In this document: positions 1 through 64,000 of the stretch, one piece after another
Numbering within the stretch: position 1 is the stretch's first letter
How the letters are laid out: each line of letters starts with the position of its first letter
Source: an uncultured Flavobacteriaceae bacterium
GTDB taxonomy: Bacteria > Bacteroidota > Bacteroidia > Flavobacteriales > Flavobacteriaceae
Direction of reading: 5' to 3'
DNA: 64,000 bases
Assembly (NCBI GenBank): GCA_963704895.1
Contig: CAVPID010000002.1
Coordinates: forward strand, 638,752-702,751
Program-made: the position numbers and the translations under genes
Notes under the pieces: model-generated
Told to the model about the DNA's origin: nothing
Seen by the model: the letters and a program-made list of their open reading frames with translations, nothing else
Databases searched by the model: none

Positions 1-394
1 AAATATCCTTTGTCTGGATAATGACGCCAATAATATTTTCCTTCTCATCATACCAGGGAACATTTACATACTCAAACCATTTTTCATTTTTTTGAGCATC
101 ATAAAAATTTTCTACGCCAGAAAGCATGGCTTTGCCTTTAATTACATTATTGAGATCTTTTTTCCAGGATTTGCTGATATCCTCAAAGAGTTCAAATAGC
201 GACAAGCCGATTACATCCCTGTTTGTAAAATCAAAGTAAGTAATCCATTTATCTGAAGTATGGATTATTTTGAATTTTTTATTCACAAATACCGTTGAAA
301 CTGGTAACTGTTTTATAAGGTAATCATTAGAAGATGTTTGGGTTTCACGCAACATACTACCGTAATTTCTTACTAAAGTAATCCGATTTTCCAT
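1..394 (-). CDS. PAS-domain sensor protein, N-terminal part only (3' end lies outside the window)
   Basis: Hand translation of the minus strand from ATG 394..392 gives MENRITLVRNYGSMLRETQ...KWFEYVNVPWYDEKENIIGVIIQTKDI, open to position 1. The pattern is PAS-fold-like. It is absent from the ORF track because it is open-ended. Confidence 0.5.
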   Translation of the reverse strand, partial: MENRITLVRNYGSMLRETQTSSNDYLIKQLPVSTVFVNKKFKIIHTSDKWITYFDFTNRDVIGLSLFELFEDISKSWKKDLNNVIKGKAMLSGVENFYDAQKNEKWFEYVNVPWYDEKENIIGVIIQTKDI

Positions 395-587
395 CAATTG
401 TCAATGATTGTTGTGAACTAGTCCAAACTCGTTGTGTGACTTCAATTTTACATGGAGTACACGATAAAATAACATTAAAAGTAAGTAATATCCTACTAAA
501 ATAGAATATTTTAGGAAATCAGATGCATTAAATAAAAAAAAAGAAAAAGCCCGCAGCAAAATAAACAGGGGCGCTAATCGATGAAAA

Positions 588-1043
588 TCATGATAATTTA
601 ACGGTACTGGGCACTAAAACACTATAATCTCCTCCATTTCTAATTACATCTCTTACAATAGATGAGCTGATAAAGGATTTGCCGGAAGCGGTAAGCAAAA
701 AAACTGTCTCAATGTCTGAAAGCTTTCTATTAGTATGAGCTATTGCCTTTTCAAACTCAAAATCTGCCGGGTTTCGCAGACCGCGAAGAATATATGCTGC
801 ATTTACTTTCTTACAAAAATCTATTGTCAGGCCTTCATAGGTCATAATTTTGATCTTTGGTTCGTCTTTAAAAGCTTCTGAAATAAAGGACATCCGTTCT
901 TCCAGAGAGAACATATATTTTTTTTCAGCATTTATTCCAATAGCTATTATTAGTTCATCGAATAGGCATATTCCCCTTTCAATAATATCAGAATGACCCA
1001 GGGTAATCGGGTCAAAAGAACCTGGAAAAATAGCACGCTTCAT
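588..1043 (-). CDS. coaD: Phosphopantetheine adenylyltransferase
   Basis: 151 aa. The N-terminal FPGSFDPITLGH nucleotidyltransferase motif and the length are typical of CoaD. Confidence 0.95.
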   Translation of the reverse strand: MKRAIFPGSFDPITLGHSDIIERGICLFDELIIAIGINAEKKYMFSLEERMSFISEAFKDEPKIKIMTYEGLTIDFCKKVNAAYILRGLRNPADFEFEKAIAHTNRKLSDIETVFLLTASGKSFISSSIVRDVIRNGGDYSVLVPSTVKLS

Positions 1044-1078
1044 TAGGTTTCTTGGTTTACATGTTAAATGTACTCAAT

Positions 1079-2053
1079 TTACTTCAATGCTTCATTTATG
1101 GCGTTTTCAAAAAGTTCCGGTAAACTTATACCTGCTATTTGAGCCTGTTGAGGTAAGATACTCTCTTCTGTTAAGCCGGGAGTTGTATTCATCTCTAACA
1201 TGTAAGGCTCGTTGCCAATAAAAATAAATTCGCTTCTGGAAAAACCTTTCATTTTTAAAACTTCATACGCTTTTTTGGCCTGATATCTTATATTTTCTTC
1301 CTGAGTTTTTGTTAAACGGGCAGGGGTGATTTCCTCTGATTTTCCTTCGTATTTTGCTTCATAATCAAAAAAATCATTATCTGTTATAATTTCAGTCAAA
1401 GGCAAAACCATAGTTTTACCTTTAAAGGTTAAGACCCCAACAGATACTTCAGTACCGTTGAGAAAAGATTCAATAATAATCTCATCATCCTCAAGAAATG
1501 CCTTGTCAATTGCTGCTGGTAAATCTTCTTTCTTATATACTTTGGAGATTCCAAAACTGCTTCCTGCTTTATTTGCCTTTACAAAACAGGGAAGGCCAAC
1601 TTTCTCTACAATGGCGAAATGATCAATAGCGTCACCCAAATTCAGATAATAAGAAGTTGCTGCTTTAATACCATAAGGTTTAAGTGTACTTAGTAAATCT
1701 CTTTTATTAAATGTCAGGGCTGCCTGATAATGACTACATGAAGTTTGAGGAATTCCTAAAAGGGCGAAATAGGCCTGCATTAATCCATCTTCGCCAGGAG
1801 TACCATGAATTGCGTTAAATACGCAATCAAAAAGGACAAGTTGATTCTGAATTTTCACAGAAAAATCATGCCTGTTTACGATTGTTTCATCTTCGTTTTC
1901 ATCCAGGCAAACCCATTTTTCTTTGGAAATTAAGATACGATAGGCATTAAATTTCTGCTTGTCTAAATATTTAAAAACCACATTACCACTCTTAATTGAG
2001 ATCTTATACTCACTGGAATAGCCCCCCATAATAATGGCAATATTCTTTTTCAT
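1079..2053 (-). CDS. ddl: D-alanine--D-alanine ligase
   Basis: 324 aa. ATP-grasp protein with MGGYSSE, HGTPGEDG and MLEMNTTPG motifs typical of Ddl. Confidence 0.95.
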   Translation of the reverse strand: MKKNIAIIMGGYSSEYKISIKSGNVVFKYLDKQKFNAYRILISKEKWVCLDENEDETIVNRHDFSVKIQNQLVLFDCVFNAIHGTPGEDGLMQAYFALLGIPQTSCSHYQAALTFNKRDLLSTLKPYGIKAATSYYLNLGDAIDHFAIVEKVGLPCFVKANKAGSSFGISKVYKKEDLPAAIDKAFLEDDEIIIESFLNGTEVSVGVLTFKGKTMVLPLTEIITDNDFFDYEAKYEGKSEEITPARLTKTQEENIRYQAKKAYEVLKMKGFSRSEFIFIGNEPYMLEMNTTPGLTEESILPQQAQIAGISLPELFENAINEALK

Positions 2054-2161
2054 TTAATGTTTTATATATAAACTCTTAAGCTGTTTAGACAAATATCACG
2101 ATTTTAACGTAAATAAAAAATGATAGGGTTTCCTATATTTGTATCACATATAAAAAAAGCA

Positions 2162-2749
2162 ATGAAGAATTTTTGGAATTTTCTTAGAAGTAAAGTTTTT
2201 CTGTTCAATATAGGGCTTGCTTTTATTGTAATAGTTGTTTTATGCGTATTTGCCCTGCAATGGTTAAAAAAATCAACTAACCATGGAGAATTTGTTGAGG
2301 TTCCGGATTTATCAAAGTTATCTGTAATGGAAATGAGAGATATAATTGAGGATGCCAATTTACGATATGAAGTATTGGATTCAGCCAATTTTAATCCCGA
2401 ATATCCCAGGTTTTCTATAATTGAACAGGATCCCCCTGCAGGGAATAAGGTAAAAGAAAATAGAAAAATATATATTACTGTTAATCCTTCCGGTTATAAA
2501 AAAGTAACGGTACCAAATATTATTCAGGTTACTCAGCGTAATGCAGGGTCAATGCTCCGGGCTGTTGGATTAGATGTTGAGCGTGTCACTTATATTGATG
2601 AGTTGGGAAAGGATATGGTATACTATATTAGATTTAAGGGTAAGACTATCAATCCTGGTGACAAAATACAAAAAACTTCAAAAATTGAACTGGTCTGCGG
2701 AAACGGAACAATAACTGGCCAGGCGAAAGTCAAAGCCGATTCGGAATAG
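2162..2749 (+). CDS. PASTA domain-containing membrane protein
   Basis: The track ORF is 2120..2749. I prefer the internal ATG at 2162 (MKNFWNFLRSKVF + TM helix). It has one TM segment followed by PASTA-like repeats and sits upstream of rluD, as in other Flavobacteriia. Confidence 0.75.
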   Translation: MKNFWNFLRSKVFLFNIGLAFIVIVVLCVFALQWLKKSTNHGEFVEVPDLSKLSVMEMRDIIEDANLRYEVLDSANFNPEYPRFSIIEQDPPAGNKVKENRKIYITVNPSGYKKVTVPNIIQVTQRNAGSMLRAVGLDVERVTYIDELGKDMVYYIRFKGKTINPGDKIQKTSKIELVCGNGTITGQAKVKADSE

Positions 2750-2752
2750 GAA

Positions 2753-3778
2753 ATGGCACTTAACAATACTTCAGATCCTGAAGAGGATGATCTTTATGAG
2801 CATTATAATTTTGTTGCTTCCAAAGGGCAGGAACCCTTACGGGTAGATAAGTTTTTAATGAATTTTATAGAAAATGCAACTCGGAATAAAATTCAATTAG
2901 CTGCAAAGGAAGGCCATATATGGGTTAATGAATCTGTTGTAAAACAAAATTACAAAGTAAAAGCAGGGGATGAGGTTAAAGTGTTTTTTGAACACCCGCC
3001 TTATGAGTTTTTGTTAACTCCCGAAGATATCCCTTTGAATATTGTCTATGAAGATGAATGTCTTCTGGTTGTAAACAAACCTGCCGGAATGGTAGTGCAT
3101 CCGGGGCATGGTAATTATTCCGGCACCTTAATTAATGCCTTATTACATCACATAAAAAGCTTACCTGTAAATTCTGACGAAAGGCCGGGTCTGGTTCATC
3201 GTATCGATAAAGATACTTCCGGATTATTGGTAATTGCCAAAACAGATATGGCCATGACTCATTTGGCAAAACAATTTTTTGATAAAACCAGCGAGAGAGA
3301 ATATATCGCACTGGTTTGGGGGAATATAGAAGCAGACGAAGGCACCATCAAAGGACATATTGACCGTAATCCAAAAAACCGACTTCAAATGCAAGTTTTT
3401 CCTGAGGGTGATAAAGGAAAAGATGCAATTACACATTTTACAGTTTTAGAACGTTTGGGATATGTAACTCTGGTTTCATGTAAACTGGAGACCGGAAGGA
3501 CACACCAGATTCGGGTACACATGAAATATATAGGGCATACTATTTTTAATGATGAACGCTATGGGGGGAATAAAATATTAAAGGGAACTACCTTTACCAA
3601 ATACAAACAGTTTGTAGAAAATGCTTTTAAAATCCTGCCAAGACAGGCTTTGCATGCCAAGACCCTTGGATTTGTACATCCGGTAAGTGGAAAAATGATG
3701 CGCTTTGATAGTGAATTGCCTGATGACATGGCCAATTGCATTGAGAAGTGGAGGCATTATTCGCGGCATTCTCAATAG
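2753..3778 (+). CDS. rluD: RluA-family 23S rRNA pseudouridine synthase (RluD-like)
   Basis: 341 aa. N-terminal S4-like domain plus the catalytic HRIDKDTSGLL motif and GRTHQIRVH. Confidence 0.9.
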   Translation: MALNNTSDPEEDDLYEHYNFVASKGQEPLRVDKFLMNFIENATRNKIQLAAKEGHIWVNESVVKQNYKVKAGDEVKVFFEHPPYEFLLTPEDIPLNIVYEDECLLVVNKPAGMVVHPGHGNYSGTLINALLHHIKSLPVNSDERPGLVHRIDKDTSGLLVIAKTDMAMTHLAKQFFDKTSEREYIALVWGNIEADEGTIKGHIDRNPKNRLQMQVFPEGDKGKDAITHFTVLERLGYVTLVSCKLETGRTHQIRVHMKYIGHTIFNDERYGGNKILKGTTFTKYKQFVENAFKILPRQALHAKTLGFVHPVSGKMMRFDSELPDDMANCIEKWRHYSRHSQ

Positions 3779-3874
3779 CAATAAATTTCGTTGATAGGGG
3801 TATTGATAAGTCCTTTCATACTTTTTAAGGAATTCCCAAAAATCCTCTTTACTTTTATCTTAAAATTTTGAAAT

Positions 3875-4636
3875 ATGAAGATTGTGCTTTCTCCTGCCAA
3901 GTCGCTAGATTTTGAACGTCCAATACCCACGGTAAAATATACACAACCAGCGTTTCTGGAGCAGTCGGAAAAATTAATAAAGGTATTGGCCAAGAAAAAC
4001 CCCAAGTCCCTTTCCAAATTAATGAGTATTTCAAATGACCTGGCTGAATTAAACTGGGAACGCAACCAAAAGTTTTCGCTGCCTTTCACCCCGGAAAATG
4101 CCCGCCCTGCCATATATGCTTTCAATGGTGATGTTTATCAGGGATTAGATGCATACAGTATTTCTGAGAATAACTTAGAAAAGTTGCAGGACACACTTCG
4201 AATCCTTTCGGGTTTATATGGCGTTTTAAAACCTCTTGATCTTATTCAGCCCTATCGTTTAGAGATGGGAACACAATTAAAAATTGGTCGAAAAAAGAAT
4301 CTTTATGACTTTTGGAAACAGAGTGTGACTGACTTTTTAAACGATGAATTGGAAGATGGAGAGCTTTTTATTAATCTCGCCAGTAATGAGTATTTTGGCG
4401 CTGTGGATGAAAAAAAATTAAAAACCAATGTAATAACTCCTGTATTCAAGGATTGGAAAAACGATAAGCTCAAAGTAATTAGTTTCTTCGCTAAAAAAGC
4501 CCGGGGTTCCATGGTACGTTATATACTGGACACGGATGCAAAAACTCTTGAAGACATAAAGGGATTTAATCTGGACGAATATATCTACAGTAAAGAACAC
4601 ACTTTAAAAGAAAACCAACCTGTTTTTATTCGATAG
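3875..4636 (+). CDS. yaaA: Peroxide stress protein YaaA (UPF0246/DUF328)
   Basis: 253 aa. It starts [13 protein letters not shown] and contains the RLEM motif characteristic of YaaA. Confidence 0.9.
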
Positions 4637-4693
4637 AATATTTTTCTGAAGCAAACGTTTATAATATGAAGTTTTATCGATAAACAACTTGCA

Positions 4694-5059
4694 ATGAAAA
4701 ATTTTGGTTTTGTATTACTCGCCTTTTTAGTGTTTACATTTAGCTGCACTGACAGGGATGATAATGTAGATACTGTTAATATCCGCATCAAGAATGATAG
4801 TAATATCAATTTTGATGAGGTACAGGTAGGCACTAATGAGGAAATATATACAAATGTAGCCCCCGGCGATTATTCAAATTATTTGGTATATGAGTTGGCT
4901 TATCAATACGCCTTTGTTGAAATCAAATCCGGAGAGGACATCTATGTCCTACAGCCAATTGATTTTGTTGGTGAAACGGAACTTCCCATTGGGTTTTATA
5001 CCTATAAATTAAGTATAAATGAAGAAGGAGAAGTTGGTCTGCAGTTTGTTGTTGACTAG
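4694..5059 (+). CDS. Hypothetical lipoprotein
   Basis: 121 aa. Signal peptide with a lipobox-like LVFTFSC. No recognisable family. Confidence 0.5.
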   Translation: MKNFGFVLLAFLVFTFSCTDRDDNVDTVNIRIKNDSNINFDEVQVGTNEEIYTNVAPGDYSNYLVYELAYQYAFVEIKSGEDIYVLQPIDFVGETELPIGFYTYKLSINEEGEVGLQFVVD

Positions 5060-5184
5060 GTTTTGCCTTTAGTCTTTTTTTTCTTTACAACCACGACTTT
5101 TGCCTTTGACTTTTTCGGTCTTCGGGCTCCGTATGATTTATTGGAAATTTTTCCTCTTTTGGTTTTTATATCCCCTTTACCCAT
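5056..5184 (-). CDS. 30S ribosomal protein THX (bTHX), 42 aa
   Basis: Hand translation gives MGKGDIKTKRGKISNKSYGARRPKKSKAKVVVVKKKKTKGKT*. The MGKGD.KT.RGK...SYG.RRP pattern is the THX signature. It is too short for the ORF track, and its stop overlaps the stop of the convergent gene at 5056..5059. Confidence 0.7.
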   Translation of the reverse strand: MGKGDIKTKRGKISNKSYGARRPKKSKAKVVVVKKKKTKGKT

Positions 5185-5315
5185 AAGTATTATATATTTC
5201 ACTTAAAGTACAAAAATTAGCACTATAAAACAATCTACCGTTTTCCCTTTTTGCAAAATACTATCTTTATAACTTTGGAAGATTATATAGAAATCAGCGA
5301 TAATTAAAATTCAAA

Positions 5316-5984
5316 TTGTTTTTACATACCCATCCTTATCAACCTTTTTTATTTGATGATGCCACAAAACTCATAGTGGGGACCCTGCCACCTCCTAGAT
5401 TTACGACTGGCGATTTGAGGGAAGGAGATGTCGATTTTTGTTATGGGAGCAGGGATGGTCAGTTATGGCCTATTTTGAATCAAATTTTTGGATTGAATTT
5501 AAAATACGAAACGACCAGTGAGGCCGTAAAACAACGTAAGGATTTTTTAACTGAACAAAAAATAGGAATCTGCGATATTGTTCAAAGTGCAGAACGAACA
5601 AAAGTAGATGCCTCCGACTTGGGTATGAAGAATGTTACCCTTAGGAACCTTATTGCCCATTTACATAAATACAACAAGGTAGAATGGTTATTGTTTACCG
5701 GAGGAAATAGCAAAAATGGACCGGAATATTTCTTTAGAAAGCATATCAAGGCACATGGTTTGAGATTGGAGCCAATTTCTGAAGAGATTCCGCGGGTACA
5801 TAAGTTTACACTTCCTGGGAATTTAAAAAGAACCATCAGAACGGTATCCTTAACAGCTCCTTCCGGTTCTGCCAATAGAGCTGTTGGTAGTTTTGTTTCA
5901 TATAAAAAGATAAAGGCGTTGAATCCTGAGTATACAACATTGCATTACAGAGTAGATCAATACCGTACTTTTTTTAAACAGTAA
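5316..5984 (+). CDS. Uracil-DNA glycosylase superfamily protein (deoxyinosine/hypoxanthine-DNA glycosylase-like)
   Basis: 222 aa with a TTG start in the track. LIVGTLPPPRF...FCYGSRDGQLWPIL resembles the UDG-superfamily N-terminal motifs. Assignment is by motif memory only. Confidence 0.5.
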   Translation: MFLHTHPYQPFLFDDATKLIVGTLPPPRFTTGDLREGDVDFCYGSRDGQLWPILNQIFGLNLKYETTSEAVKQRKDFLTEQKIGICDIVQSAERTKVDASDLGMKNVTLRNLIAHLHKYNKVEWLLFTGGNSKNGPEYFFRKHIKAHGLRLEPISEEIPRVHKFTLPGNLKRTIRTVSLTAPSGSANRAVGSFVSYKKIKALNPEYTTLHYRVDQYRTFFKQ

Positions 5985-6251
5985 AATCTAGTCGGGCAGA
6001 TAAATTGAATAATCTAAGATATCTGGGAAATAAAATTACTCTTATAAAGCTATGATATAAAGCTGGTACGATAGTTTTTCAAATCGTGATTTGAATTGAG
6101 AGATATGTTGGTTTTTTTATAAAGACAAATTATTTTGTGATTTGCCACTTTTCCATTTTAAAGATTATATTATAATGCGGATATTTAGAGACTTAAACCA
6201 ATACTTAGGTACGACAATAAAAAAGATTCAATTGAATAGTTAAGAAAATTT

Positions 6252-8798
6252 ATGCATAAGACGGAAAGATTAGAGGAATTTAAAAAATTGGTTAAAAATA
6301 AGTTCTACGTTTATAACAGCTTGTTTTTAAATTTGCCTTATCAGGGTATCGAAAATGTGGGGATGCTCATTCCCCTTTTGTTTGATCAATGTGAAAAAGG
6401 ACTGAAATCTGGCAAAAATCCACAACAAATTCTGGATTTATTTTTCCAGAACTACGCGAATATAGATACCGAGCAGGAAAGAATTGATTTTATGTTCAGT
6501 GTCATTCAATATGTTGAACGACAAGTGGTATTGTATGATAGCGTGGAAGATGCCGCATTTCCGAAATTACATGAACATTCAAGCTCTTTATCCATAAAAG
6601 ATTACTTTCAGTTAGTAGATAAAAATAAAAGCTGGGAAAAGATTGCCAAGAAATTATCAACCTTTAGTGCGCGTATTGTTTTAACGGCTCATCCGACTCA
6701 GTTCTATACTCCGGCTGTACTTGATATCATTGAAGAATTAAAATCGCTAATTCTTGAAGATAAGATTAATGATATTGATGTTGTTCTTCAACAGTTGGGG
6801 CTCACTTCTTTGATAAATACAAAGAAACCTACACCATTAGATGAAGCAAAAAACATTATTTACATTCTTAGAAATGTATACTATGCTGCTGTCGGGGATT
6901 TATTCACATATATTAAAAGCAATATAGAGAATGATGATTTTGACAATTACAATATTATTAAACTCGGATTTTGGCCTGGTGGTGACAGAGACGGGAATCC
7001 ATTTGTAACGGCAGATATTACCAAGGATGTGGCAGATGAACTCCGTATTAATCTAATGAAATGTTACTATAATGACCTCAAAATTCTTCGTAAGAAACTC
7101 ACTTTTAAAGACCTTCGCCCTGACCTGAATACTTTAAGGGACAGGCTTTATGTAGCTATGTTTGACCCCAATAGAGTAGTAAGCTATGATGATATTATTG
7201 GGCCATTAGTTACGGTAAGAGAAATTTTGATAGACAAGTACAATTCGCTTTACCTAAAACAATTGGATGATCTTATTGATAAGGTAAAAATTTTCAAGAC
7301 ACATTTTGCGACTCTGGATATTCGTCAGGACCACAGTAAACACAAACAGGTAATTGAAACAGTGCTTAAGACTAATGGTTATATTAATGAAAGCCTTGAT
7401 GAACTTGCTGAAGATAAATTAACGCACATACTTCTCAATGAAAATTTGAAATTGGACCCTAAGGATTTCAATGATGAAATTGTAAAAGATACTATTGTAA
7501 ATATCTCGCACTTAAAGGATATTCAGAATAAAAATGGTGAAGAAGGTTGCAACCGATATATTATAAGTAATTCAGAGGATATTTATTCTGTTCTTTTTGT
7601 TTACGGGCTATTCAGATGGTGCGGTTGGGAGAAGGATAAAATTACTTTTGATATCGTTCCGCTTTTTGAGACAATGAACGGAATGGATACTGCCGAAGCC
7701 ACCATGCAATACTTATTTAATTTGCCCGACTACCGCTCGCATCTCGAACAACGTGGCAGAAGGCAGACCATGATGCTCGGATTCTCGGATGGAACAAAAG
7801 ATGGCGGTTATTTAAAAGCCAATTGGTCTATTTTAAAAACCAAGGAAGTTTTGTCAAAAGTCTGTTCAAAGAATGGAATTAATGCAATATTTTTTGACGG
7901 CAGGGGCGGACCACCGGCCCGGGGGGGAGGAAAAACACATCGCTTTTATGCCGCACAAACTAAGGATATAGCCAATAATGAAATACAATTAACCATACAG
8001 GGACAGACCATAACAAGTACGTATGGTACTAAGGAGCAGTTCATGCATAATTCAGAACAGTTATTAACGGCAGGATTATCAAATAACCTATTTGGAAAAG
8101 AAAATGTGATCTCCAGGGAATCACGAAAGTTGATGGAAGAACTTTCTGATCTTAGTTTTGAGAAATACGATGCCCTTAAGCAACATGAAATGTTTATTTC
8201 ATATCTCGAAAACAGGAGTACCCTAAAGTATTATACCAAGGCTAATATTGGCAGCAGACCCGGAAAGAGGGGTCAAAAGGCAAAATTGGAACTTACAGAT
8301 TTAAGGGCAATATCTTTTGTGGGTTCATGGAGCCAACTTAAACAAAATGTACCTGGGTATTTTGGTATAGGTACGGCAATTAAAAAACTGAAAGATGCGG
8401 GTAAACTCAGAGAATTAAAAAAGTTATTCAAAGAGGTGCCCTTTTTTGAAACTTTAATGCTTAACAGTATGATGTCTTTGTCTAAGTGTTATTTTGAGCT
8501 CACCAGTTATATGAAGGACGATAAGGAATATGGGGATTTCTGGAATATCCTGCACGATGAATATCTGTTGTCAAAACAGATGTTATTGCTAATAAGCAAT
8601 TCGGATATACTTATGGAAAACGAAGCTGTTTCAAGAGAATCAATTAAGATCAGAGAAAATATTGTCCTGCCGTTATTGGTAATTCAGCAATATGCCCTGC
8701 ATCAAATCAGCGAGAATTCGGATTATAAAGCGCTTTATGAAAAAATAGTTACCCGTTCATTGTACGGAAATATTAATGCAAGTAGAAATTCTGCATAG
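6252..8798 (+). CDS. ppc: Phosphoenolpyruvate carboxylase
   Basis: 848 aa with the VLTAHPTQ, GFWPGGDRDGNP, MLGFSDGTKDGG and FFDGRGGPPARGGG catalytic motifs. Confidence 0.95.
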   Translation: MHKTERLEEFKKLVKNKFYVYNSLFLNLPYQGIENVGMLIPLLFDQCEKGLKSGKNPQQILDLFFQNYANIDTEQERIDFMFSVIQYVERQVVLYDSVEDAAFPKLHEHSSSLSIKDYFQLVDKNKSWEKIAKKLSTFSARIVLTAHPTQFYTPAVLDIIEELKSLILEDKINDIDVVLQQLGLTSLINTKKPTPLDEAKNIIYILRNVYYAAVGDLFTYIKSNIENDDFDNYNIIKLGFWPGGDRDGNPFVTADITKDVADELRINLMKCYYNDLKILRKKLTFKDLRPDLNTLRDRLYVAMFDPNRVVSYDDIIGPLVTVREILIDKYNSLYLKQLDDLIDKVKIFKTHFATLDIRQDHSKHKQVIETVLKTNGYINESLDELAEDKLTHILLNENLKLDPKDFNDEIVKDTIVNISHLKDIQNKNGEEGCNRYIISNSEDIYSVLFVYGLFRWCGWEKDKITFDIVPLFETMNGMDTAEATMQYLFNLPDYRSHLEQRGRRQTMMLGFSDGTKDGGYLKANWSILKTKEVLSKVCSKNGINAIFFDGRGGPPARGGGKTHRFYAAQTKDIANNEIQLTIQGQTITSTYGTKEQFMHNSEQLLTAGLSNNLFGKENVISRESRKLMEELSDLSFEKYDALKQHEMFISYLENRSTLKYYTKANIGSRPGKRGQKAKLELTDLRAISFVGSWSQLKQNVPGYFGIGTAIKKLKDAGKLRELKKLFKEVPFFETLMLNSMMSLSKCYFELTSYMKDDKEYGDFWNILHDEYLLSKQMLLLISNSDILMENEAVSRESIKIRENIVLPLLVIQQYALHQISENSDYKALYEKIVTRSLYGNINASRNSA

Positions 8799-8873
8799 CC
8801 ATTGTTTGGAACTGCTTTTTAATAAAAGTTAGAGCACTATGAAGATTATTAGCTTGTAGAGACTGTTAATCTT

Positions 8874-10367
8874 TTATTCCATTTTATTGCTCATAATTCC
8901 GTAAAACACCTGAATACCATAAGCAATCTGACCAATTTTTAAATTTTCGTTAGGGCTGTGTTGATTGTTATCCGGATTCACAAGAGGAACAAGAAAAGCT
9001 GGAATCTTAAGTTCGTTAATAAAAGGCGCAATTGGAACCGTACCTCCCATGATCCTTATTTGTACTACATCCTCTGAGAATGTATTTTTAAAGGTATCCA
9101 CCAGGAAATTACCATAAGGATTGTCCAAATCCGTTCTGAATGCATCTGTGACTGTGCCTTCTGTAATAGTGATGATTTTCTCGTGCTTCATTCTTTGGCT
9201 CTTATCCGGGACTTCAGTCATAACATAATACCCTTGATTTTCGACATGTTTCTTTACCAGACTTTTCAAACGATCTCCATCAGATTCTGGTACAAGGCGA
9301 ATGTCTATTTCAGCAGTAGCACTTTCAGGTACTATGGTTCGGGCTTTTTCACCAACCCATCCTGAAGATAACCCCCGAATATTTAATGAAGGATATTGCA
9401 TGGCTTCCTGATAAAATGCGCCTACCTTTTCAGCTTGTTTGATGGCAAGATGGGTGTTTATAGTTTTAGCATCATCCGGTACACTTTGGAGTATATTCAT
9501 TGTCGATTCATCAATTTCAATACCATCATAGTAACCTTCAATTAATACTCTTCCATCGGTATCTTTCATACTGGCCAATACCTGGGCCAATTGGAACCCG
9601 GGATTTGGGGCATAATTACCATAATGACCACTGTGTTGCGGCATTATTGGACCGTAGGTAGTTAGCGTTAATGTTGTTATGCCTCTGGTGCCATATGCAA
9701 TTGTTGGTTTACCCGAAGAATGGACAGGACCATCTGAAATGATCAGAAAATCTGCTTGTAACAGGTCACTATATTCTTTTACGGCCTTTGGCAAGGGTGC
9801 ACTACTTTTTTCTTCTTCTCCGTCTAATATTACTTTTACATTAAATGGAATTTGCACGTTGTTTTTTTTCAATAGATCAATGGTATTTAAGAACATAACA
9901 ATTGGTCCCTTGTCATCTGATGTTGAACGGCCAAATAGGCGCCAATCATAATTCACATCCTCCTTTAAATCATCAAACGAAAGTGTTTTCCAAACATCAT
10001 TATCCTTTGTTTTAAGCTCTACTTTATAAGGATCTGACTGATCCCACTTGGAAGGTTCCACGGACTGCCCATCGAAATGCATGTAAAAAAGTATTGTCGG
10101 CTTGTCATCTTCCATGGGGAGGGCCGCAAAAAAAAGCGACTCCCCTTCTGTAGGAAGTACGGATGAATTAAAACCCCTTTCATTGAATTTTTTGGTGAGC
10201 CATGAAAGGTTTCTGTTGATATCTGAATGATCCAAGGCATCGTTCGGGATTGCCACGAATTCTCGTAGTTCATCTATGGTATGGCGGACTTGCGCTTTTA
10301 GTTCAAGGTCTTGTGCATTGTTAATCCATAAGATAAGAAGAGAAAAACAGGTCAATAAATTTTTCAT
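8874..10367 (-). CDS. Secreted M20-family metallopeptidase (dipeptidase-like)
   Basis: 497 aa with a signal peptide. HFDGQ, GRSTSDDKGP and DGEEEKSS match M20 metal- and catalytic-site motifs. Confidence 0.8.
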   Translation of the reverse strand: MKNLLTCFSLLILWINNAQDLELKAQVRHTIDELREFVAIPNDALDHSDINRNLSWLTKKFNERGFNSSVLPTEGESLFFAALPMEDDKPTILFYMHFDGQSVEPSKWDQSDPYKVELKTKDNDVWKTLSFDDLKEDVNYDWRLFGRSTSDDKGPIVMFLNTIDLLKKNNVQIPFNVKVILDGEEEKSSAPLPKAVKEYSDLLQADFLIISDGPVHSSGKPTIAYGTRGITTLTLTTYGPIMPQHSGHYGNYAPNPGFQLAQVLASMKDTDGRVLIEGYYDGIEIDESTMNILQSVPDDAKTINTHLAIKQAEKVGAFYQEAMQYPSLNIRGLSSGWVGEKARTIVPESATAEIDIRLVPESDGDRLKSLVKKHVENQGYYVMTEVPDKSQRMKHEKIITITEGTVTDAFRTDLDNPYGNFLVDTFKNTFSEDVVQIRIMGGTVPIAPFINELKIPAFLVPLVNPDNNQHSPNENLKIGQIAYGIQVFYGIMSNKME

Positions 10368-10407
10368 ATGGTAGTGTAAATTGATTATGATTTAAAATTA
10401 GGTAATT

Positions 10408-10632
10408 CTATGGGTTGATCAAATGCTTTAATCTTAAAACAAGTAATCGAATTAAAAGAACAAAAGGAAATCCATGAAAAAAGAGATCAAACCAATCCAT
10501 GGGTTTCATACCAATACTTCCTCCGAAAACCCATTTTAATTTACCCCATAAATGAGGCTCAGGGAAAAAAGGAGCCATTCCAAGGGTTAAACATAATAAG
10601 AATACAATTTTCCAATTATTAATTACATTCAT
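10408..10632 (-). CDS. Small hydrophobic protein (74 aa) translationally coupled to trpA
   Basis: Two predicted TM segments. Its ATG overlaps the trpA TGA as ATGA (forward tcat at 10629..10632). Confidence 0.5.
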   Translation of the reverse strand: MNVINNWKIVFLLCLTLGMAPFFPEPHLWGKLKWVFGGSIGMKPMDWFDLFFHGFPFVLLIRLLVLRLKHLINP

Positions 10633-11402
10633 GGATATGGGTTAAGATGTTTAATAAATTCTGAAATCCCAGCCGTACCTTGCTGTGATAACATTTTAAT
10701 AAATGCAGAACCAATGATAGCACCCTTGGCTGTCTTAGTAGCTTGCTCAAATGTACGGGCATTACTTATGCCAAAACCAACAATTTGCGGGTTTTTAAGA
10801 TTCATTGCTGCAATTCGCTCAAAGTAAGCTTCCTGTTCTTCTCCTAATCCCTGCTTAGCCCCGGTGGTACTGGCAGAACTTACCATGTAAATAAATCCCT
10901 CTGAAGCGTCGTCTATTTGTGAAATTCGTGATTCACTGGTTTGCGGAGTAATTAGAAAAATGTTGATTAAGTTATATTTTTTAAAAATAGTCTCATATTC
11001 TTCCTTGTATACGTCCAGAGGTAAATCTGGAAGGATAAGACCATCAATACCTATTTCCTGGCATTTTTTGCAGAAGTTCTCTACCCCGTACTGTAAAACA
11101 GGATTAAAATACCCCATAATGATCAGGGGAATCGAAACGGTTTTTCTTATATCTTTTAATTGATTAAACAGCAGATCTGTTCCCATGCCATTCTTTAAAG
11201 CTATTGTGGAACTTTTCTGAATAGTAGGCCCGTCTGCCAGAGGATCACTGAAAGGAAGGCCTATTTCTATCATATCAACACCGTTTTTTTCCAAATCCTG
11301 AATAATAGAAACCGTATCATTCAGATTCGGAAAACCGGCAGAGAAGTATATGGAAAGTAATTTTTTGTCTTCACTCAGCTTTTTTTGTATTCTGTTCTTC
11401 AT
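10629..11402 (-). CDS. trpA: Tryptophan synthase alpha chain
   Basis: 257 aa with GFPNLNDT...IEIGLPFSDPLADGPTIQ motifs. Last gene of the trp operon. Confidence 0.95.
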   Translation of the reverse strand: MKNRIQKKLSEDKKLLSIYFSAGFPNLNDTVSIIQDLEKNGVDMIEIGLPFSDPLADGPTIQKSSTIALKNGMGTDLLFNQLKDIRKTVSIPLIIMGYFNPVLQYGVENFCKKCQEIGIDGLILPDLPLDVYKEEYETIFKKYNLINIFLITPQTSESRISQIDDASEGFIYMVSSASTTGAKQGLGEEQEAYFERIAAMNLKNPQIVGFGISNARTFEQATKTAKGAIIGSAFIKMLSQQGTAGISEFIKHLNPYP

Positions 11403-11416
11403 TTTATAGAAACCAA

Positions 11417-12604
11417 TTATAATTTGAAATAATCTATATAGGTCTGTAAATCTTTATCACCTCTTCCAGAAAGATTGATAACAACAATATCGTCTTTTTG
11501 AAACTTTCTGTGGTCAAATATGGCGAAAGCATGTGATGTCTCTATTGCTGGTATAATGCCTTCTAATTGAGATACCATTAAACCTGCTGCCATTGCCTCA
11601 TCATCGGTAATTGAAATAAATTCACCCCTCCCGGAGGTGTACAGATGTGCATGCATAGGACCTACGCCCGGATAATCCAGGCCGGCGGAAATAGAATATG
11701 GTTCAGTGATCTGACCGTCTTGAGTTTGCATAAGCAGTGTTTTGCTACCGTGAATAATACCAACCTTTCCCAGAGCAGAAGTTGCTGCACTTTCTCCGGA
11801 ATGAATGCCCTTTCCGGCGGCCTCGACAGCAATGATACCAACATCTTCATTATCCAGATAATGGTAATAGGCACCAGCGGCATTACTTCCACCACCCACA
11901 CAAGCCACAATAAAATCAGGGTCCGGAGTGCCTTCTTTTTCCAGCAACTGAGACTGTATTTCCTCTGAAATTACTGATTGAAATCTGGCCACCATATCGG
12001 GATAGGGGTGCGGACCAACAACTGAACCTATAATATAATGGGTGTTTACCGGATTATTAATCCAGTCGCGTATTGCCTCATTCGTAGCATCCTTGAGCGT
12101 TCTGCTACCCGATAGGGCCGGCCTTACTTCTGCTCCCAGCATTTTCATTCTAGCCACATTAGGTGCTTGACGTGCAATATCTATTTCACCCATATAAACC
12201 ACACACTCAATTCCCATGAGTGCGCAAACTGTAGCGGTAGCCACCCCATGCTGTCCGGCACCTGTTTCTGCGATGATTCGTGTCTTGCCTAACCTTTTGG
12301 CCATTAAAATTTGCCCAATGGTATTATTGACTTTATGGGCACCGGTATGACATAAATCTTCCCTTTTCAGATAAATTTTTGTTTTATACTTATCCGAAAG
12401 GCGTTGGGCAAAATATAGAGGTGTGGGCCTTCCTACATAATCTTTTAATAGTCTATGGAATTCTTCAATAAAAGATGGTTCCCCCATAATCTGAAGATAG
12501 TTTTGTCTAAGTTCTTCAGTATTAGGGTATAGCATTTCTGGAATAAATGCCCCACCAAACTGTCCGTAATAGCCTTTGTCATCAGCATGATAAGTCATAT
12601 TCAT
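11417..12604 (-). CDS. trpB: Tryptophan synthase beta chain
   Basis: 395 aa with the [19 protein letters not shown]-lysine motif and GGGSNA. Confidence 0.97.
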
Positions 12605-12610
12605 ATTTTT

Positions 12611-13252
12611 TTATGAGTTGGTTTCAAACAACCGGTTCTTAAATTCTTTTAATTTATCTATATCCTTTAGGCCCGGTGATATTTCAAATTTACTATTGAC
12701 ATCAATAGCATGGCAATATTTAGATTCTTCCTTTTGAAGAAATTCTAAAACATTATCAACTTCCTCGAGACCGATACCCCCGCTTAGGAAATAGGGTTTT
12801 TTTGATGGATACCCCTTTAGGACTTCCCAGTTAAATTGATATCCATTGCCACCGGGCAACTTACCCTTTGTGTCGAATAAAAAGAAATCGGATGATTTCT
12901 CATAAGGGCTAAGTTGTAGGAAATCAAAGCTGTCTTTTATGCTAAAAACCTTAAGAATATCGATCTTGCTATTTTGGCAGTCAAATTCCTCTTTTAGCTT
13001 AGCACAGAACTCGGGGGATTCATTTCCATGCAATTGTATGGCATTTAAAGCAAATGTATTGGTCCGATTTAAGATTTCATCAATATTGGCATCAACAAAA
13101 ACTCCAACTTTTCTAGTTGTCTTAGGCAATTTAGGTATGGACCCATCAAAAAAACGCATAGAAGGCTTCCAGAATATAAATCCGAGGTAATCTGGCTGCA
13201 ATTCTGCAACCTCCTCAATATTATGTTTCATTCCACAGATCTTTAGTTTCAT
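12611..13252 (-). CDS. trpF: Phosphoribosylanthranilate isomerase
   Basis: 213 aa starting MKLKICGM, with YLGFIF and LHG motifs. It has a 4-nt overlap with trpC. Confidence 0.9.
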   Translation of the reverse strand: MKLKICGMKHNIEEVAELQPDYLGFIFWKPSMRFFDGSIPKLPKTTRKVGVFVDANIDEILNRTNTFALNAIQLHGNESPEFCAKLKEEFDCQNSKIDILKVFSIKDSFDFLQLSPYEKSSDFFLFDTKGKLPGGNGYQFNWEVLKGYPSKKPYFLSGGIGLEEVDNVLEFLQKEESKYCHAIDVNSKFEISPGLKDIDKLKEFKNRLFETNS

Positions 13253-14038
13253 CTTGCCATTTGGTTTATAAATTCCCTGGCGCTCTCCCCGGGGTTCGAT
13301 GTCTTCATAAAGTTTTCACCAACTAAGAAACCCTGATAACCCAATTCTCTTAGCATTTTAATCGCCGAAACAGAGCTAATACCACTTTCTGATACTTTTA
13401 CAAATTCATCGGGAATCTGTTGGGATAGAGAGGCACTGGTTTCTAAGCTTACTTCAAAGGTTTTTAAGTTGCGATTATTTACTCCTAACATATCTAAACT
13501 AGGCATCATTGATTTAACTAACTCTTCTTCATTATGAACTTCCAGTAAAACATCCAAACCTAAACTTTTTGCTAATTCTGATAAAACCTTTATTTGTTTT
13601 CTTGTCAAAATAGCGGCAATAAGTAAAATTGTATCAGCCCCATGTGCCCGGGCTTCTACGATTTGGTATTCATCTATGATAAATTCCTTTCTTAACAGTG
13701 GAAAATCAACGGCAGCTCTGGCTATTATTAAATCCTCAAGAGACCCTCCAAAATATTTGGCATCTGTTAAAACAGACATACCACAAGCCCCTGCATTCAT
13801 GTATCCCTTGGCGATATCCTGTACACTTGAATTTTGATTGATCACTGATTTAGAAGGGGATCTTCTTTTGTGCTCTGCAATAATCCCTGTTTTACTATTC
13901 CGCAATGACATTGGCCAGGGACACGGGTTCCCTTTGGAAGAGTAATGACGTTTCTAATTGCATAAGAGGGATTACGGTTTTTTTAAGGTGCAATTCCCTT
14001 TTCTTATCAACTACTATTTTATCCAATATATCCATCAT
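13249..14038 (-). pseudogene. trpC: Indole-3-glycerol phosphate synthase, frame-disrupted (two overlapping frames)
   Basis: The track ORF 13249..13911 (220 aa) lacks the TrpC N-terminus. By hand, ATG 14038 (ATGA overlap with the trpD stop) encodes MMDILDKIVVDKKRELHLKKTVIPLMQLETSLLFQREPVSLANVIAE*, ending at 13895. The body continues one base out of frame (..SLRNSKTGIIAEHKRRSPSK). Removing one base near 13909 gives a contiguous TrpC of about 262 aa. Confidence 0.85.
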
Positions 14039-15027
14039 GCACTTAATTGCTGTAATTTTCTTAAGGCATTCAGGCCATTTCCGTTAAGGAGGGATTCTTT
14101 TGCTTTTTCAAAACCTTGTTTTGGACTAATATCCAAAACTGTGGCGATAGCAACCCCGGCATTTGCACAGACTACATTGTTTTGTGCTTCCGTGCCTCTT
14201 CCCTGTAATATATTCATAAATATTTGGGCAGATTTGTCAATACTTTCACCTCCCTTTATTTCGTTTTCCTTTACAACGGCCACTCCAAAATCTGAAGGAT
14301 TTAAAATAGCCTCCGTATTATTTGAAATAGTTTTGGTACTTCCCGTCAATGAAATCTCATCATATCCGTCAAGAGCATGGAGAACTGTGTATTTTTTATC
14401 CGTATTCTGATAGAGATACCCATACATTCGAGCTAATTCTAAATTAAAAACCCCAACTATTTGATTTTTAGGGAAGGCAGGATTTACCATTGGCCCAAGC
14501 ATATTAAAAAAAGTCTTGACAGCAAGTTCACGTCTTATAGGTGCTACATTTTTCATGGCGGGATGAAATAGGGGGGCATGCAGTACACAGATCCCGGCTT
14601 CGTCTATTGATTTTCTAAGAAAGTCAGGATCATTACTGAATTTTACACCTAAAAATTCCATAACATTACTGCTCCCACAGGTAGAAGAAACCCCATAATT
14701 ACCATGTTTGGTTACCTTAATGCCAGCTCCTGCTGTAACAAAGGAAGCCAGAGTTGAAATATTAAAGGTATCCTTGCCATCTCCTCCTGTTCCGCAAAGA
14801 TCAATTGGATTGTATTCGGATAGATCAATGGCCAGGCATAGTTCTAATAGCGCATCTCGAAATCCCTCTAATTCTTCAATCGTAATACTACGCATCATAT
14901 ACACTGTAAGAAATGCAGCGATTTGGCTATTGTTATAAGTTCCTTTGGCAATATTAACCAATACCTGCTTTGCATCTTCCTTGGAGAGGATGTCATGATT
15001 GATCAATTTATTTAGAATCGTTTTCAT
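14035..15027 (-). CDS. trpD: Anthranilate phosphoribosyltransferase
   Basis: 330 aa with CGTGGDGKDTFNIST and KHGN motifs. Confidence 0.95.
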   Translation of the reverse strand: MKTILNKLINHDILSKEDAKQVLVNIAKGTYNNSQIAAFLTVYMMRSITIEELEGFRDALLELCLAIDLSEYNPIDLCGTGGDGKDTFNISTLASFVTAGAGIKVTKHGNYGVSSTCGSSNVMEFLGVKFSNDPDFLRKSIDEAGICVLHAPLFHPAMKNVAPIRRELAVKTFFNMLGPMVNPAFPKNQIVGVFNLELARMYGYLYQNTDKKYTVLHALDGYDEISLTGSTKTISNNTEAILNPSDFGVAVVKENEIKGGESIDKSAQIFMNILQGRGTEAQNNVVCANAGVAIATVLDISPKQGFEKAKESLLNGNGLNALRKLQQLSA

Positions 15028-15064
15028 TTGTTTTAAGTTTAATAAAGAATCACCAACGGTTTAA

Positions 15065-15628
15065 TTATTCCCTGAGCCAATTTTTAAGAATTTGCTTGCC
15101 CTGAGGCGTGAGAACAGATTCTGGATGAAACTGAACAGCACATACATCATATGTTTTGTGCCTTATTGACATCAGCTGCCCATTCTCATCAAAAGAAGTA
15201 GCTTCGAGAACATCCGGAAGTTGAGGATCTACAACCCACGAATGATATCTGCCCACTACAATTTCTCTAGGTAAGCCTTCAAATAAGGGCTCCCCATTTT
15301 CAAGGATTATTTTTGTGGCGACCCCATGATAAACTTCCTCTAAATTTATCAACTTACCACCAAAAACTTCTCCTATAGCCTGCTGGCCTAAACAAACCCC
15401 CAATATACTTTTAGTTGGGGCATATTTAGCAATTATTTCTTTAAGAAGTCCGGCTTCATCAGGGATTCCAGGACCGGGAGAAAGCACTATTTTCTCAAAA
15501 TCATCAACTTCTTCCAATTTTAGCTGGTCATTTCGTTTAACAACTACTTCGCAACCCAAATCCTCCAAATAATGCACCAGGTTATAAGTAAAGCTATCGT
15601 AATTATCTATTACCAGTATTTTGTTCAT
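15065..15628 (-). CDS. trpG: Anthranilate synthase component II (glutamine amidotransferase)
   Basis: 187 aa class-I GATase with GVCLGQQ and QFHPES motifs. Confidence 0.93.
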   Translation of the reverse strand: MNKILVIDNYDSFTYNLVHYLEDLGCEVVVKRNDQLKLEEVDDFEKIVLSPGPGIPDEAGLLKEIIAKYAPTKSILGVCLGQQAIGEVFGGKLINLEEVYHGVATKIILENGEPLFEGLPREIVVGRYHSWVVDPQLPDVLEATSFDENGQLMSIRHKTYDVCAVQFHPESVLTPQGKQILKNWLRE

Positions 15629-15647
15629 GGCTTATTTATTGTGCTTG

Positions 15648-17046
15648 TTAGATAGTTTCTGCAATTTCCAGAGCTTTGTTAAGAGCTCCTAATTTATTGT
15701 AAGTTTCCTGTAGCTCTTTTTCCGGTTCAGAGACCGCTACTAAACCTGCTCCTGCCTGGTAATGAAGTTGGTGATTCTTGCTTAAGAAAGTCCGGATCAT
15801 AATGGCATGATTAAAATCTCCGTCAAAATCCATAAATCCGATTGCCCCGCCGTAGTAATCTCTGTTGGTGGTCTCATACTTTTCAATGAGCTGCATGGCC
15901 ATATGTTTGGGTGCCCCGCTCAGGGTACCTGCCGGAAAAGTGTCTGCTACAACTTTCATAGTCGGTGTTTCTTTTTTTTTCTGCCCTGTAACTTTGGAAA
16001 CAAGATGAATGACATGAGAAAAGAATTGAACTTCCCTATAGTTTTCAACATTTACCAAATTCCCATGCCGGCTTAGGTCGTTACGCGCGAGGTCTACAAG
16101 CATAACATGCTCACTATTTTCCTTTGCATCTTCTGTTAGTTTTTTAGCTAATAAGGCATCTTCTTCATCATTACCGGTTCTTTTAAAAGTTCCCGCAATT
16201 GGATGTATTTCAGCCTTTCCGCTTTTAACAATCAATTGTGCTTCCGGTGAACTGCCAAAGATTTTGAAGTCTCCGTAATCAAAATAAAATAGATATGGAG
16301 AAGGATTAATAGAACGAAGGGCCCGGTAAACATTGAATTCATCTCCTTTAAAGCCTTGTGAAAACCTTCGGGAAAGAACTAATTGAAAAACGTCACCTCT
16401 TTTACAATGCTTTTTAGCCAGAGATACTTGTTGTTTATATTCTTCATCATTTAAGTTTGATGAGGCATTACCCTCCCTTCTGAAATTATAAGATGCGAAA
16501 TTTCTGATATTTAGAACTTGTTCAATTTCAGAAATATTGTTATCAGAGTCATAGCAATGTGCAAATAAGTATGCCTCATTCTTAAAATGATTTATGGCTA
16601 TTATATTTTGGTAAACAGCGTAATAAATATCAGGAATATCCAGGGCACCTTCTTTTTTTGTGATAGAGATATCTTCAAAGTACCTAACTGCATCATACGA
16701 CATATAGCCAAACAATCCATTATTTATGAATTTAAAACTATTAGATTCGGTCTTAAACTTTTGGCTGAAGTCATGTATAATTTCCACAACATCAGTTTCG
16801 CTGTTTATTGCTGATCTCACTAGTGGATTTGTCCGGAAATAGCTGAGTAATTTGCTCATCCTTTACCGTGATAGAAGCTATAGGATTACAACAGATATAT
16901 GAAAAGGTATTATCATTTGCTCTGTAATCACTACTCTCCAAAAGGATACTATTGGGAAACTTGTCACGAATTTTCAGATATACACTAACCGGTGTTATGG
17001 TATCTGCGAGTATCTTTTTATAATATGTTTTAAGTTCATATGCCAT
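15648..17046 (-). pseudogene. trpE: Anthranilate synthase component I, frame-disrupted (87-aa N-terminal ORF + 403-aa C-terminal ORF)
   Basis: Track ORF 16792..17055 encodes the TrpE N-terminus (ILADTITPVSVYLKIRDKFPNSILLESSDY...) and stops at TGA 16794..16792. Track ORF 15648..16859 carries the rest (LFGYMSYDAVRYFE...GAPK...) one base out of frame. The likely true start is ATG 17046 (MAYELKTYY). Confidence 0.85.
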
Positions 17047-17085
17047 AATCTGCAAAAATTTAGATTTTGATACTAACTAATTCTG

Positions 17086-17123
17086 AAAAATCAAAAAGGC
17101 TTGTCGTGATAGACAAGCCTTTT
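17086..17123 (-). terminator. Rho-independent terminator/attenuator between the trp leader ORF and trpE
   Basis: The minus strand reads AAAAGGCTTGTC-TATCAC-GACAAGCCTTTT followed by TGATTTTT. That is a 12-bp stem (17123..17112 / 17105..17094), a 6-nt loop and a U-tract. It lies about 40 nt upstream of the trpE ATG. Confidence 0.65.
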
Positions 17124-17152
17124 CGTATAGTTATACTACAATGGTGCTTAGC

Positions 17153-17209
17153 TCACGACGTTATACGCAAGTTATTCCACCACCAAGTATTTACTATTCT
17201 AAATTTCAT
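17153..17209 (-). CDS. trpL: Candidate trp operon leader peptide MKFRIVNTWWWNNLRITS (18 aa)
   Basis: Hand translation of the minus strand gives ATG AAA TTT AGA ATA GTA AAT ACT TGG TGG TGG AAT AAC TTG CGT ATA ACG TCG TGA. The three consecutive Trp codons are at 17185..17177. It sits between a promoter and a terminator directly upstream of trpE. Confidence 0.6.
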   Translation of the reverse strand: MKFRIVNTWWWNNLRITS

Positions 17210-17214
17210 TGAGT

Positions 17215-17245
17215 CAAATATAGAAAGGAATTTCATAATTACAAA
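17215..17245 (-). promoter_or_regulatory. Bacteroidota-type promoter (-33 TTTG, 19-nt spacer, -7 TATATTTG) for the trp leader/operon
   Basis: The minus strand reads TTTG (17245..17242), then 19 nt, then TATATTTG (17222..17215). The leader ATG follows 5 nt after the -7 box. Confidence 0.45.
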
Positions 17246-17314
17246 TCAATTTAAAGGAAATATAGATCCAAATTCCAATATTGCATTAAGTGATTATAAT
17301 AACAGTACTGACCC

Positions 17315-18856
17315 CTAATACCTCAATTCTAATCGTTCAGATCTATATAAAATATCAGTTTGGCCCCAAGAACCACTTTTGTTACCATGTTCACTTTTAA
17401 AATCTAGTGTTGCTTCAAAAACCTCTTTACCCGTTTCATAGTCTACTTCAACTAGTTTAGCAGAGAGTTTAGTTCCTTGTTTTAGATAGCCGGAAGTAAC
17501 CAGAATATTATTTGAATTGGCCAGATAATCTGCATCACTGACAATGGTAGAGAAAAATTTCGGCCCTCTTTCTTTGCCATATTGCCAAATCTGCTCTGTA
17601 GTTTTATCTTCTTCATTTATTTTATAAATCACTGCGCGGGAATAATGAACGTTATTTTCAAAATATCTAAAGGCACCGTTATCAAATACCAAAAGATTAC
17701 CATCGGGCATTATAGATGGGGAATGCATTCCCCAGGGAAAGTCAAATTCTTCTGAACTTTCGTTCCCATCCTGAACAGCTCTGTCATATGGTTTTCCTTC
17801 AGAATCAACAGCGGTTAATAAATAAGGTTTTGTTTCGAAACCTTTTCCTTCTCTCCCGGATTTACCCCAGTTCCTTTTTGGTGCCATAATCCATTTTAGA
17901 TTATCATCCCAAGAAATTTTTATCAATCCCTGGTTTTTTCCAGATACAATTATTGAATTATCGCTCGGATTATAAGCAAGGCCATTCATGTGGAGCCAAT
18001 CACGAGGTCTAAAAAAGTTCAAATCATTTCTACTAACATCCAAATGTTTGGTTAAATCCCATTCTCTGACAATTTTAGATTTTTTTCTGTCAAATTCTAT
18101 GATATGATCGCTGTCTGAGGCAACCATTTTATTCTCTAATTTTATAAAATTATTTCTTTTACCAACGCATATCAGCAAGTTACCATCAGGTAATTCCTGT
18201 ACATCATGATGCATGCCGTAATTTGTACTTATATTGGTTTCTTTTAATGGTTTACCCAACATATCAAATTCATAAATAACATGCCTGCTAACCATTAAAA
18301 TCGTTCCGTCCTTAAGTCGTTGAAACGGACTAACCATTTTACCGGCAAAACTTAAATCTAAATACCACCGCACTTGGCCTTGGTCGTCAAAAATTATAGG
18401 CCCGGAATTGAATTTTCCATTGTTGGCAAAATGAATATCACAAGCATGCATGCCTGGCTCCATTTCATTTCGATTTAACTTGTTTATGGTTATCCGGGGA
18501 AAATGGCTTGGGGTATTCCCTGTTTTTATCTTAATACTGTCTATTACTAGTCCACCATCGTAGTCTAAAGTAACAATGACATTATTTAAAGTATTAGGGT
18601 ATAAACCTACTACCGGGACCTCTAAATTGGTGGCGTTAAGATTAAATGTTTGTTCCACCGGAATCTTACCCAGAACCTTAATGGTAACGTTGCAGGGTTT
18701 TTCCGTCTCAATTTTTAACTGAGCGGTTAACGGTGATATATTATAAGGATTTAAGGTCGATTTTATGGAGTAATTAAAACCGGAATCGCAGCTACTCAAG
18801 AGAAGAAGTACAAAAACTAATAAGCCAGCTAAGCGAGATAATGCTTTTAATCCCAT
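17315..18856 (-). CDS. Arylsulfotransferase (ASST)-family lipoprotein
   Basis: 513 aa. Signal peptide with lipobox LLSSC. Beta-propeller-like repeats (HHDVQELPDGNLLI, DWLHMNGLAYNP, PWGMHSPSIMPDGNLLVFDNG) resemble the ASST family. Assignment is by motif memory. Confidence 0.55.
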   Translation of the reverse strand: MGLKALSRLAGLLVFVLLLLSSCDSGFNYSIKSTLNPYNISPLTAQLKIETEKPCNVTIKVLGKIPVEQTFNLNATNLEVPVVGLYPNTLNNVIVTLDYDGGLVIDSIKIKTGNTPSHFPRITINKLNRNEMEPGMHACDIHFANNGKFNSGPIIFDDQGQVRWYLDLSFAGKMVSPFQRLKDGTILMVSRHVIYEFDMLGKPLKETNISTNYGMHHDVQELPDGNLLICVGKRNNFIKLENKMVASDSDHIIEFDRKKSKIVREWDLTKHLDVSRNDLNFFRPRDWLHMNGLAYNPSDNSIIVSGKNQGLIKISWDDNLKWIMAPKRNWGKSGREGKGFETKPYLLTAVDSEGKPYDRAVQDGNESSEEFDFPWGMHSPSIMPDGNLLVFDNGAFRYFENNVHYSRAVIYKINEEDKTTEQIWQYGKERGPKFFSTIVSDADYLANSNNILVTSGYLKQGTKLSAKLVEVDYETGKEVFEATLDFKSEHGNKSGSWGQTDILYRSERLELRY

Positions 18857-19034
18857 TTTATATTTTTATTCAAAAATAAAGTTTTAGAACTAATTCTACT
18901 GAAATTATTTTTTTAGTCTTTAACTGGCTCAATTATAGATTACACTACCTTCCTGAATCATTGGGGGTCCGGGAATCTCCCGAACTTAGATTAAAAGACT
19001 ATAAGTTATACTGCATTTAACCTTTGATGTTAGC

Positions 19035-19075
19035 AAAAAAAAATCCTGAATATGATCATATTCAGGATTTTTTAA
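19035..19075 (-). terminator. Terminator downstream of the YceI gene (perfect 26-nt palindrome)
   Basis: ATCCTGAATATGATCATATTCAGGAT at 19043..19068, flanked by an A-run and a T-run. It could act in both directions. Confidence 0.7.
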
Positions 19076-19089
19076 AGGATTAATATTTC

Positions 19090-19668
19090 TTAGAATTCAA
19101 GATCTACTACCAGATCAAATTCATCATAGATGGTTTTATCACCCAAGTCATCAAAGAAACTTCCTGAGCCATACTTAACATCGTACTGGGCTCTGTCTAC
19201 TTTTAAAGTAGCTGTTGCCTTGCTTCCATAAACAGATACATCAAAAGTTACCGGTTTGGTAATCCCTTTAATAGTAAGGTCTCCCTGTACTTCGTAAGAA
19301 TTTTTACCGGAAGCTTTAACTTTTGTAAAAACCAGGGTAGAATTTGGATGGTTTTCAACTCCAAAGAAATCATCAGACTTAAGGTGACCTTCTAATTTAC
19401 CTTTATATTCCCCTTCAAGATCAGTTGATATCAAAGAAGTCATGTCTACTTCAAATTCTCCTCCCGTCAGTTTTCCTTCATCAAACATAAGGGCTCCTGA
19501 TTTAAGGTTAACAGAACCTGTATGAGAGCCTGTAACTTTATAAGCTTTCCAGGTAACCTTGCTTTCACCAGCTTTAACTTCTTTCTTTTCTTCATTTAAA
19601 GGGGCGTTAGCAACCGCTGTTGCTCCAAAAACTATGGCTAATGCCAGACTTAATACATTTTTTTTCAT
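19090..19668 (-). CDS. YceI-family periplasmic protein
   Basis: 192 aa with a signal peptide. KVTWKAYKVTGSHTGSVNLKSG...FEVDMTSL is typical of the YceI lipid/polyisoprenoid-binding fold. Confidence 0.88.
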   Translation of the reverse strand: MKKNVLSLALAIVFGATAVANAPLNEEKKEVKAGESKVTWKAYKVTGSHTGSVNLKSGALMFDEGKLTGGEFEVDMTSLISTDLEGEYKGKLEGHLKSDDFFGVENHPNSTLVFTKVKASGKNSYEVQGDLTIKGITKPVTFDVSVYGSKATATLKVDRAQYDVKYGSGSFFDDLGDKTIYDEFDLVVDLEF

Positions 19669-19715
19669 GTTTTCTAAATTTACTTTGTTTTAATGATTGT
19701 TTTTAAATTAACGTG

Positions 19716-20348
19716 TTATATATGTGTGAATAATAATTCTTTTGATTGTCTAACTTTTTTATAATGCTGGGTATCATCTTCTTCAGACCTATAGCCTATT
19801 GCGGCTACAACGGAGGTGTTTAATCCTTTATCCTTTAAACCTAATAGTTCATTATAGGTTTCGGCTTCAAAACCTTCCATCGGGCAAGTATCAATTTTTA
19901 AATCTGCCGCCGCTGAAAGTAAGTTACCTAAGGCCAAATAAGTTTGCCTTGCCGTCCAGGTTTCTTTTATGTTATCGGGAAGATCTATTAATTTAGATTT
20001 CATAAAATCTCCATAAGGTTGTAAATTGTTTAGTTCAATGTCTCTTGTGTCACTAACATTAGTTAAATAGTTATCAATAAGATCAGTATCAAAACTGGTG
20101 TTGTTAGCAAAGACTATTAAATGGGATGCATCTGTGATTTGCGATTGACCCCATGAGGCTGCTTTTAATTTTTCCCTTAAATCCATATCCTTTATTATAA
20201 AGATATGATAGGGTTGGAGCCCATATGAAGAGGGACTTAAACGAATAGCTTCTAATAAAGTATTCAAGTCTTCTTCAGATATTTGTTTTTGGCTATCAAA
20301 TTTTTTGGTTGCATATCGCCAATTGAGGCTTTCAAGGTAGTTGCTCAT
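19716..20348 (-). CDS. NAD(P)H nitroreductase-family oxidoreductase
   Basis: 210 aa with RYATKKFD and PSSYGLQPY motifs of the nitroreductase family. Confidence 0.85.
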   Translation of the reverse strand: MSNYLESLNWRYATKKFDSQKQISEEDLNTLLEAIRLSPSSYGLQPYHIFIIKDMDLREKLKAASWGQSQITDASHLIVFANNTSFDTDLIDNYLTNVSDTRDIELNNLQPYGDFMKSKLIDLPDNIKETWTARQTYLALGNLLSAAADLKIDTCPMEGFEAETYNELLGLKDKGLNTSVVAAIGYRSEEDDTQHYKKVRQSKELLFTHI

Positions 20349-20355
20349 GTGTATA

Positions 20356-20802
20356 TTAAAATTTATTGAATAAATGATTTAATTGTTCAAGTTCTGAGTC
20401 GGAAAAATTGATTAAAATTTCTTTTTCTGTTTTTTCCAGCACAACGTCCATTTCAGATAGCGCTTTTAATCCTTCTTTAGTAATGGTAATCTCAACTTTG
20501 CGCCGGTTAGACATGCATACTATCCTGTCTACATAGCCCTTGTTCATTAATTTATCCACCAAACGCGTGGTATTACTCATTTTGCTTACCATTCTCTCAT
20601 TTAAAGTCGATAGATTGGCGGGTTTACTCTGCTGACCTCTCAGTATGCGCAGGACATTAAATTGTTGCGTCGAAATTCCAAAAGGTTTAAGGGCATGTGA
20701 GAAACTTTCAGATACCTTATTATGTATTAATATTAAATGAATAATAGTTCTGCTTCTTAAGGGGATTTTCTTATCGGTCTTTATTACAGCCTCTACATTC
20801 AT
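20356..20802 (-). CDS. MarR-family transcriptional regulator
   Basis: 148 aa winged-HTH protein (QQFNVLRILRG...STLNERMVSKMSNTTRLVDKLMNKGYV). First gene of the MarR-nitroreductase-YceI unit. Confidence 0.85.
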   Translation of the reverse strand: MNVEAVIKTDKKIPLRSRTIIHLILIHNKVSESFSHALKPFGISTQQFNVLRILRGQQSKPANLSTLNERMVSKMSNTTRLVDKLMNKGYVDRIVCMSNRRKVEITITKEGLKALSEMDVVLEKTEKEILINFSDSELEQLNHLFNKF

Positions 20803-20813
20803 GTACTTACAAT

Positions 20814-20829
20814 ATTTGTATATACAAAT
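20814..20829. promoter_or_regulatory. Perfect 16-bp palindrome ATTTGTATATACAAAT overlapping the marR -7 box (candidate MarR operator)
   Basis: Read directly from the sequence. The minus-strand TACATTTG (-7-type box) is at 20832..20825, and the marR ATG is at 20802. Confidence 0.4.
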
Positions 20830-21113
20830 GTATATATATCATTAATTAACGTCAACTTTTATGTAGATAAAATTTTGTTAAATAAATTAAGCCCTATATT
20901 TTATAACCTAATTAGGGCCATCTGCTGGGGTAGTTAGTATTAAGAAATCACCTTGTTTAGTCAAGGCAAACAGGGAAATATGATGGGTGATTAGAAAATT
21001 TCATGAGAACCATTAAGGATATTTGGTAATACACAAAACTGCAAAGCTATAAATATTTGCAAAAAAGGTTGGAGTTCGTACCTTAGCCACAATAACAATA
21101 GAACAAAAATAAA

Positions 21114-21422
21114 ATGGCAGATTTATCACAAGAAGAATGGGTTGAAAAGTTGGAAAATGATGAAAACGCCTTTATTCTGGATGTTAGAACTCCGGAAGAA
21201 GCAGATCAGGGACAGATTCCTGAGTCGACCACTCTAAATATTTATTTAGGGCAAGAATTTTTGGCGGAGCTGGAGAAATTGGATAAATCTAAGAATTATT
21301 ATGTGTACTGCAGATCTGGCCAGCGAAGCCGGCAGGCTTGTGCTATTATGAATAGTATAGGTATTCCAAATGCTTACAACCTTATGGGAGGCATACTGGA
21401 ATGGAAAGGTGATATAATCTAA
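21114..21422 (+). CDS. Rhodanese-like domain protein
   Basis: 102 aa with the active-site loop YCRSGQRS. Confidence 0.85.
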   Translation: MADLSQEEWVEKLENDENAFILDVRTPEEADQGQIPESTTLNIYLGQEFLAELEKLDKSKNYYVYCRSGQRSRQACAIMNSIGIPNAYNLMGGILEWKGDII

Positions 21423-21445
21423 TGATCGGAATCCTTTAATGCTGC

Positions 21446-21474
21446 ATCCCACTTTCAGTGGGATCTTTTATTTT
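21446..21474 (+). terminator. Terminator after the rhodanese gene
   Basis: ATCCCAC-TTTCA-GTGGGAT followed by CTTTTATTTT. Confidence 0.6.
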
Positions 21475-21480
21475 AGGTGC

Positions 21481-22761
21481 ATGCGTGAAGATCTCATACA
21501 CTACATCTGGAAAAATGGAAAAATTCCGTTTGTAAATCTATACACCTCAAGGCGGAAAGCACTACAAATAATATCCCTGGGAATTCATAATTATGATTCA
21601 GGACCTGATTTTTTTCATGCTCAATTGGAAATTGATGGACAACTTTGGGTGGGAAATGTAGAAATCCATGTAAAATCTTCTGACTGGTATGCACATCAGC
21701 ACAATTTGGATACTAATTATGACAATGTAATTTTACATGTAGTTTGGGAAGAAGATAAAGTGGTGTATAGGAAAAACAGGGAAGAAATACCTGCTCTGGA
21801 GCTTAAAAATTTTATACCGGGCTCTGTACTCACTAATTATTATAAATTATTTAAGTCATCCAAAGATAACTTTATCAATTGCGAAAATGACTTAAATTCT
21901 ATTGATAACTTTAAATTTTCATCTTGGTTGGAACGGCTATATTTTGAGAGGCTGGAAGAGAAATCTAATGAAATCAACAAGTTGCTGATAGAAGCTAAAA
22001 ACGATTGGGAAAAAGTACTTTTCATTCTATTATTGAAAAATTTTGGACTAAAATTAAACAGCGAGGCTTTTTTAAGTCTTGGAAGAGCCCTGGAATTTGG
22101 GATTGTCCGGAAGTTAATGCCTAATGTTTTTCAGTTGGAAAGTGTTCTTTTTGGATTAGCAGGGCTGCTGGATAATGTATCTTCCAAGGATAAGGTTTTA
22201 AACCAAATGAAGGTGGAATATTTTTATTTGAGGGATAAATTCAGGATTAAAGAGGAGGGTGTCCAGAGTCCGTCTTTTTTTAGATTACGCCCGGCCAACT
22301 TTCCTACTATCCGTTTATCACAACTTGCAAATTTATATGTCAATCGCCCGCAATTATTTGGCGCTATTATGACTATAAAAGAGATCTCCCAGGCTTATGA
22401 AATATTCAATATATCCACCAGCAATTATTGGAAAAACCACTATGTTTTTGGTAAGTTATCAACTAAAAGGGAAAATAAACTCACCAGGAATTTTATTAAT
22501 TTATTGCTTATAAATACTATACTCCCGATGATTTTTTGTTTTTCCAAATGGCAAGGGATAGATGTTAGTTCAAGGATAATTTCGATTATAAACACACTAA
22601 AAAGAGAGGATAATAAAATTATTAGAAAATTTAATAATCTTGGAGTTAATTGCAGCAATGCTATGGATAGCCAGGCCATACTACAACTTTACAATACGTA
22701 TTGTACAAAAAATAGATGTCTGGAATGTGTTGTAGGCGATAGTTTATTAAAAGGAAAATAG
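21481..22761 (+). CDS. DUF2851-family protein
   Basis: The track ORF starts at 21439 inside the terminator. ATG 21481 (MREDLIHYIWKNGKIP...) matches the usual DUF2851 N-terminus. Confidence 0.7.
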   Translation: MREDLIHYIWKNGKIPFVNLYTSRRKALQIISLGIHNYDSGPDFFHAQLEIDGQLWVGNVEIHVKSSDWYAHQHNLDTNYDNVILHVVWEEDKVVYRKNREEIPALELKNFIPGSVLTNYYKLFKSSKDNFINCENDLNSIDNFKFSSWLERLYFERLEEKSNEINKLLIEAKNDWEKVLFILLLKNFGLKLNSEAFLSLGRALEFGIVRKLMPNVFQLESVLFGLAGLLDNVSSKDKVLNQMKVEYFYLRDKFRIKEEGVQSPSFFRLRPANFPTIRLSQLANLYVNRPQLFGAIMTIKEISQAYEIFNISTSNYWKNHYVFGKLSTKRENKLTRNFINLLLINTILPMIFCFSKWQGIDVSSRIISIINTLKREDNKIIRKFNNLGVNCSNAMDSQAILQLYNTYCTKNRCLECVVGDSLLKGK

Positions 22762-22773
22762 TATTTTTAAAAA

Positions 22774-23001
22774 ATGAATATTTTCTATCACCTTTTATAT
22801 TATTTTCAAAAACGCGGCTTTGAAGTGTGCAGGCGAATCGCGGAGAGTCTTGGTATTAGGGCACGTGTTGTAAGAACCACTTTTATCTACCTAACGTTTG
22901 TAACTTTGGGGTTTGGTTTTGCATTATACCTGTTTTTAGCATTTTGGTTGGGAATAAAGGATTTGATCTATACCAAAAGGAATTCGGTTTTTGATCTTTA
23001 G
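22774..23001 (+). CDS. PspC-domain membrane protein
   Basis: 75 aa. RIAESLGIRARVVRTTFIYLTF plus a TM helix resembles the PspC domain. Confidence 0.6.
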   Translation: MNIFYHLLYYFQKRGFEVCRRIAESLGIRARVVRTTFIYLTFVTLGFGFALYLFLAFWLGIKDLIYTKRNSVFDL

Positions 23002-23003
23002 AT

Positions 23004-24011
23004 ATGATAAGACTTTTTCGCTCTAAAATTTACATCGCAATAGCATTGATGCTGTCAGTATTACTGGCAGGGACCTTGGGATATCATTTTATAGCCGAAT
23101 TATCTTGGTTGAATGCCATTTATATGACCATAATAACGGTTACAACCGTTGGATTTAACGAAGTTGGACCTTTGGAAACGGAAGGTAAAATATTTACAAT
23201 TTTTTTAATAATATCCAGTGTTTTTATATTTGCTTATGCCATTTCTGTGATTACAGAATATTTATTCAGCAAAAATCAATTACAGTTACTAAAAACAAAA
23301 AAGGTAAAAAAAATGATCAACAATTTATCCAATCATGTTATTATTTGTGGATATGGACGAAATGGAATGCAAGCGGTGGAACGACTTAAAGCATACAAAA
23401 AACCTTTTGTAGTTATTGAAAGGGACAAAGATATTATTGAAAAATATGAAGTGGATGTCTTGTTTGTGGAGGGTGATGCCAATGAGGATGAAACCTTATT
23501 AACAGCTGGGGTAAAAGATGCTCAATATCTTATCGTTACATTACCGGACGATGCAGATAATTTATTTGTTGTGTTGTCAGCGCGTCAACTGAATAAACAA
23601 TTATTTATCATAAGCAGGGCTTCTCAGGTTACCTCCCAGCATAAATTGAAATTAGCTGGTGCAGATAGTGTTATCATGCCCGATAAAATTGGAGGTGATC
23701 ATATGGCATCCTTGGTCGTAATACCAGATTTGATAACATTTATGGACAAATTATCTACCGAAGGGGAAAACACTACCAACCTGGAAGAAGTTGCCATTGA
23801 AGATTTTGCAGATCAAATGGAATGTAATTCCTTAAGGGACCTTGATCTTCGAAGAAAAACAGGATGTACCATTATTGGTTATATAGAACCCGATGGGAAT
23901 TATATAATTAATCCTGAAGCCGATTTGCCCTTGGAGCCTAATAGTAAAGTAATCGTATTAGGAAGGCCAGAGCAAATTAAAAAGCTAAATGAAATGTTTC
24001 ATATAAACTAA
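23004..24011 (+). CDS. Two-TM ion channel with RCK/TrkA-N and TrkA-C domains (K+ channel family, atypical filter TVGFNE)
   Basis: 335 aa. It has two TM helices, a pore helix, the filter TTVGFNEV, then a Rossmann-type VIICGYGRNG motif and a C-terminal TrkA-C-like domain. Confidence 0.8.
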   Translation: MIRLFRSKIYIAIALMLSVLLAGTLGYHFIAELSWLNAIYMTIITVTTVGFNEVGPLETEGKIFTIFLIISSVFIFAYAISVITEYLFSKNQLQLLKTKKVKKMINNLSNHVIICGYGRNGMQAVERLKAYKKPFVVIERDKDIIEKYEVDVLFVEGDANEDETLLTAGVKDAQYLIVTLPDDADNLFVVLSARQLNKQLFIISRASQVTSQHKLKLAGADSVIMPDKIGGDHMASLVVIPDLITFMDKLSTEGENTTNLEEVAIEDFADQMECNSLRDLDLRRKTGCTIIGYIEPDGNYIINPEADLPLEPNSKVIVLGRPEQIKKLNEMFHIN

Positions 24012-24100
24012 AACCCGATCAAATAATTATATTTTTTAGTATTACTATTTTTTAGGATATTGCCGCTATAACAGACCAAATAAAACCAAAAACAACTCTT

Positions 24101-25711
24101 ATGAAGTACAGACTTCTTTCAATTTTAACCCTATTACTACCAATTTTAACATTTGCTCAGGATAAAGGACTTGATGAAAAGGTGAATGATGCATTTATGC
24201 CAGTTGCTGTTTGGTGGGAAGGTTTTATTCTTACCTCAATTCCCATTGCAGGCTACAATATGCCTTTAGTTCTAATTTTATTAATATTTGGGGCCACTTT
24301 TTTTACAATTTATTTTAAGTTTCCAAATATCACAAAATTTGGATTGGCAATAAATACGGTACGTGGTAAGTATGATGAATTAGACCATCATGGCGTAGAA
24401 AAGGCCGAACTAAATATTGTTGATGGAGATTTGGTCGATACGATTGCCGACGAAAGCAAAGAGGGAGAGGTAAGTCATTTTCAGGCATTGGCTACTGCCG
24501 TTTCCGGAACAGTAGGTCTTGGTAATATAGCGGGAGTAGCTGTAGCTATTGCTCTTGGAGGACCAGGGGCAACTTTTTGGATGATAATTTGTGGTTTAAT
24601 TGGGATGTCTACAAAATTTGTAGAATGTACCCTTGGGGTAAAGTACAGGGATGTAGGTGAAGATGGTACAGTATACGGTGGCCCTATGTATTATTTGTCC
24701 AGAGGATTAAAGGAAAAGGGGTTCACAGGTTTGGGCAAAGTTTTAGCTGCTCTATTTGCTATTTTATGTGTGGGAGCTTCTTTTGGTGGTGGTAACGCGT
24801 TTCAATCTAATCAGGCAGCTGTACAACTGTCTACAATGTTAAATTTGCAGGGCGGAGCTACCGGAGTTATTATTGGCGTAATCCTTGCAATTCTTGTAGG
24901 GATTGTAATCATTGGAGGAATAAAAAAGATTGCCAGTGTGACGGAAAAAATAGTTCCGTTTATGGCTGGTATATACGTTTTGGCTTCGTTGGTTATAATT
25001 TTTGCAAATATTAAATATTTGGGCGAAGCAATAGGGATGATATTTAATGGAGCTTTTACTCCAATGGCCGGTTTAGGGGGTGTTGTAGGGGTAATTATAG
25101 TGGGCTTCCAAAGGGCTGCCTTTTCAAATGAAGCCGGTGCCGGATCTGCTGCAATTGCGCATTCTGCGGTTAAAACAAAGTACCCGGCAAGTGAGGGTGT
25201 TGTAGCTCTTTTGGAACCATTTATAGACACGGTGGTAATATGTACAATGACAGCCTTAGTTATTATTTTCTTCAATATGGATGCAGGGGCCTTTGAATAT
25301 GGCAATGCTGTTAATAGTACTGTTTTAATAACTGAAACGGGTAATTATATAGGAGGAGTCGATTTAACCTCAATGGCTTATGACTCTGTTATTCCCGGAT
25401 TTAGATATATCCTTACTATTGCAATTATTCTTTTTGCATTTTCTACGATGATTTCATGGTCCTATTATGGTCTTCAATCCTGGAAATACCTTTTCGGTCG
25501 AGGTAGAAAAGCAGATGTCGTCTACAAAATTTTATTTTTATTATTTGTAGTTATTGGAGCCGCAGCTACTTTAGATGCCGTAATTAAGTTTTCTGATGCC
25601 ATGATTCTGGCATTGGTGTTTCCCAATATGGTAGGGTTACTGTTTTTATTCCCCAGGGTAAAGGAAGAGCTTAATAAGTATATAGTAGATATAAAAGGTG
25701 TAAGTAAATAA
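24101..25711 (+). CDS. Alanine/glycine:cation symporter (AGCS family)
   Basis: 536 aa polytopic membrane protein with the GGPGATFWM and FSNEAGAGSAAIAH motifs of sodium:alanine symporters. Confidence 0.9.
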   Translation: MKYRLLSILTLLLPILTFAQDKGLDEKVNDAFMPVAVWWEGFILTSIPIAGYNMPLVLILLIFGATFFTIYFKFPNITKFGLAINTVRGKYDELDHHGVEKAELNIVDGDLVDTIADESKEGEVSHFQALATAVSGTVGLGNIAGVAVAIALGGPGATFWMIICGLIGMSTKFVECTLGVKYRDVGEDGTVYGGPMYYLSRGLKEKGFTGLGKVLAALFAILCVGASFGGGNAFQSNQAAVQLSTMLNLQGGATGVIIGVILAILVGIVIIGGIKKIASVTEKIVPFMAGIYVLASLVIIFANIKYLGEAIGMIFNGAFTPMAGLGGVVGVIIVGFQRAAFSNEAGAGSAAIAHSAVKTKYPASEGVVALLEPFIDTVVICTMTALVIIFFNMDAGAFEYGNAVNSTVLITETGNYIGGVDLTSMAYDSVIPGFRYILTIAIILFAFSTMISWSYYGLQSWKYLFGRGRKADVVYKILFLLFVVIGAAATLDAVIKFSDAMILALVFPNMVGLLFLFPRVKEELNKYIVDIKGVSK

Positions 25712-25719
25712 GAATAATC

Positions 25720-26589
25720 TTGAAAAGTTTTAAGTCCCACTTTCAGTTCAACAAACAGGAACGAAGTGGGATTTTCTTTTTACTGTTAATCATTTTCAGC
25801 CTGCAATTGACCTACATGCTTTTAAGAAATGAAAATATTACTAATACTGAGGAAAGCTTTGTATTGGATGTGAAAATTCAACGACAACTCGATTCAATAC
25901 GAGAGCAGGTTAAAATAGAAGATTCACCAAAGGTTTATTCTTTTAATCCAAACTTTATTTCAGATTACAAAGGTTATACCCTAGGGATGTCTAATGAGGA
26001 AATAGACAGATTGCTTTTATTCAGATCTGAAAACAAATGGGTCTATTCCGCAAAAGAATTTCAACAGGTTACGCTCATTTCAGATTCCTTACTACAAATA
26101 ATAGCTCCATTATTCAAATTTCCTGAATGGGCAGATCGACCAAAAAGCAAAATTAAAAAAAGGCAGAAAAAAATGGTAGTAGCTGAGGTTGAACTTAAAG
26201 ACTTAAACCTGGCTACTGCCGAAGAGTTAAAGGCCATTTACGGAATTGGCGTTAAATTATCGGCCAGGATTGTTAAGTTCAGAGACAGGCTGGGCGGCTT
26301 TATGGTAAATGAACAATTATATGATGTATATGGTCTGGAGGAAGAAGTTGTTTTAAGAATAATGGAAGAATTTCAGGTTAAAGAGCAACCCGAAATTGAA
26401 AGAATCAACATTAATACCGCAACAAGAAGAGAGCTGGAACAATTGATTTATATTAATCAAGACCTTGCTTTTCAAATAGTTACTTACAGGGATAGCGTTG
26501 GAATTATCCGTTCATTTAATGAATTAACAAAAATTGAAGATTTCCCGGCAAACAAGATTGATAGAATTAAATTATATTTGTCGCTCTAA
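25720..26589 (+). CDS. ComEA-like helix-hairpin-helix DNA-binding protein
   Basis: 289 aa with a TTG start in the track. N-terminal TM segment and repeated HhH units (LNLATAEELKAIYGIGVKLSARIV, INTATRRELEQLIYINQDLAFQIV). Confidence 0.7.
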   Translation: MKSFKSHFQFNKQERSGIFFLLLIIFSLQLTYMLLRNENITNTEESFVLDVKIQRQLDSIREQVKIEDSPKVYSFNPNFISDYKGYTLGMSNEEIDRLLLFRSENKWVYSAKEFQQVTLISDSLLQIIAPLFKFPEWADRPKSKIKKRQKKMVVAEVELKDLNLATAEELKAIYGIGVKLSARIVKFRDRLGGFMVNEQLYDVYGLEEEVVLRIMEEFQVKEQPEIERININTATRRELEQLIYINQDLAFQIVTYRDSVGIIRSFNELTKIEDFPANKIDRIKLYLSL

Positions 26590-26601
26590 AAAATTGCAAT
26601 A

Positions 26602-27765
26602 ATGGCTACAGACACTATGTCTATTATTAGTTTTGATTATTCTGAGACGCAACACCATGTTGCCGAGTCTGCTAAGAAATTTGCAGAACAATACATAAGG
26701 CCTCACATTATGGAGTGGGATGAATCTCAGTTTTTCCCGGCAGATCTTCTTAAAAAAGCCGGAGAATATGGCTTTATGGGTGTATTGGTGCCTCAAGAAT
26801 TGGGCGGAGCCGGTTTAGGTTATCATGAGTATATTGCCATCATTGAAGAGATATCAAAAGTGGATCCATCAATTGGCCTGTCTATAGCCGCTCATAATTC
26901 TTTATGTACTAATCATATATTATCTTTTGCGAATCATGAGCAAAAACAAAGATGGATTCCCAAACTTGCTACCGGAGAGTGGATTGGTGCCTGGGGATTA
27001 ACAGAGCATAATACTGGTTCAGATGCCGGTGGAATGAGTACGACCGCAATTAAAGATGGAGATGATTGGGTTCTAAACGGAGCAAAAAATTTTATCACCC
27101 ATGGTATAAGTGGAGATATTGCCGTTGTAATAGCAAGAACAGGGGAGAAAGGAGATAGTCATGGGATGACTGCTTTTGTTATTGAAAAGGGGACATCAGG
27201 TTTTAGCAGTGGTAAGAAAGAGAATAAATTAGGAATGCGTGCCAGTGAAACGGCAGAATTAATTTTTAATAATTGCAGGATTCCAGATTGCCAGAGACTT
27301 GGCGAAATAGGCGATGGCTTTATTCAGTCTATGAAGGTTTTAGATGGTGGACGCATATCGATAGGAGCTCTATCTCTTGGAATAGCAAAAGGTGCCTATG
27401 AAGCTTCGCTAAAGTATTCCAAGGAACGTGTTCAATTTGGCAAGCCCATTAGTTCGTTTCAGGGAATTTCATTTAAACTGGCAGATATGGCTACGGAAAT
27501 AGAGGCTTCTGAATTATTACTGCACAAGGCTGCTTTTCTGAAAAATGAGGGTCGTAAAATGACCAAAATAAGTGCAATGGCAAAAATGTATGCATCCGAA
27601 GTCTGTGTAAAGGTTGCGAATGAAGCGGTTCAGATTCATGGGGGTTATGGTTATACCAAAGATTTCCCGGTAGAAAAATTTTACAGGGACGCAAAGCTTT
27701 GCACCATAGGAGAAGGTACCACGGAAATCCAAAAAATAGTTATAGCAAAGAATATTTTAAAATAA
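26602..27765 (+). CDS. Acyl-CoA dehydrogenase
   Basis: 387 aa with ACAD motifs (GAWGLTEHNTGSDAGG, QIHGGYGYTKDFPVEKFYRDAKL..IGEGT.EIQ). Confidence 0.93.
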   Translation: MATDTMSIISFDYSETQHHVAESAKKFAEQYIRPHIMEWDESQFFPADLLKKAGEYGFMGVLVPQELGGAGLGYHEYIAIIEEISKVDPSIGLSIAAHNSLCTNHILSFANHEQKQRWIPKLATGEWIGAWGLTEHNTGSDAGGMSTTAIKDGDDWVLNGAKNFITHGISGDIAVVIARTGEKGDSHGMTAFVIEKGTSGFSSGKKENKLGMRASETAELIFNNCRIPDCQRLGEIGDGFIQSMKVLDGGRISIGALSLGIAKGAYEASLKYSKERVQFGKPISSFQGISFKLADMATEIEASELLLHKAAFLKNEGRKMTKISAMAKMYASEVCVKVANEAVQIHGGYGYTKDFPVEKFYRDAKLCTIGEGTTEIQKIVIAKNILK

Positions 27766-27820
27766 TTAGCTAACATTTAATTTATTCATTCTATATTTGC
27801 ACTCGGAAAATCATTAAAGA

Positions 27821-27828
27821 AAGGAGGT
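27821..27828 (+). promoter_or_regulatory. Strong Shine-Dalgarno AAGGAGGT, 8 nt upstream of the rpsU ATG
   Basis: Read directly from the sequence. The other start codons I inspected in the window have A/T-rich leaders and no GGAGG. A TATATTTG -7 box lies at 27792..27799. Confidence 0.6.
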
Positions 27829-27836
27829 TGTAGCCT

Positions 27837-28031
27837 ATGTTGATAATACCAGTAAAAGAAGGAGAAAATATAGACAGAGCTTTAAAACGTTTTAAACGGA
27901 AGTTCGATCGTACAGGTACAATGCGTCAGTTGAGAAAACGTCAGCAGTTTACCAAGCCTTCAGTAGAAAGAAGACAACAAATTCAGAAAGCGCAGTATAT
28001 TCAAGGTCTAAGGGATCAGGAAGAAATATAA
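27837..28031 (+). CDS. rpsU: 30S ribosomal protein S21
   Basis: 64 aa. ENIDRALKRFKRKFDRTGTMRQLRKRQ is typical of bS21. Confidence 0.95.
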   Translation: MLIIPVKEGENIDRALKRFKRKFDRTGTMRQLRKRQQFTKPSVERRQQIQKAQYIQGLRDQEEI

Positions 28032-28056
28032 TAAATAGCTTTTTAACATTTTAAAC

Positions 28057-28091
28057 TCCCGTTGCGATAACAATCGAGACGGGATTTTTTT
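28057..28091 (+). terminator. Terminator after rpsU
   Basis: TCCCGT ... ACGGGA stem followed by T7. Confidence 0.6.
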
Positions 28092-28120
28092 ATGCAAATA
28101 ACTAAAGGTAACTTTGTGAT

Positions 28121-29011
28121 ATGTCTTTAACTGCTTTTATATCCTATCTTACTTATGAGAAGAACTATTCACCTAATACAGTGAAGGCATACGAAAAGGA
28201 TATTCGGGGATTTTCGGATTTTTGTTGCAGGGAATACGATTTGAAGCAAATAGATAAGGCAGAGTACAATTTGATAAGAGGATGGGTAGTTCAAATGGTA
28301 ACTGAGGGAATATCTAACAGATCTGTTAACCGGAAAATAGCCTCGCTTAAGGCTTATTACAAGTTTTTATTGAAGACCGACAATATTCAGGTTAATCCGC
28401 TGGCTAAGCATAAAGCTCTAAAGACGCCTACGAAAATTGAAGTCCCTTTTTCTGAGGCAGAAATGGAAATGCTTTTGCAACAAGTTCATTTTGAACATGG
28501 ATTTGAAGGCAGCAGGGATAGGTTGATCATAGAATTACTATACACCACAGGAATAAGGCGGGCAGAACTCATCAATCTTAAATTAAAGGATATTGAATTG
28601 TCTCAAAAAACGATGAAAGTATTGGGTAAAAGAAATAAGGAACGAATTGTTCCGCTCTTGGACTCAACCATAAATTTGTTTGAGATATATTTAGATGAAA
28701 GAATGAAGTTAGATTCCATAAAGGAAAGCGACTATATTTTTCTTTCCAAATCCGGGATTAAAATTTATGAAACACTTGTTTATAGAATTATTAATGGGTA
28801 TTTTAGTAAGGTCTCTTCTAAAGTCAAAAAGAGTCCGCATATACTTAGGCATACCTTCGCCACACACCTGCTTAACAAAGGAGCAGATTTAAATTCGGTG
28901 AAGGAATTATTAGGTCATACTAGTTTGGCATCTACTCAAGTATACACGCACAATAGTATTGCCGAATTAAAAAAAGTACATGCCGCTGCTCATCCAAGGA
29001 GCAAGAAATAG
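28121..29011 (+). CDS. Tyrosine recombinase, XerC/XerD-like
   Basis: 296 aa with an N-terminal SAM-like domain and catalytic R...HILRHTFATHLL...GH....TQVYTH residues. It sits in the conserved rpsU-xer-hpf housekeeping context. Confidence 0.85.
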   Translation: MSLTAFISYLTYEKNYSPNTVKAYEKDIRGFSDFCCREYDLKQIDKAEYNLIRGWVVQMVTEGISNRSVNRKIASLKAYYKFLLKTDNIQVNPLAKHKALKTPTKIEVPFSEAEMEMLLQQVHFEHGFEGSRDRLIIELLYTTGIRRAELINLKLKDIELSQKTMKVLGKRNKERIVPLLDSTINLFEIYLDERMKLDSIKESDYIFLSKSGIKIYETLVYRIINGYFSKVSSKVKKSPHILRHTFATHLLNKGADLNSVKELLGHTSLASTQVYTHNSIAELKKVHAAAHPRSKK

Positions 29012-29053
29012 TATAACGTTCTTTTCTATTGTTTAACCTAAAACATTCAACTT

Positions 29054-29371
29054 ATGAAGGTAAATACACAAGCTGTGAATTTTAATGCAGATTTAAAACT
29101 TCTAAATTTTATTCAATCGCGTTTAGACAAACTGGAACTTTTTTATGATAAGATTGTCAGTTCTGATGTGTATTTAAAGGTTGAAAATACCAGTGAAAAG
29201 GAAAATAAAATTGTTGAGATTAAGCTGCATATTCCAAAAGATATGTTTGTGGTAAAAAAACAATGTAAATCTTTTGAGGAGGCAATTGATTCTGCATGTA
29301 GTTCATTGGAGAGAAAATTGGTTAAAAAGAAGAAAAAACCAAGGTTCCAACCCTCTTTAAAATTTTTATAA
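29054..29371 (+). CDS. hpf: Ribosome hibernation promoting factor (HPF/RaiA family)
   Basis: 105 aa of typical short-HPF sequence with a Lys-rich tail. Confidence 0.85.
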   Translation: MKVNTQAVNFNADLKLLNFIQSRLDKLELFYDKIVSSDVYLKVENTSEKENKIVEIKLHIPKDMFVVKKQCKSFEEAIDSACSSLERKLVKKKKKPRFQPSLKFL

Positions 29372-29408
29372 AATAGTTTTGATTAAAAAAATAATTATCT
29401 ACATTTGC

Positions 29409-29435
29409 AGTCCGTTAGAAATAGCGGACTTTTTT
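29409..29435 (+). terminator. Hairpin + T5 after hpf, overlapping a possible promoter for the tRNA/tuf cluster
   Basis: AGTCCG ... CGGACT followed by TTTTT. Just upstream are TTTG (29378..29381), 18 nt, then TACATTTG (29400..29407), which looks like a -33/-7 promoter pair. Confidence 0.5.
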
Positions 29436-29456
29436 ATGCTTTAAAAGGCTTAAAAA

Positions 29457-29530
29457 GCCGATGTAGCTCAGCTGGCTAGAGCAGCTGATTTGTAATCAGC
29501 AGGTCGTGGGTTCGAGTCCCTCCATCGGCT
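29457..29530 (+). tRNA. tRNA-Thr (anticodon TGT)
   Basis: Hand-folded cloverleaf: acceptor GCCGATG/CATCGGC, anticodon stem GCTGA/TCAGC with loop TTTGTAA. There is one T-T mismatch in the T stem (50:64). No encoded CCA. Confidence 0.9.
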
Positions 29531-29555
29531 CGTAAGAACATAAAATAGCAAGGAG

Positions 29556-29637
29556 GGGGAGATACTCAAGCGGCCAACGAGGACAGACTGTAAATCTGTT
29601 GGTTTTACCTTCGCAGGTTCGAATCCTGCTCTCCCCA
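29556..29637 (+). tRNA. tRNA-Tyr (anticodon GTA), long variable arm
   Basis: Acceptor GGGGAGA/TCTCCCC, anticodon loop CTGTAAA, T arm GCAGG-TTCGAAT-CCTGC. Confidence 0.9.
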
Positions 29638-29774
29638 CAACTGGTTTTTGAGAGCGGTGTTGTGAATAATGCTTATGTTTATCTAAAACCAGGTAAATTT
29701 AGAGTCGGGTTTTATACTCAATTCGGTACTGGAAAATGTTCAGTAAAATTGTTGAAATATTGTAAAATAAAATT

Positions 29775-29847
29775 GCGGGAGTAGCTCAGTTGGTAGAGCG
29801 TCAGCCTTCCAAGCTGAATGTCGCCGGTTCGAACCCGGTCTCCCGCT
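29775..29847 (+). tRNA. tRNA-Gly (anticodon TCC)
   Basis: Acceptor GCGGGAG/CTCCCGC, anticodon stem TCAGC/GCTGA with loop CTTCCAA. Confidence 0.92.
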
Positions 29848-29932
29848 CAAAGAAATTGAGTTAACGTTTGCTATTTTGATCAAGGTTAACATTAAACCTG
29901 ATTATCAAAATATAAAACCTGGAGACCCAAAA

Positions 29933-30004
29933 GCCGACGTAGCTCAGGGGTAGAGCGTTTCCTTGGTAAGGAAGAGGTCACGGGTTCAATTCCCGTCGTT
30001 GGCT
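29933..30004 (+). tRNA. tRNA-Thr (anticodon GGT)
   Basis: Acceptor GCCGACG/CGTTGGC (one G-T pair), anticodon loop TTGGTAA, T arm ACGGG-TTCAATT-CCCGT. Confidence 0.9.
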
Positions 30005-30064
30005 CAAATAAATTAGGCATTAATTATTATACACTAATATAAACTAAGATTAAATTCATTCAAA

Positions 30065-31252
30065 ATGGCAAAGGAAACTTTTGATCGTTCCAAACCGCAC
30101 TTAAATATTGGTACTATTGGACACGTTGATCACGGTAAAACTACATTAACTGCTGCTATTACATCTGTTTTGGCAAACGCAGGATTATCTGAAATGAGAA
30201 GTTTCGATTCTATCGATAACGCTCCGGAAGAAAAGGAACGAGGTATTACAATTAATACATCGCACGTTGAATACTCAACAGCGAATCGTCATTACGCACA
30301 CGTAGATTGTCCTGGTCACGCGGATTATGTAAAGAACATGGTAACAGGTGCTGCACAAATGGACGGAGCAATCCTAGTGGTTGCTGCTACAGATGGTCCA
30401 ATGCCTCAGACCAGAGAGCATATCCTTTTAGGTCGTCAGGTAGGTATTCCAAGAATCGTTGTTTTCTTGAATAAAGTAGACATGGTTGATGATGATGAAT
30501 TATTAGAACTTGTTGAAATGGAAGTAAGAGAGCTTCTGTCTTTCTACGAGTACGATGGTGATAATGGACCAGTTATTTCAGGATCGGCTTTAGGCGCCTT
30601 AAATGGAGAGCAAAAGTGGGTAGATACGGTTATGGAATTAATGACTGCCGTTGATGAATGGATTGAATTGCCAAAAAGAGATGTTGAAAAAGATTTCTTA
30701 ATGCCTGTTGAAGATGTGTTTACAATTACTGGTCGTGGTACTGTTGCAACCGGCCGTATAGAAACTGGAATAGCCAATACTGGTGATCCTGTTGATATAA
30801 TTGGTATGGGTGCTGAAAAATTAACCTCTACTATTACCGGGGTTGAGATGTTCCGTAAAATTTTGGATAGAGGAGAAGCTGGTGATAACGTAGGTATTTT
30901 ATTAAGAGGTATTGAAAAATCACAAATTAGCAGGGGAATGGTTATTTGTAAGCCAGGTTCTGTTAAACCGCATGCTAAATTTGAAGCTGAGGTATATATC
31001 CTTAAAAAAGAAGAAGGTGGTCGTCATACACCATTCCACAACAACTACCGTCCACAGTTTTATGTTAGAACAACGGATGTTACAGGAACAATAAATCTTC
31101 CTAGTGGTGTTGAAATGGTAATGCCTGGTGATAACCTGACTATTACTGTAGACCTTATCCAGCCTATCGCATTAAGCGAAGGGCTTCGATTTGCTATCCG
31201 TGAAGGAGGTAGAACCGTAGGTGCCGGTCAGGTAACTAAGATTTTAGATTAA
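30065..31252 (+). CDS. tuf: Elongation factor Tu
   Basis: 395 aa with [15 protein letters not shown] and NKVD GTPase motifs. Near-universal EF-Tu sequence. Confidence 0.99.
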
Positions 31253-31317
31253 TCACTATATAATTTTTACACTAAGGGTGTCCCGCTTAGGCAGGATACC
31301 TTTCAGTGTAATTATAA

Positions 31318-31390
31318 ACGGGTGTAGCTCAGTTGGTAGAGCACTGGTCTCCAAAACCAGGTGTCGGGAGTTCGAGCCTCTCCTCCCGTG
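31318..31390 (+). tRNA. tRNA-Trp (anticodon CCA)
   Basis: Anticodon stem CTGGT/ACCAG with loop CTCCAAA. Acceptor ACGGGTG/CTCCCGT has a T-T mismatch at 6:67. It is in the conserved position between tuf and secE. Confidence 0.85.
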
Positions 31391-31504
31391 CAGATCAGAA
31401 ATAGGAGTGTGCAGAGAAGGACATAAAGTAAAGGTGTTGTTTTGTAACTGATTAATAGAGATTTAAAACTGCATTCTTAATAAGGAATAAAATAATCGAT
31501 CGGT

Positions 31505-31693
31505 ATGTTAACTTATATAAAGGAGTCCATAGAAGAATTAAGACATAACGTTACGTTACCATCAAAGGCGGAATCTTCTAACCTTATGGTTATTGTAGCT
31601 GTGTTTTCTATATTGTTTGCTTTAGCAACTTGGGGTGTAGATACCGTATTCAGCAAACTGATACAACTTTACTTTAACACCTTAATAAATTAA
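31505..31693 (+). CDS. secE: Preprotein translocase subunit SecE
   Basis: 62 aa with a single C-terminal TM helix. Conserved position upstream of nusG. Confidence 0.9.
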   Translation: MLTYIKESIEELRHNVTLPSKAESSNLMVIVAVFSILFALATWGVDTVFSKLIQLYFNTLIN

Positions 31694-31704
31694 GTTTGAG
31701 ACCT

Positions 31705-32256
31705 ATGTCTGAAGTATTAGAAAAGAAATGGTATGTAGTAAGAGCTGTCAGTGGTCAGGAAAATAAGATCAAGGGCTATATAGAAAGTGAAGTGGAACGT
31801 CATGGATTTGCTGATTACCTGGAAGAAGTATTGGTTCCTACTGAGAAAGTTGTGCAGATAAGAAATGGGAAAAAAATAAACAAAGAGAGGGTTTATTTTC
31901 CAGGGTATATAATGATCAAAGCTAATTTGGGTGGAGAAATGATTCATATAATCCGTTCCATAACAAATGTAATTGGCTTTTTGGGTGAGACAAAGGGGGG
32001 TGATCCGGTTCCGTTGAGAAAGGCTGAAGTAAACCGAATGTTAGGTAAGGTAGACGAATTAGCAATAAATACAGACAGCGTTGCTATACCGTTTATCCTT
32101 GGAGAGACTGTTAAGGTTATAGATGGACCTTTTAATGGATTTAATGGGACGGTTGAAAGAATTAATGAAGAGAAAAGGAAATTGGAAGTAATGGTGAAAA
32201 TTTTCGGCAGAAAAACACCATTGGAATTGAGTTACATGCAAGTAGAAAAAGTATAG
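31705..32256 (+). CDS. nusG: Transcription termination/antitermination factor NusG
   Basis: The track ORF starts at a TTG at 31696. ATG 31705 gives MSEVLEKKWYVVRAVSGQENK (NGN domain), followed by a C-terminal KOW domain. Confidence 0.95.
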   Translation: MSEVLEKKWYVVRAVSGQENKIKGYIESEVERHGFADYLEEVLVPTEKVVQIRNGKKINKERVYFPGYIMIKANLGGEMIHIIRSITNVIGFLGETKGGDPVPLRKAEVNRMLGKVDELAINTDSVAIPFILGETVKVIDGPFNGFNGTVERINEEKRKLEVMVKIFGRKTPLELSYMQVEKV

Positions 32257-32327
32257 AATATTGTTACATATATATAAAAGTTGTGTTGCTTCCAAATTAT
32301 GACACGCTTTAAATTTAATTTAAAACA

Positions 32328-32765
32328 ATGGCAAAAGAAGTAAGTAAAGTAGTTAAACTACAAGTTAGGGGAGGTGTTGCGAATCCGTCGCCACCGGTTG
32401 GACCCGCTTTAGGTGCTGCCGGCGTTAACATCATGGAGTTCTGTAAACAGTTTAATGCTCGTACACAGGACAAACAAGGCAAAATTCTGCCTGTTGTTAT
32501 CACCGTATATAAGGACAAGTCATTTGACTTTGTTGTTAAAACACCACCGGCGGCAGTACAACTTTTGGAAGCGGCTAAGATTAAAAAAGGATCTGGCGAA
32601 CCTAACCGAGTAAAATCAGGGAATGTTTCATGGGATCAGGTGAAAAGCATTGCAGAGGACAAAATGATAGACCTTAATGCTTTTACTGTAGAATCCGCAA
32701 TGTCTATGGTAGCAGGTACTGCAAGATCTATGGGATTGAAAGTTTCAGGGAAAAGACCTTTTTAA
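32328..32765 (+). CDS. rplK: 50S ribosomal protein L11
   Basis: 145 aa containing PPVGPALG. Confidence 0.98.
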
Positions 32766-32787
32766 AATCTTAAAAGCAATTTTTAAC

Positions 32788-33477
32788 ATGGCAAAATTAA
32801 CTAGAAAGCAAAAAGAAGCACACGCTAAAATAGAGAAAGATAAACTCTATTCGGTTGAAGAAGCTTCTGCGCTTGTAAAAGAGATAACCAATGCAAAGTT
32901 TGATGCGAGTATCGACCTTGCAATTAGGTTAGGAGTAGATCCACGTAAAGCCAATCAAATGGTACGTGGTGTTGTGACATTGCCTCATGGTACCGGTAAA
33001 GACGTAAAAGTCCTTGCTTTGGTTACCCCAGATAAGGAAGCCGAAGCTAAGGAAGCTGGTGCAGACTTTGTTGGTTTGGATGAGTATCTAGATAAAATAA
33101 AAGGAGGTTGGACAGATGTAGATGTAATAATCACAATGCCAAGTGTTATGGGTAAATTGGGACCCTTAGGACGAGTTTTAGGTCCAAGAGGATTAATGCC
33201 CAATCCAAAGACAGGTACCGTAACAATGGATGTGGCTAAGGCAGTATCTGATGTAAAAGCAGGAAAAATAGATTTTAAGGTAGACAAGTCCGGCATTGTA
33301 CATGCGGCTATAGGAAAGGCATCCTTTTCTCCAGATAAAATAGCTGGTAATGCTCAGGAATTACTGGATACTTTAAATAAGTTAAAACCGGCTGCGGCAA
33401 AAGGTATATATATGAAAAGTATATATATGTCAAGTACCATGAGTCCTAGTATCCAATTAGATCCTAAAGCAGTTTAA
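32788..33477 (+). CDS. rplA: 50S ribosomal protein L1
   Basis: 229 aa of typical uL1 sequence. Confidence 0.98.
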
Positions 33478-33496
33478 CTGTAAACGTTTTAAAATC

Positions 33497-34012
33497 ATGA
33501 CAAGAGAAGAAAAAGCAACCGTTATAGAAGATTTGACGGCTCAGTTAGCTGATAATTCAACGATTTATTTGGCAGATATTTCCGGATTGGATGCAGTGGC
33601 AACCTCGGCATTAAGAAGAGCTTGCTTTAAAGCAAACATAAAATTGGCTGTAGTAAAAAATACACTGCTGGCAAAGGCGATGGAAGCTTCTGAAAAGGAA
33701 TTCGGTGAATTACCTGAAATATTAAAGGGAAATACTTCTTTAATGTTTTCAGAAACCAGTAATGGCCCCGCTAAGCTTATTAAAAGTTTCCGAAAAAAAT
33801 CGGATAAGCCTTTATTAAAAGGCGCTTTTGTAGAAGAAGCAATTTATGTGGGTGATGAGAATTTGGATACTTTGGTAAATATTAAATCCAAAGAGGAGAT
33901 GATAGGCGAAATTATTGGTCTATTACAGTCCCCAGCCAAAAATGTTATTTCTGGATTAAAATCCGGAGGTGGAAAACTGGCAGGAATCCTCAAAACATTA
34001 TCAGAAAAATAA
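33497..34012 (+). CDS. rplJ: 50S ribosomal protein L10
   Basis: 171 aa, in the conserved position. Confidence 0.95.
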   Translation: MTREEKATVIEDLTAQLADNSTIYLADISGLDAVATSALRRACFKANIKLAVVKNTLLAKAMEASEKEFGELPEILKGNTSLMFSETSNGPAKLIKSFRKKSDKPLLKGAFVEEAIYVGDENLDTLVNIKSKEEMIGEIIGLLQSPAKNVISGLKSGGGKLAGILKTLSEK

Positions 34013-34066
34013 CGAATACGCACTAAAAACTAGAATAATTTAAGAATTTTATTAAACGATAGAAAA

Positions 34067-34447
34067 ATGGCAGATTTAAAAGATTTCGCAGAACAATTGG
34101 TTAACTTAACCGTAAAAGAAGTAAACGAGTTAGCTGATATATTAAAAGAAGAGTATGGCATAGAGCCTGCCGCTGCAGCTGTTGCAGTTGCTGCAGGTGG
34201 CGCCGCTGGTGGTGAAACTGAAGCCGCTGAGGAAAAAACAGAATTTGATGTTGTTTTAACAGCAGCTGGAGGTTCTAAATTGGCTGTAGTTAAATTGGTT
34301 AAAGAATTAACTGGCCTTGGATTAAAAGATGCTAAGGATATCGTTGATAGCGCACCTAAAGCTGTAAAAGAAGGTGTGTCTAAAGACGAAGCTGAAGGAA
34401 TCAAAAAATCATTGGAAGAAGCTGGAGCAGAAGTTGAGCTTAAATAA
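34067..34447 (+). CDS. rplL: 50S ribosomal protein L7/L12
   Basis: 126 aa with an Ala-rich hinge and a C-terminal [15 protein letters not shown] motif. Confidence 0.98.
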
Positions 34448-34468
34448 TAGCAACAACCATACGGTTTT

Positions 34469-34515
34469 GGTTTAGGTCTTTCCACCTGTTTGGTGGCTAG
34501 ACCTAAACCCTTTTG
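34469..34515 (+). terminator. Long hairpin + T-tract in the rplL-rpoB spacer (partial terminator/attenuator)
   Basis: The 11-bp stem GGTTTAGGTCT/AGACCTAAACC encloses the inner stem CCACC/GGTGG and is followed by CTTTTG. The position matches the classical rplL-rpoB attenuator. Confidence 0.6.
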
Positions 34516-34579
34516 TATATAGTATATGATGTAATATACGACCCATTTTAGGTATTCACGTTCAAAATTTTGTCCATAG

Positions 34580-37500
34580 ATGTTCACAAAACAGACTGAA
34601 AGAGTAAACTTCGCATCCGCTAAGAACATTCCGGACTATCCGGATTTCTTGGACATTCAGATTAAATCATTTCAAGATTTTTTTCAACTTGAAACAAAAT
34701 CTGACGAAAGGGGCAATGAGGGTTTGTACAACACCTTCATGGAAAACTTTCCAATAACTGATACAAGAAATCAATTTGTACTAGAGTTTCTTGATTACTT
34801 TATAGATCCACCTAGGTATTCCATCCAGGAGTGCATAGAAAGAGGTCTGACTTATAGCGTACCTCTAAAAGCGCGTTTAAAACTTTATTGTACCGATCCG
34901 GAGCATGAAGATTTTGAAACTATTGTTCAGGATGTTTATTTGGGTACTATTCCCTATATGACACCTAGTGGGACATTTGTTATTAACGGTGCGGAACGTG
35001 TAGTTGTTTCGCAGTTACATCGTTCTCCGGGTGTATTCTTTGGTCAGTCTTTTCACGCAAATGGTACCAAACTGTATTCTGCCAGGGTAATTCCTTTTAA
35101 AGGATCCTGGATAGAATTTGCTACTGATATCAATAGCGTAATGTATGCTTACATTGATAGAAAGAAAAAATTACCGGTTACAACTTTATTTAGAGCAATA
35201 GGTTTTGAAAGAGACAAAGATATTCTGGAGATCTTTGACCTGTCTGAAGAAGTAAAGGTTTCAAAAACCGGATTGAAAAAGTTCTTGGGACGCAAACTTG
35301 CTGCCAGGGTTCTTAATACCTGGCATGAAGATTTTGTTGATGAAGACACAGGTGAAGTTGTTTCTATAGAAAGAAACGAAATAGTCCTGGATCGTGATAC
35401 TGTTCTTGAAAAGGAACATATAGATGAAATTATTGATGCAGATGTTAAAACCATTCTGCTTCATAAAGAGAATAATGCCCAAAGTGATTATGCAATTATT
35501 CATAACACTTTGCAAAAAGATCCCACAAATTCTGAAAAAGAAGCTGTTGAACATATTTATCGTCAGCTGCGAAATGCAGAACCACCAGATGAGGAAACAG
35601 CACGTGGAATAATTGATAAATTGTTTTTCTCTGATCAACGATATAATCTGGGTGAAGTTGGTCGATATAGAATGAATAAAAAGCTTGGTTTGGATATTGG
35701 TATGGACAAACAGGTACTTACCAAGGAAGATATCATAACTATAATCAAGTATTTAATTGAACTTATCAATTCCAAAGCAGAAATTGATGATATTGACCAC
35801 CTTTCCAACAGGCGTGTTAGAACCGTTGGGGAACAATTATCATCGCAATTTGGTGTTGGTTTGGCACGTATGGCAAGGACCATTCGTGAACGAATGAATG
35901 TGAGAGATAATGAGGTGTTTACTCCGATTGATCTGATAAATGCCAAAACTCTGTCCTCTGTGATTAATTCATTTTTTGGTACTAACCAATTATCACAGTT
36001 CATGGATCAGACGAATCCTCTTGCAGAAATTACGCACAAGAGAAGATTATCAGCCCTTGGGCCAGGTGGACTTTCAAGAGAACGTGCAGGATTTGAAGTT
36101 CGTGACGTTCACTATACACATTACGGAAGATTATGTCCGATTGAAACTCCTGAAGGACCAAATATTGGACTTATTTCATCTCTGGCGGTTTTTGCCAAAG
36201 TAAACCCTATGGGATTCTTGGAGACCCCATATCGAAAGGTTGATAATGGAAAAGTAGATACTAAAGATTTTGTATACCTGAGCGCGGAAGAAGAGGAAGG
36301 CATGAAAATATCTCAGGCCAATATTCCATTGAAGGATAATGGAGCTATAGATCAGGAGAAAGTTATCGCCAGGGAAGAAGGAGATTTTCCGGTAGTGGAT
36401 CCTATAGAGGTTAATTATACCGATGTTGCTCCTAACCAGATTGCATCTATTTCCGCATCTTTGATTCCGTTCCTTGAACACGATGATGCGAACAGGGCTT
36501 TGATGGGTTCTAACATGATGCGTCAGGCTGTTCCTTTATTGAAACCACAATCTCCTATTGTTGGAACAGGATTGGAAAGGCAAGTTGCATCAGACTCTAG
36601 AGTATTAATTAATGCAGAAGGTGATGGCGTAATTGAATATGTGGATTCTCAAAAGGTCACAATTAATTACAATCGTAGCGAGAATGAAAAATTGGTAAGT
36701 TTTGAGGAGGATTCCAAAACCTATCAATTGGTCAAATTCAGAAAAACCAACCAGGGTACCAGCATTAATCTTAAACCAATCGTCAAAAAGGGAGATAAGG
36801 TTAAAAAAGGACAGGTACTTTGCGAAGGATATGCTACAGAAGGCGGGGAATTAGCTTTAGGTAGAAACCTAAAAGTAGCCTTTATGCCATGGAAAGGATA
36901 TAACTTTGAGGATGCTATTGTAATCTCCGAAAAAGTTGTCCGCGAAGATATCTTTACTTCAATACATATAGATGAATATTCTCTTGAAGTTAGAGATACC
37001 AAATTGGGGGCTGAAGAATTAACTAATGATATTCCTAATGTTTCTGAAGAGGCAACAAAAGACCTGGATGAATATGGAATGATACGAATTGGTGCGGAAG
37101 TAAAACCTGGGGATATTCTTATTGGTAAGATTACACCAAAAGGTGAATCGGATCCTACTCCGGAAGAAAAACTGCTTCGTGCTATTTTTGGAGATAAAGC
37201 AGGAGATGTTAAGGATGCTTCATTAAAAGCTTCACCATCATTACGTGGAGTAGTTATTGATAAAAAGTTATTCTCTCGTTCTATTAAGGATAAACGCAAA
37301 CGTTCAGAAGACAAGGAAGCAATTTCTAGTCTGGAACTGGAATATGAAGTAAAATTTCAGGAACTAAAGGATGTCCTGGTAGATAAATTGTTTAAACTTA
37401 TCAACGGGAAGACTTCTCAGGGAGTATTAAATGATCTTGGTGAAGAGGTTTTACCCAAAGGCAAAAAATATACCATGAAGATGCTTAATGCAGTGGATGA

Positions 37501-38389
37501 TTTTGCCCACCTTGTAGGAGGTAGTTGGACCACTGATAAAGACACAAATATTTTGGTGGCCGACCTGCTTCACAACTATAAGATTAAGTTGAATGATCTT
37601 CAGGGGAATCTTAGAAGAGATAAGTTCACCATATCTGTTGGGGATGAATTGCCTGCAGGTATAATGAAGCTTGCAAAAGTTTATATTGCTAAAAAGCGTA
37701 AACTTAAAGTTGGTGATAAAATGGCCGGACGTCATGGTAACAAAGGTATTGTTGCCCGTATCGTCAGACATGAAGATATGCCGTTCTTGGAAGACGGAAC
37801 ACCGGTAGACATTGTGTTAAACCCTTTAGGTGTGCCATCTCGTATGAATATTGGCCAGATTTATGAAACGGTCCTTGGATGGGCGGGTCAAAAACTCGGA
37901 AAGAAATTCGCGACTCCAATTTTTGATGGTGCTACACTTGATGAGATTAATGAATTTACGGATGAAGCCGGGATTCCAAGATTTGGTCATACCTATCTCT
38001 ATGATGGAGGAACTGGGCAACGATTCGACCAGGCTGCGACTGTTGGGGTAATCTATATGTTAAAATTAGGACATATGGTGGATGATAAAATGCATGCACG
38101 TTCCATTGGACCATATTCGTTGATTACACAGCAACCTTTAGGAGGTAAAGCACAATTTGGTGGACAGCGTTTTGGAGAAATGGAAGTTTGGGCCTTAGAA
38201 GCATATGGAGCATCTGCTACCCTTCGTGAGATTTTGACTGTAAAATCTGATGATGTGATTGGACGTGCCAAAACCTATGAATCAATTGTAAAAGGCGAAA
38301 CCATGCCTGAACCTGGCTTGCCAGAATCTTTCAATGTATTAATGCATGAACTTAAGGGATTAGGTTTGGATATTAGACTTGAAGAATAA
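34580..38389 (+). CDS. rpoB: DNA-directed RNA polymerase subunit beta
   Basis: 1269 aa of universal RpoB sequence. Confidence 0.99.
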
Positions 38390-38432
38390 TAGTTTTTTTT
38401 ACATATTTTAAATTTACTATCACCATATTATA

Positions 38433-41400
38433 ATGGCTAGAATAAAAGATAATACCGCAATAAAAAGGTTTGATAAAATTTCAATTGGATTGGCTTCCCC
38501 TGAAGCAATTTTAGGAGAATCCCGAGGTGAGGTTTTAAAGCCTGAAACTATCAATTATAGAACTCATAAACCAGAGCGCGATGGATTGTTCTGTGAACGT
38601 ATTTTTGGTCCTGTAAAGGATTATGAATGCGCATGCGGAAAGTACAAGCGTATCCGCTATAGAGGAATTGTTTGCGACAGATGTGGCGTTGAAGTAACCG
38701 AGAAGAAGGTTCGTCGTGACAGGGTAGGACATATAAATTTAGTAGTACCGGTTGCTCATATATGGTACTTCCGCTCCTTGCCTAACAAAATTGGCTACCT
38801 CTTGGGATTGCCTTCCAAGAAACTGGATATGATAATTTATTATGAGCGTTATGTGGTAATTCAGCCAGGTATTGCTCAAGGACCTGAGGGCGAGGAGATT
38901 AATAAGTTAGATTTTCTAACTGAAGAAGAGTATTTAAATATTCTTGAAACTATCCCTCCGGAAAATCAATATTTGGAAGATTCAGATCCCAATAAATTTA
39001 TTGCCAAGATGGGAGCAGAGTGCCTTATCGATTTATTGGCACGAATTGATCTGAAACAACTATCTTATGATTTAAGGCATAAAGCCAATACAGAGACCTC
39101 AAAACAACGTAAAACGGAAGCCTTAAAAAGACTTCAGGTTGTTGAAGCTTTGAGAGAATCTCAGGATAACAGGGATAACAGACCAGAATGGATGATCATG
39201 AAGGTAATTCCGGTTATTCCACCGGAGTTGCGGCCACTTGTTCCTCTGGACGGAGGCCGATTTGCGACTTCTGATTTAAATGATCTTTACAGGCGAGTAA
39301 TTATCAGGAATAATCGTCTAAAGCGATTGATGGAAATTAAAGCACCTGAAGTTATTTTAAGAAATGAGAAGCGAATGCTTCAGGAATCAGTTGATTCTCT
39401 TTTTGATAATACGCGTAAGGCATCAGCAGTGAAAACTGAATCGAACAGGCCTTTGAAATCTCTTTCGGATTCCTTAAAAGGAAAACAAGGACGTTTTCGT
39501 CAGAACTTATTGGGTAAAAGGGTAGATTATTCTGCGCGTTCCGTGATTGTTGTTGGACCTGAGATGAGCCTTTATGAATGTGGTCTTCCAAAAGATATGG
39601 CAGCTGAACTATACAAGCCTTTTGTGATCAGAAAATTGATCGAAAGGGGTATTGTTAAGACTGTTAAGTCGGCCAAAAAGATAATAGATAAAAAAGAACC
39701 GGTAGTTTGGGACATTTTAGAAAATGTTTTAAAAGGACACCCTGTCATGCTCAACCGGGCCCCTACGCTACACAGATTGGGGATACAGGCATTTCAACCC
39801 AAATTAATAGAAGGTAAGGCAATTCGTTTGCACCCTCTTGTTTGTACGGCCTTTAATGCGGATTTTGATGGTGATCAAATGGCGGTGCATTTGCCTTTGG
39901 GACCTGAAGCTATATTGGAATGCCAACTTTTGATGTTGGCTTCTCACAATATATTAAATCCTGCTAATGGATCTCCTATTACCGTACCTTCTCAGGATAT
40001 GGTTCTTGGGTTATATTATATGACCAAGGAACGTAAATCTACCAAAGAAGTTCCTGTTAGGGGTGAAGGCTTAACTTTTTACTCCTACGAAGAGGTAGTA
40101 ATCGCATTTAATGAAGGGAAAGTTGAACTGAATGCCGGGATTAAGGTGAGAGCTAAAGACTTTAATGAGGAAGGGGAATTAGTAAATCAGATTATTGCTA
40201 CTACTGTTGGTAGAGTGCTTTTTAATAAGGTTGTGCCGGAAGAAGCCGGATATATAAATGAAGTCTTAAACAAGAAGTCTTTACGTGATATTATCGGAAG
40301 GATTCTTGCTGTTACAGATGTGCCTACAACTGCAGCGTTTTTGGATTTGATTAAGACCATGGGTTATGATTTTGCTTTTAAAGGAGGATTGTCCTTTAGT
40401 CTTGGGGATATTATTATTCCACAGGAAAAGCATACCATGATTGCTGATGCCAATGAACAGGTAGATGGAATTATGATGAATTATAATATGGGTCTTATCA
40501 CAAACAATGAACGATATAATCAGGTGATTGATGTCTGGACTTCAACCAATGCCATGCTAACTGAATTGGCAATGAAGCGTATCCGGGAAGATCAACAAGG
40601 GTTTAACTCGGTGTATATGATGTTAGATTCAGGCGCCAGGGGTTCAAAGGAGCAGATAAGACAGTTAACAGGTATGCGTGGTTTAATGGCTAAGCCTAAG
40701 AAATCTACTGCAGGTGGAGGTGAAATTATAGAAAACCCAATTCTTTCTAACTTTAAAGAAGGATTATCTATTTTAGAATACTTTATTTCTACTCACGGTG
40801 CCCGTAAAGGACTTGCAGATACCGCTCTTAAAACTGCCGATGCAGGATATCTTACCAGAAGATTAGTGGATGTTTCTCAGGACGTTATCGTTAATATAGA
40901 TGATTGCGGCACTCTTAGAGGTATACAAGTTGAATCTTTAAAGAAAAACGAAGAAGTAGTTGAAACCTTAGGGGAGCGTATATTAGGAAGAGTCTCTTTA
41001 CACGATGTCTATAACCCATTAACTGAGGAACTGTTATTAACTGCAGGACAACAGATATTGGAAGCTGATGTTAAGAAAGTAGAGGCTTCACCTATCGAAA
41101 AAGTAGAAGTTCGCTCTGCACTTACTTGCGAGGCTGCAAAAGGAATATGTGCCAAGTGTTATGGTAGAAACCTTTCAACCAATAAAATGGTGCAACGTGG
41201 CGAAGCGGTTGGTGTTGTGGCTGCACAGTCTATTGGTGAACCCGGAACGCAGTTAACATTACGTACCTTCCACGTTGGAGGAATTGCTGGAAACATTTCA
41301 GAAGACAGCAAACTTGAAGCTAAATTTGATGGTGTCGCGGAAATTGAAGACTTGCGAACCGTAAAAGGTGAGAATGCAGAAGGCAAGGCTGCGGATATTG

Positions 41401-42731
41401 TAATTTCAAGAACTTCAGAGATCAAAGTTGTTGATAGTAAAACTGGAATTACACTCAGCACAAACAATATACCTTATGGTTCTCAAATCTTTGTTAAGAA
41501 TGGCAGTAAGATAACTAAGGCAGATATAATTTGTCAATGGGATCCATACAATGGGGTTATAGTTTCAGAATTCCCAGGTAAAATTGCTTATGAGAATATT
41601 GAGCAGGGAATAACCTATCAGGTGGAGATTGATGAACAAACAGGATTTCAGGAGAAGGTGATCTCCGAATCCAGGAATAAGAAGTTGATTCCTACCTTAT
41701 TGATTATGAACTCTAAGGATGAAGTCTTACGTTCATATAACCTTCCAGTTGGTTCTCATTTAATGGTAGATGATGGCGATAAAATTAAAGAAGGTAAGAT
41801 TTTGGTTAAAATTCCTCGTAAATCGGCCAAAGCAGGGGATATTACGGGTGGTTTACCAAGAGTAACCGAACTTTTTGAAGCTCGTAATCCATCCAATCCT
41901 GCAGTTGTTTCTGAGATAGACGGAGTTGTTTCATTTGGTAAGATAAAAAGAGGTAATAGAGAGATTATTATTGAATCCAAACTTGGTGAGGTAAAGAAAT
42001 ATTTAGTAAAACTTTCAAACCAGATTTTGGTACAGGAAAATGATTATGTTAGAGCTGGTATGGCTTTATCTGACGGTTCTATTACTCCTGAAGATATCCT
42101 TGCAATTAAGGGACCTTCAGCGGTACAACAGTATCTTGTAAATGAAGTGCAGGAAGTATATCGCCTCCAGGGTGTAAAAATTAATGACAAACACTTTGAA
42201 GTAGTTGTACGCCAGATGATGCGAAAAGTTCGTATTCAGGACTCTGGAGATACAACATTCCTTGAAAATCAGTTGGTACACAAAGACGACTTTATCAAAG
42301 AAAACGATGAGATCTTTGGTATGAAAGTAGTGGAAGATTCAGGTGAATCAGAAAACCTTAAGGCAGGCCAGATTATTACAGCGCGAGAATTGAGAGATGA
42401 GAATTCAATTTTGAAACGTGCAGATAAGAATTTGGTTACTGCGCGTGATGCTGTGTCAGCTACGGCTACACCAATTCTGCAGGGTATTACAAGGGCCTCG
42501 TTACAAACCAAATCGTTTATTTCTGCGGCATCGTTCCAGGAAACAACAAAGGTCTTGAATGAAGCGGCTGTAAGTGGTAAAATTGATTACCTGGAAGGAT
42601 TGAAAGAGAATGTTATTGTAGGTCATAAAATTCCTGCCGGTACCGGTATGAGGGATTATGAAAATATAATCGTAGGCTCAAAAGAGGAGTACGATGAAAT
42701 TATGGCTCGCAAAGAAGAATTAAAGTTTTAA
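38433..42731 (+). CDS. rpoC: DNA-directed RNA polymerase subunit beta'
   Basis: 1432 aa with a zinc-binding CxC..CxxC region and the [12 protein letters not shown] catalytic loop. Confidence 0.99.
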
Positions 42732-42738
42732 AATCATT

Positions 42739-42770
42739 AACCCTCAATTTTCTAATTGAGGGTTTTTGTT
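42739..42770 (+). terminator. Terminator after rpoC
   Basis: The 11-bp stem AACCCTCAATT/AATTGAGGGTT has a 4-nt loop and is followed by TTTGTTTG. Confidence 0.75.
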
Positions 42771-42801
42771 TGTTACACGGGATTATTTTTTGAAGTGAAC
42801 A

Positions 42802-43113
42802 ATGGAAGAAAAAAATCAGAAACAACAACAGATAAATATTGAGCTGGACGAAAAAATAGCTGAAGGAATCTATTCCAATTTGGCCATTATAAATCATTCT
42901 GTTTCAGAATTTGTTGTCGACTTTATAAGCATGATGCCGGGAGCACCAAAAGCGAAGGTGAAAAGTAGAATTGTCCTTACTCCTCAGCATGCGAAGAAAT
43001 TTTTAAAAGCGCTTAATGATAATGTTAGTCGTTTTGAAAAGGCTCACGGTACTATTAAAGATTACGAGCAACCTCCAATTCCGTTAAATTTCGGTCCTAC
43101 TGGAGAGGCTTAA
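42802..43113 (+). CDS. DUF3467-family protein
   Basis: 103 aa. Small conserved protein that follows rpoC in Bacteroidota (YSNLAIINHSVSEFVVDF). Confidence 0.75.
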   Translation: MEEKNQKQQQINIELDEKIAEGIYSNLAIINHSVSEFVVDFISMMPGAPKAKVKSRIVLTPQHAKKFLKALNDNVSRFEKAHGTIKDYEQPPIPLNFGPTGEA

Positions 43114-43115
43114 TT

Positions 43116-43146
43116 AAAAAAACCCATGTAGTATTCATGGGTTTTT
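43116..43146. terminator. Bidirectional terminator between the convergent DUF3467 gene and prfC
   Basis: AAAAAAACCCATG-tagtatt-CATGGGTTTTT, with an A-tract on one side and a T-tract on the other. Confidence 0.7.
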
Positions 43147-43172
43147 AATTTTTGGTTCATACTGTGACCTAA

Positions 43173-44762
43173 TTATTCAAATTCTGAAGTAAAATGTAGT
43201 TTTACAGTGGGATATTTCTGTTGAGTCATTTGTAATGAAAATTGAGAATCTGCCAAAAACACCAGTTGTCCGCGCTTATCCTTAGCCAGGAATTTCTGTT
43301 TTACTCTAATAAATTCTTTAAACTCTTCATTATTAGGATCTTCCGGATCAACCCAGCAGGCTTTGTGAACAGGAAAATTCTCATAGGTACATTTTGCACC
43401 GTACTCATGTTCTAATCTGTATTGAATTACTTCGTATTGCAAGGCGCCTACAGTACCTATAACTTTTCTGCCATTAAGTTCCAAGGTAAATAACTGCGCA
43501 ACACCTTCATCCATTAACTGGTCAATTCCTTTATTTAATTGCTTGGATTTCATCGGATCTGCATTGTTGATATATCTGAAATGCTCCGGAGAAAAGTTGG
43601 GGATACCTTTATAATGTAAAATTTCACCCTCTGTTAATGTATCACCAATTTTAAAATTACCGGTGTCATGCAATCCCACAATATCGCCGGGATACGATAT
43701 ATCTACTATTTCTTTTTTTTCTGCAAAAAATGCATTGGGACTTGAAAATTTCAATTTCTTATTGAGCCTTACATGCAAATAGGGCTTGTTGCGCTCAAAT
43801 GTTCCTGATACAATTTTCACAAATGCCAAGCGATCTCTGTGTTTCGGATCCATATTGGCGTGGATTTTAAATACAAAACCGGAAAGCTCGGTTTCATTGG
43901 CTTTAACCATACGTTCTTCGGCCATCTTCGATCTGGGATATGGAGCTATTTCAATAAAACAATCGAGAAGTTCTTTTACTCCAAAATTATTTAACGCAGA
44001 ACCAAAAAATACCGGCTGAAGCGAACCTTCCAGATACTTTTGTTTGTCAAAAGGAGGGTAGACTCCGCTTACCAACTCCATATTATCTCTTAAAGTTTCA
44101 GCAGCCCCGGTGCCAATAATATTCTCTAATTCAGGACTCGTTATATCATCAAATGCAATGATGTCTGAGATGTTTTTTTTGCTATCTCCACTGAAAAGAT
44201 TAATATTTTTCTCATAAATATTATAAATTCCCTTAAAATCGTAGCCCATCCCAATTGGAAAACTTAAAGGGGTAACAGTTAATCCCAATTCCTGTTCTAC
44301 TTCATCCAAAAGGTCAAAAGCGTCCTTTCCTTCTCTATCGAGTTTGTTTATGAATACGATCATGGGAATGCTTCTCATCCTGCAGACCTCCACCAATTTT
44401 TTAGTCTGTTCTTCTACACCTTTAGCAACATCTATAACAACAATTACACTATCTACTGCTGTTAGGGTTCTAAAAGTATCCTCCGCAAAGTCCTTATGGC
44501 CTGGCGTATCAAGAATATTTATCTTCTTATCCTTATACAAGAATGCAAGGACAGAGGTAGCTACCGAAATTCCACGCTGACGCTCAATTTCCATGAAATC
44601 GCTCGTTGCTGCTTTTTTGATCTTATTATTTTTTACAGCTCCTGCCTCTTGTATTGCGCCTCCAAATAGAAGCAACTTTTCGGTAAGTGTAGTTTTACCG
44701 GCATCAGGATGCGAAATAATACCAAATGTTCTTCTCCTTTCTATTTCTTTTGAAAAATTCAC
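43173..44762 (-). CDS. prfC: Peptide chain release factor 3
   Basis: 529 aa with a GTG start. RRRTFGIISHPDAGKTTLTEKLL, DTPGH and NKLD GTPase motifs. Confidence 0.95.
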   Translation of the reverse strand: MNFSKEIERRRTFGIISHPDAGKTTLTEKLLLFGGAIQEAGAVKNNKIKKAATSDFMEIERQRGISVATSVLAFLYKDKKINILDTPGHKDFAEDTFRTLTAVDSVIVVIDVAKGVEEQTKKLVEVCRMRSIPMIVFINKLDREGKDAFDLLDEVEQELGLTVTPLSFPIGMGYDFKGIYNIYEKNINLFSGDSKKNISDIIAFDDITSPELENIIGTGAAETLRDNMELVSGVYPPFDKQKYLEGSLQPVFFGSALNNFGVKELLDCFIEIAPYPRSKMAEERMVKANETELSGFVFKIHANMDPKHRDRLAFVKIVSGTFERNKPYLHVRLNKKLKFSSPNAFFAEKKEIVDISYPGDIVGLHDTGNFKIGDTLTEGEILHYKGIPNFSPEHFRYINNADPMKSKQLNKGIDQLMDEGVAQLFTLELNGRKVIGTVGALQYEVIQYRLEHEYGAKCTYENFPVHKACWVDPEDPNNEEFKEFIRVKQKFLAKDKRGQLVFLADSQFSLQMTQQKYPTVKLHFTSEFE

Positions 44763-45174
44763 AGCAAAAATTTGAGCAAAAATAAGGCAAATAATATAGC
44801 TCAGAGAGAATAGAAAGACTTTTTTAAAATGATTCTCATCGCACTTAATAGTCCATATTCAATGAATTTGAGATTATTAATCTATTTGATTTTAGGGATA
44901 TTATCGATAAACGGCTAGTAATCTTCGATTTTTGAATTTTTGAGAATTATTAAAAGCTTTTTACAACAGACTTTACCTTCTCATAGTATCAATATTTTTG
45001 ACGTTTAACGAGTTTTGAGGTCTTTTAAAGATATTTACTAACTTAAGTTTTCAAATGGATTTGATGCTATGTTATTTAACTATATCTTGCAATGATATTT
45101 TAGAGAAGCCCTATCTCTTACTTAGTTTTTTCCTACAAAGCCGTGGTGATATGTTTAATTGAAAACTATCATTT

Positions 45175-48100
45175 ATGGAAAAAAATACCCCAACCAAAAT
45201 ACGAGATAAAGCGACTTTAGGCTTTAGCTTGATAACTGCCATTCTAGTTTTAGTTTTTTCTTCTTCTTTTGACACGATTCCGTCAGATTATGATTTTATG
45301 ACTACCTATGCGGATACGGACACGGATAATGATGGTATAAAGGATCTTATAGATATTGATGATGACAATGATGGTATTATAGATTCAATAGAAGATAAAA
45401 ACCCAGACGGGGATAATAATCCATTAACGCATCCAACAGACACTGATAAAGATGGGGTTCCCAATCACCTTGATGTCGATTCAGACAATGATGGAATTAT
45501 TGATAATGTGGAAGCGCAGTCGACGCACGGTTATATCGCCCCAAGTGGAATTGATTCTGATGGTAACGGACTAGATGACAACTATGAAGAAACACCTGGC
45601 AGTTGTGGGGGACTGGTACCCATAGATTCAGATTTGGATAGTTATCCTGATTATTTAGATATCGATAGCGATAATGATGGGATTTTAGACAATGTAGAAG
45701 CTCAAACTACCGCAGATTTTCAGGCACCCTGTGGCATGGATTCAGATGGCAACGGCCTGGATGACCATTATGAGGAATCTCCAGGTAGTTGTGGTGGATT
45801 AATACCTGTAAATACAGATGGTGACTCCCAACCTGATTATAGGGATATCGACTCAGATAATGATGGTATTCTGGATAATGTGGAAGCTCAGGAAGCTGCC
45901 AGTTTTCAACCACCCTGCGGTATGGATAGTGATGGCAACGGTCTTGATGATCATTACGAAAATACACCGGGCTCTGGAGAAGGACTCCATCCGATAAATT
46001 CCGATAATGACCCCAATCCTAATTTTAGAGATATTGATTCCGAAAATGATGGTCTACCTGATAATATAGAGGCACAGACCACAAGTGGCTATATTCTTCC
46101 ATCTGGTTTGGATGATGATAAAGACGGCCTGGACAATGCTTACGAAGGAACAGGTGATCAAGGTCTTACTCCGGAGAATACAGACGGTACGGACGAGCCG
46201 GATTATTTGGATACGGACACGGATAACGATTTGGTTCCTGATAATAATGAAGGGAACGATTTTAATTTTGATGGGATCCCTGATCAGACATTTACTGGTA
46301 CAGATACCGATGAGGATGGTCTTGATGATGGCTATGAGGGCAGTGATTTAAATGATCCTTTTCTGGTAAATGACGAAATAACAGACCCGGCAACTGATTT
46401 ACCGGATACGGATGGTACTGAGGATGTTAACTACCGTGACCTGGATGATGATGGGGATGGTTTGGACACCCCTGACGAGGATGCCAATGAAGATGGCGAC
46501 CCTACTAATGACGATACCAGTGGTAATGGTACCCCTGATTATTTAGATCCTGATACTACAAATACTGATCCTGATCCTGATACCGATGGAGATGGGGTAA
46601 AGGATAGTACAGACCTGGATGATGACAATGATGGTTTGCTGGATACGGAAGAAGATCCCAATCTGGATACTGATGATAATCCGTTAACCAACCCATTGGA
46701 CAGCGACGGTGATGGTTTTCCAAATCACCTGGATATCGATTCAGATAATGATGGATTACCCGATAATATAGAAGCACAGACCACCAGTGGTTATATATTA
46801 CCCAATGAAGACGACGAGGCAACTTATGTGACCAATGATGGGGTGAACTCTGCATATTTAGGGGGTCTAACTCCAGTGAATACAGATGGTTCGGACGAGC
46901 TCGATTATTTGGATACCGATACGGACAATGATCTAGTGCCTGATAATAATGAAGGGAATGACTTTAATTTTGATGGGATTCCTGATCAGACCTTTACCGG
47001 TACAGATACCGATGAGGATGGTCTTGATGATGGCTATGAGGGCAGTGATGTAAATGACCCTTTTGTAGTAAATGATGAAATAACAGACCCGGCAACTGAT
47101 TTACCGGATACGGATGGTACTGAGGATGTTAACTACCGGGATATTGATGATGATGGTGATGGTCTGGATACTCCTGATGAGGATACTGATGGTGATGGTG
47201 ATCCTACCAATGATGATTGCAGTGGTAATGGAACGCCTAATTATTTAGATCCGGATACAACCACTTGTGATCCGGATACAGACGGTGATGGTGTGACTGA
47301 TGAAAATGAAGTCGCAGATGAAACCGATCCAACAGATCCTTGTGATTTTATTTTAGCTAGCCAAACCGTAACTCCTTCCGAGGAATGGGACAACTTAGAT
47401 TGTGATGGCGATGGGGTTACCAATGAAGATGAGGTTTCGGATGGAACTGATCCTTTAGACTCTTGCGATTTATTACTTGCAAGCCAAACGGTAACACCAA
47501 CCACAGATTGGAATAACCTGGACTGCGATGGCGATGGTGTAACTAACGGTGACGAAGTTACCGATGAAACCGATCCATTGGATCCTTGTGATCTTTTACT
47601 GGCTAGCCAAACAGTAACGCCTTCAGACGAATGGAATATTCTGGATTGTGATGGCGACGGGGTAACTAATGGCGATGAAGTTTCGGATTCAACAGATCCC
47701 TTAGATCCTTGCGACTTTAACCAAGACAGCGTAACGCTTACACCAAGTGGCGATTATTTAGTAGCAGATTGCGACGGTGACGGGGTAACAAATGGTGATG
47801 AGGCTACAGATGGAACAGATCCATTAGATTCCTGTGATCTAATATTGGCAAGCCAAACGGTGACCCCAACCATTGATTGGAGCAATTTGGATTGTGACGG
47901 TGACGGCGTAACTAATGGTGATGAAGTTGCTGATGCAACAGATCCATTAGACTCTTGTGATCTTATACTGGCAAGTCAAACAGTAACTCCAACCACTGAT
48001 TGGGATAACCTGGATTGTGACGGTGATGGGGTAACCAATGGCGATGAAGTTTCGGATGCAACAGATCCTTTAGACTCTTGTGATTTTATACTGGCAAGTC

Positions 48101-49884
48101 AAACGGTAACTCCAACCACGGATTGGATCAGTCTTGATTGTGATGGCGACGGAGTAACCAACGGGGATGAAGTTTCGGATTCAACAGATCCCTTAGATCC
48201 TTGCGATTTTAATCAAGACAGTGTAACGCTTACGCCAAGTGGTGATTATTTAGCGGCAGATTGCGATGGTGACGGGGTAACAAATGGTGATGAGGCTACA
48301 GACGGAACAGATCCATTAGATTCTTGTGATCTTATATTGGCGAGCCAAACGGTGACTCCAACAGTTGAGTGGAATAACCTGGATTGTGATGGCGACGGGG
48401 TAACTAATGGTGATGAAGTTGCAGACGCAACGGATCCTTTAGACTCTTGTGATCTTATACTGGCAAGTCAAACAGTATCTCCAACCGATGATTGGGATAA
48501 CCTCGATTGCGACGGTGATGGTGTAACCAATGGGGATGAAGTTATTGATTCAACAGATCCATTAGATCCATGTGATCTTCTACTGGCAAGTCAAACAGTG
48601 ACTCCCTCTGAGGAATGGAATCTCCTGGATTGCGATAACGATGGAAATTCTAACGGAACGGACCCTAATCCCCTAATTGCAACAGCAGTGGATGATTCCG
48701 GAACGACCCTTCCTTTAACAGAGGTAGTAATTAATATCTTAGCGAACGATGATTACCTTCCTAATAATGATCCCAACAATCTGGGAACTACATCTATAAC
48801 CAGAATTGGAGGAGACGCAACCGGAATTGTTTCTTTTGATCCGGAAACAGGAGAACTATCATATACTCCGTCTGCATCAGAAAACAATATAAATATTACA
48901 ATTATCTATGAAGTATGTAATACGGATCCTGATCCGGATGTATGTGCTTCGGCTACAGTTACCATATTTGTATCAGATAATCCAATAGATGCCGTTGATG
49001 ATGATTTTAGTGAATTGTTAGCAGATGGCACGGATGGAGGCGTTATAGAAGGAGGTAATATATTTGATAATGATATTTTAAACGGTATGGCCCTCGATCC
49101 GGCTGATGTAACCTTAACATCAACGCCAACAGGTCCGTTAACAATAAATCCTGATGGTACCGTTAGTGTAGCTCCTGATACGGCCCCGGGTACTTATTCC
49201 ATAGATTATACGATATGTGAGATTGCAAATCCAATAAACTGTGATACTGCAACCGTAACGGTAGAGGTCATTAATGTTACCATAGATGCAGTGGATGATG
49301 ACTACAGCGATATTTTTATAGATGGTGAAGATGGTGGCATTTTACCGGATAGCAACGTTTTGGATAATGATACCTTGAATGGACTGTCAGTTGATCCTGA
49401 GGATGTAACAATTACATCCACACCAACAGGTCCGTTAACAGTAAATACAGATGGCACCATTAGCGTTGCTCCGGATACTCCTACAGGATCGTATAGCATT
49501 GAATATACAATATGTGAGAATGAAAATCCAACTAATTGTGACACCGCTACTGTTGTGGTATTGGTTTCAGAAACAATTTCAGGTGCCATTGAAGTCAATC
49601 AATTAGTAACGCCAAATAATGATGGCAGAAATGATTTCTTATTTATTAACGGAGTAGAAAATGCGTTGAATAATTCTCTGAAGATATTTAATAGATGGGG
49701 TGTTGCTGTTTACGAAGGCAGAAACTATAACAACCAAAATAACGTTTTTGATGGCAGATCAAGAGGGAGATCAACGATTAGTGCCGAAGATTATCTGCCT
49801 TCTGGAGTATATTTCTATATCTTTGAGTATCAAAAAGACCAGGAAAATATTTCTAAAAGTGGTTATCTCTACATAAGTAAATAA
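45175..49884 (+). CDS. Giant acidic Ca-binding-repeat surface protein with T9SS type B C-terminal sorting domain
   Basis: 1569 aa. N-terminal TM/signal segment, then many thrombospondin-type-3-like DxDxDGxxDxxD repeats. These are followed by 12 Cys-paired 39-aa repeats and three Ig/cadherin-like units. The C-terminus ([17 protein letters not shown]...[12 protein letters not shown]...GVYFYIFEY...GYLYISK) matches the gliding-motility-associated (type B) CTD. Confidence 0.9.
46031..47200 (+). repeat. Intragenic segmental duplication (two copies of about 470 bp, offset about 700 bp)
   Basis: 46031..46500 and 46733..47200 align base for base over long stretches. For example, the run aatgaagggaa.gatttt/cttt aattttgatggga..cctgatcaga and the run ggtacagataccgatgaggatggtcttgatgatggctatgagggcagtgat are identical in both copies. 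Confidence 0.8.
47270..48665 (+). repeat. About 12 tandem 117-bp (39-aa) coding repeats: D-P-C-D-[FL][10 protein letters not shown]3[24 protein letters not shown]
   Basis: Counted in the translated ORF: 10 CDGDGVTN units plus diverged first and last units. Confidence 0.85.
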
Positions 49885-49887
49885 TAC

Positions 49888-50853
49888 ATGGTAAAGTATA
49901 TGATATTTAGCAAGCGCAACTTTGTTTTTCTAATACTGATTTTTACCACAATAGGAGGTTTATTGGCACAGCAAGATGCCCAGTACACGCAATATATGTA
50001 TAACACAATGAGCGTTAATCCTGCCTATGCTGGTTCAAGAGGACAACTGAGTATTGCCGGTTTGTACAGATCTCAGTGGGTTGGCCTCGCAGGAGCTCCG
50101 GAAACATTTACAATAAATCTTCATTCACCTATAAGGAATAGTAAATTAGGCTATGGAGTATCTATAATTAATGATAATATAGGTGATGGTGTAGTTCAGG
50201 AAACTTATTTGGATGGGGTGTTGTCTTATACTATTGACGTGTCCTACGAAGGGAAATTGTCTTTTGGTCTGAACGCAGGCGGTAGTATGCTGAACCTCGA
50301 TTTTAACGGGTTGAATAATTTTGACAATGAACCTATTACAGGGGATAATATAGATAATAAATTTACACCTAATTTTGGTTTGGGAGTGTATTATCATACC
50401 AATAAATTTTACTTAGGAGTATCAGCCCCCAGGCTGATTGCCTCAGATTATTTTGATAATTCTCAACGGGATTCGAATAGTGTGCAATTTCTATCCAGGG
50501 AGAAAATCAACTTCTACTTAATCACTGGAGTTGTACTTGATTTAAACAGTCAGCTAAAATTTAAACCGGCTTTACTGACTAAATTAGTAGGAGGTGCTCC
50601 TTTACAAGTAGATCTTTCAGCAAGTTTTTTATTGAATGAGAAATTCTCCTTTGGCCTGGCATACAGATGGGATGCGGCTTTTAGCGCATTAATTGGATTT
50701 CAATTATCAGATCAGCTAATGCTTGGTCTGGCTTATGATAAGGAAACTACAGAATTAGGAAGTACTCAATTTAATGATGGGTCATTTGAAGTATTCCTAA
50801 GATTCGAATTGGTTAAATCATTTCAGCGTTTAGTATCACCCCGATTCTTTTAA
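49888..50853 (+). CDS. PorP/SprF-family T9SS outer-membrane protein
   Basis: 321 aa. Signal peptide followed by the hallmark QQDAQYTQYMYNTMSVNPAYAG N-terminus, with beta-barrel-like alternation and a C-terminal F. It starts 4 nt after the type B CTD gene. Confidence 0.9.
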   Translation: MVKYMIFSKRNFVFLILIFTTIGGLLAQQDAQYTQYMYNTMSVNPAYAGSRGQLSIAGLYRSQWVGLAGAPETFTINLHSPIRNSKLGYGVSIINDNIGDGVVQETYLDGVLSYTIDVSYEGKLSFGLNAGGSMLNLDFNGLNNFDNEPITGDNIDNKFTPNFGLGVYYHTNKFYLGVSAPRLIASDYFDNSQRDSNSVQFLSREKINFYLITGVVLDLNSQLKFKPALLTKLVGGAPLQVDLSASFLLNEKFSFGLAYRWDAAFSALIGFQLSDQLMLGLAYDKETTELGSTQFNDGSFEVFLRFELVKSFQRLVSPRFF

Positions 50854-50864
50854 ATTTTAATTAA

Positions 50865-52799
50865 ATGACAAAAAAAATACTCTTAACTTCAATCCTGACA
50901 GTATTTCTGCTGGCCATGACATTTGCACAGGAAAGACGAGTAGTCAAGGGTAATAAGAAATATGCAGAATATTCATTTAGTCCGGCTATTGATATATATA
51001 AGAAAGTACTGGATAAGGGATATGTGAGCAGTGATCTATTGCAAAAATTAGGGAATTCATATTATTTTAATGCAAATTATGAAGAGGCCGAAAAGATTTA
51101 TAAACAACTTATTGAAACCTATGGTTCAGAAATAGGTCCGGAATATTTTTTTAGGTATGGCCAAACACTTAAAACCCTGGGAGATTATACGAATTCAGAT
51201 TCTATCCTGGCCCGTTTTTCGGAAATGACGTCAAATGATTTGCGTTCAAAAATAATTAAAACGGCAAAGGATTATAAGGAAGAAATTGCCAGAAATTCCG
51301 GCCGTTATGAGCTTGAACTCTTCGAGTACAATTCCAAATATTCAGATTTTGCACCTGCATTTTATAAAGAAGGTTTGATCTTTTCTTCAGACCGTGACAC
51401 AGGAAACCTTGCCAGATATCGCCATACATGGAATTCCAAAGACTTTCTGGATATTTATAAAGTAAATGCAGACAGTAGTTCCAGTAACCGGGTAGTAAAG
51501 ATGAATATGATTAATTCCAGACTTCATGAATCTACTTCCGTAGCTACAAAAGATGGTAATACCATTTATTTTACCAGGAATAACTTTATTGATGGCAAAT
51601 CTAAAAAAGATGAAGAAGGAGTAATTAGATTAAAGATTTTTAGGATTAACTGGAAGGATGGCGAATGGTCAGGCCTGGAAGAGTTACCCTTTAACAGCGA
51701 TAGCTATTCAGTTGCCCACCCGGCTTTAAGCCCTGATGAAAAAACGCTTTATTTTGCTGCAGATATGCCAGATTCAAAGGGAGAATCTGATATTTATAAG
51801 GTTTCTATAAAAGAGGATGGCACCTTTGGTTCACCAATAAATTTGGGTACCCCGATAAACACGGAATCCAGGGAAACATTCCCTTATGTTAGCAGTGAAA
51901 ATATCCTTTATTTCTCTTCAGATGGTCACCCGGGTCTTGGAGGCCTGGATATTTTTGCGACTAAAATTGACTATGATGATTATTCAAAATCTGTATTAAA
52001 TGTAGGGGAGCCTGTGAATAGTAAAAAGGATGATTTTTCCTATATAATTAATGAGGAGACTAAAAAAGGGTATTTTGCATCTAATCGCTCCGAAGGAATG
52101 GGAGCCGATGATATTTATGGTTTCTTAGAGACCAGACCTTTAAATTTTGAATGTCTCCAACCAATAACCGGTACAGTGCGTGATAAAATTTCCAATGAAG
52201 TACTTGTAGGTGCCACGGTCAAAGTAATTAATGAGGATAATGAAGAAGTTCTATCTGCAATAACTGATAACAAGGGAGATTATATCTTAAGTTGTGATTG
52301 TAATCAGGGGAATTTTGTAAGGGCACAAACCCAGGGTTATATGCCGGCTGAGGAATATTTACCAATATCTGATGGTAAGCCCATAATAATTGATTTTTAT
52401 TTGGAACGTGAAATAATCGAAGCAGGTTTTGGGGATGATTTAGCGAAACTGTTGCAATTGAGCACCATCTATTTTGATTTTGGAAAATATAATATCAGAC
52501 GCGATGCGGAAATTGAAATTCAAAAGGTGATCGCTGCAATGGAAAAATATCCAAGTCTGAAAATAAAGGCTAATTCACACACAGATAGTCGGGGAGCTGA
52601 TTCATTTAATCTTTGGTTGTCACAAAAAAGAGCTGAGGCAACCGTCGCATATATGATTTCTCAAGGCATAAGTGCGGAGCGTCTTATAGGTGAGGGCTAT
52701 GGAGAAACCCGTCTGGTAAATGAGTGTGATGATGGTATAAAATGTTCCAGCGAAAAACACCAATTAAATCGCAGATCAGAGTTTATTATTTTGGAATAA
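50865..52799 (+). CDS. PorE-like OmpA-family protein (TPR + Tol-type beta-propeller + carboxypeptidase-regulatory-like + OmpA_C)
   Basis: 644 aa. TPR-like N-terminus, then PD40-type repeats (LIFSSDRD, IYFTRNN, LYFAADMPDSKGESDIY, LYFSSDGHPGLGGLDIF). These are followed by a CRD-like segment TGTVRDKISNEVLVGATVKV and an OmpA_C domain (IYFDFGKYNIR...HTDSRG...N..LS..RA......GYGE...NRRSEF). Confidence 0.85.
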   Translation: MTKKILLTSILTVFLLAMTFAQERRVVKGNKKYAEYSFSPAIDIYKKVLDKGYVSSDLLQKLGNSYYFNANYEEAEKIYKQLIETYGSEIGPEYFFRYGQTLKTLGDYTNSDSILARFSEMTSNDLRSKIIKTAKDYKEEIARNSGRYELELFEYNSKYSDFAPAFYKEGLIFSSDRDTGNLARYRHTWNSKDFLDIYKVNADSSSSNRVVKMNMINSRLHESTSVATKDGNTIYFTRNNFIDGKSKKDEEGVIRLKIFRINWKDGEWSGLEELPFNSDSYSVAHPALSPDEKTLYFAADMPDSKGESDIYKVSIKEDGTFGSPINLGTPINTESRETFPYVSSENILYFSSDGHPGLGGLDIFATKIDYDDYSKSVLNVGEPVNSKKDDFSYIINEETKKGYFASNRSEGMGADDIYGFLETRPLNFECLQPITGTVRDKISNEVLVGATVKVINEDNEEVLSAITDNKGDYILSCDCNQGNFVRAQTQGYMPAEEYLPISDGKPIIIDFYLEREIIEAGFGDDLAKLLQLSTIYFDFGKYNIRRDAEIEIQKVIAAMEKYPSLKIKANSHTDSRGADSFNLWLSQKRAEATVAYMISQGISAERLIGEGYGETRLVNECDDGIKCSSEKHQLNRRSEFIILE

Positions 52800-52825
52800 A
52801 AACTTTCAATTAAAAATAGTTTTTA

Positions 52826-52858
52826 AAGCAGCTACCAAAAGTAGCTGCTTTATTTTTT
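52826..52858 (+). terminator. Terminator closing the three-gene T9SS cargo unit
   Basis: The 10-bp stem AAGCAGCTAC/GTAGCTGCTT has a 5-nt loop and is followed by TATTTTTT. Confidence 0.75.
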
Positions 52859-53056
52859 ATAGGTTTAAAAATCATTAATGGAAGGGCTTCATCGTTCAAC
52901 TGCACGCCAAATGTCTCCGTAATTTGCTCAAAAAAAATTTGCTAAACTTCGGTAACCCGGCTTTTCACCAGCCGAATGAGCACTTATACAACAAATATTT
53001 AATAGAAAGGATTATCAAAGGTATTTTTGATGCTTATAGCTATACCTGTGTATAAA

Positions 53057-56000
53057 ATGAAGCATTGCTCATTGTTATTTGCCTTGATTCTTCTGGCCCT
53101 TTTAGGTTCAGCAGTTCAATCATATGGACAGGGAACATTCCTGGATAATTTCAATACTACCTTATATTCCAACAATAACGGAACGGCTAATTTTGCCACA
53201 AACTGGGTTGAATCCAATGAGACGACAGATCCCACGAATGGGAGAATATTGATTAACAGCAATCAGTTACGCTTTCAGAATTTAGATGATAGATTCATCA
53301 CAAGGACTTTAGACCTATCTGCTGCCACTTCAGCCATATTAACATTGGACTTTCAAAGAACTAATGGGAATGAATCCATCCTGGTACAGTTGTTTGATGG
53401 GAGTTCGTTTAACACCATAGCTACTTTAGCTGGAAACGGTTCGGTAAATTATACACTAGCGGCAGCGGAAATGTCAGGAACATCAGCAATCAGATTTATT
53501 ACAGGTAGTGGTAACTGGGGAAATAGCGAGACCATTTTTATTGATAATGTACAGTTTGTGACTACCTCCACGCCATTTATCTCCATTGATGATGTATCGG
53601 TTAATGAGAATGCAGGAACAGCAACGTTTACGGCCACTCATTTGGGTCTTCCTACCGGAGGTCCATTTACGGTGAATTACCAAACTGTTGATGGTACGGC
53701 TACGGCAGGAAATGATTATACGGCCATTGCAGGTGGTATATTGAGCTTTAACGGAACTGTTGGTGATACAGAAACCATCGTGGTATCAATCACGGACGAT
53801 ACGCTTTTTGAATCTGCAGAAACCTATACCATTCAATTAACAGGAACTTCTGATATTTCAGTCAATATCACTGATACGGGTACTGGGACTATAAATGATA
53901 ATGAAGTGGTATTCGGAAATACTCCACTTACCCTTTTTAGGGAATTTGATGGTTATATGGACTATACCTCTACAGCAGGTACACTGAGGACACAGCCAAA
54001 TACGGTAGATCCATGCTCGATTACTACTTCCTCATCCAACACATTGAGTTCTCCAATACCTGCAGGAGCAACAATTGATGCCGCGTATCTTTATTGGTCT
54101 CATTCCGGGGCTACTATGGATTCTCAGGTAACTTTTGAAGGTACCACAATAGATGCGCAGGTGGCATATACAAGTTCTATCATAGGGCTTACGTTTTATG
54201 GCATGTTTAGTGACGTAACCAGCCTTGTAACGACTATTCCTAATCCATCTGCGAATGTCTATGATTTTTCAGGTCTGACAATAGACAATACTGGTTCTTA
54301 TTGTGGTAGCAGTGTTGTTTTGGGAGGATGGTCATTGATGATATTTTATACAGATACCAGTCTCCCGGCTTCTACAATTAATCTTTATCAGGGTTTTGAC
54401 GGGAATCAGAATTCCTCATCCACATTTTCATTAAGCGGTTTTTATGCCATTGGATCTGTGGGTTCGAAAACAACAGCCTTGTCTTGGGAGGGAGATCAGA
54501 CCCTTGCGAACAATGAATCCCTGCAATTTACAACCCCATTGTCCGGAACCAACCTTCTGACAGGTGACGGAGATAATGATGGGATTTCGGCAAACAATCC
54601 GTTTAATTCCACGCATTTTGACAATACTGTATTACCGAACCTTAACAACACCGCTTCCCATGGGGTAGATCTGGATACTTATGATGTATCGGCCTTTATC
54701 CTTCCCGGGGAAACCAGCGCAACCACGCAGGTAAATGTAGGTCAGGATTATGTAATCATGAACGCTGTAGTACTCAAGGTACCATCCAACTTAATTACCG
54801 GACGAGTATTTGAAGATATGAATTATGGAGGAGGAGCCGGGCGAAACTATGCATCTGCTTCTGGTATTGGATTGCCCGGTGTAACGGTTGAATTATATGA
54901 TTCAGTGGGTACTCTGGTAGATACCCAAACCACGGATGTATCAGGTTCCTATGTTTTTGCCGGGATGGTTAATGGAACTTATAGTATTCGTGTGGTAAAT
55001 GGAAGTGTCAGATCTTCGAGACCCGGAGGAAGTGCTTGTACAAGCTGTATACCTGTCCAAACTTTTAAAACCGAATATATAGCCAGTGTTTTGGTAGAAA
55101 GGGCAAATGAAGTGGGTGGTGCAAATCCGTCTGCAGCAGATACCGGTGCAGGAGTATTTGCTGGCGCACAAACTTTAGCTTCGGTGACCATAGTAAATGA
55201 AGGTGTTGCCGGATTGGACTTCGGTTTCAATTTTAATGCAATTGTGAATACCAATGAAGATAGTCAGGGTTCTTTGGAACAATTTATCGTGAACAGCAAT
55301 GAATTAGGAGAAACCGGGCTCGATATTGAAGCCAATGGTATTTTTGATCCTGCGGCAGGAGAAGATACTTCTGTATTTATGATCCCACCAACAGGAGATG
55401 CCCTGGGAAGAACGGCAGATACAAATTTTGTAAGTGGTTATTTTGATATTTTAATATCTAATGGAAGTCCATTAACCAACATTACCGGCAACAATACCAA
55501 AATAGATGGCAGAGCACAAACCGCCTATTCCGGAAATACAAATTCCGGAACAATAGGTTCGGGAGGAAATGCTGTGGGAACTTCTGCCACACTATTACCA
55601 AATTTTGATCTTCCTGAGATACAGCTTCACAGAAACAATGGCGACGTAATCATTACAGAAGGTAGTTCTGTAGGGATAAGAAATATTTCCGTATATGCTG
55701 GTAATAACTCCGGAATTAGGGTGGATAATGGCTCCCCTACAATATCCAATAATCTATTGGGTGTCAATGCTCTAGGCTCTAATTCAGGGAATATAAATTA
55801 TGGAGTAGAAATAACCAGTGGTACTACTGTTGTAGAGGGCAATTATATAGCGACCAATACAGATTCGGGAATTTTGATTGACGGAGGTAGCTCTTCCACT
55901 ATTCAAAATAACCATATAACAACGAACGGTAATGGCCCTTGTGATGATAATATTACAATTGTAGGTGGAACAGGAATCGTGATACAACAGAATTTAATTG

Positions 56001-56797
56001 AAAATGCCTCGGGTCTAGGTATTGACGGGGATGGAATTTCAGGAAATGTATCAATACTGGAAAATACAATTACTGGTTCTGGCCAGGATGGAGGTACCTG
56101 TAGCGGAAATCTTGAAAATGTAGGGATATTGCTTGACGGTAATAATTCTGCTATTACAAATAACATTATATTTTTCAATGGTGGCCCGGGAATCGTTCTG
56201 GCCGGAGGTAACACCAGTGGAAATCTGATATCTCAAAACTCCATTTATGCCAATGGAACGGCTACGGATGCTCTGGGTATTGATTTAGACGATTCGGATA
56301 ACACCGGAGACGGGGTTACCCTGAATGAGAATGGGGATGCGGATAATGGACCTAATGGTTTATTGAATTTTCCAATTATAACAAGCGCTTATATGTCCGG
56401 GACTAACCTTGTGATCAAAGGATGGGCACGTCCCGGGGCTACTGTAGAGGTTTTTCTGACCGATGTCAATGAAGGAACTGCCGCGGCGGGAGATAACGAA
56501 TTAGGCTTTAGTACAGACTATGGTGAAGGTCAGGTATATCTGGGTACTGCCGTCGAAGGAAGTGGTGCTGATCTTGATTCGGGTAGCTCTTCTTATACTG
56601 ATGTTGACGGAAATACGGACAATACCAACCGTTTTCATTTTAATATAGCAATTCCTCCTATGGCTTCTATTGGTGATTTTATAACTGCTACTGCTACGCT
56701 AAGCAACAGTACTTCTGAATTTTCTCCGATGAGTGTGCTAAAAGTACAAACGATCATTACAAATCGAAGAATTACCTATAGGGTTAATCGCAACTAG
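53057..56797 (+). CDS. Large secreted surface protein (jelly-roll N-domain, Calx-beta, SdrD-B/Cna-B-like, parallel beta-helix repeats) ending in a short ITNRRITYRVN tail
   Basis: The track ORF starts at 53027. ATG 53057 gives a clean signal peptide (MKHCSLLFALILLALLGSAVQSYGQ). The Calx-beta signature is FISIDDVSVNENAGTATF...VDGTATAGNDYTA. The Cna-B-like segment is GRVFEDMNYGGG...GVTVELYD..G......TTDVSGSYVF. PbH1-like repeats are present (NNLLG, GNYIATN, NNHITTN, QNLIEN, NNIIFFN). I recognise no T9SS type A or type B CTD. Confidence 0.8.
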   Translation: MKHCSLLFALILLALLGSAVQSYGQGTFLDNFNTTLYSNNNGTANFATNWVESNETTDPTNGRILINSNQLRFQNLDDRFITRTLDLSAATSAILTLDFQRTNGNESILVQLFDGSSFNTIATLAGNGSVNYTLAAAEMSGTSAIRFITGSGNWGNSETIFIDNVQFVTTSTPFISIDDVSVNENAGTATFTATHLGLPTGGPFTVNYQTVDGTATAGNDYTAIAGGILSFNGTVGDTETIVVSITDDTLFESAETYTIQLTGTSDISVNITDTGTGTINDNEVVFGNTPLTLFREFDGYMDYTSTAGTLRTQPNTVDPCSITTSSSNTLSSPIPAGATIDAAYLYWSHSGATMDSQVTFEGTTIDAQVAYTSSIIGLTFYGMFSDVTSLVTTIPNPSANVYDFSGLTIDNTGSYCGSSVVLGGWSLMIFYTDTSLPASTINLYQGFDGNQNSSSTFSLSGFYAIGSVGSKTTALSWEGDQTLANNESLQFTTPLSGTNLLTGDGDNDGISANNPFNSTHFDNTVLPNLNNTASHGVDLDTYDVSAFILPGETSATTQVNVGQDYVIMNAVVLKVPSNLITGRVFEDMNYGGGAGRNYASASGIGLPGVTVELYDSVGTLVDTQTTDVSGSYVFAGMVNGTYSIRVVNGSVRSSRPGGSACTSCIPVQTFKTEYIASVLVERANEVGGANPSAADTGAGVFAGAQTLASVTIVNEGVAGLDFGFNFNAIVNTNEDSQGSLEQFIVNSNELGETGLDIEANGIFDPAAGEDTSVFMIPPTGDALGRTADTNFVSGYFDILISNGSPLTNITGNNTKIDGRAQTAYSGNTNSGTIGSGGNAVGTSATLLPNFDLPEIQLHRNNGDVIITEGSSVGIRNISVYAGNNSGIRVDNGSPTISNNLLGVNALGSNSGNINYGVEITSGTTVVEGNYIATNTDSGILIDGGSSSTIQNNHITTNGNGPCDDNITIVGGTGIVIQQNLIENASGLGIDGDGISGNVSILENTITGSGQDGGTCSGNLENVGILLDGNNSAITNNIIFFNGGPGIVLAGGNTSGNLISQNSIYANGTATDALGIDLDDSDNTGDGVTLNENGDADNGPNGLLNFPIITSAYMSGTNLVIKGWARPGATVEVFLTDVNEGTAAAGDNELGFSTDYGEGQVYLGTAVEGSGADLDSGSSSYTDVDGNTDNTNRFHFNIAIPPMASIGDFITATATLSNSTSEFSPMSVLKVQTIITNRRITYRVNRN

Positions 56798-57027
56798 CCC
56801 CTTTTATTATTTTAGCTTAAAAATCGAAAATTTCCCTCTTTATAAATAGTTTATATACAATTAATTAAGTGTATTATACATAATCAAAACCACAGCTTAG
56901 TCATAGTTGGTGATTGAATAATCCATCTACGCAACATTTATTTTGCCCTGAAAATCAGAAGGTTAATTTTACATATTACATTAATCCGTACGGAAATTAA
57001 TATTTCCTTCGGAAAAAAGATTAACCA

Positions 57028-59058
57028 ATGTTGGGAAGAGATACCCTCTTAGTGGTTTATAAAATCAGTTGCAGTCTAGTATTTATCCTGTTTCTTCTTT
57101 CATTTGGAGGAGTAAAAGCCCAAACGACCATCTGGGCCGAAGATTTTAATTCATATCCCAATGGTACAATTACAGGAGCCGGAATTGGTACCTCTCCCGT
57201 GAATTGGAACTCACAAGCTGGAGCAGGGGTATCAGGAGGACTTATCCTGGCAAGTAACACAAGAAATGTAGCGTCTTCAACACTCGCTAATCCTTTAATT
57301 TGGGTAACTGACCCCATTAATATAAATGGCAATACCAATGTTACTTTTAGTTTAAATGTTGGTGCTTTTAATGTTGCCAATTTTGAAGACAGTGGCGGGT
57401 CTCAGGATAATTTTACATTGGAGTACAGAATCAATGGAGGAGCAGGCAGTTGGGTCACCGTAGTAAGCGCTTCCGGATCGGCGGCTCAACCAATTAATCC
57501 GTCCTACAGTATTTCCGGATTATCCGGTTCAACACTGGAGGTCAGGGCAAATTTTCATAATACTGCAGGGAATGAAAACTATACGATTGATGATGTTCAG
57601 GTAACAGGTTTTCCAACAGTACCGAATCAACCACCTGTACTGTCAGCAACTGGCGATCAGGTCTACTGTCCCGGAACGTCTATGCCGATTGTTCAAAGTA
57701 TAAGCATTACAGATCCGGATGATACGAGTACCAGTGCCGTTTATATTCAGATTTCTACCGGTTATCTAAATGGGGAGGATTTACTCACACTAACAGGAGT
57801 TCACCCAAATATTACCTCTTCCTGGGATGCTGTACAGGGAGAATTATCACTACTGGGCCCTGCCACCTATGTTGAATTTGAAGCAGCAATTTTGGCAGTG
57901 GAATATACAAGCAGCGCTCCGGTTCCAACAGGCACGAGACAATTTTCTACAACAGTAGGAACAGCTAATTATTTGCCGTCGACAGGGCACTATTACGAAT
58001 ATGTTTCTAATCTTGGAATAACCTGGACCTCGGCCAATATCGCTGCAAATTCAAGAACCTATTTTGGGTTACAAGGGTATCTTGCAACCTTGACTTCACA
58101 GGAAGAAGCGGATTTTTCGGGATCGCAGGCTTCCGGCGTTGGATGGATTGGTGGAAGTGATGCTGCTACAGAAGGCGTTTGGTTATGGGTTACTGGCCCT
58201 GAAGCAGGCACTAACTTTTGGAATGGAACTGCCGGTGGTAGTTCTCCTAATTTTGCATTTTGGAATACGGGTGAACCAAACCAGTCTGGAAATGAAGATT
58301 ATGCCCATATCACACACCCCAACGTAAATCCTAATGGGTCCTGGAATGATTTAACAAATACAGGTGCGGCATCAGGAAATTATCAGCCACAAGGCTATGT
58401 CGTTGAATATGGGGGTATGCCTGGAGATCCAGTATTAAGCCTAACTGCAACTACAACGCTAAATATGGATACCGTAGATCCAACCGCTAGTAATCCGTCA
58501 CCTGTTACAGTGTATTGTACCTCAGATGTTCCTGGTGTGGATGTAAATGTAGTTAGTGATGAAGCAGATAATTGTACTTCCAACCCTGTAGTTACTCACG
58601 TAAGTGATGTAAGCGATGGTGGAAGCAATCCTGAAATTATTACACGTACCTACAGAATAACCGATGATTCCGGGAATAGTCTTGATGTAACACAGACCAT
58701 AACCGTAGATTCTATCGAGATTACTACCCAACCTTCTGATCAGAATGTATTTGTTGGCAATAATGCCATATTTGCGGTAAACACTTCAAATGCAGATACA
58801 TATCAATGGCAACTAAGTACAAATGGAGGAAGTAGTTTCAGCAACATTTCCGATGGCAGTGAATATTTGGGAACGTCAACTACGTCCCTAACAATATTGG
58901 CCCCAGAAATCGTCAAAAATGGCTACTTATATAGAGTACTGGTTTCAAACTCAGGTGCAACTTGTCCACAAGTTACTTCAAACTCGGCAATTCTCAATGT
59001 TAGGGTAGCCACTGTTATCACAAACCGAAAAATCACTTTCAGGGTTAATAAGAGTTAG
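57028..59058 (+). CDS. Secreted surface protein with jelly-roll N-domain, C-type lectin domain (EPN/WND), HYR-like and Ig-like domains, ending in an ITNRKITFRVN tail
   Basis: 676 aa. The signal/TM segment ends GGVKAQ. The CTLD segment is GHYYEYVSN.ITW..A......YFGLQGYLATLTSQEE..F......GWIGGSDAATEGVWLWV..PE...FW......GEPN..GNEDYA.......NGSWNDL. Confidence 0.8.
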   Translation: MLGRDTLLVVYKISCSLVFILFLLSFGGVKAQTTIWAEDFNSYPNGTITGAGIGTSPVNWNSQAGAGVSGGLILASNTRNVASSTLANPLIWVTDPININGNTNVTFSLNVGAFNVANFEDSGGSQDNFTLEYRINGGAGSWVTVVSASGSAAQPINPSYSISGLSGSTLEVRANFHNTAGNENYTIDDVQVTGFPTVPNQPPVLSATGDQVYCPGTSMPIVQSISITDPDDTSTSAVYIQISTGYLNGEDLLTLTGVHPNITSSWDAVQGELSLLGPATYVEFEAAILAVEYTSSAPVPTGTRQFSTTVGTANYLPSTGHYYEYVSNLGITWTSANIAANSRTYFGLQGYLATLTSQEEADFSGSQASGVGWIGGSDAATEGVWLWVTGPEAGTNFWNGTAGGSSPNFAFWNTGEPNQSGNEDYAHITHPNVNPNGSWNDLTNTGAASGNYQPQGYVVEYGGMPGDPVLSLTATTTLNMDTVDPTASNPSPVTVYCTSDVPGVDVNVVSDEADNCTSNPVVTHVSDVSDGGSNPEIITRTYRITDDSGNSLDVTQTITVDSIEITTQPSDQNVFVGNNAIFAVNTSNADTYQWQLSTNGGSSFSNISDGSEYLGTSTTSLTILAPEIVKNGYLYRVLVSNSGATCPQVTSNSAILNVRVATVITNRKITFRVNKS

Positions 59059-59213
59059 AAATAATTTAGATATGAAGGATTGTTCATTCATGATAAATTT
59101 ATAAACGCTTACTAATTAGTCCTTTAGCTTAAATATTTCTTTTTTTAGTAGTGAATCGGTTATAATCCCACGCTCAAATCCGACAAATAAAATTTCTAAT
59201 AGTAAATGTCATT

Positions 59214-59468
59214 TTGAATACTGACATCTGTCAATTGCAGCCATTAAATGGCTATATATCGGTAGATTTAGCAGATACAGTAATCCATACTGGCAAAAAT
59301 TTCAATGTATTAATTATTACGGGTGTAACTTCTTCAGATGACGGTGACCATTTCAGGGTTATAATCTCAAAAAATATGTATATCTGTAGTGATATTACGT
59401 TCAATTTTATGACGCTCAGCATCCATGTAAATACCATAATAATCAATAGAAAATTGTCTGTAGAATAA
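59214..59468 (+). pseudogene. Decayed 3' remnant of an adhesin gene of the same family (Ig-like domain + tail)
   Basis: The 84-aa ORF ends ...DDGDHFRVIISKNMYICSDITFNFMTLSIHVNTIIINRKLSVE*. This parallels ...NGYLYRVLVSNSGATCPQVTSNSAILNVRVATVITNRKITFRVNKS* of the upstream gene. It has no signal peptide and no N-terminal body. Confidence 0.45.
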
Positions 59469-60570
59469 TCAAAAATTAAGATAATTATTTTTGCTCCAAA
59501 ACAGCTTAAAATGACGATTTTTCTTACACCTTACCCCTCGGTAAGTGCTGATATAATTGGGATAATCGACCAACGAAACCCCAGAAATTTTAAATTATTT
59601 TTAGCCAACACTTCAATTATCGATGTTTATACAATGCATTTCAACGAGTACACAACAATTATTTTACCAGGGCAGTCATAGGGTTAATTTTGTAATGTGT
59701 AATTAAACCGTTTGAATAATAAACTATTGATTGATGGATTAATCCATCCCCCAGATTATGAATAACTTGACCAACTTAATGAAGTTTAATCAGGCTTGGG
59801 TTCTCTACGGACCATGGAGAAATTCTCTCCGGCCAGAACAAATTTCTTTTCTGTTCGAAAAAAGATATTCCCATTGTCAATTTAATGCTGGTTAATCTCT
59901 TATAAGAATATGATTTAGTTCATATAATGGAAGACAACCAAATAATATTTGTTACACAATTAGAACTGTTAAGTTGAAATAAATATTAGGTAAAAATAAA
60001 GTCATGAAACTAAGACTCTTATTATTAGTATTTCTGGTATCCGGATTTGCTTTTGCCCAAACCACGGTTACGCTGCAAGATCAGTGTAATTGTGAGGTCC
60101 TAAGCGGGACTGCTGTGAATGCAGCAGGGGCAATTAATCCATCAGGGGCAGATACAGGAGATATTTATGTAAATACAAACACAGGTACTATTTATTTTTG
60201 GGATGGTAATAGCTGGGAGTTAACAGCAACAGATGACCAACAGCTTCAGAATTTTAATTTCAATGGAGCTACTAATACACTGACTTTAGATATTGAAGAT
60301 GGTAATTCTGTTTCAGTAGATTTATCCTCTTTAAGTAATAGTGGAACGGATGATCAGGCACTTACCCTGGTTGGTAATATCCTTACTTTAGAAGATGGTG
60401 GTACTGTAAATCTTGCACCCTATTTAGATAATACAGATGATCAAACCATAACCGCATTTAGTATAGATGCAGCGAATATTCTTACGATTACCTTAGAAAG
60501 TGGTAATACAAGAACCGTTGATCTGTCTACCCTGATAGGTACTGATGATCAGACCGCGGCGGAAGTTAAT

Positions 60571-62925
60571 TATGACAATACCACCTCGCTTTTAACGGCG
60601 ACCAATGTACAGGATGCGATCGATGAGATCAATGCAGCTGCCGGAACGGTAGCTTTGGTTGATAATGGTGATGGCACGTATGATTTCACCGATGCCGCAG
60701 GAACGACCACCACGATAACGGATACCTCCATTTCTACTTTGGTAGATAATGCAAATGGAACCTATACCTATACAGATGAGACGGGTGCAACCCAAACTAT
60801 TGATACCAATGCGAGTGCAAACCCATATGACAATACAACTTCTGGCTTAGCGGCCCTGAATGTACAGGATGCGATTGATGAGATCAACGCAGCTGCCGGA
60901 ACGGTGGCTTTGGTTGATAATGGTGATGGCACGTATGATTTCACCGATGCCGCAGGAACGACCACAACGATAACGGATACCTCCATTTCTACTTTGGTAG
61001 ATAATGCAAATGGAACCTATACCTATACAGATGAGACGGGTGCAACCCAAACTATTGATACCAATGCGAGTGCAAACCCATATGACAATACAACTTCTGG
61101 CTTAGCGGCCCTGAATGTACAGGATGCGATCGATGAGATCAATGCAGCTGCCGGAACGGTGGCTTTGGTTGATAATGGTGATGGCACGTATGATTTCACC
61201 GATGCCGCAGGAACGACCACCACGATAACGGATACCTCCATTTCTACTTTGGTAGATAATGCAAATGGAACCTATACCTATACAGATGAGACGGGTGCAA
61301 CCCAAACTATTGATACCAATGCGAGTGCAAACCCATATGACAATACAACTTCTGGCTTAGCGGCCCTGAATGTACAGGATGCGATCGATGAGATCAATGC
61401 AGCTGCCGGAACGGTGGCTTTGGTTGATAATGGTGATGGCACCTATGATTTCACCGATGCCGCAGGCACTACCACCACGATAACGGATACCTCCATTTCT
61501 ACTTTGGTAGATAATGCAAATGGAACCTATACCTATACAGATGAGACGGGGGCAACACAAACCATTGATACCAATGCGAGTGCGAACCCTTATGACAATA
61601 CCACTTCGGCTTTTAACGGCGACCGAATGTACAGGATGCGATCGATGAGATCAATGCAGCTGCCGGAACGGTGGCTTTGGTTGATAATGGTGATGGCACC
61701 TATGATTTCACCGATGCCGCAGGCACTACCACCACGATAACGGATACCTCCATTTCTACTTTGGTAGATAATGCAAATGGAACCTATACCTATACAGATG
61801 AGACGGGGGCAACACAAACCATTGATACCAATGCGAGTGCGAACCCTTATGACAATACCACCTCGCTTTTAACGGCGACCAATGTACAGGATGCGATCGA
61901 TGAGATCAATGCAGCTGCCGGAACGGTGGCTTTGGTTGATAATGGTGATGGCACCTATGATTTCACAGATGCCGCAGGCACTACCACCACGATAACGGAT
62001 ACCTCCATTTCTACTTTGGTAGATAATGCAAATGGAACCTATACCTATACAGATGAGACGGGGGCAACACAAACCATTGATACCAATGCGAGTGCGAACC
62101 CTTATGACAATACCACCTCGCTTTTAACGGCGACCAATGTACAGGATGCGATCGATGAGATCAATGCAGCTGCCGGAACGGTGGCTTTGGTTGATAATGG
62201 TGATGGCACCTATGATTTCACGGATGCCGCAGGAACGACCACCACGATAACGGATACCTCCATTTCTACTTTGGTAGATAATGCAAATGGAACTTATACC
62301 TATACAGATGAGACGGGTGCAACGCAAACCATTAATACCAATGCGAGTGCAAACCCATATGACAATACTACTTCAGGCTTAGCGGCCTTGAATGTACAGG
62401 ATGCGATCGATGAGATCAATGCAGCTGCCGGAACGGTGGCTTTGGTTGATAATGGCGATGGCACCTATGATTTTACCGATGCCGCAGGAACGACCACCAC
62501 GATAAGGGATACCTCCATCTCTACTTTGGTGGATAATGCAGATGGAACTTATACCTATACAGATGAGACGGGTGCAACGCAAACCATTAACACCAATGCG
62601 AGTGCAAACCCGTATGACAATACTACTTCAGGCTTAGCGGCCTTGAATGTACAGGATGCGATCGATGAGATCAACGCAGCTGCCGGAACGGTGGCTTTGG
62701 TTGATAATGGTGATGGCACGTATGATTTCACCGATGCCGCAGGAACGACCACAACGATAACGGATACCTCCATTTCTACTTTGGTGGATAATGCAAATGG
62801 AACCTATACCTATACAGATGAGACAGGGGCAACCCAAACTATTGATACCAATGCGAGTGCAAACCCATATGACAATACAACTTCTGGCTTAACGGCACTG
62901 AATGTACAGGATGCGATCGACGAAT
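60571..62925 (+). repeat. Tandem array of about 9.2 near-identical 255-bp (85-aa) repeats
   Basis: The marker aatgtacaggatgcgat recurs at 60604, 60859, 61114, 61369, 61626, 61881, 62136, 62391, 62646 and 62901. Every spacing is 255 except one of 257. Confidence 0.95.
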
Positions 62926-63392
62926 TGTCAGTTGGTAGTAGTGATGATCAAAATCTAACCGGAGCTACTCTCGATGGGGCTAACCAATTACAAATTGATA
63001 TTGAGGATGGAAGTTCTGCCACAGTTGATCTTTCTTCCCTAGCAGAAACTGTCATTGCCGGAACAGGAGCCATTACAGTTACAGATGATGGTAATGGTAA
63101 TTATACCGTTAATTCAACAGATCCGGATGAAGACTTAACAAATGAACTTACTTTAATAGGAGCAGGAGTACCGGCTGTTATACCTAGTAATAGCGGGGTT
63201 ACTTATGTGGATAGTGTTGCAGGACAGTTATATATTTATGATGGAGCTACATGGATTGCCGTTGGAGGTAGTTCTAGCCCTGATTTGGATGGCGACCCGA
63301 CCAACGAGCAGAACACAGGATTTGCCGTGAATGGTGGAAATCTTGAAATTACTGATAGTGGAGGAACACTTGGTGTAGCCTTATCTTCATTA

Positions 63393-64000
63393 GGTACAGA
63401 CGACCAGAATATAGAGAGTTTAGGATTAGCCGGAAACATACTTACTGTAGGTATTGAAGACGGTACTTCACAGACGGTAGATTTATCTGCCTTAAACGAT
63501 TCAGGTACGGACGATCAGAACCTAACCGGAGCTACCTTAACAGGAAACAGTCTTCAGATAGATATTGAGAACGGTAGTTCTACGACCGTGGATCTTTCTA
63601 CCCTTGTTGGTACGGACGATCAGAATATTGCAAGCCTGGGTGTGAATACCTCAACTAACGTATTAACGGTAGGCATAGAGGATGGTACCAGTCAGACTGT
63701 AGACTTGTCTCATTTAGATGATGCAGGTACCGACGACCAGAACATAGAGAGTTTAGGATTAGCCGGAAACATACTTACTGTAGGTATTGAAGACGGTACT
63801 TCACAGACGGTAGATTTATCCGCCTTAAACGATTCAGGCACAGATGATCAGAACATAGAGAGTTTAGGATTGGCCGGAAACATTCTTACTGTAGGTATTG
63901 AAGACGGTACTTCACAGACAGTAGATTTATCTGCCTTAAACGATTCAGGTACGGACGATCAGAACCTAACCGGAGCTACCTTAACAGGAAACAGTCTTCA
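63393..64000 (+). repeat. 105-117-bp coding modules (G-T-D-D-Q-N-x-x-x-L-x-L-x-G-N-x-L-T-V-G-I-E-D-G-T-S-Q-T-V-D-L-S-A-L-N-D-S) with a 444-bp higher-order period
   Basis: Module starts (ggtac.gacga.cag) are at 63393, 63504, 63609, 63726, 63837 and 63948. The modules at 63393 and 63837, and those at 63504 and 63948, are near-identical, 444 bp apart. Confidence 0.85.

What the first reader, a model, noticed from the sequence alone, without database searches (positions are those of the whole stretch)
17086..17245. Candidate leader-peptide attenuator with three consecutive Trp codons upstream of the trp operon
Several elements lie on the minus strand, just upstream of trpE:
- A Bacteroidota-type promoter: TTTG, 19 nt, TATATTTG (17245..17215).
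- An 18-codon ORF, MKFRIVNTWWWNNLRITS (17209..17153), with TGG TGG TGG at 17185..17177.
- A 12-bp-stem hairpin with a U-tract (17123..17086).
- The trpE ATG about 40 nt further on, at 17046.

This is the architecture of ribosome-mediated attenuation as established for E. coli trpL. Competing pairings exist. GTCGTGA at the leader stop (17159..17153) is complementary to TCACGAC, which spans the terminator loop and 3' arm (17109..17103). CGTATA (17167..17162) is complementary to TATACG (17129..17124), which abuts the 5' arm. One oddity is that the -7 box ends only 5 nt before the leader ATG. The leader mRNA would therefore be leaderless or nearly so.
Basis: partly seen in the sequence, partly recalled or inferred. 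Interest (0 to 1): 0.62.

Follow-up and report, generated by a model that had tools for sequence, protein, structure and literature searches.

The report
Known Bacteroidota trp leader-peptide attenuator
This is an ordinary member of a leader RNA family catalogued in 2010 (Rfam RF01692): a short Trp-rich reading frame and a terminator upstream of trpE that probably switch the tryptophan operon on when tryptophan is scarce.

Summary
The region 17229..17112 (-) matches Rfam RF01692, "Bacteroidete tryptophan peptide leader RNA", at 71.9 bits against a threshold of 49.

In 79 of 79 related Flavobacteriaceae trpE loci that could be checked, an in-frame TGGTGGTGG lies in a 15-20-codon ORF upstream of trpE. 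It is followed by a near-invariant intrinsic terminator.

GUCGUGA at the leader stop pairs with UCACGAC in the terminator loop and 3' arm. It is invariant within the family but covaries across the phylum. For example, Bacteroides vulgatus has GUCGUAAG pairing with CUUACGAC, so the stop-codon change UGA to UAA is matched in the loop.

A second antiterminator helix (UAAGC with GCUUG) and an apical helix (CUUGCG with CGUGAG) complete a three-state switch. With a ribosome modelled on the Trp codons, 78-80 of 80 leaders fold into the antiterminator.

The -7 box spacing predicts a start site at 17210, giving a nearly leaderless mRNA. This spacing is conserved, and leaderless leader ORFs have precedent in other phyla.

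No experiment was possible. Novelty: already known.

The parts
17242..17245 (-). -33 promoter element TTTG
   Evidence: Read. It lies 19 nt upstream of the -7 box. A TTTG or TTG is present at the same spacing in most relatives (listing).
17215..17222 (-). -7 promoter box TATATTTG (Bacteroidota sigma-A consensus TAnnTTTG)
   Evidence: Read. A TAnnTTTG box lies upstream of the leader ATG in 79 of 80 leaders. The consensus and its position at -12..-5 come from PMC9723704.
17210..17210 (-). Predicted transcription start (A, 1 nt before the leader AUG); inferred, not mapped
   Evidence: Inference. The box spans -12..-5 (PMC9723704), so +1 falls at 17210. The gap from the box G to the ATG is 5 nt in 47 leaders and 4-9 nt in 69 of the 79 that have a box.
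17153..17209 (-). Leader ORF, 18 codons plus stop: MKFRIVNTWWWNNLRITS*
   Evidence: A homologous ORF with an in-frame WWW is present in 79 of 79 related loci. Family consensus: M-x5-NTWWWNNLRxxS*.
17177..17185 (-). Three consecutive Trp codons (the sensor)
   Evidence: Invariant columns in the 80-sequence alignment A1.
17178..17197 (-). H1 5' strand. It includes the first two Trp codons and the UG of the third, and pairs with 17146..17127.
   Evidence: MFE folds. The inner 11 pairs are formed in 84.8% of cells, the outer part in only 55.8%. This corresponds to the Rfam model hairpin.
17127..17146 (-). H1 3' strand (CACCATTG..AGTAT..ACTAT)
17166..17171 (-). H2 5' strand CUUGCG. It pairs with CGUGAG at 17157..17152 and lies inside the footprint of a ribosome stalled on the Trp codons.
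   Evidence: MFE fold. 90.2% of cells pair across 80 leaders.
17152..17159 (-). Pivot segment GUCGUGAG, containing the leader stop codon UGA. It pairs either with H2 5' (17171..17166) or with the terminator loop and 3' arm (17109..17103).
   Evidence: CGTGA is invariant in 80 leaders.
17146..17150 (-). AT2 5' strand UAAGC. It pairs with GCUUG (17118..17114) in the terminator 5' arm.
   Evidence: 84.5% of cells pair. It forms together with AT1 in the constrained folds.
17092..17125 (-). Intrinsic terminator hairpin (14 pairs, loop UAUCAC). Its loop and 3' arm hold the AT1 partner UCACGAC (17109..17103).
   Evidence: Terminator scan. 97.6% of cells pair, with one compensatory column. Computed energy -21.0 kcal/mol.
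17086..17090 (-). U-tract of the terminator
17112..17229 (-). Extent of the Rfam RF01692 Bacteroid-trp match
   Evidence: 71.9 bits, gathering score 49, E = 1.1e-08, full model positions 1-131.
10629..17046 (-). Regulated operon trpE-G-D-C-F-B-A. In this window trpE and trpC each carry a +1 frameshift.
   Evidence: Pfam domains; frameshifts.

Best explanation
This is the tryptophan leader-peptide transcription attenuator of Bacteroidota (Rfam RF01692), controlling the trpEGDCFBA operon. The steps below are inferred unless marked otherwise.

**Start of the transcript.** A sigma-A promoter (TTTG, 19 nt, TATATTTG) starts transcription at about 17210. The 18-codon leader ORF is therefore translated from a nearly leaderless mRNA.

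**The pivot.** The segment GUCGUGAG contains the leader stop codon and has two alternative partners.

**Tryptophan abundant, or no translation.**
- Without a ribosome, the pivot is held in the apical helix H2 (CUUGCG with CGUGAG) inside the long hairpin H1, which pairs the Trp codons with CACCA.
- With a ribosome translating to the end, the pivot is covered by the ribosome sitting on UGA.
- In both cases the terminator (14 pairs plus U-tract) forms and transcription stops 40 nt before trpE.

**Charged tRNA-Trp scarce.**
- The ribosome stalls on UGG UGG UGG.
- Its footprint opens H1 and covers the 5' strand of H2.
- The freed pivot and the adjacent UAAGC pair with the terminator 5' arm (GCUUG), loop and top of the 3' arm (UCACGAC).
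- This antiterminator blocks the terminator, and RNA polymerase reads into trpE.

**Shown here:** the sequence features, family membership, conservation, and covariation of the terminator and of the pivot-loop helix.

**Inferred:** the start site, translation of the ORF, ribosome stalling and tryptophan dependence.
For: **Family match.**
- The window matches RF01692 at 71.9 bits against a gathering score of 49.
- 16 of 20 diverse relatives also pass the threshold.

**Conservation.**
- 79 of 79 related trpE loci have an in-frame TGGTGGTGG in a short ORF upstream.
- TGGTGGTGG, CGTGA and most of the terminator, including C-CGAC in the loop and 3' arm, are invariant in 80 leaders.

**Pair counts on the 80 leaders.**
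- Terminator: 97.6% of cells paired.
- H2: 90.2%.
- Inner H1: 84.8%.
- AT1 plus AT2: 88.0% paired, against 16-43% when the partner is slid by 1-3 columns.

**Compensatory changes in AT1 across the phylum** (seed sequences with flanks from PMC2864571):
- B. vulgatus: GUCGUAAG with CUUACGAC, 8 perfect pairs.
- Parabacteroides: GUCGUAAG with CUUGCGGC.
- A Cytophagia-like genome: UCUGUGAA with UUCACAGG.
- Cytophaga hutchinsonii: UCGUGAA with UUCACGG.
- A marine flavobacterium: GUCGAU with AUCGAC.
- A Robiginitalea-like genome (NZ_AAOI): GUCGUGAC with GUCACGAC.
- In 10 of 14 lineages the best complement starts -4 to +3 nt from the stop codon.

**The motif is conserved as RNA.** In Aquimarina-like leaders UCGUGA is kept although the reading frame over it differs (WWWSSQNENVVR*). 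The constraint is therefore on the RNA, not on the peptide.

**Constrained folding.**
- With a ribosome mask on any Trp codon and the transcript cut just after UCACGAC, the antiterminator forms in 78-80 of 80 leaders.
- It forms in 17 of 80 without a ribosome.
- With the ribosome at the stop codon it forms in 0 of 80, but that result is trivial because the mask covers the pivot.
- Window energies: terminator -21.0, H1 plus H2 -20.9, antiterminator -16.6 kcal/mol.

**Published support.**
- In F. psychrophilum the homologous leader is expressed upstream of trpE-pabA-trpDCFBA. Read-through is seen under specific conditions, and expression is highest in minimal medium (PMC9723704 supplement).
Against: - There are no experimental data for this organism. 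It is known only from sediment metagenomes. The RNA-labelled runs gave contigs that span the intergenic region and show no start site or short terminated transcript.
- Within Flavobacteriaceae the AT1 core never varies, so covariation comes only from hand-registered comparison with about a dozen distant lineages. Per-lineage shuffle support is modest, from 2/2000 to 363/2000. B. thetaiotaomicron, the AAXU sequence and the ABCM sequence fit poorly.
- At equilibrium the complete terminator always wins, even with a stalled ribosome. The switch must therefore be kinetic, which I could not model.
- RNAalifold recovers only the terminator as a consensus structure.
- AT1 needs the loop and the first 3 nt of the 3' arm to have been transcribed. 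That leaves a short time window before the terminator is complete.
- In this particular assembly trpE and trpC are frameshifted. The operon the leader controls may therefore be non-functional in this strain.
Confidence: 0.85

Rival explanations
1. It is a leader-peptide attenuator, but the antiterminator is not the pivot-loop helix (AT1 plus AT2). Another pairing, or simply ribosome-dependent disruption of H1, decides termination. The conserved UCGUGA and UCACGA would then serve another purpose, such as a termination or pausing context or a protein site.
For: - AT1 shows no variation inside the 80-leader set, so it gives no internal covariation.
- The terminator is thermodynamically dominant in every state.
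- RNAalifold does not predict AT or H1/H2.
- B. thetaiotaomicron and two other seed sequences fit AT1 poorly.
Against: - The terminator loop is conserved, which is unusual for a loop.
- The loop changes together with the leader stop region in Bacteroides, Parabacteroides, Cytophaga and marine flavobacteria.
- UCGUGA is retained even where it is not read as Ser-stop.
- AT forms in 78-80 of 80 leaders only when a ribosome is modelled on the Trp codons.
Confidence: 0.1
2. The leader is intact but is a relic in this strain. The trp operon it controls is being lost (frameshifts in trpE and trpC), so the element currently regulates nothing useful here.
For: - A single extra base at 16811 splits trpE, and one at 13907 truncates trpC.
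- All 8 public runs that cover 16811 lack that base. All 4 DNA runs that cover 13907 lack that one.
- These are the only two coding indels in 20 kb.
- SNP density is higher across 13.1-15.9 kb.
Against: - The two indels may be assembly errors.
- Removing each base restores a full-length protein without other defects.
- The leader region 17047..17300 is identical in the closest population contigs.
- This rival concerns the strain, not what the element is.
Confidence: 0.2
3. The RNA senses tryptophan status without translation, through a bound protein, tRNA or ligand as in TRAP or T-box systems. The short ORF would be incidental.
For: - Much of the peptide's conservation can be explained by RNA pairing (H1 and H2 overlap codons 7-15).
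- Translation was not tested.
Against: - The ATG, the reading frame and a nearby stop are kept in 79 of 79 loci despite variable codons 2-6 and in-frame indels.
- The run is always exactly UGG x3, although only part of it is paired in H1.
- No T-box or other riboswitch family matches the region.
- The promoter spacing places the AUG at the 5' end of the transcript.
Confidence: 0.04
4. It is a chance ORF next to an ordinary terminator, with no regulatory role.
For: TGGTGGTGG alone occurs twice in the window. 5 of 100 shuffles give at least 2.
Against: - Rfam hit at E = 1e-08.
- Fold z-score of -4.9.
- Conservation in 79 of 79 loci from many genera.
Confidence: 0.01

Closest known systems
Bacteroid-trp leader RNA (Rfam RF01692; Weinberg et al. 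2010, PMC2864571)
   Same: - The window matches the full model above the gathering score.
- It is in the same phylum and the same position upstream of trpE.
- It shares the short ORF with tandem UGG codons, the hairpin over the Trp codons, and the conserved 5' terminator arm AAAAGGCUUGUC.
   Different: Nothing essential differs. The original description gave no antiterminator and called the hairpin loosely conserved. The model also includes about 20 nt that here are promoter DNA (the -7 box) rather than RNA.
Flavobacterium psychrophilum trp leader (THC0290_miscRNA_0046; Guerin et al. 2021, PMC9723704)
   Same: - The peptide is homologous (MNTFLNNTWWWNNLRQTS*).
- The UCGUGA stop region and the terminator arm are the same.
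- The operon order is the same.
- It is expressed, with condition-dependent read-through.
   Different: The F. psychrophilum -7 box lies 16 nt before the AUG, giving a short 5' UTR. Here the gap is 5 nt, so the mRNA is predicted to be nearly leaderless.
Escherichia coli trpL attenuator (Rfam RF00513 Trp_leader)
   Same: The logic is the same:
- tandem Trp codons;
- three mutually exclusive helices (1:2, 2:3 and 3:4);
- a ribosome at the stop codon that blocks the antiterminator;
- an intrinsic terminator before trpE.
   Different: - There is no sequence or model similarity: RF00513 is not among the matches even at E up to 10.
- There are three Trp codons rather than two.
- The pivot strand contains the stop codon itself.
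- The antiterminator reaches into the terminator loop and the top of the 3' arm, not only the 5' arm.
- There is no Shine-Dalgarno leader.
Leaderless leader ORFs: Sinorhizobium meliloti trpL (PMC7298713) and Streptomyces leuL, metL and thrL (PMC8079986)
   Same: The attenuator transcript begins at or next to the AUG of the leader ORF.
   Different: These are in different phyla with unrelated sequences. Their start sites were mapped experimentally, whereas here the start is only predicted from promoter spacing.

Membership tests
Rfam RF01692 Bacteroid-trp | Covariance-model score at or above the curated gathering score (49 bits) | tested here: met
   71.9 bits, E = 1.1e-08, model positions 1-131 of 131, at 17229..17112 on the minus strand.
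Rfam RF01692 Bacteroid-trp | Located in the 5' region of trpE or trpB in a member of Bacteroidota | tested here: met
   The trpE ATG lies 40 nt beyond the terminator. The operon trpEGDCFBA is identified by Pfam. The closest relatives are Eudoraea and other Flavobacteriaceae.
Rfam RF01692 Bacteroid-trp | Two or more conserved in-frame UGG codons in a short ORF | tested here: met
   UGG x3 in an 18-codon ORF. These columns are invariant in 80 leaders.
Rfam RF01692 Bacteroid-trp | Hairpin enclosing the Trp codons, followed by an intrinsic terminator | tested here: met
   MFE fold. Inner H1 is 84.8% paired, H2 90.2% and the terminator 97.6%. The terminator scan also finds the hairpin.
Ribosome-mediated (leader-peptide) transcription attenuator, trpL type | An antiterminator mutually exclusive with the terminator, freed by a ribosome stalled at the regulatory codons | tested here: met
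   In silico and comparative evidence only:
- AT1 plus AT2 is 88% paired.
- Compensatory changes keep it paired across the phylum.
- It forms in 78-80 of 80 leaders with a ribosome mask.
Ribosome-mediated (leader-peptide) transcription attenuator, trpL type | The leader ORF is translated | not testable with these tools
   No ribosome profiling or proteomics exists for this uncultured organism. Frame conservation in 79 of 79 loci is indirect support.
Ribosome-mediated (leader-peptide) transcription attenuator, trpL type | Read-through of the terminator rises when charged tRNA-Trp is limiting | not testable with these tools
   The only support is by homology: F. psychrophilum shows read-through under specific conditions and highest expression in minimal medium.
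Rfam RF00513 Trp_leader (enterobacterial trpL) | Match to the covariance model | tested here: not met
   RF00513 is not among the matches listed at E up to 10 for 16500..17800. The element works like trpL but is not a member of that family.
Leaderless mRNA | Transcription start at, or within a few nt of, the start codon | tested here: inconclusive
   The start is predicted at 17210, from the -7 box position of -12..-5 and a conserved gap of 4-9 nt in 69 of the 79 leaders with a -7 box. No 5'-end data were obtainable.

The most novel reading that the evidence does not exclude
Two mechanistic details may not have been described for this family.

1. In most marine Flavobacteriaceae the leader ORF would be translated from a leaderless or 1-3-nt-leader mRNA. 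Ribosome loading would then be tied directly to transcript initiation in a phylum that lacks Shine-Dalgarno pairing.
2. The switch would pivot on a segment containing the leader stop codon. That segment invades the terminator loop and the top of its 3' arm, and the stop codon identity (UGA or UAA) covaries with the loop sequence across the phylum.

Both would be refinements of a known mechanism, not a new kind of regulator.
Probability: 0.5. Interest if true: 0.35.

Novelty: already known. Interest (0 to 1): 0.2.

Why it matters
For annotation, this intergenic region should be labelled as the Bacteroid-trp leader (RF01692), with an 18-codon leader ORF that gene callers will miss.

More broadly, the family has never been dissected experimentally. 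The comparative data here give an explicit model that can be tested by mutation:
- a pivot containing the stop codon;
- a helix that invades the terminator loop;
- a near-leaderless start.

Such a model shows how ribosome-mediated attenuation could work in a phylum without Shine-Dalgarno-directed initiation. This is a refinement of textbook biology rather than a surprise.

Tried and rejected
Only 49.5% of cells pair across 80 leaders, which is indistinguishable from shuffles and slid controls. It also crosses the other pairing. Rejected as chance.
- **Equilibrium folding of the full leader with ribosome masks.** The terminator always forms, so this cannot discriminate between states. I replaced it with truncated-transcript folds.
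- **RNAalifold on the 80-leader alignment.** It returned only the terminator, so it says nothing about the alternative helices.
- **RNA-seq evidence for a start site or a short terminated transcript.** Only metagenome-derived contigs exist. The RNA-labelled (oligo-dT) runs cover the intergenic region and the upstream gene evenly, as DNA would. Uninformative.
- **The mapped start site of the F. psychrophilum leader.** It is not in the supplementary files held.
- **The 83-aa ORF on the plus strand (17067..17318), antisense to the leader.** It has no Pfam match and lies over the conserved RNA element. Treated as spurious.
- **The longer in-frame ORF from ATG 17236 (MKFLSIFDSM...).** The extension is the -7 box read as codons, and the upstream ATG is absent from most relatives. 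Rejected as the functional start.
- **Literature search for a described Bacteroidota trp antiterminator.** Nothing was found beyond Weinberg 2010, Rochat 2019 and Guerin 2021. The library searched is limited to open-access papers.

Full report
**Observation.**
- TTTG lies at 17245..17242. After 19 nt comes TATATTTG at 17222..17215.
- The leader ATG is at 17209. The ORF reads MKFRIVNTWWWNNLRITS and ends with TGA at 17155..17153.
- TGG TGG TGG occupies 17185..17177.
- The hairpin is AAAAGGCTTGTC / TATCAC / GACAAGCCTTTT at 17123..17094. It extends to 14 pairs at 17125..17092 and is followed by a T-run to 17086.
- The trpE ATG is at 17046.

The terminator scan finds exactly this hairpin and nothing else in 16500..17800, against 0.4 expected. 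The 170-nt leader folds at -47.5 kcal/mol with z = -4.9. TGGTGGTGG alone is only mildly unusual: 2 in the window against 0.24 expected. The case therefore rests on the whole arrangement and its conservation.

**Context.** Downstream on the same strand lie trpE, trpG, trpD, trpC, trpF, trpB and trpA, identified by Pfam. They are followed by a 74-aa ORF and an M20 peptidase. Upstream is an arylsulfotransferase gene that ends at 17315.

**What it is.** A scan against Rfam gives RF01692, "Bacteroidete tryptophan peptide leader RNA", at 17229..17112 (-). The score is 71.9 bits against a gathering score of 49, with E = 1.1e-08 and the whole model matched. The enterobacterial Trp_leader family does not match.

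Weinberg et al. (2010) defined RF01692. [quoted passage not shown] No consensus diagram was drawn, because the hairpin is "loosely conserved".

Guerin et al. (2021) mapped the homologous leader upstream of trpE-pabA-trpDCFBA in Flavobacterium psychrophilum. They report read-through under specific conditions and maximal expression in minimal medium. Rochat et al. (2019) mention the same element. The kind of element is therefore already known.

**Relatives.** A search of one genome per species with the TrpE protein returned 80 Flavobacteriaceae loci. The closest are Eudoraea, at 93% amino-acid identity.
- In all 79 loci that have the trpE N-terminus, TGGTGGTGG lies upstream in a short ORF. The ORF has 15-20 codons when read from the ATG nearest the Trp run, and its consensus is M-x5-NTWWWNNLRxxS*.
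- In four loci a small GIY-YIG gene has been inserted between the terminator and trpE.
- 16 of 20 diverse relatives also pass the RF01692 threshold.
- In the 80-row alignment A1 the invariant columns include TGGTGGTGG and CGTGA of the Ser-stop region. Most of the terminator is also invariant, including C-CGAC in its loop and 3' arm.

**Structures.** Pair counts on A1:

| Helix | Cells paired |
|---|---|
| Terminator | 97.6% (one column with U-A, U-G and C-G) |
| Apical helix H2 (CUUACG with CGUGAG) | 90.2% |
| Inner H1 (UGGUGG region with CACCA) | 84.8% |
| Outer H1 | 55.8% |

That core is formed in 73-80 of 80 leaders, but it never varies, so it gives no internal covariation.

A second helix that I noticed, UAAGC with GCUUG in the terminator 5' arm (AT2), is 84.5% paired. 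AT1 and AT2 together are 88.0% paired, against 16-43% when the partner is slid by 1-3 columns.

That is no better than shuffles. It would also cross AT1 as a pseudoknot, so I reject it.

**Covariation from distant lineages.** The 2010 seed alignment with flanks (supplement file 14 of PMC2864571) supplies the variation that the Flavobacteriaceae lack.

| Lineage | Leader segment | Terminator loop / 3' arm |
|---|---|---|
| Bacteroides vulgatus (stop UAA) | GUCGUAAG | CUUACGAC (8 perfect pairs) |
| Parabacteroides distasonis and two Bacteroides | GUCGUAAG | CUUGCGGC (8 pairs, 2 G-U) |
| Cytophagia-like genome (NZ_AAWS) | UCUGUGAA | UUCACAGG |
| Cytophaga hutchinsonii | UCGUGAA | UUCACGG |
| Marine flavobacterial scaffold | GUCGAU | AUCGAC |
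| Robiginitalea-like genome (NZ_AAOI) | GUCGUGAC | GUCACGAC |

The stop-codon change from UGA to UAA is matched by UCA to UUA in the loop. An unbiased scan of each leader for the longest complement to "loop plus first four 3'-arm bases" places the best match -4 to +3 nt from the stop codon in 10 of 14 lineages. Per-lineage shuffle counts run from 2/2000 to 363/2000. B. thetaiotaomicron, AAXU and ABCM fit poorly under that strict target definition.

In Aquimarina-like leaders the UCGUGA motif is kept although it is read in another frame (…NENVVR*). This shows that the constraint is on the RNA.

I registered the distant leader segments by hand, which is a weakness.

**Mechanism.** At equilibrium the full terminator always forms, with or without ribosome masks. 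The switch must therefore be kinetic. I folded transcripts cut just after UCACGAC, before the 3' arm is complete.

| Modelled state | Leaders forming AT1 |
|---|---|
| Ribosome on any of the three Trp codons (footprint 9-15 nt beyond the A-site codon) | 78-80 of 80 |
| No ribosome | 17 of 80 |
| Ribosome on the stop codon | 0 of 80 (trivial, since the mask covers the pivot) |

For the window the energies are -21.0 kcal/mol for the terminator, -20.9 for H1 plus H2, and -16.6 for the antiterminator.

The logic matches E. coli trpL, with three differences:
- the pivot strand contains the stop codon;
- the antiterminator extends through the terminator loop into the 3' arm;
- there are three Trp codons.

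**The near-leaderless start.** Guerin et al. place the sigma-A box TAnnTTTG at -12 to -5. In the window this puts +1 at 17210, the A directly before the AUG.

Across the 80 leaders, counting the window, a TAnnTTTG box is present in 79. The gap from its G to the leader ATG is 5 nt in 47 and 4-9 nt in 69. Ten leaders, Aquimarina-like among others, have gaps of 14-30 nt. The F. psychrophilum leader has a 16-nt gap.

Leaderless leader ORFs are already documented for Sinorhizobium meliloti trpL and for Streptomyces leader peptides. I could not obtain 5'-end data. The organism appears only in sediment metagenomes, and the RNA-labelled runs behave like DNA across this region.

**Side observation on the operon.** In the window trpE is split (ORFs at 17055..16792 and 16859..15648) and trpC lacks about 44 N-terminal residues. 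All eight public runs that cover 16811 lack one base there. All four DNA runs that cover 13907 lack one base there. Removing those bases restores a 465-aa TrpE and a full TrpC N-terminus.

Over 20 kb these are the only two coding indels relative to contigs at 99% identity or more. SNPs are denser across 13.1-15.9 kb. Either the assembly has two errors that both fall in this operon, or this strain's trp operon is decaying. The leader itself is identical to the population sequence.

**Verdict.** The element is a member of an already described family, so interest is low. The explicit switch model and the conserved near-leaderless arrangement are modest refinements that remain untested.

Noticed in passing
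window 16811 (trpE) and 13907 (trpC): Each gene carries a single extra base that breaks the frame. trpE is split into 87-aa and 403-aa ORFs, and trpC lacks about 44 N-terminal residues. All 8 public runs that cover 16811 lack that base, and all 4 DNA runs that cover 13907 lack that one. Removing them restores full-length proteins. These are the only coding indels in 20 kb. They are either assembly errors or strain-specific pseudogenisation of the trp operon.
   Followed up: partly
window 13100-15900: SNPs against the population contigs (99% identity or more) are denser over trpF-trpC-trpD-trpG-trpE than in the flanks: about 14 shared SNPs in 2.8 kb, against about 1 per kb elsewhere. About half of those I checked change an amino acid. 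This could reflect relaxed selection or a recombination tract.
   Followed up: partly
L019, L020, L034, L063 (between the leader terminator and trpE): A roughly 95-aa GIY-YIG nuclease-domain gene (Pfam PF01541, E = 2.5e-19) is inserted between the attenuator and trpE in four species. It is flanked by short GC-rich hairpins (TTCCGC..GCGGAA). It looks like a small mobile or selfish gene that has landed in the attenuator-trpE spacer and would be co-transcribed on read-through.
   Followed up: partly
window 17072-17135: Depth spikes and spurious joints occur in metagenome and metatranscriptome contigs at the terminator (for example 16049 to 17093). They arise because contigs from other flavobacteria share the near-invariant sequence AAAGGCTTGTC..CACGACAAGCC. 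The motif occurs only once in the window itself.
   Followed up: yes
window 17234-17236: An upstream ATG, in frame with the leader ATG, would give a 27-codon ORF (MKFLSIFDSMKFRIV...). The extension is the -7 promoter box read as codons (SIFD). The upstream ATG is absent from most relatives, so mechanical ORF callers would report the wrong start.
   Followed up: yes
window 17067-17318 (+): An 83-aa TTG-initiated ORF lies antisense to the whole leader region. It has no Pfam match and is probably spurious.
   Followed up: partly
window 8874-10632 (-): Directly after trpA come a 74-aa ORF with no Pfam match, overlapping the trpA stop by 4 nt, and a 497-aa M20-family peptidase. In F. psychrophilum a peptidase gene downstream of the trp operon is reported to be co-transcribed with it (PMC6414381). 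A similar link may exist here.
   Followed up: no
window 29457-31390 (+): A cluster of five tRNA genes was found by the Rfam gathering scan.
   Followed up: no
window 24784-24792 (+): This is the second TGGTGGTGG in the window. I did not examine it, and it is presumably inside a coding region.
   Followed up: no
window 18992 and 19034: Two single-A differences from all four closest population assemblies lie in the intergenic region upstream of the arylsulfotransferase gene. In each case the window lacks an A.
   Followed up: no

Follow-up and report, generated by a model that had tools for sequence, protein, structure and literature searches.

Two neighboring secreted proteins with a shared C-terminal tail

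The genes considered here lie on the plus strand of the window, the 64,000-nucleotide stretch of an uncultured Flavobacteriaceae genome that was analyzed. The first encodes a 1569-aa type IX secretion system (T9SS) cargo protein at 45175..49884, whose type B CTD, already recognized in the first-pass annotation, was recovered by both relevant models (PF13585, 88.7 bits; TIGR04131, 37.1 bits, cutoff 35), so that this protein served as the positive control for CTD model searches. It is followed by a PorP/SprF-family outer-membrane protein (49888..50853; TIGR03519, 260 bits; PF11751, 296 bits) and by a PorE-like, or CHU_0125-like, protein with matches to TPR, PD40, CarboxypepD_reg and OmpA domains (50865..52799). 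A strong terminator-like hairpin (52824..52852) lies between the PorE-like gene and the first of two genes for secreted proteins, P1 (53057..56797, 1246 aa) and P2 (57028..59058, 676 aa). Downstream are a short remnant ORF (59214..59468) and the gene for REP, a very acidic repeat protein of giant size (60004..64000), which is frameshifted near 61610 and runs past the end of the window.

The near-identical C-terminal tails reported for P1 and P2 were borne out by translation, with [VI]ITNR[RK]IT[YF]RVN-x-x-stop closing both ORFs. P1 ends, with its stop, in VLKVQTIITNRRITYRVNRN (56744..56797), the tail VQTIITNRRITYRVNRN occupying 56744..56794 and the stop 56795..56797; P2 ends likewise in LNVRVATVITNRKITFRVNKS (59005..59058), with the tail VATVITNRKITFRVNKS at 59005..59055 and the stop at 59056..59058. 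A profile HMM of the tail scores 26.7 bits on P1, reaching the last residue, and 32.2 bits on P2. By six-frame regex scan and local HMM scan, the window holds exactly these two copies, and all other local HMM scores in the window fall below 2 bits.

Both proteins also carry the N-terminal signal peptides that had been claimed for them. P1 is adhesin-like, with a signal peptide, Calx-beta, SdrD_B, a right-handed beta-helix and a domain ending ...NSTSEFSP before the tail, and K+R make up 2.6% of its residues. Other possible starts of P1 lie upstream, at 53027 and 53030. P2, as judged from domain matches and an AlphaFold2 model, consists of a signal peptide, an N-terminal jelly-roll-like domain, a C-type-lectin-like core, an HYR-like domain and an Ig-like domain before the tail, with 2.5% K+R. 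The domains preceding the two tails had been described as different, and for P2 the Ig-like assignment stands. The P1 tail, however, does not directly follow the beta-helix: the Pfam Beta_helix match ends at residue 1017 of 1246, so that the tail follows a further region of ~190 aa, the one ending ...NSTSEFSP.

The third, degraded copy that had been noted is real and decayed, although it starts at 59424 rather than 59427; its 14 residues, HVNTIIINRKLSVE, span 59424..59465. It closes the remnant ORF, which aligns with the Ig domain and tail of a Muriicola tail protein (L040; 46% identity over 81 aa, E 1e-24). The tail HMM gives no score for the decayed tail, and no ORF lies upstream of the remnant. 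Judged by this homology, the ORF is probably a pseudogene fragment, the 3' end of a third tail gene that was lost.

Distribution and conservation of the tail

A degenerate DNA pattern for T-N-R-x-I-T-[YF]-R-V-N, scanned over species-representative genomes, was found in at least 119 loci of other genomes, with ~3 expected by chance according to our own estimate, which assumes equal base frequencies. Among the matches listed, every named organism belongs to the Flavobacteriaceae (~20 genera), and the tail is confined to a subset of marine members of this family rather than being phylum-wide. In these bacteria, it sits at the extreme C-terminus of more than 140 secreted proteins of unrelated kinds. 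The expectation that the motif would occur mostly at extreme C-termini and not internally was upheld at both the DNA and protein level: 124 of the 128 pattern matches listed lie 1-4 codons before a stop, usually exactly 2, and a local HMM scan was bimodal, with 141 matches of at least 14 bits at C-termini, 5 internal ones and the remainder below 4 bits. When 1.84 billion representative proteins were searched, all significant matches (17/17, E<=1e-3) finished at the C-terminus. Exactly two residues follow the motif's V-N in 105 of the 126 instances among the matches listed; the second of these is N in 87, D in 15 and G in 5, and 16 instances stop one residue sooner. A generic sorting tag would be expected at the very C-terminus, a set number of residues before the stop, as is seen here. 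Five Aquimarina proteins carry the tail internally, with a domain of ~108 aa after it, which argues against a strict need for a free C-terminus, unless the extra domain is cut off.

The conserved unit is 15-17 aa long, with the consensus [VI]-x-[TS]-[VIL]-[IV]-T-N-R-[RK]-I-T-[YF]-R-V-N-[KRQP]-[ND]-COOH. Within it, T-N-R-x-I-T-[YF]-R-V-N was preset by the DNA search pattern, and the unbiased view of conservation comes from P2 homologues only, a single protein family, in which no segment is more conserved than the tail core (column entropy over 62 homologues of 0.57 bit vs 1.41 for the adjacent Ig domain). The tail closes 113 of the best 120 P2 homologues by regex, and near-variants are present in 5 of the remaining 7. 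That the peptide rather than the DNA is conserved had been proposed from five synonymous codon differences between P1 and P2 (acg/act, att/atc, aat/aac, att/atc, acc/act), which we confirmed in the DNA, and the wider sample agrees. Among the matches listed, all synonymous codons occur at every tail position, third positions hold little information (0.2-0.6 bit at four-/six-fold sites, ~1 bit at two-fold sites), and conservation at the DNA level is absent past the stop; P1 and P2 have no coding room after their stops. This freedom of synonymous codons, together with the lack of conservation past the stop, indicates selection on the peptide.

In the AlphaFold2 model of P2, residues 661-676 are coil (pLDDT 43-53) and follow an Ig domain (564-659) with pLDDT above 90; the tail is predicted to be unstructured on its own protein. 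Its composition is equally distinctive, with 27% K+R and 0% D+E set against 3.0% K+R in the carrier bodies, 4.4% in the bodies of bona fide type B cargo and 9.0% in the other ORFs of tail loci. The tail is the sole basic patch on very K/R-poor proteins, and its residues alternate between hydrophobic and polar about an N-R-R center.

The carriers comprise more than 10 N-terminal families, and 13 classes of domain are found next to the tail, including Big_9/cadherin-like, DUF7933, IgGFc_binding+DUF11, Ig_7 ('CHU_C associated'), FG-GAP, GEVED, C-type lectin, PA14 and beta-helix. Ig_7 and GEVED typically directly precede C-terminal sorting domains. Paralogues with a common Ig-like penultimate domain account for 59 of the 134 clustered carriers. 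Our own heuristic finds a hydrophobic signal at the N-terminus in 78 of the 92 complete carriers; in 73 of the 78, the signal ends in [AGSTV]Q, and a lipobox occurs in none of the complete carriers examined (n=92). The first-pass annotation had counted a signal peptide and an adhesin-like architecture among the usual marks of a sorting tag; Sec-type signals on unrelated architectures agree with that view and with what a generic sorting tag would show.

Known sorting signals and gene neighborhoods

No model in Pfam or NCBIfam matches the tail, T9SS type A and B CTDs included, which substantiates the claim that P1 and P2 lack a recognizable T9SS CTD. Neither the whole proteins nor their last 120 aa match any CTD model at E<=1, nor is that C-terminal stretch covered by anything else in NCBIfam or Pfam. 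Type A models (TIGR04183 / PF18962) match neither P1 and P2 (E<=1) nor eight tail proteins of other domain classes, type B models (TIGR04131 / PF13585 CHU_C) do not match P1 or P2, and for type C (ChiA-type) the last 120 aa have no NCBIfam match at E<=1 in release 20.0, in which the type C model is presumed to be included. A doubled tail searched against NCBIfam at E<=10 returned only a 9.6-bit chance match to the Wolbachia WPE element model and nothing relevant, and neither PDB sequences nor a full-text literature search yielded anything matching the tail.

The tail nonetheless shares much with type A, B and C (ChiA-type) CTDs: it occurs in Bacteroidota, forms the extreme C-terminus of multidomain proteins that are exported via Sec and resemble adhesins or enzymes, and is modular on many different architectures. 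Like T9SS cargo, tail carriers use Ig_7, GEVED, DUF11 and SdrD_B, and they are encoded beside a type B cargo / PorP / PorE-like module. Known T9SS signals are all folded domains of ~80-100 aa (PMC10202324), so a signal of 15 aa would be unprecedented for the T9SS. Unlike those beta-sandwich CTDs, the tail spans 15-17 aa, is predicted to be disordered, follows 13 different domain classes, shows no HMM similarity to the CTDs and occurs in some marine Flavobacteriaceae rather than throughout the phylum.

Short, highly conserved C-terminal signals with basic residues are known from the LPXTG/sortase, PEP-CTERM/exosortase and GlyGly-CTERM/rhombosortase systems, and the tail resembles these, as it does in being present on many unrelated secreted proteins of one lineage only. 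Unlike sortase-type signals, it has no hydrophobic transmembrane helix and ends 1-2 polar residues past V-N. The tripartite layout of sortase and exosortase signals is absent, with no hydrophobic stretch and no match to an NCBIfam C-terminal sorting model, and no sortase-like gene is linked to tail genes in 8-kb neighborhoods. To our knowledge, XrtF of Flavobacteriia has no known substrate. XrtF is present in Flavobacterium (PMC10936215), and no Flavobacterium genome with the strict tail pattern is among the matches listed (119). A further candidate, the beta-signal of outer-membrane proteins that is read by BamA, is likewise C-terminal with beta-strand-like alternation; we rejected it, as that signal has a terminal aromatic residue and belongs to beta-barrels, while the tail ends mostly in N or D and its carriers are soluble multidomain proteins.

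The island of the window, in which type B cargo, PorP/SprF and PorE-like genes precede the tail gene or genes, recurs among the matches listed, where in 8-kb neighborhoods a PorE-like gene is found beside tail genes in 21 loci and PorP in 13. About half of the tail loci listed have unrelated neighbors, so no universal partner gene is evident, and for this reason a co-occurring processing or anchoring gene could not be identified; no receptor, peptidase or transporter for the tail emerged from the 8-kb neighborhoods of the matches listed. Because the hairpin at 52824..52852 parts the PorE-like gene from P1, adjacency to T9SS genes may be mere conserved synteny.

Candidate roles of the tail

Because it closes more than 140 secreted proteins of unrelated kinds, from ~20 genera, the tail looks, on sequence grounds, like a candidate sorting or anchoring tag of an undescribed kind. 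This had been the proposal of the first-pass annotation, and it is supported at candidate level: each refuting check proposed there that could be made in silico came out in its favor. We lean modestly toward a modular C-terminal tag whose reading in trans would serve export, surface anchoring or both, perhaps in connection with the T9SS.

The tail could instead serve docking, in the manner of a dockerin, rather than signal export. It would then attach exchangeable binding modules (lectin, PA14, beta-helix, cadherin-like) to a surface scaffold by non-covalent contacts, with export provided by some other feature. As in dockerin-cohesin and donor-strand docking, the tail is common to varied 'payload' proteins, and REP, the foremost candidate for a single scaffold, is encoded nearby. 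REP genes adjoin tail genes in 49 of 119 loci among the matches listed, in two arrangements, TAIL>REP (Maribacter/Flagellimonas/Eudoraea) and REP>TAIL (Aquimarina/Tenacibaculum), with one REP and several carriers per locus. REP is built as a scaffold would be, its ends conserved and its repeat core differing in length, and its acidity (1.4% K+R, 14.8% D+E) complements the cationic tail. Against this, REP is missing from the 8-kb surroundings of many tail genes, the repeats differ greatly among species while the tail is nearly invariant, and docking does not account for the passage across the outer membrane of proteins that have 700-1600 aa and no CTD. Dockerins, moreover, are folded, Ca-binding domains of ~70 aa, whereas the tail is short and has no known cohesin-like partner. 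We consider this docking role unlikely.

Direct binding to the cell envelope is a distinctly improbable role, in which the tail, as a cationic beta-hairpin, would hold polyanionic proteins on the cell by binding anionic lipopolysaccharide or capsule. Arg-rich beta-hairpin peptides bind lipopolysaccharide, and the tail may resemble hairpins of the thanatin type; its standing as the sole basic stretch of proteins that are otherwise very acidic and K/R-poor, and its alternation about N-R-R, would suit such an anchor. Yet the non-charged T, N, I, T, Y, V and N are near-invariant over ~20 genera, which favors a specific protein reader over generic charge binding. Lipopolysaccharide and capsule chemistry, by comparison, differs among species, and export would again be left unexplained.

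There is only a slim chance that the tail serves processing or maturation rather than targeting, either as a propeptide at the C-terminus or as the one place where a surface protease or transpeptidase specific for Arg/Lys would cut. With carrier bodies at ~3% K+R, the tail brings nearly the only tryptic-type sites together at the C-terminus, and the extra domain past the tail in Aquimarina would fit removal at the tail. However, the bodies of type B cargo are likewise K/R-poor and have no tail, a cleavage site seldom needs 13 near-invariant residues at a fixed C-terminal distance, and no linked protease gene was seen in 8-kb neighborhoods. Most improbable of all, and a poor fit to the data overall, is that the tail is functionless in itself, being a structural cap, a fragment hitch-hiking through duplication or domain shuffling, or the mark of a missed CTD, for example past the stop: the paralogues among the carriers and their tandem clusters would suit it, but the penultimate domains are unrelated, the peptide is nearly invariant while synonymous sites vary freely, AlphaFold2 leaves the tail unpacked against its own domain, the tail decays after gene loss (59214..59468), and a missed CTD has neither a model match nor conservation or coding room past the stop.

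For the preferred reading, a modular tag recognized in trans, there is direct support in the tail's position, modularity, peptide-level selection, taxonomic restriction, predicted disorder and lack of a match to any known model; trans recognition, binding by strand addition and a link to the T9SS are what we infer. Docking by beta-augmentation is exemplified by thanatin-type hairpins on LptA, and the tail pattern has beta-hairpin propensity, a likeness that is an analogy of mechanism only. The tail may alternatively act, as the first-pass annotation also allowed, as an outer-membrane docking strand or a donor strand. As a modular recognition tag of ~15 residues on Sec-exported, adhesin-like, K/R-poor proteins, it would be read by a putative partner, probably turning into a beta-strand or beta-hairpin (VIT-NRR-ITYRV) that joins the edge of the partner's sheet, with its Arg and Lys supplying charge complementarity. 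Type B cargo is secreted and anchored via PorP/SprF and PorE (PMC10202324, a review). The most likely route for tail carriers would be a link to the same secretion system, with the tail acting either as a minimal, non-canonical T9SS cargo signal or as a docking tag for PorP/SprF-PorE-type anchor modules. For these marine Flavobacteriaceae, the outcome would be passage of the carriers across the outer membrane, their retention at the cell surface, or both.

Tail copies in the window and their setting

Two adjacent secreted proteins, the 1246-aa adhesin-like P1 (53027/53057..56797, +) and the 676-aa P2 (57028..59058, +), end in nearly the same short basic peptide, SPMSVLKVQTIITNRRITYRVNRN and SAILNVRVATVITNRKITFRVNKS, each directly followed by a stop codon. 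The first-pass annotation had proposed this shared ending, and translation of both ORFs bears it out; the five synonymous codon differences that it listed between the two tails are also present in the DNA. Within the 64-kb window, two good copies and no more came up, both when all six frames were scanned by regex and when a local HMM was run. As had been anticipated, each protein starts with a signal peptide; these are Sec-type and cleaved before Gln (between SYG and QGTF in P1, and between VKA and QTTIW in P2). By Pfam, P1 contains Calx-beta, SdrD_B and right-handed beta-helix domains, and P2 has HYR-like, C-type-lectin and Ig domains, all weak matches. An identical P2 protein is present in two NCBI MAG assemblies, and its closest named homologues are from Eudoraea; the window itself derives from a Eudoraea-like organism.

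Known sorting domains do not account for these endings. No Pfam or NCBIfam C-terminal sorting model matched P1 or P2 at E≤1, either across the whole proteins or in their last 120 aa. The neighboring 1569-aa protein (45175..49884, +), also correctly read as a type B cargo of the T9SS (type IX secretion system), passes CHU_C/type B and served as the positive control. Its gene is followed by a PorP/SprF gene and then a PorE-like TPR/PD40/OmpA gene. Directly 3' of the latter lies a strong hairpin resembling an intrinsic terminator, with a 12-bp stem and a T-run (52824..52852, +), dividing the type B cargo/PorP/PorE unit from the tail genes, so P1 looks like a separate transcription unit.

A third, degraded copy had been reported as well. 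It is real as a decayed gene remnant, an 84-aa ORF (59214..59468, +), though its tail was placed 3 nt off at the start and correctly spans 59424..59465. Over 81 aa the ORF is 46% identical (E 1e-24) to the Ig-like domain and tail of a Muriicola tail protein, no reading frame lies upstream of it, and its tail, TIIINRKLSVE, falls below scoring with the tail HMM. We therefore consider it what is left of the 3' end of a third tail gene, now lost, and, judged from this remnant, the tail decays after the protein is lost. The remnant is annotated as protein-coding in public assemblies with this locus (L001 12187..12441, L002 5391..5645).

Distribution and peptide-level conservation

A degenerate DNA scan for T-N-R-x-I-T-[YF]-R-V-N across one genome per species (596 Gb) returned at least 119 matching stretches, against about 3 expected by chance according to our estimate, which assumes equal base frequencies. 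The named organisms among the matches listed are all Flavobacteriaceae, and their genera include Maribacter, Zobellia, Pseudozobellia, Arenibacter, Croceitalea, Croceivirga, Flagellimonas/Muricauda, Eudoraea, Muriicola, Robiginitalea, Zeaxanthinibacter, Poritiphilus, Cellulophaga, Tenacibaculum, Aquimarina and others. The tail lies almost always at the extreme C-terminus: 124/128 of the matches listed lie 1-4 codons before a stop, most commonly with exactly two residues between V-N and the stop. Scoring all ORFs of the listed loci with a tail HMM gave a bimodal result, with 141 C-terminal tails at ≥14 bits, 5 internal ones, and noise below 4 bits. When the 17-column tail profile was searched against 1.84 billion representative proteins, 17 matched at E≤1e-3, all ending at the protein's last residues. 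The number is this small because such a profile cannot score better in a database of that size; a motif of this length does not permit a census, and the matches inform by their position alone.

The residues of the search pattern are invariant by construction in the DNA-scan matches; P2 homologues, by contrast, were gathered by homology rather than by motif. The tail was found by regex at the end of 113/120 of the best P2 homologues, with near-variants in 5 of the other 7. In an alignment of 62 homologues, conservation peaks in the tail core (column entropy 0.57 bit, versus 1.41 in the adjacent Ig domain). N666 and R672 never vary there, and I664, T665, R667, I669 and T670 hardly do; natural variation takes in R/K/G/N in the second basic position, Y/F/H, and V-N/V-K/V-D. 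On the nucleotide level, all synonymous codons are in use at every tail position, including all six Arg codons, and third positions are low in information, with 0.2-0.6 bit at four- and six-fold sites and about 1 bit at two-fold sites. Selection on the tail acts at the peptide level. A DNA-level element such as a terminator, a recombination site or a read-through CTD (the C-terminal domain of T9SS cargo) was rejected, since synonymous sites are free and no sequence conservation follows the stop codon in the tail loci compared.

Carrier proteins and their genomic neighborhoods

The proteins bearing the tail, or carriers, are diverse. Clustering the 83 residues preceding the tail in the listed loci gave 13 classes, among which Pfam names Big_9/cadherin-like, DUF7933, IgGFc_binding+DUF11, Ig_7 ("Ig-like domain CHU_C associated"), FG-GAP, GEVED, C-type lectin, PA14, P-domain and beta-helix, and more than 10 unrelated N-terminal families are represented. 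By our own heuristic (not SignalP), an N-terminal hydrophobic signal is present in 78 of 92 complete carriers; in 73 of these it ends in [AGSTV]Q, and none has a lipobox. In NCBI the carriers go by an internal domain or are called hypothetical, and none is named for a sorting domain. A comparison within the listed loci for paralogue pairs that share a penultimate domain but end in a type B CTD in place of the tail gave no alignment that reached the junction.

P1 and many other carriers (including L014, L018, L026, L027, L037, L063 and L112) also share a conserved N-terminal module of about 150 aa right after the signal peptide, with the pattern Q-x-T-[FY]-x-D-N-F-x-x-x-S-Y-x-N-N-x-G-x-x-N-[FW]...IDNV to which Pfam gives no confident name. 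Conserved elements thus bracket several carrier families at both the N- and the C-terminal end.

About half of the listed loci repeat an island in which type B cargo, PorP/SprF and PorE-like genes are followed by 1-3 tail genes and then by REP, a giant acidic repeat protein; in Aquimarina and Tenacibaculum, REP precedes the tail gene. The window copy of REP (60004..64000, +) breaks frame near 61610 and resumes in another frame to the window end. The break falls within a tandem array of nine 255-bp repeats at 95% identity (60604..62920), and reflects either a real frameshift or pseudogene, or an assembly error through repeat collapse. In L002, the call for this gene is 731 aa long instead of 578 aa.

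Candidate roles of the tail

Described C-terminal sorting and anchoring tags are of the same general kind as the tail, but the tail has neither a transmembrane helix nor a folded CTD. It differs from every described tag of this sort, and its role in sorting or anchoring is putative. There is no tail match in Pfam-A (2025) or NCBIfam 20.0, relaxing the NCBIfam limit to E≤10 for a doubled tail brought up nothing relevant, PDB sequences gave 0 matches to the profile at E≤10, and the searchable literature yielded nothing on the peptide string or on new flavobacterial sorting signals. Exosortase XrtF occurs in Flavobacterium (PMC10936215); we rejected it as the tail's reader, as the tail lacks a transmembrane helix and Flavobacterium is absent among the matches listed.

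On balance, we favor a modular C-terminal tag read in trans as the overall explanation. In an AlphaFold2 model of P2 (62-sequence alignment), the last Ig domain (residues 564-659) is predicted at pLDDT >90 and the tail (661-676) is coil at pLDDT 43-53, which argues that the tail is not a strand of its own domain. Such predicted disorder would be characteristic of a motif folding once bound, and the VIT-NRR-ITYRV pattern would suit a beta-hairpin or edge strand.

The likeliest route, which we propose tentatively, is a link to the T9SS. Carriers are Sec-exported, large, surface-type proteins built from domains that T9SS cargo typically has, and their genes often lie next to PorP/PorE modules. 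They also resemble T9SS cargo in composition, being strongly depleted in Lys and Arg, with 3.0% K+R in their bodies versus 4.4% in bona fide type B cargo bodies and 9.0% in other ORFs of the same loci. (K+R is 2.6% in P1, 2.5% in P2 and 1.5% in the type B cargo at 45175..49884; RpoB, for comparison, has 13%.) We also counted toward this link that large folded proteins are not known to have another outer-membrane route in Bacteroidota. A review (PMC10202324) states that type B cargo relies on PorP/SprF, and in P. gingivalis also on PorE, and that the known T9SS signals, types A, B and C, are all domains of about 80-100 aa. The tail may be the address label of an unrecognised sorting route of marine Flavobacteriaceae: a minimal, roughly 15-residue signal that would by itself suffice for surface delivery and retention of large folded adhesins, whether as a fourth, radically shortened class of T9SS cargo signal or by binding a separate receptor or scaffold system of the outer membrane.

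It is rather unlikely that the tail is a dockerin-like tag for a REP fibre. REP is the most recurrent neighbor of tail genes among the 119 matches listed (49 loci, followed by PorE-like at 21 and PorP at 13) and is extremely acidic (1.4% K+R); no partner gene is universal among the listed loci, the remainder having unrelated neighbors. Found also in L064, L020, L107, L069 and L105, the family ranges from 172 aa to >2400 aa and has a conserved N-terminal domain (QTTVxLQDQCNCEVL...IYFWDGNxWELT) and a C-terminal domain of about 100 aa (...RIFYPPSI...LYYYVTYxDP...LINVVFVVK at the stop) that matches nothing in Pfam or NCBIfam; like the tail proteins, REP lacks a canonical T9SS CTD.

Direct electrostatic binding of the tail to LPS or capsule seems improbable to us. 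The tail is 27% K+R and 0% D+E, with a core that is conserved well beyond its basic positions. Most basic residues at the carriers' C-terminal end sit in the tail.

More doubtful still is that the tail is a processing site. Internal tails occur in five Aquimarina ORFs (L021, L063, L077, L095 and L115), where an S/T/P/G-rich linker follows and then a domain of about 108 aa ending ...ACGCVSFYKL at the stop, a layout found on three different carrier families. These suggest that a free C-terminus is not essential, or that the extension is removed; in nearly all other matches listed, the protein ends a few residues past the tail. The 108-aa domain has no Pfam or NCBIfam match; 5.8 billion clusters contain just four homologues, of which one lacks a tail before it, and with so few the Rosetta-stone idea that it is a partner encoded separately elsewhere was uninformative. 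That the tail has no function, or is a missed CTD, is hardly credible beside its conservation and the sorting-model searches.

T9SS cargo prediction in Bacteroidota rests on type A, B and C CTD models, yet giant surface and adhesin proteins in large number, including lectin, PA14, cadherin-like and beta-helix proteins, escape all three and share a nearly invariant 15-residue ending. They come from marine degraders of polysaccharides that matter ecologically, for example Zobellia, Maribacter, Cellulophaga, Flagellimonas, Tenacibaculum and Aquimarina. Should the tail prove to serve in sorting or anchoring, it would represent a new class of secretion or display signal, improve secretome annotation of the carriers, point to a receptor, and give flavobacterial surface display a very small tag.
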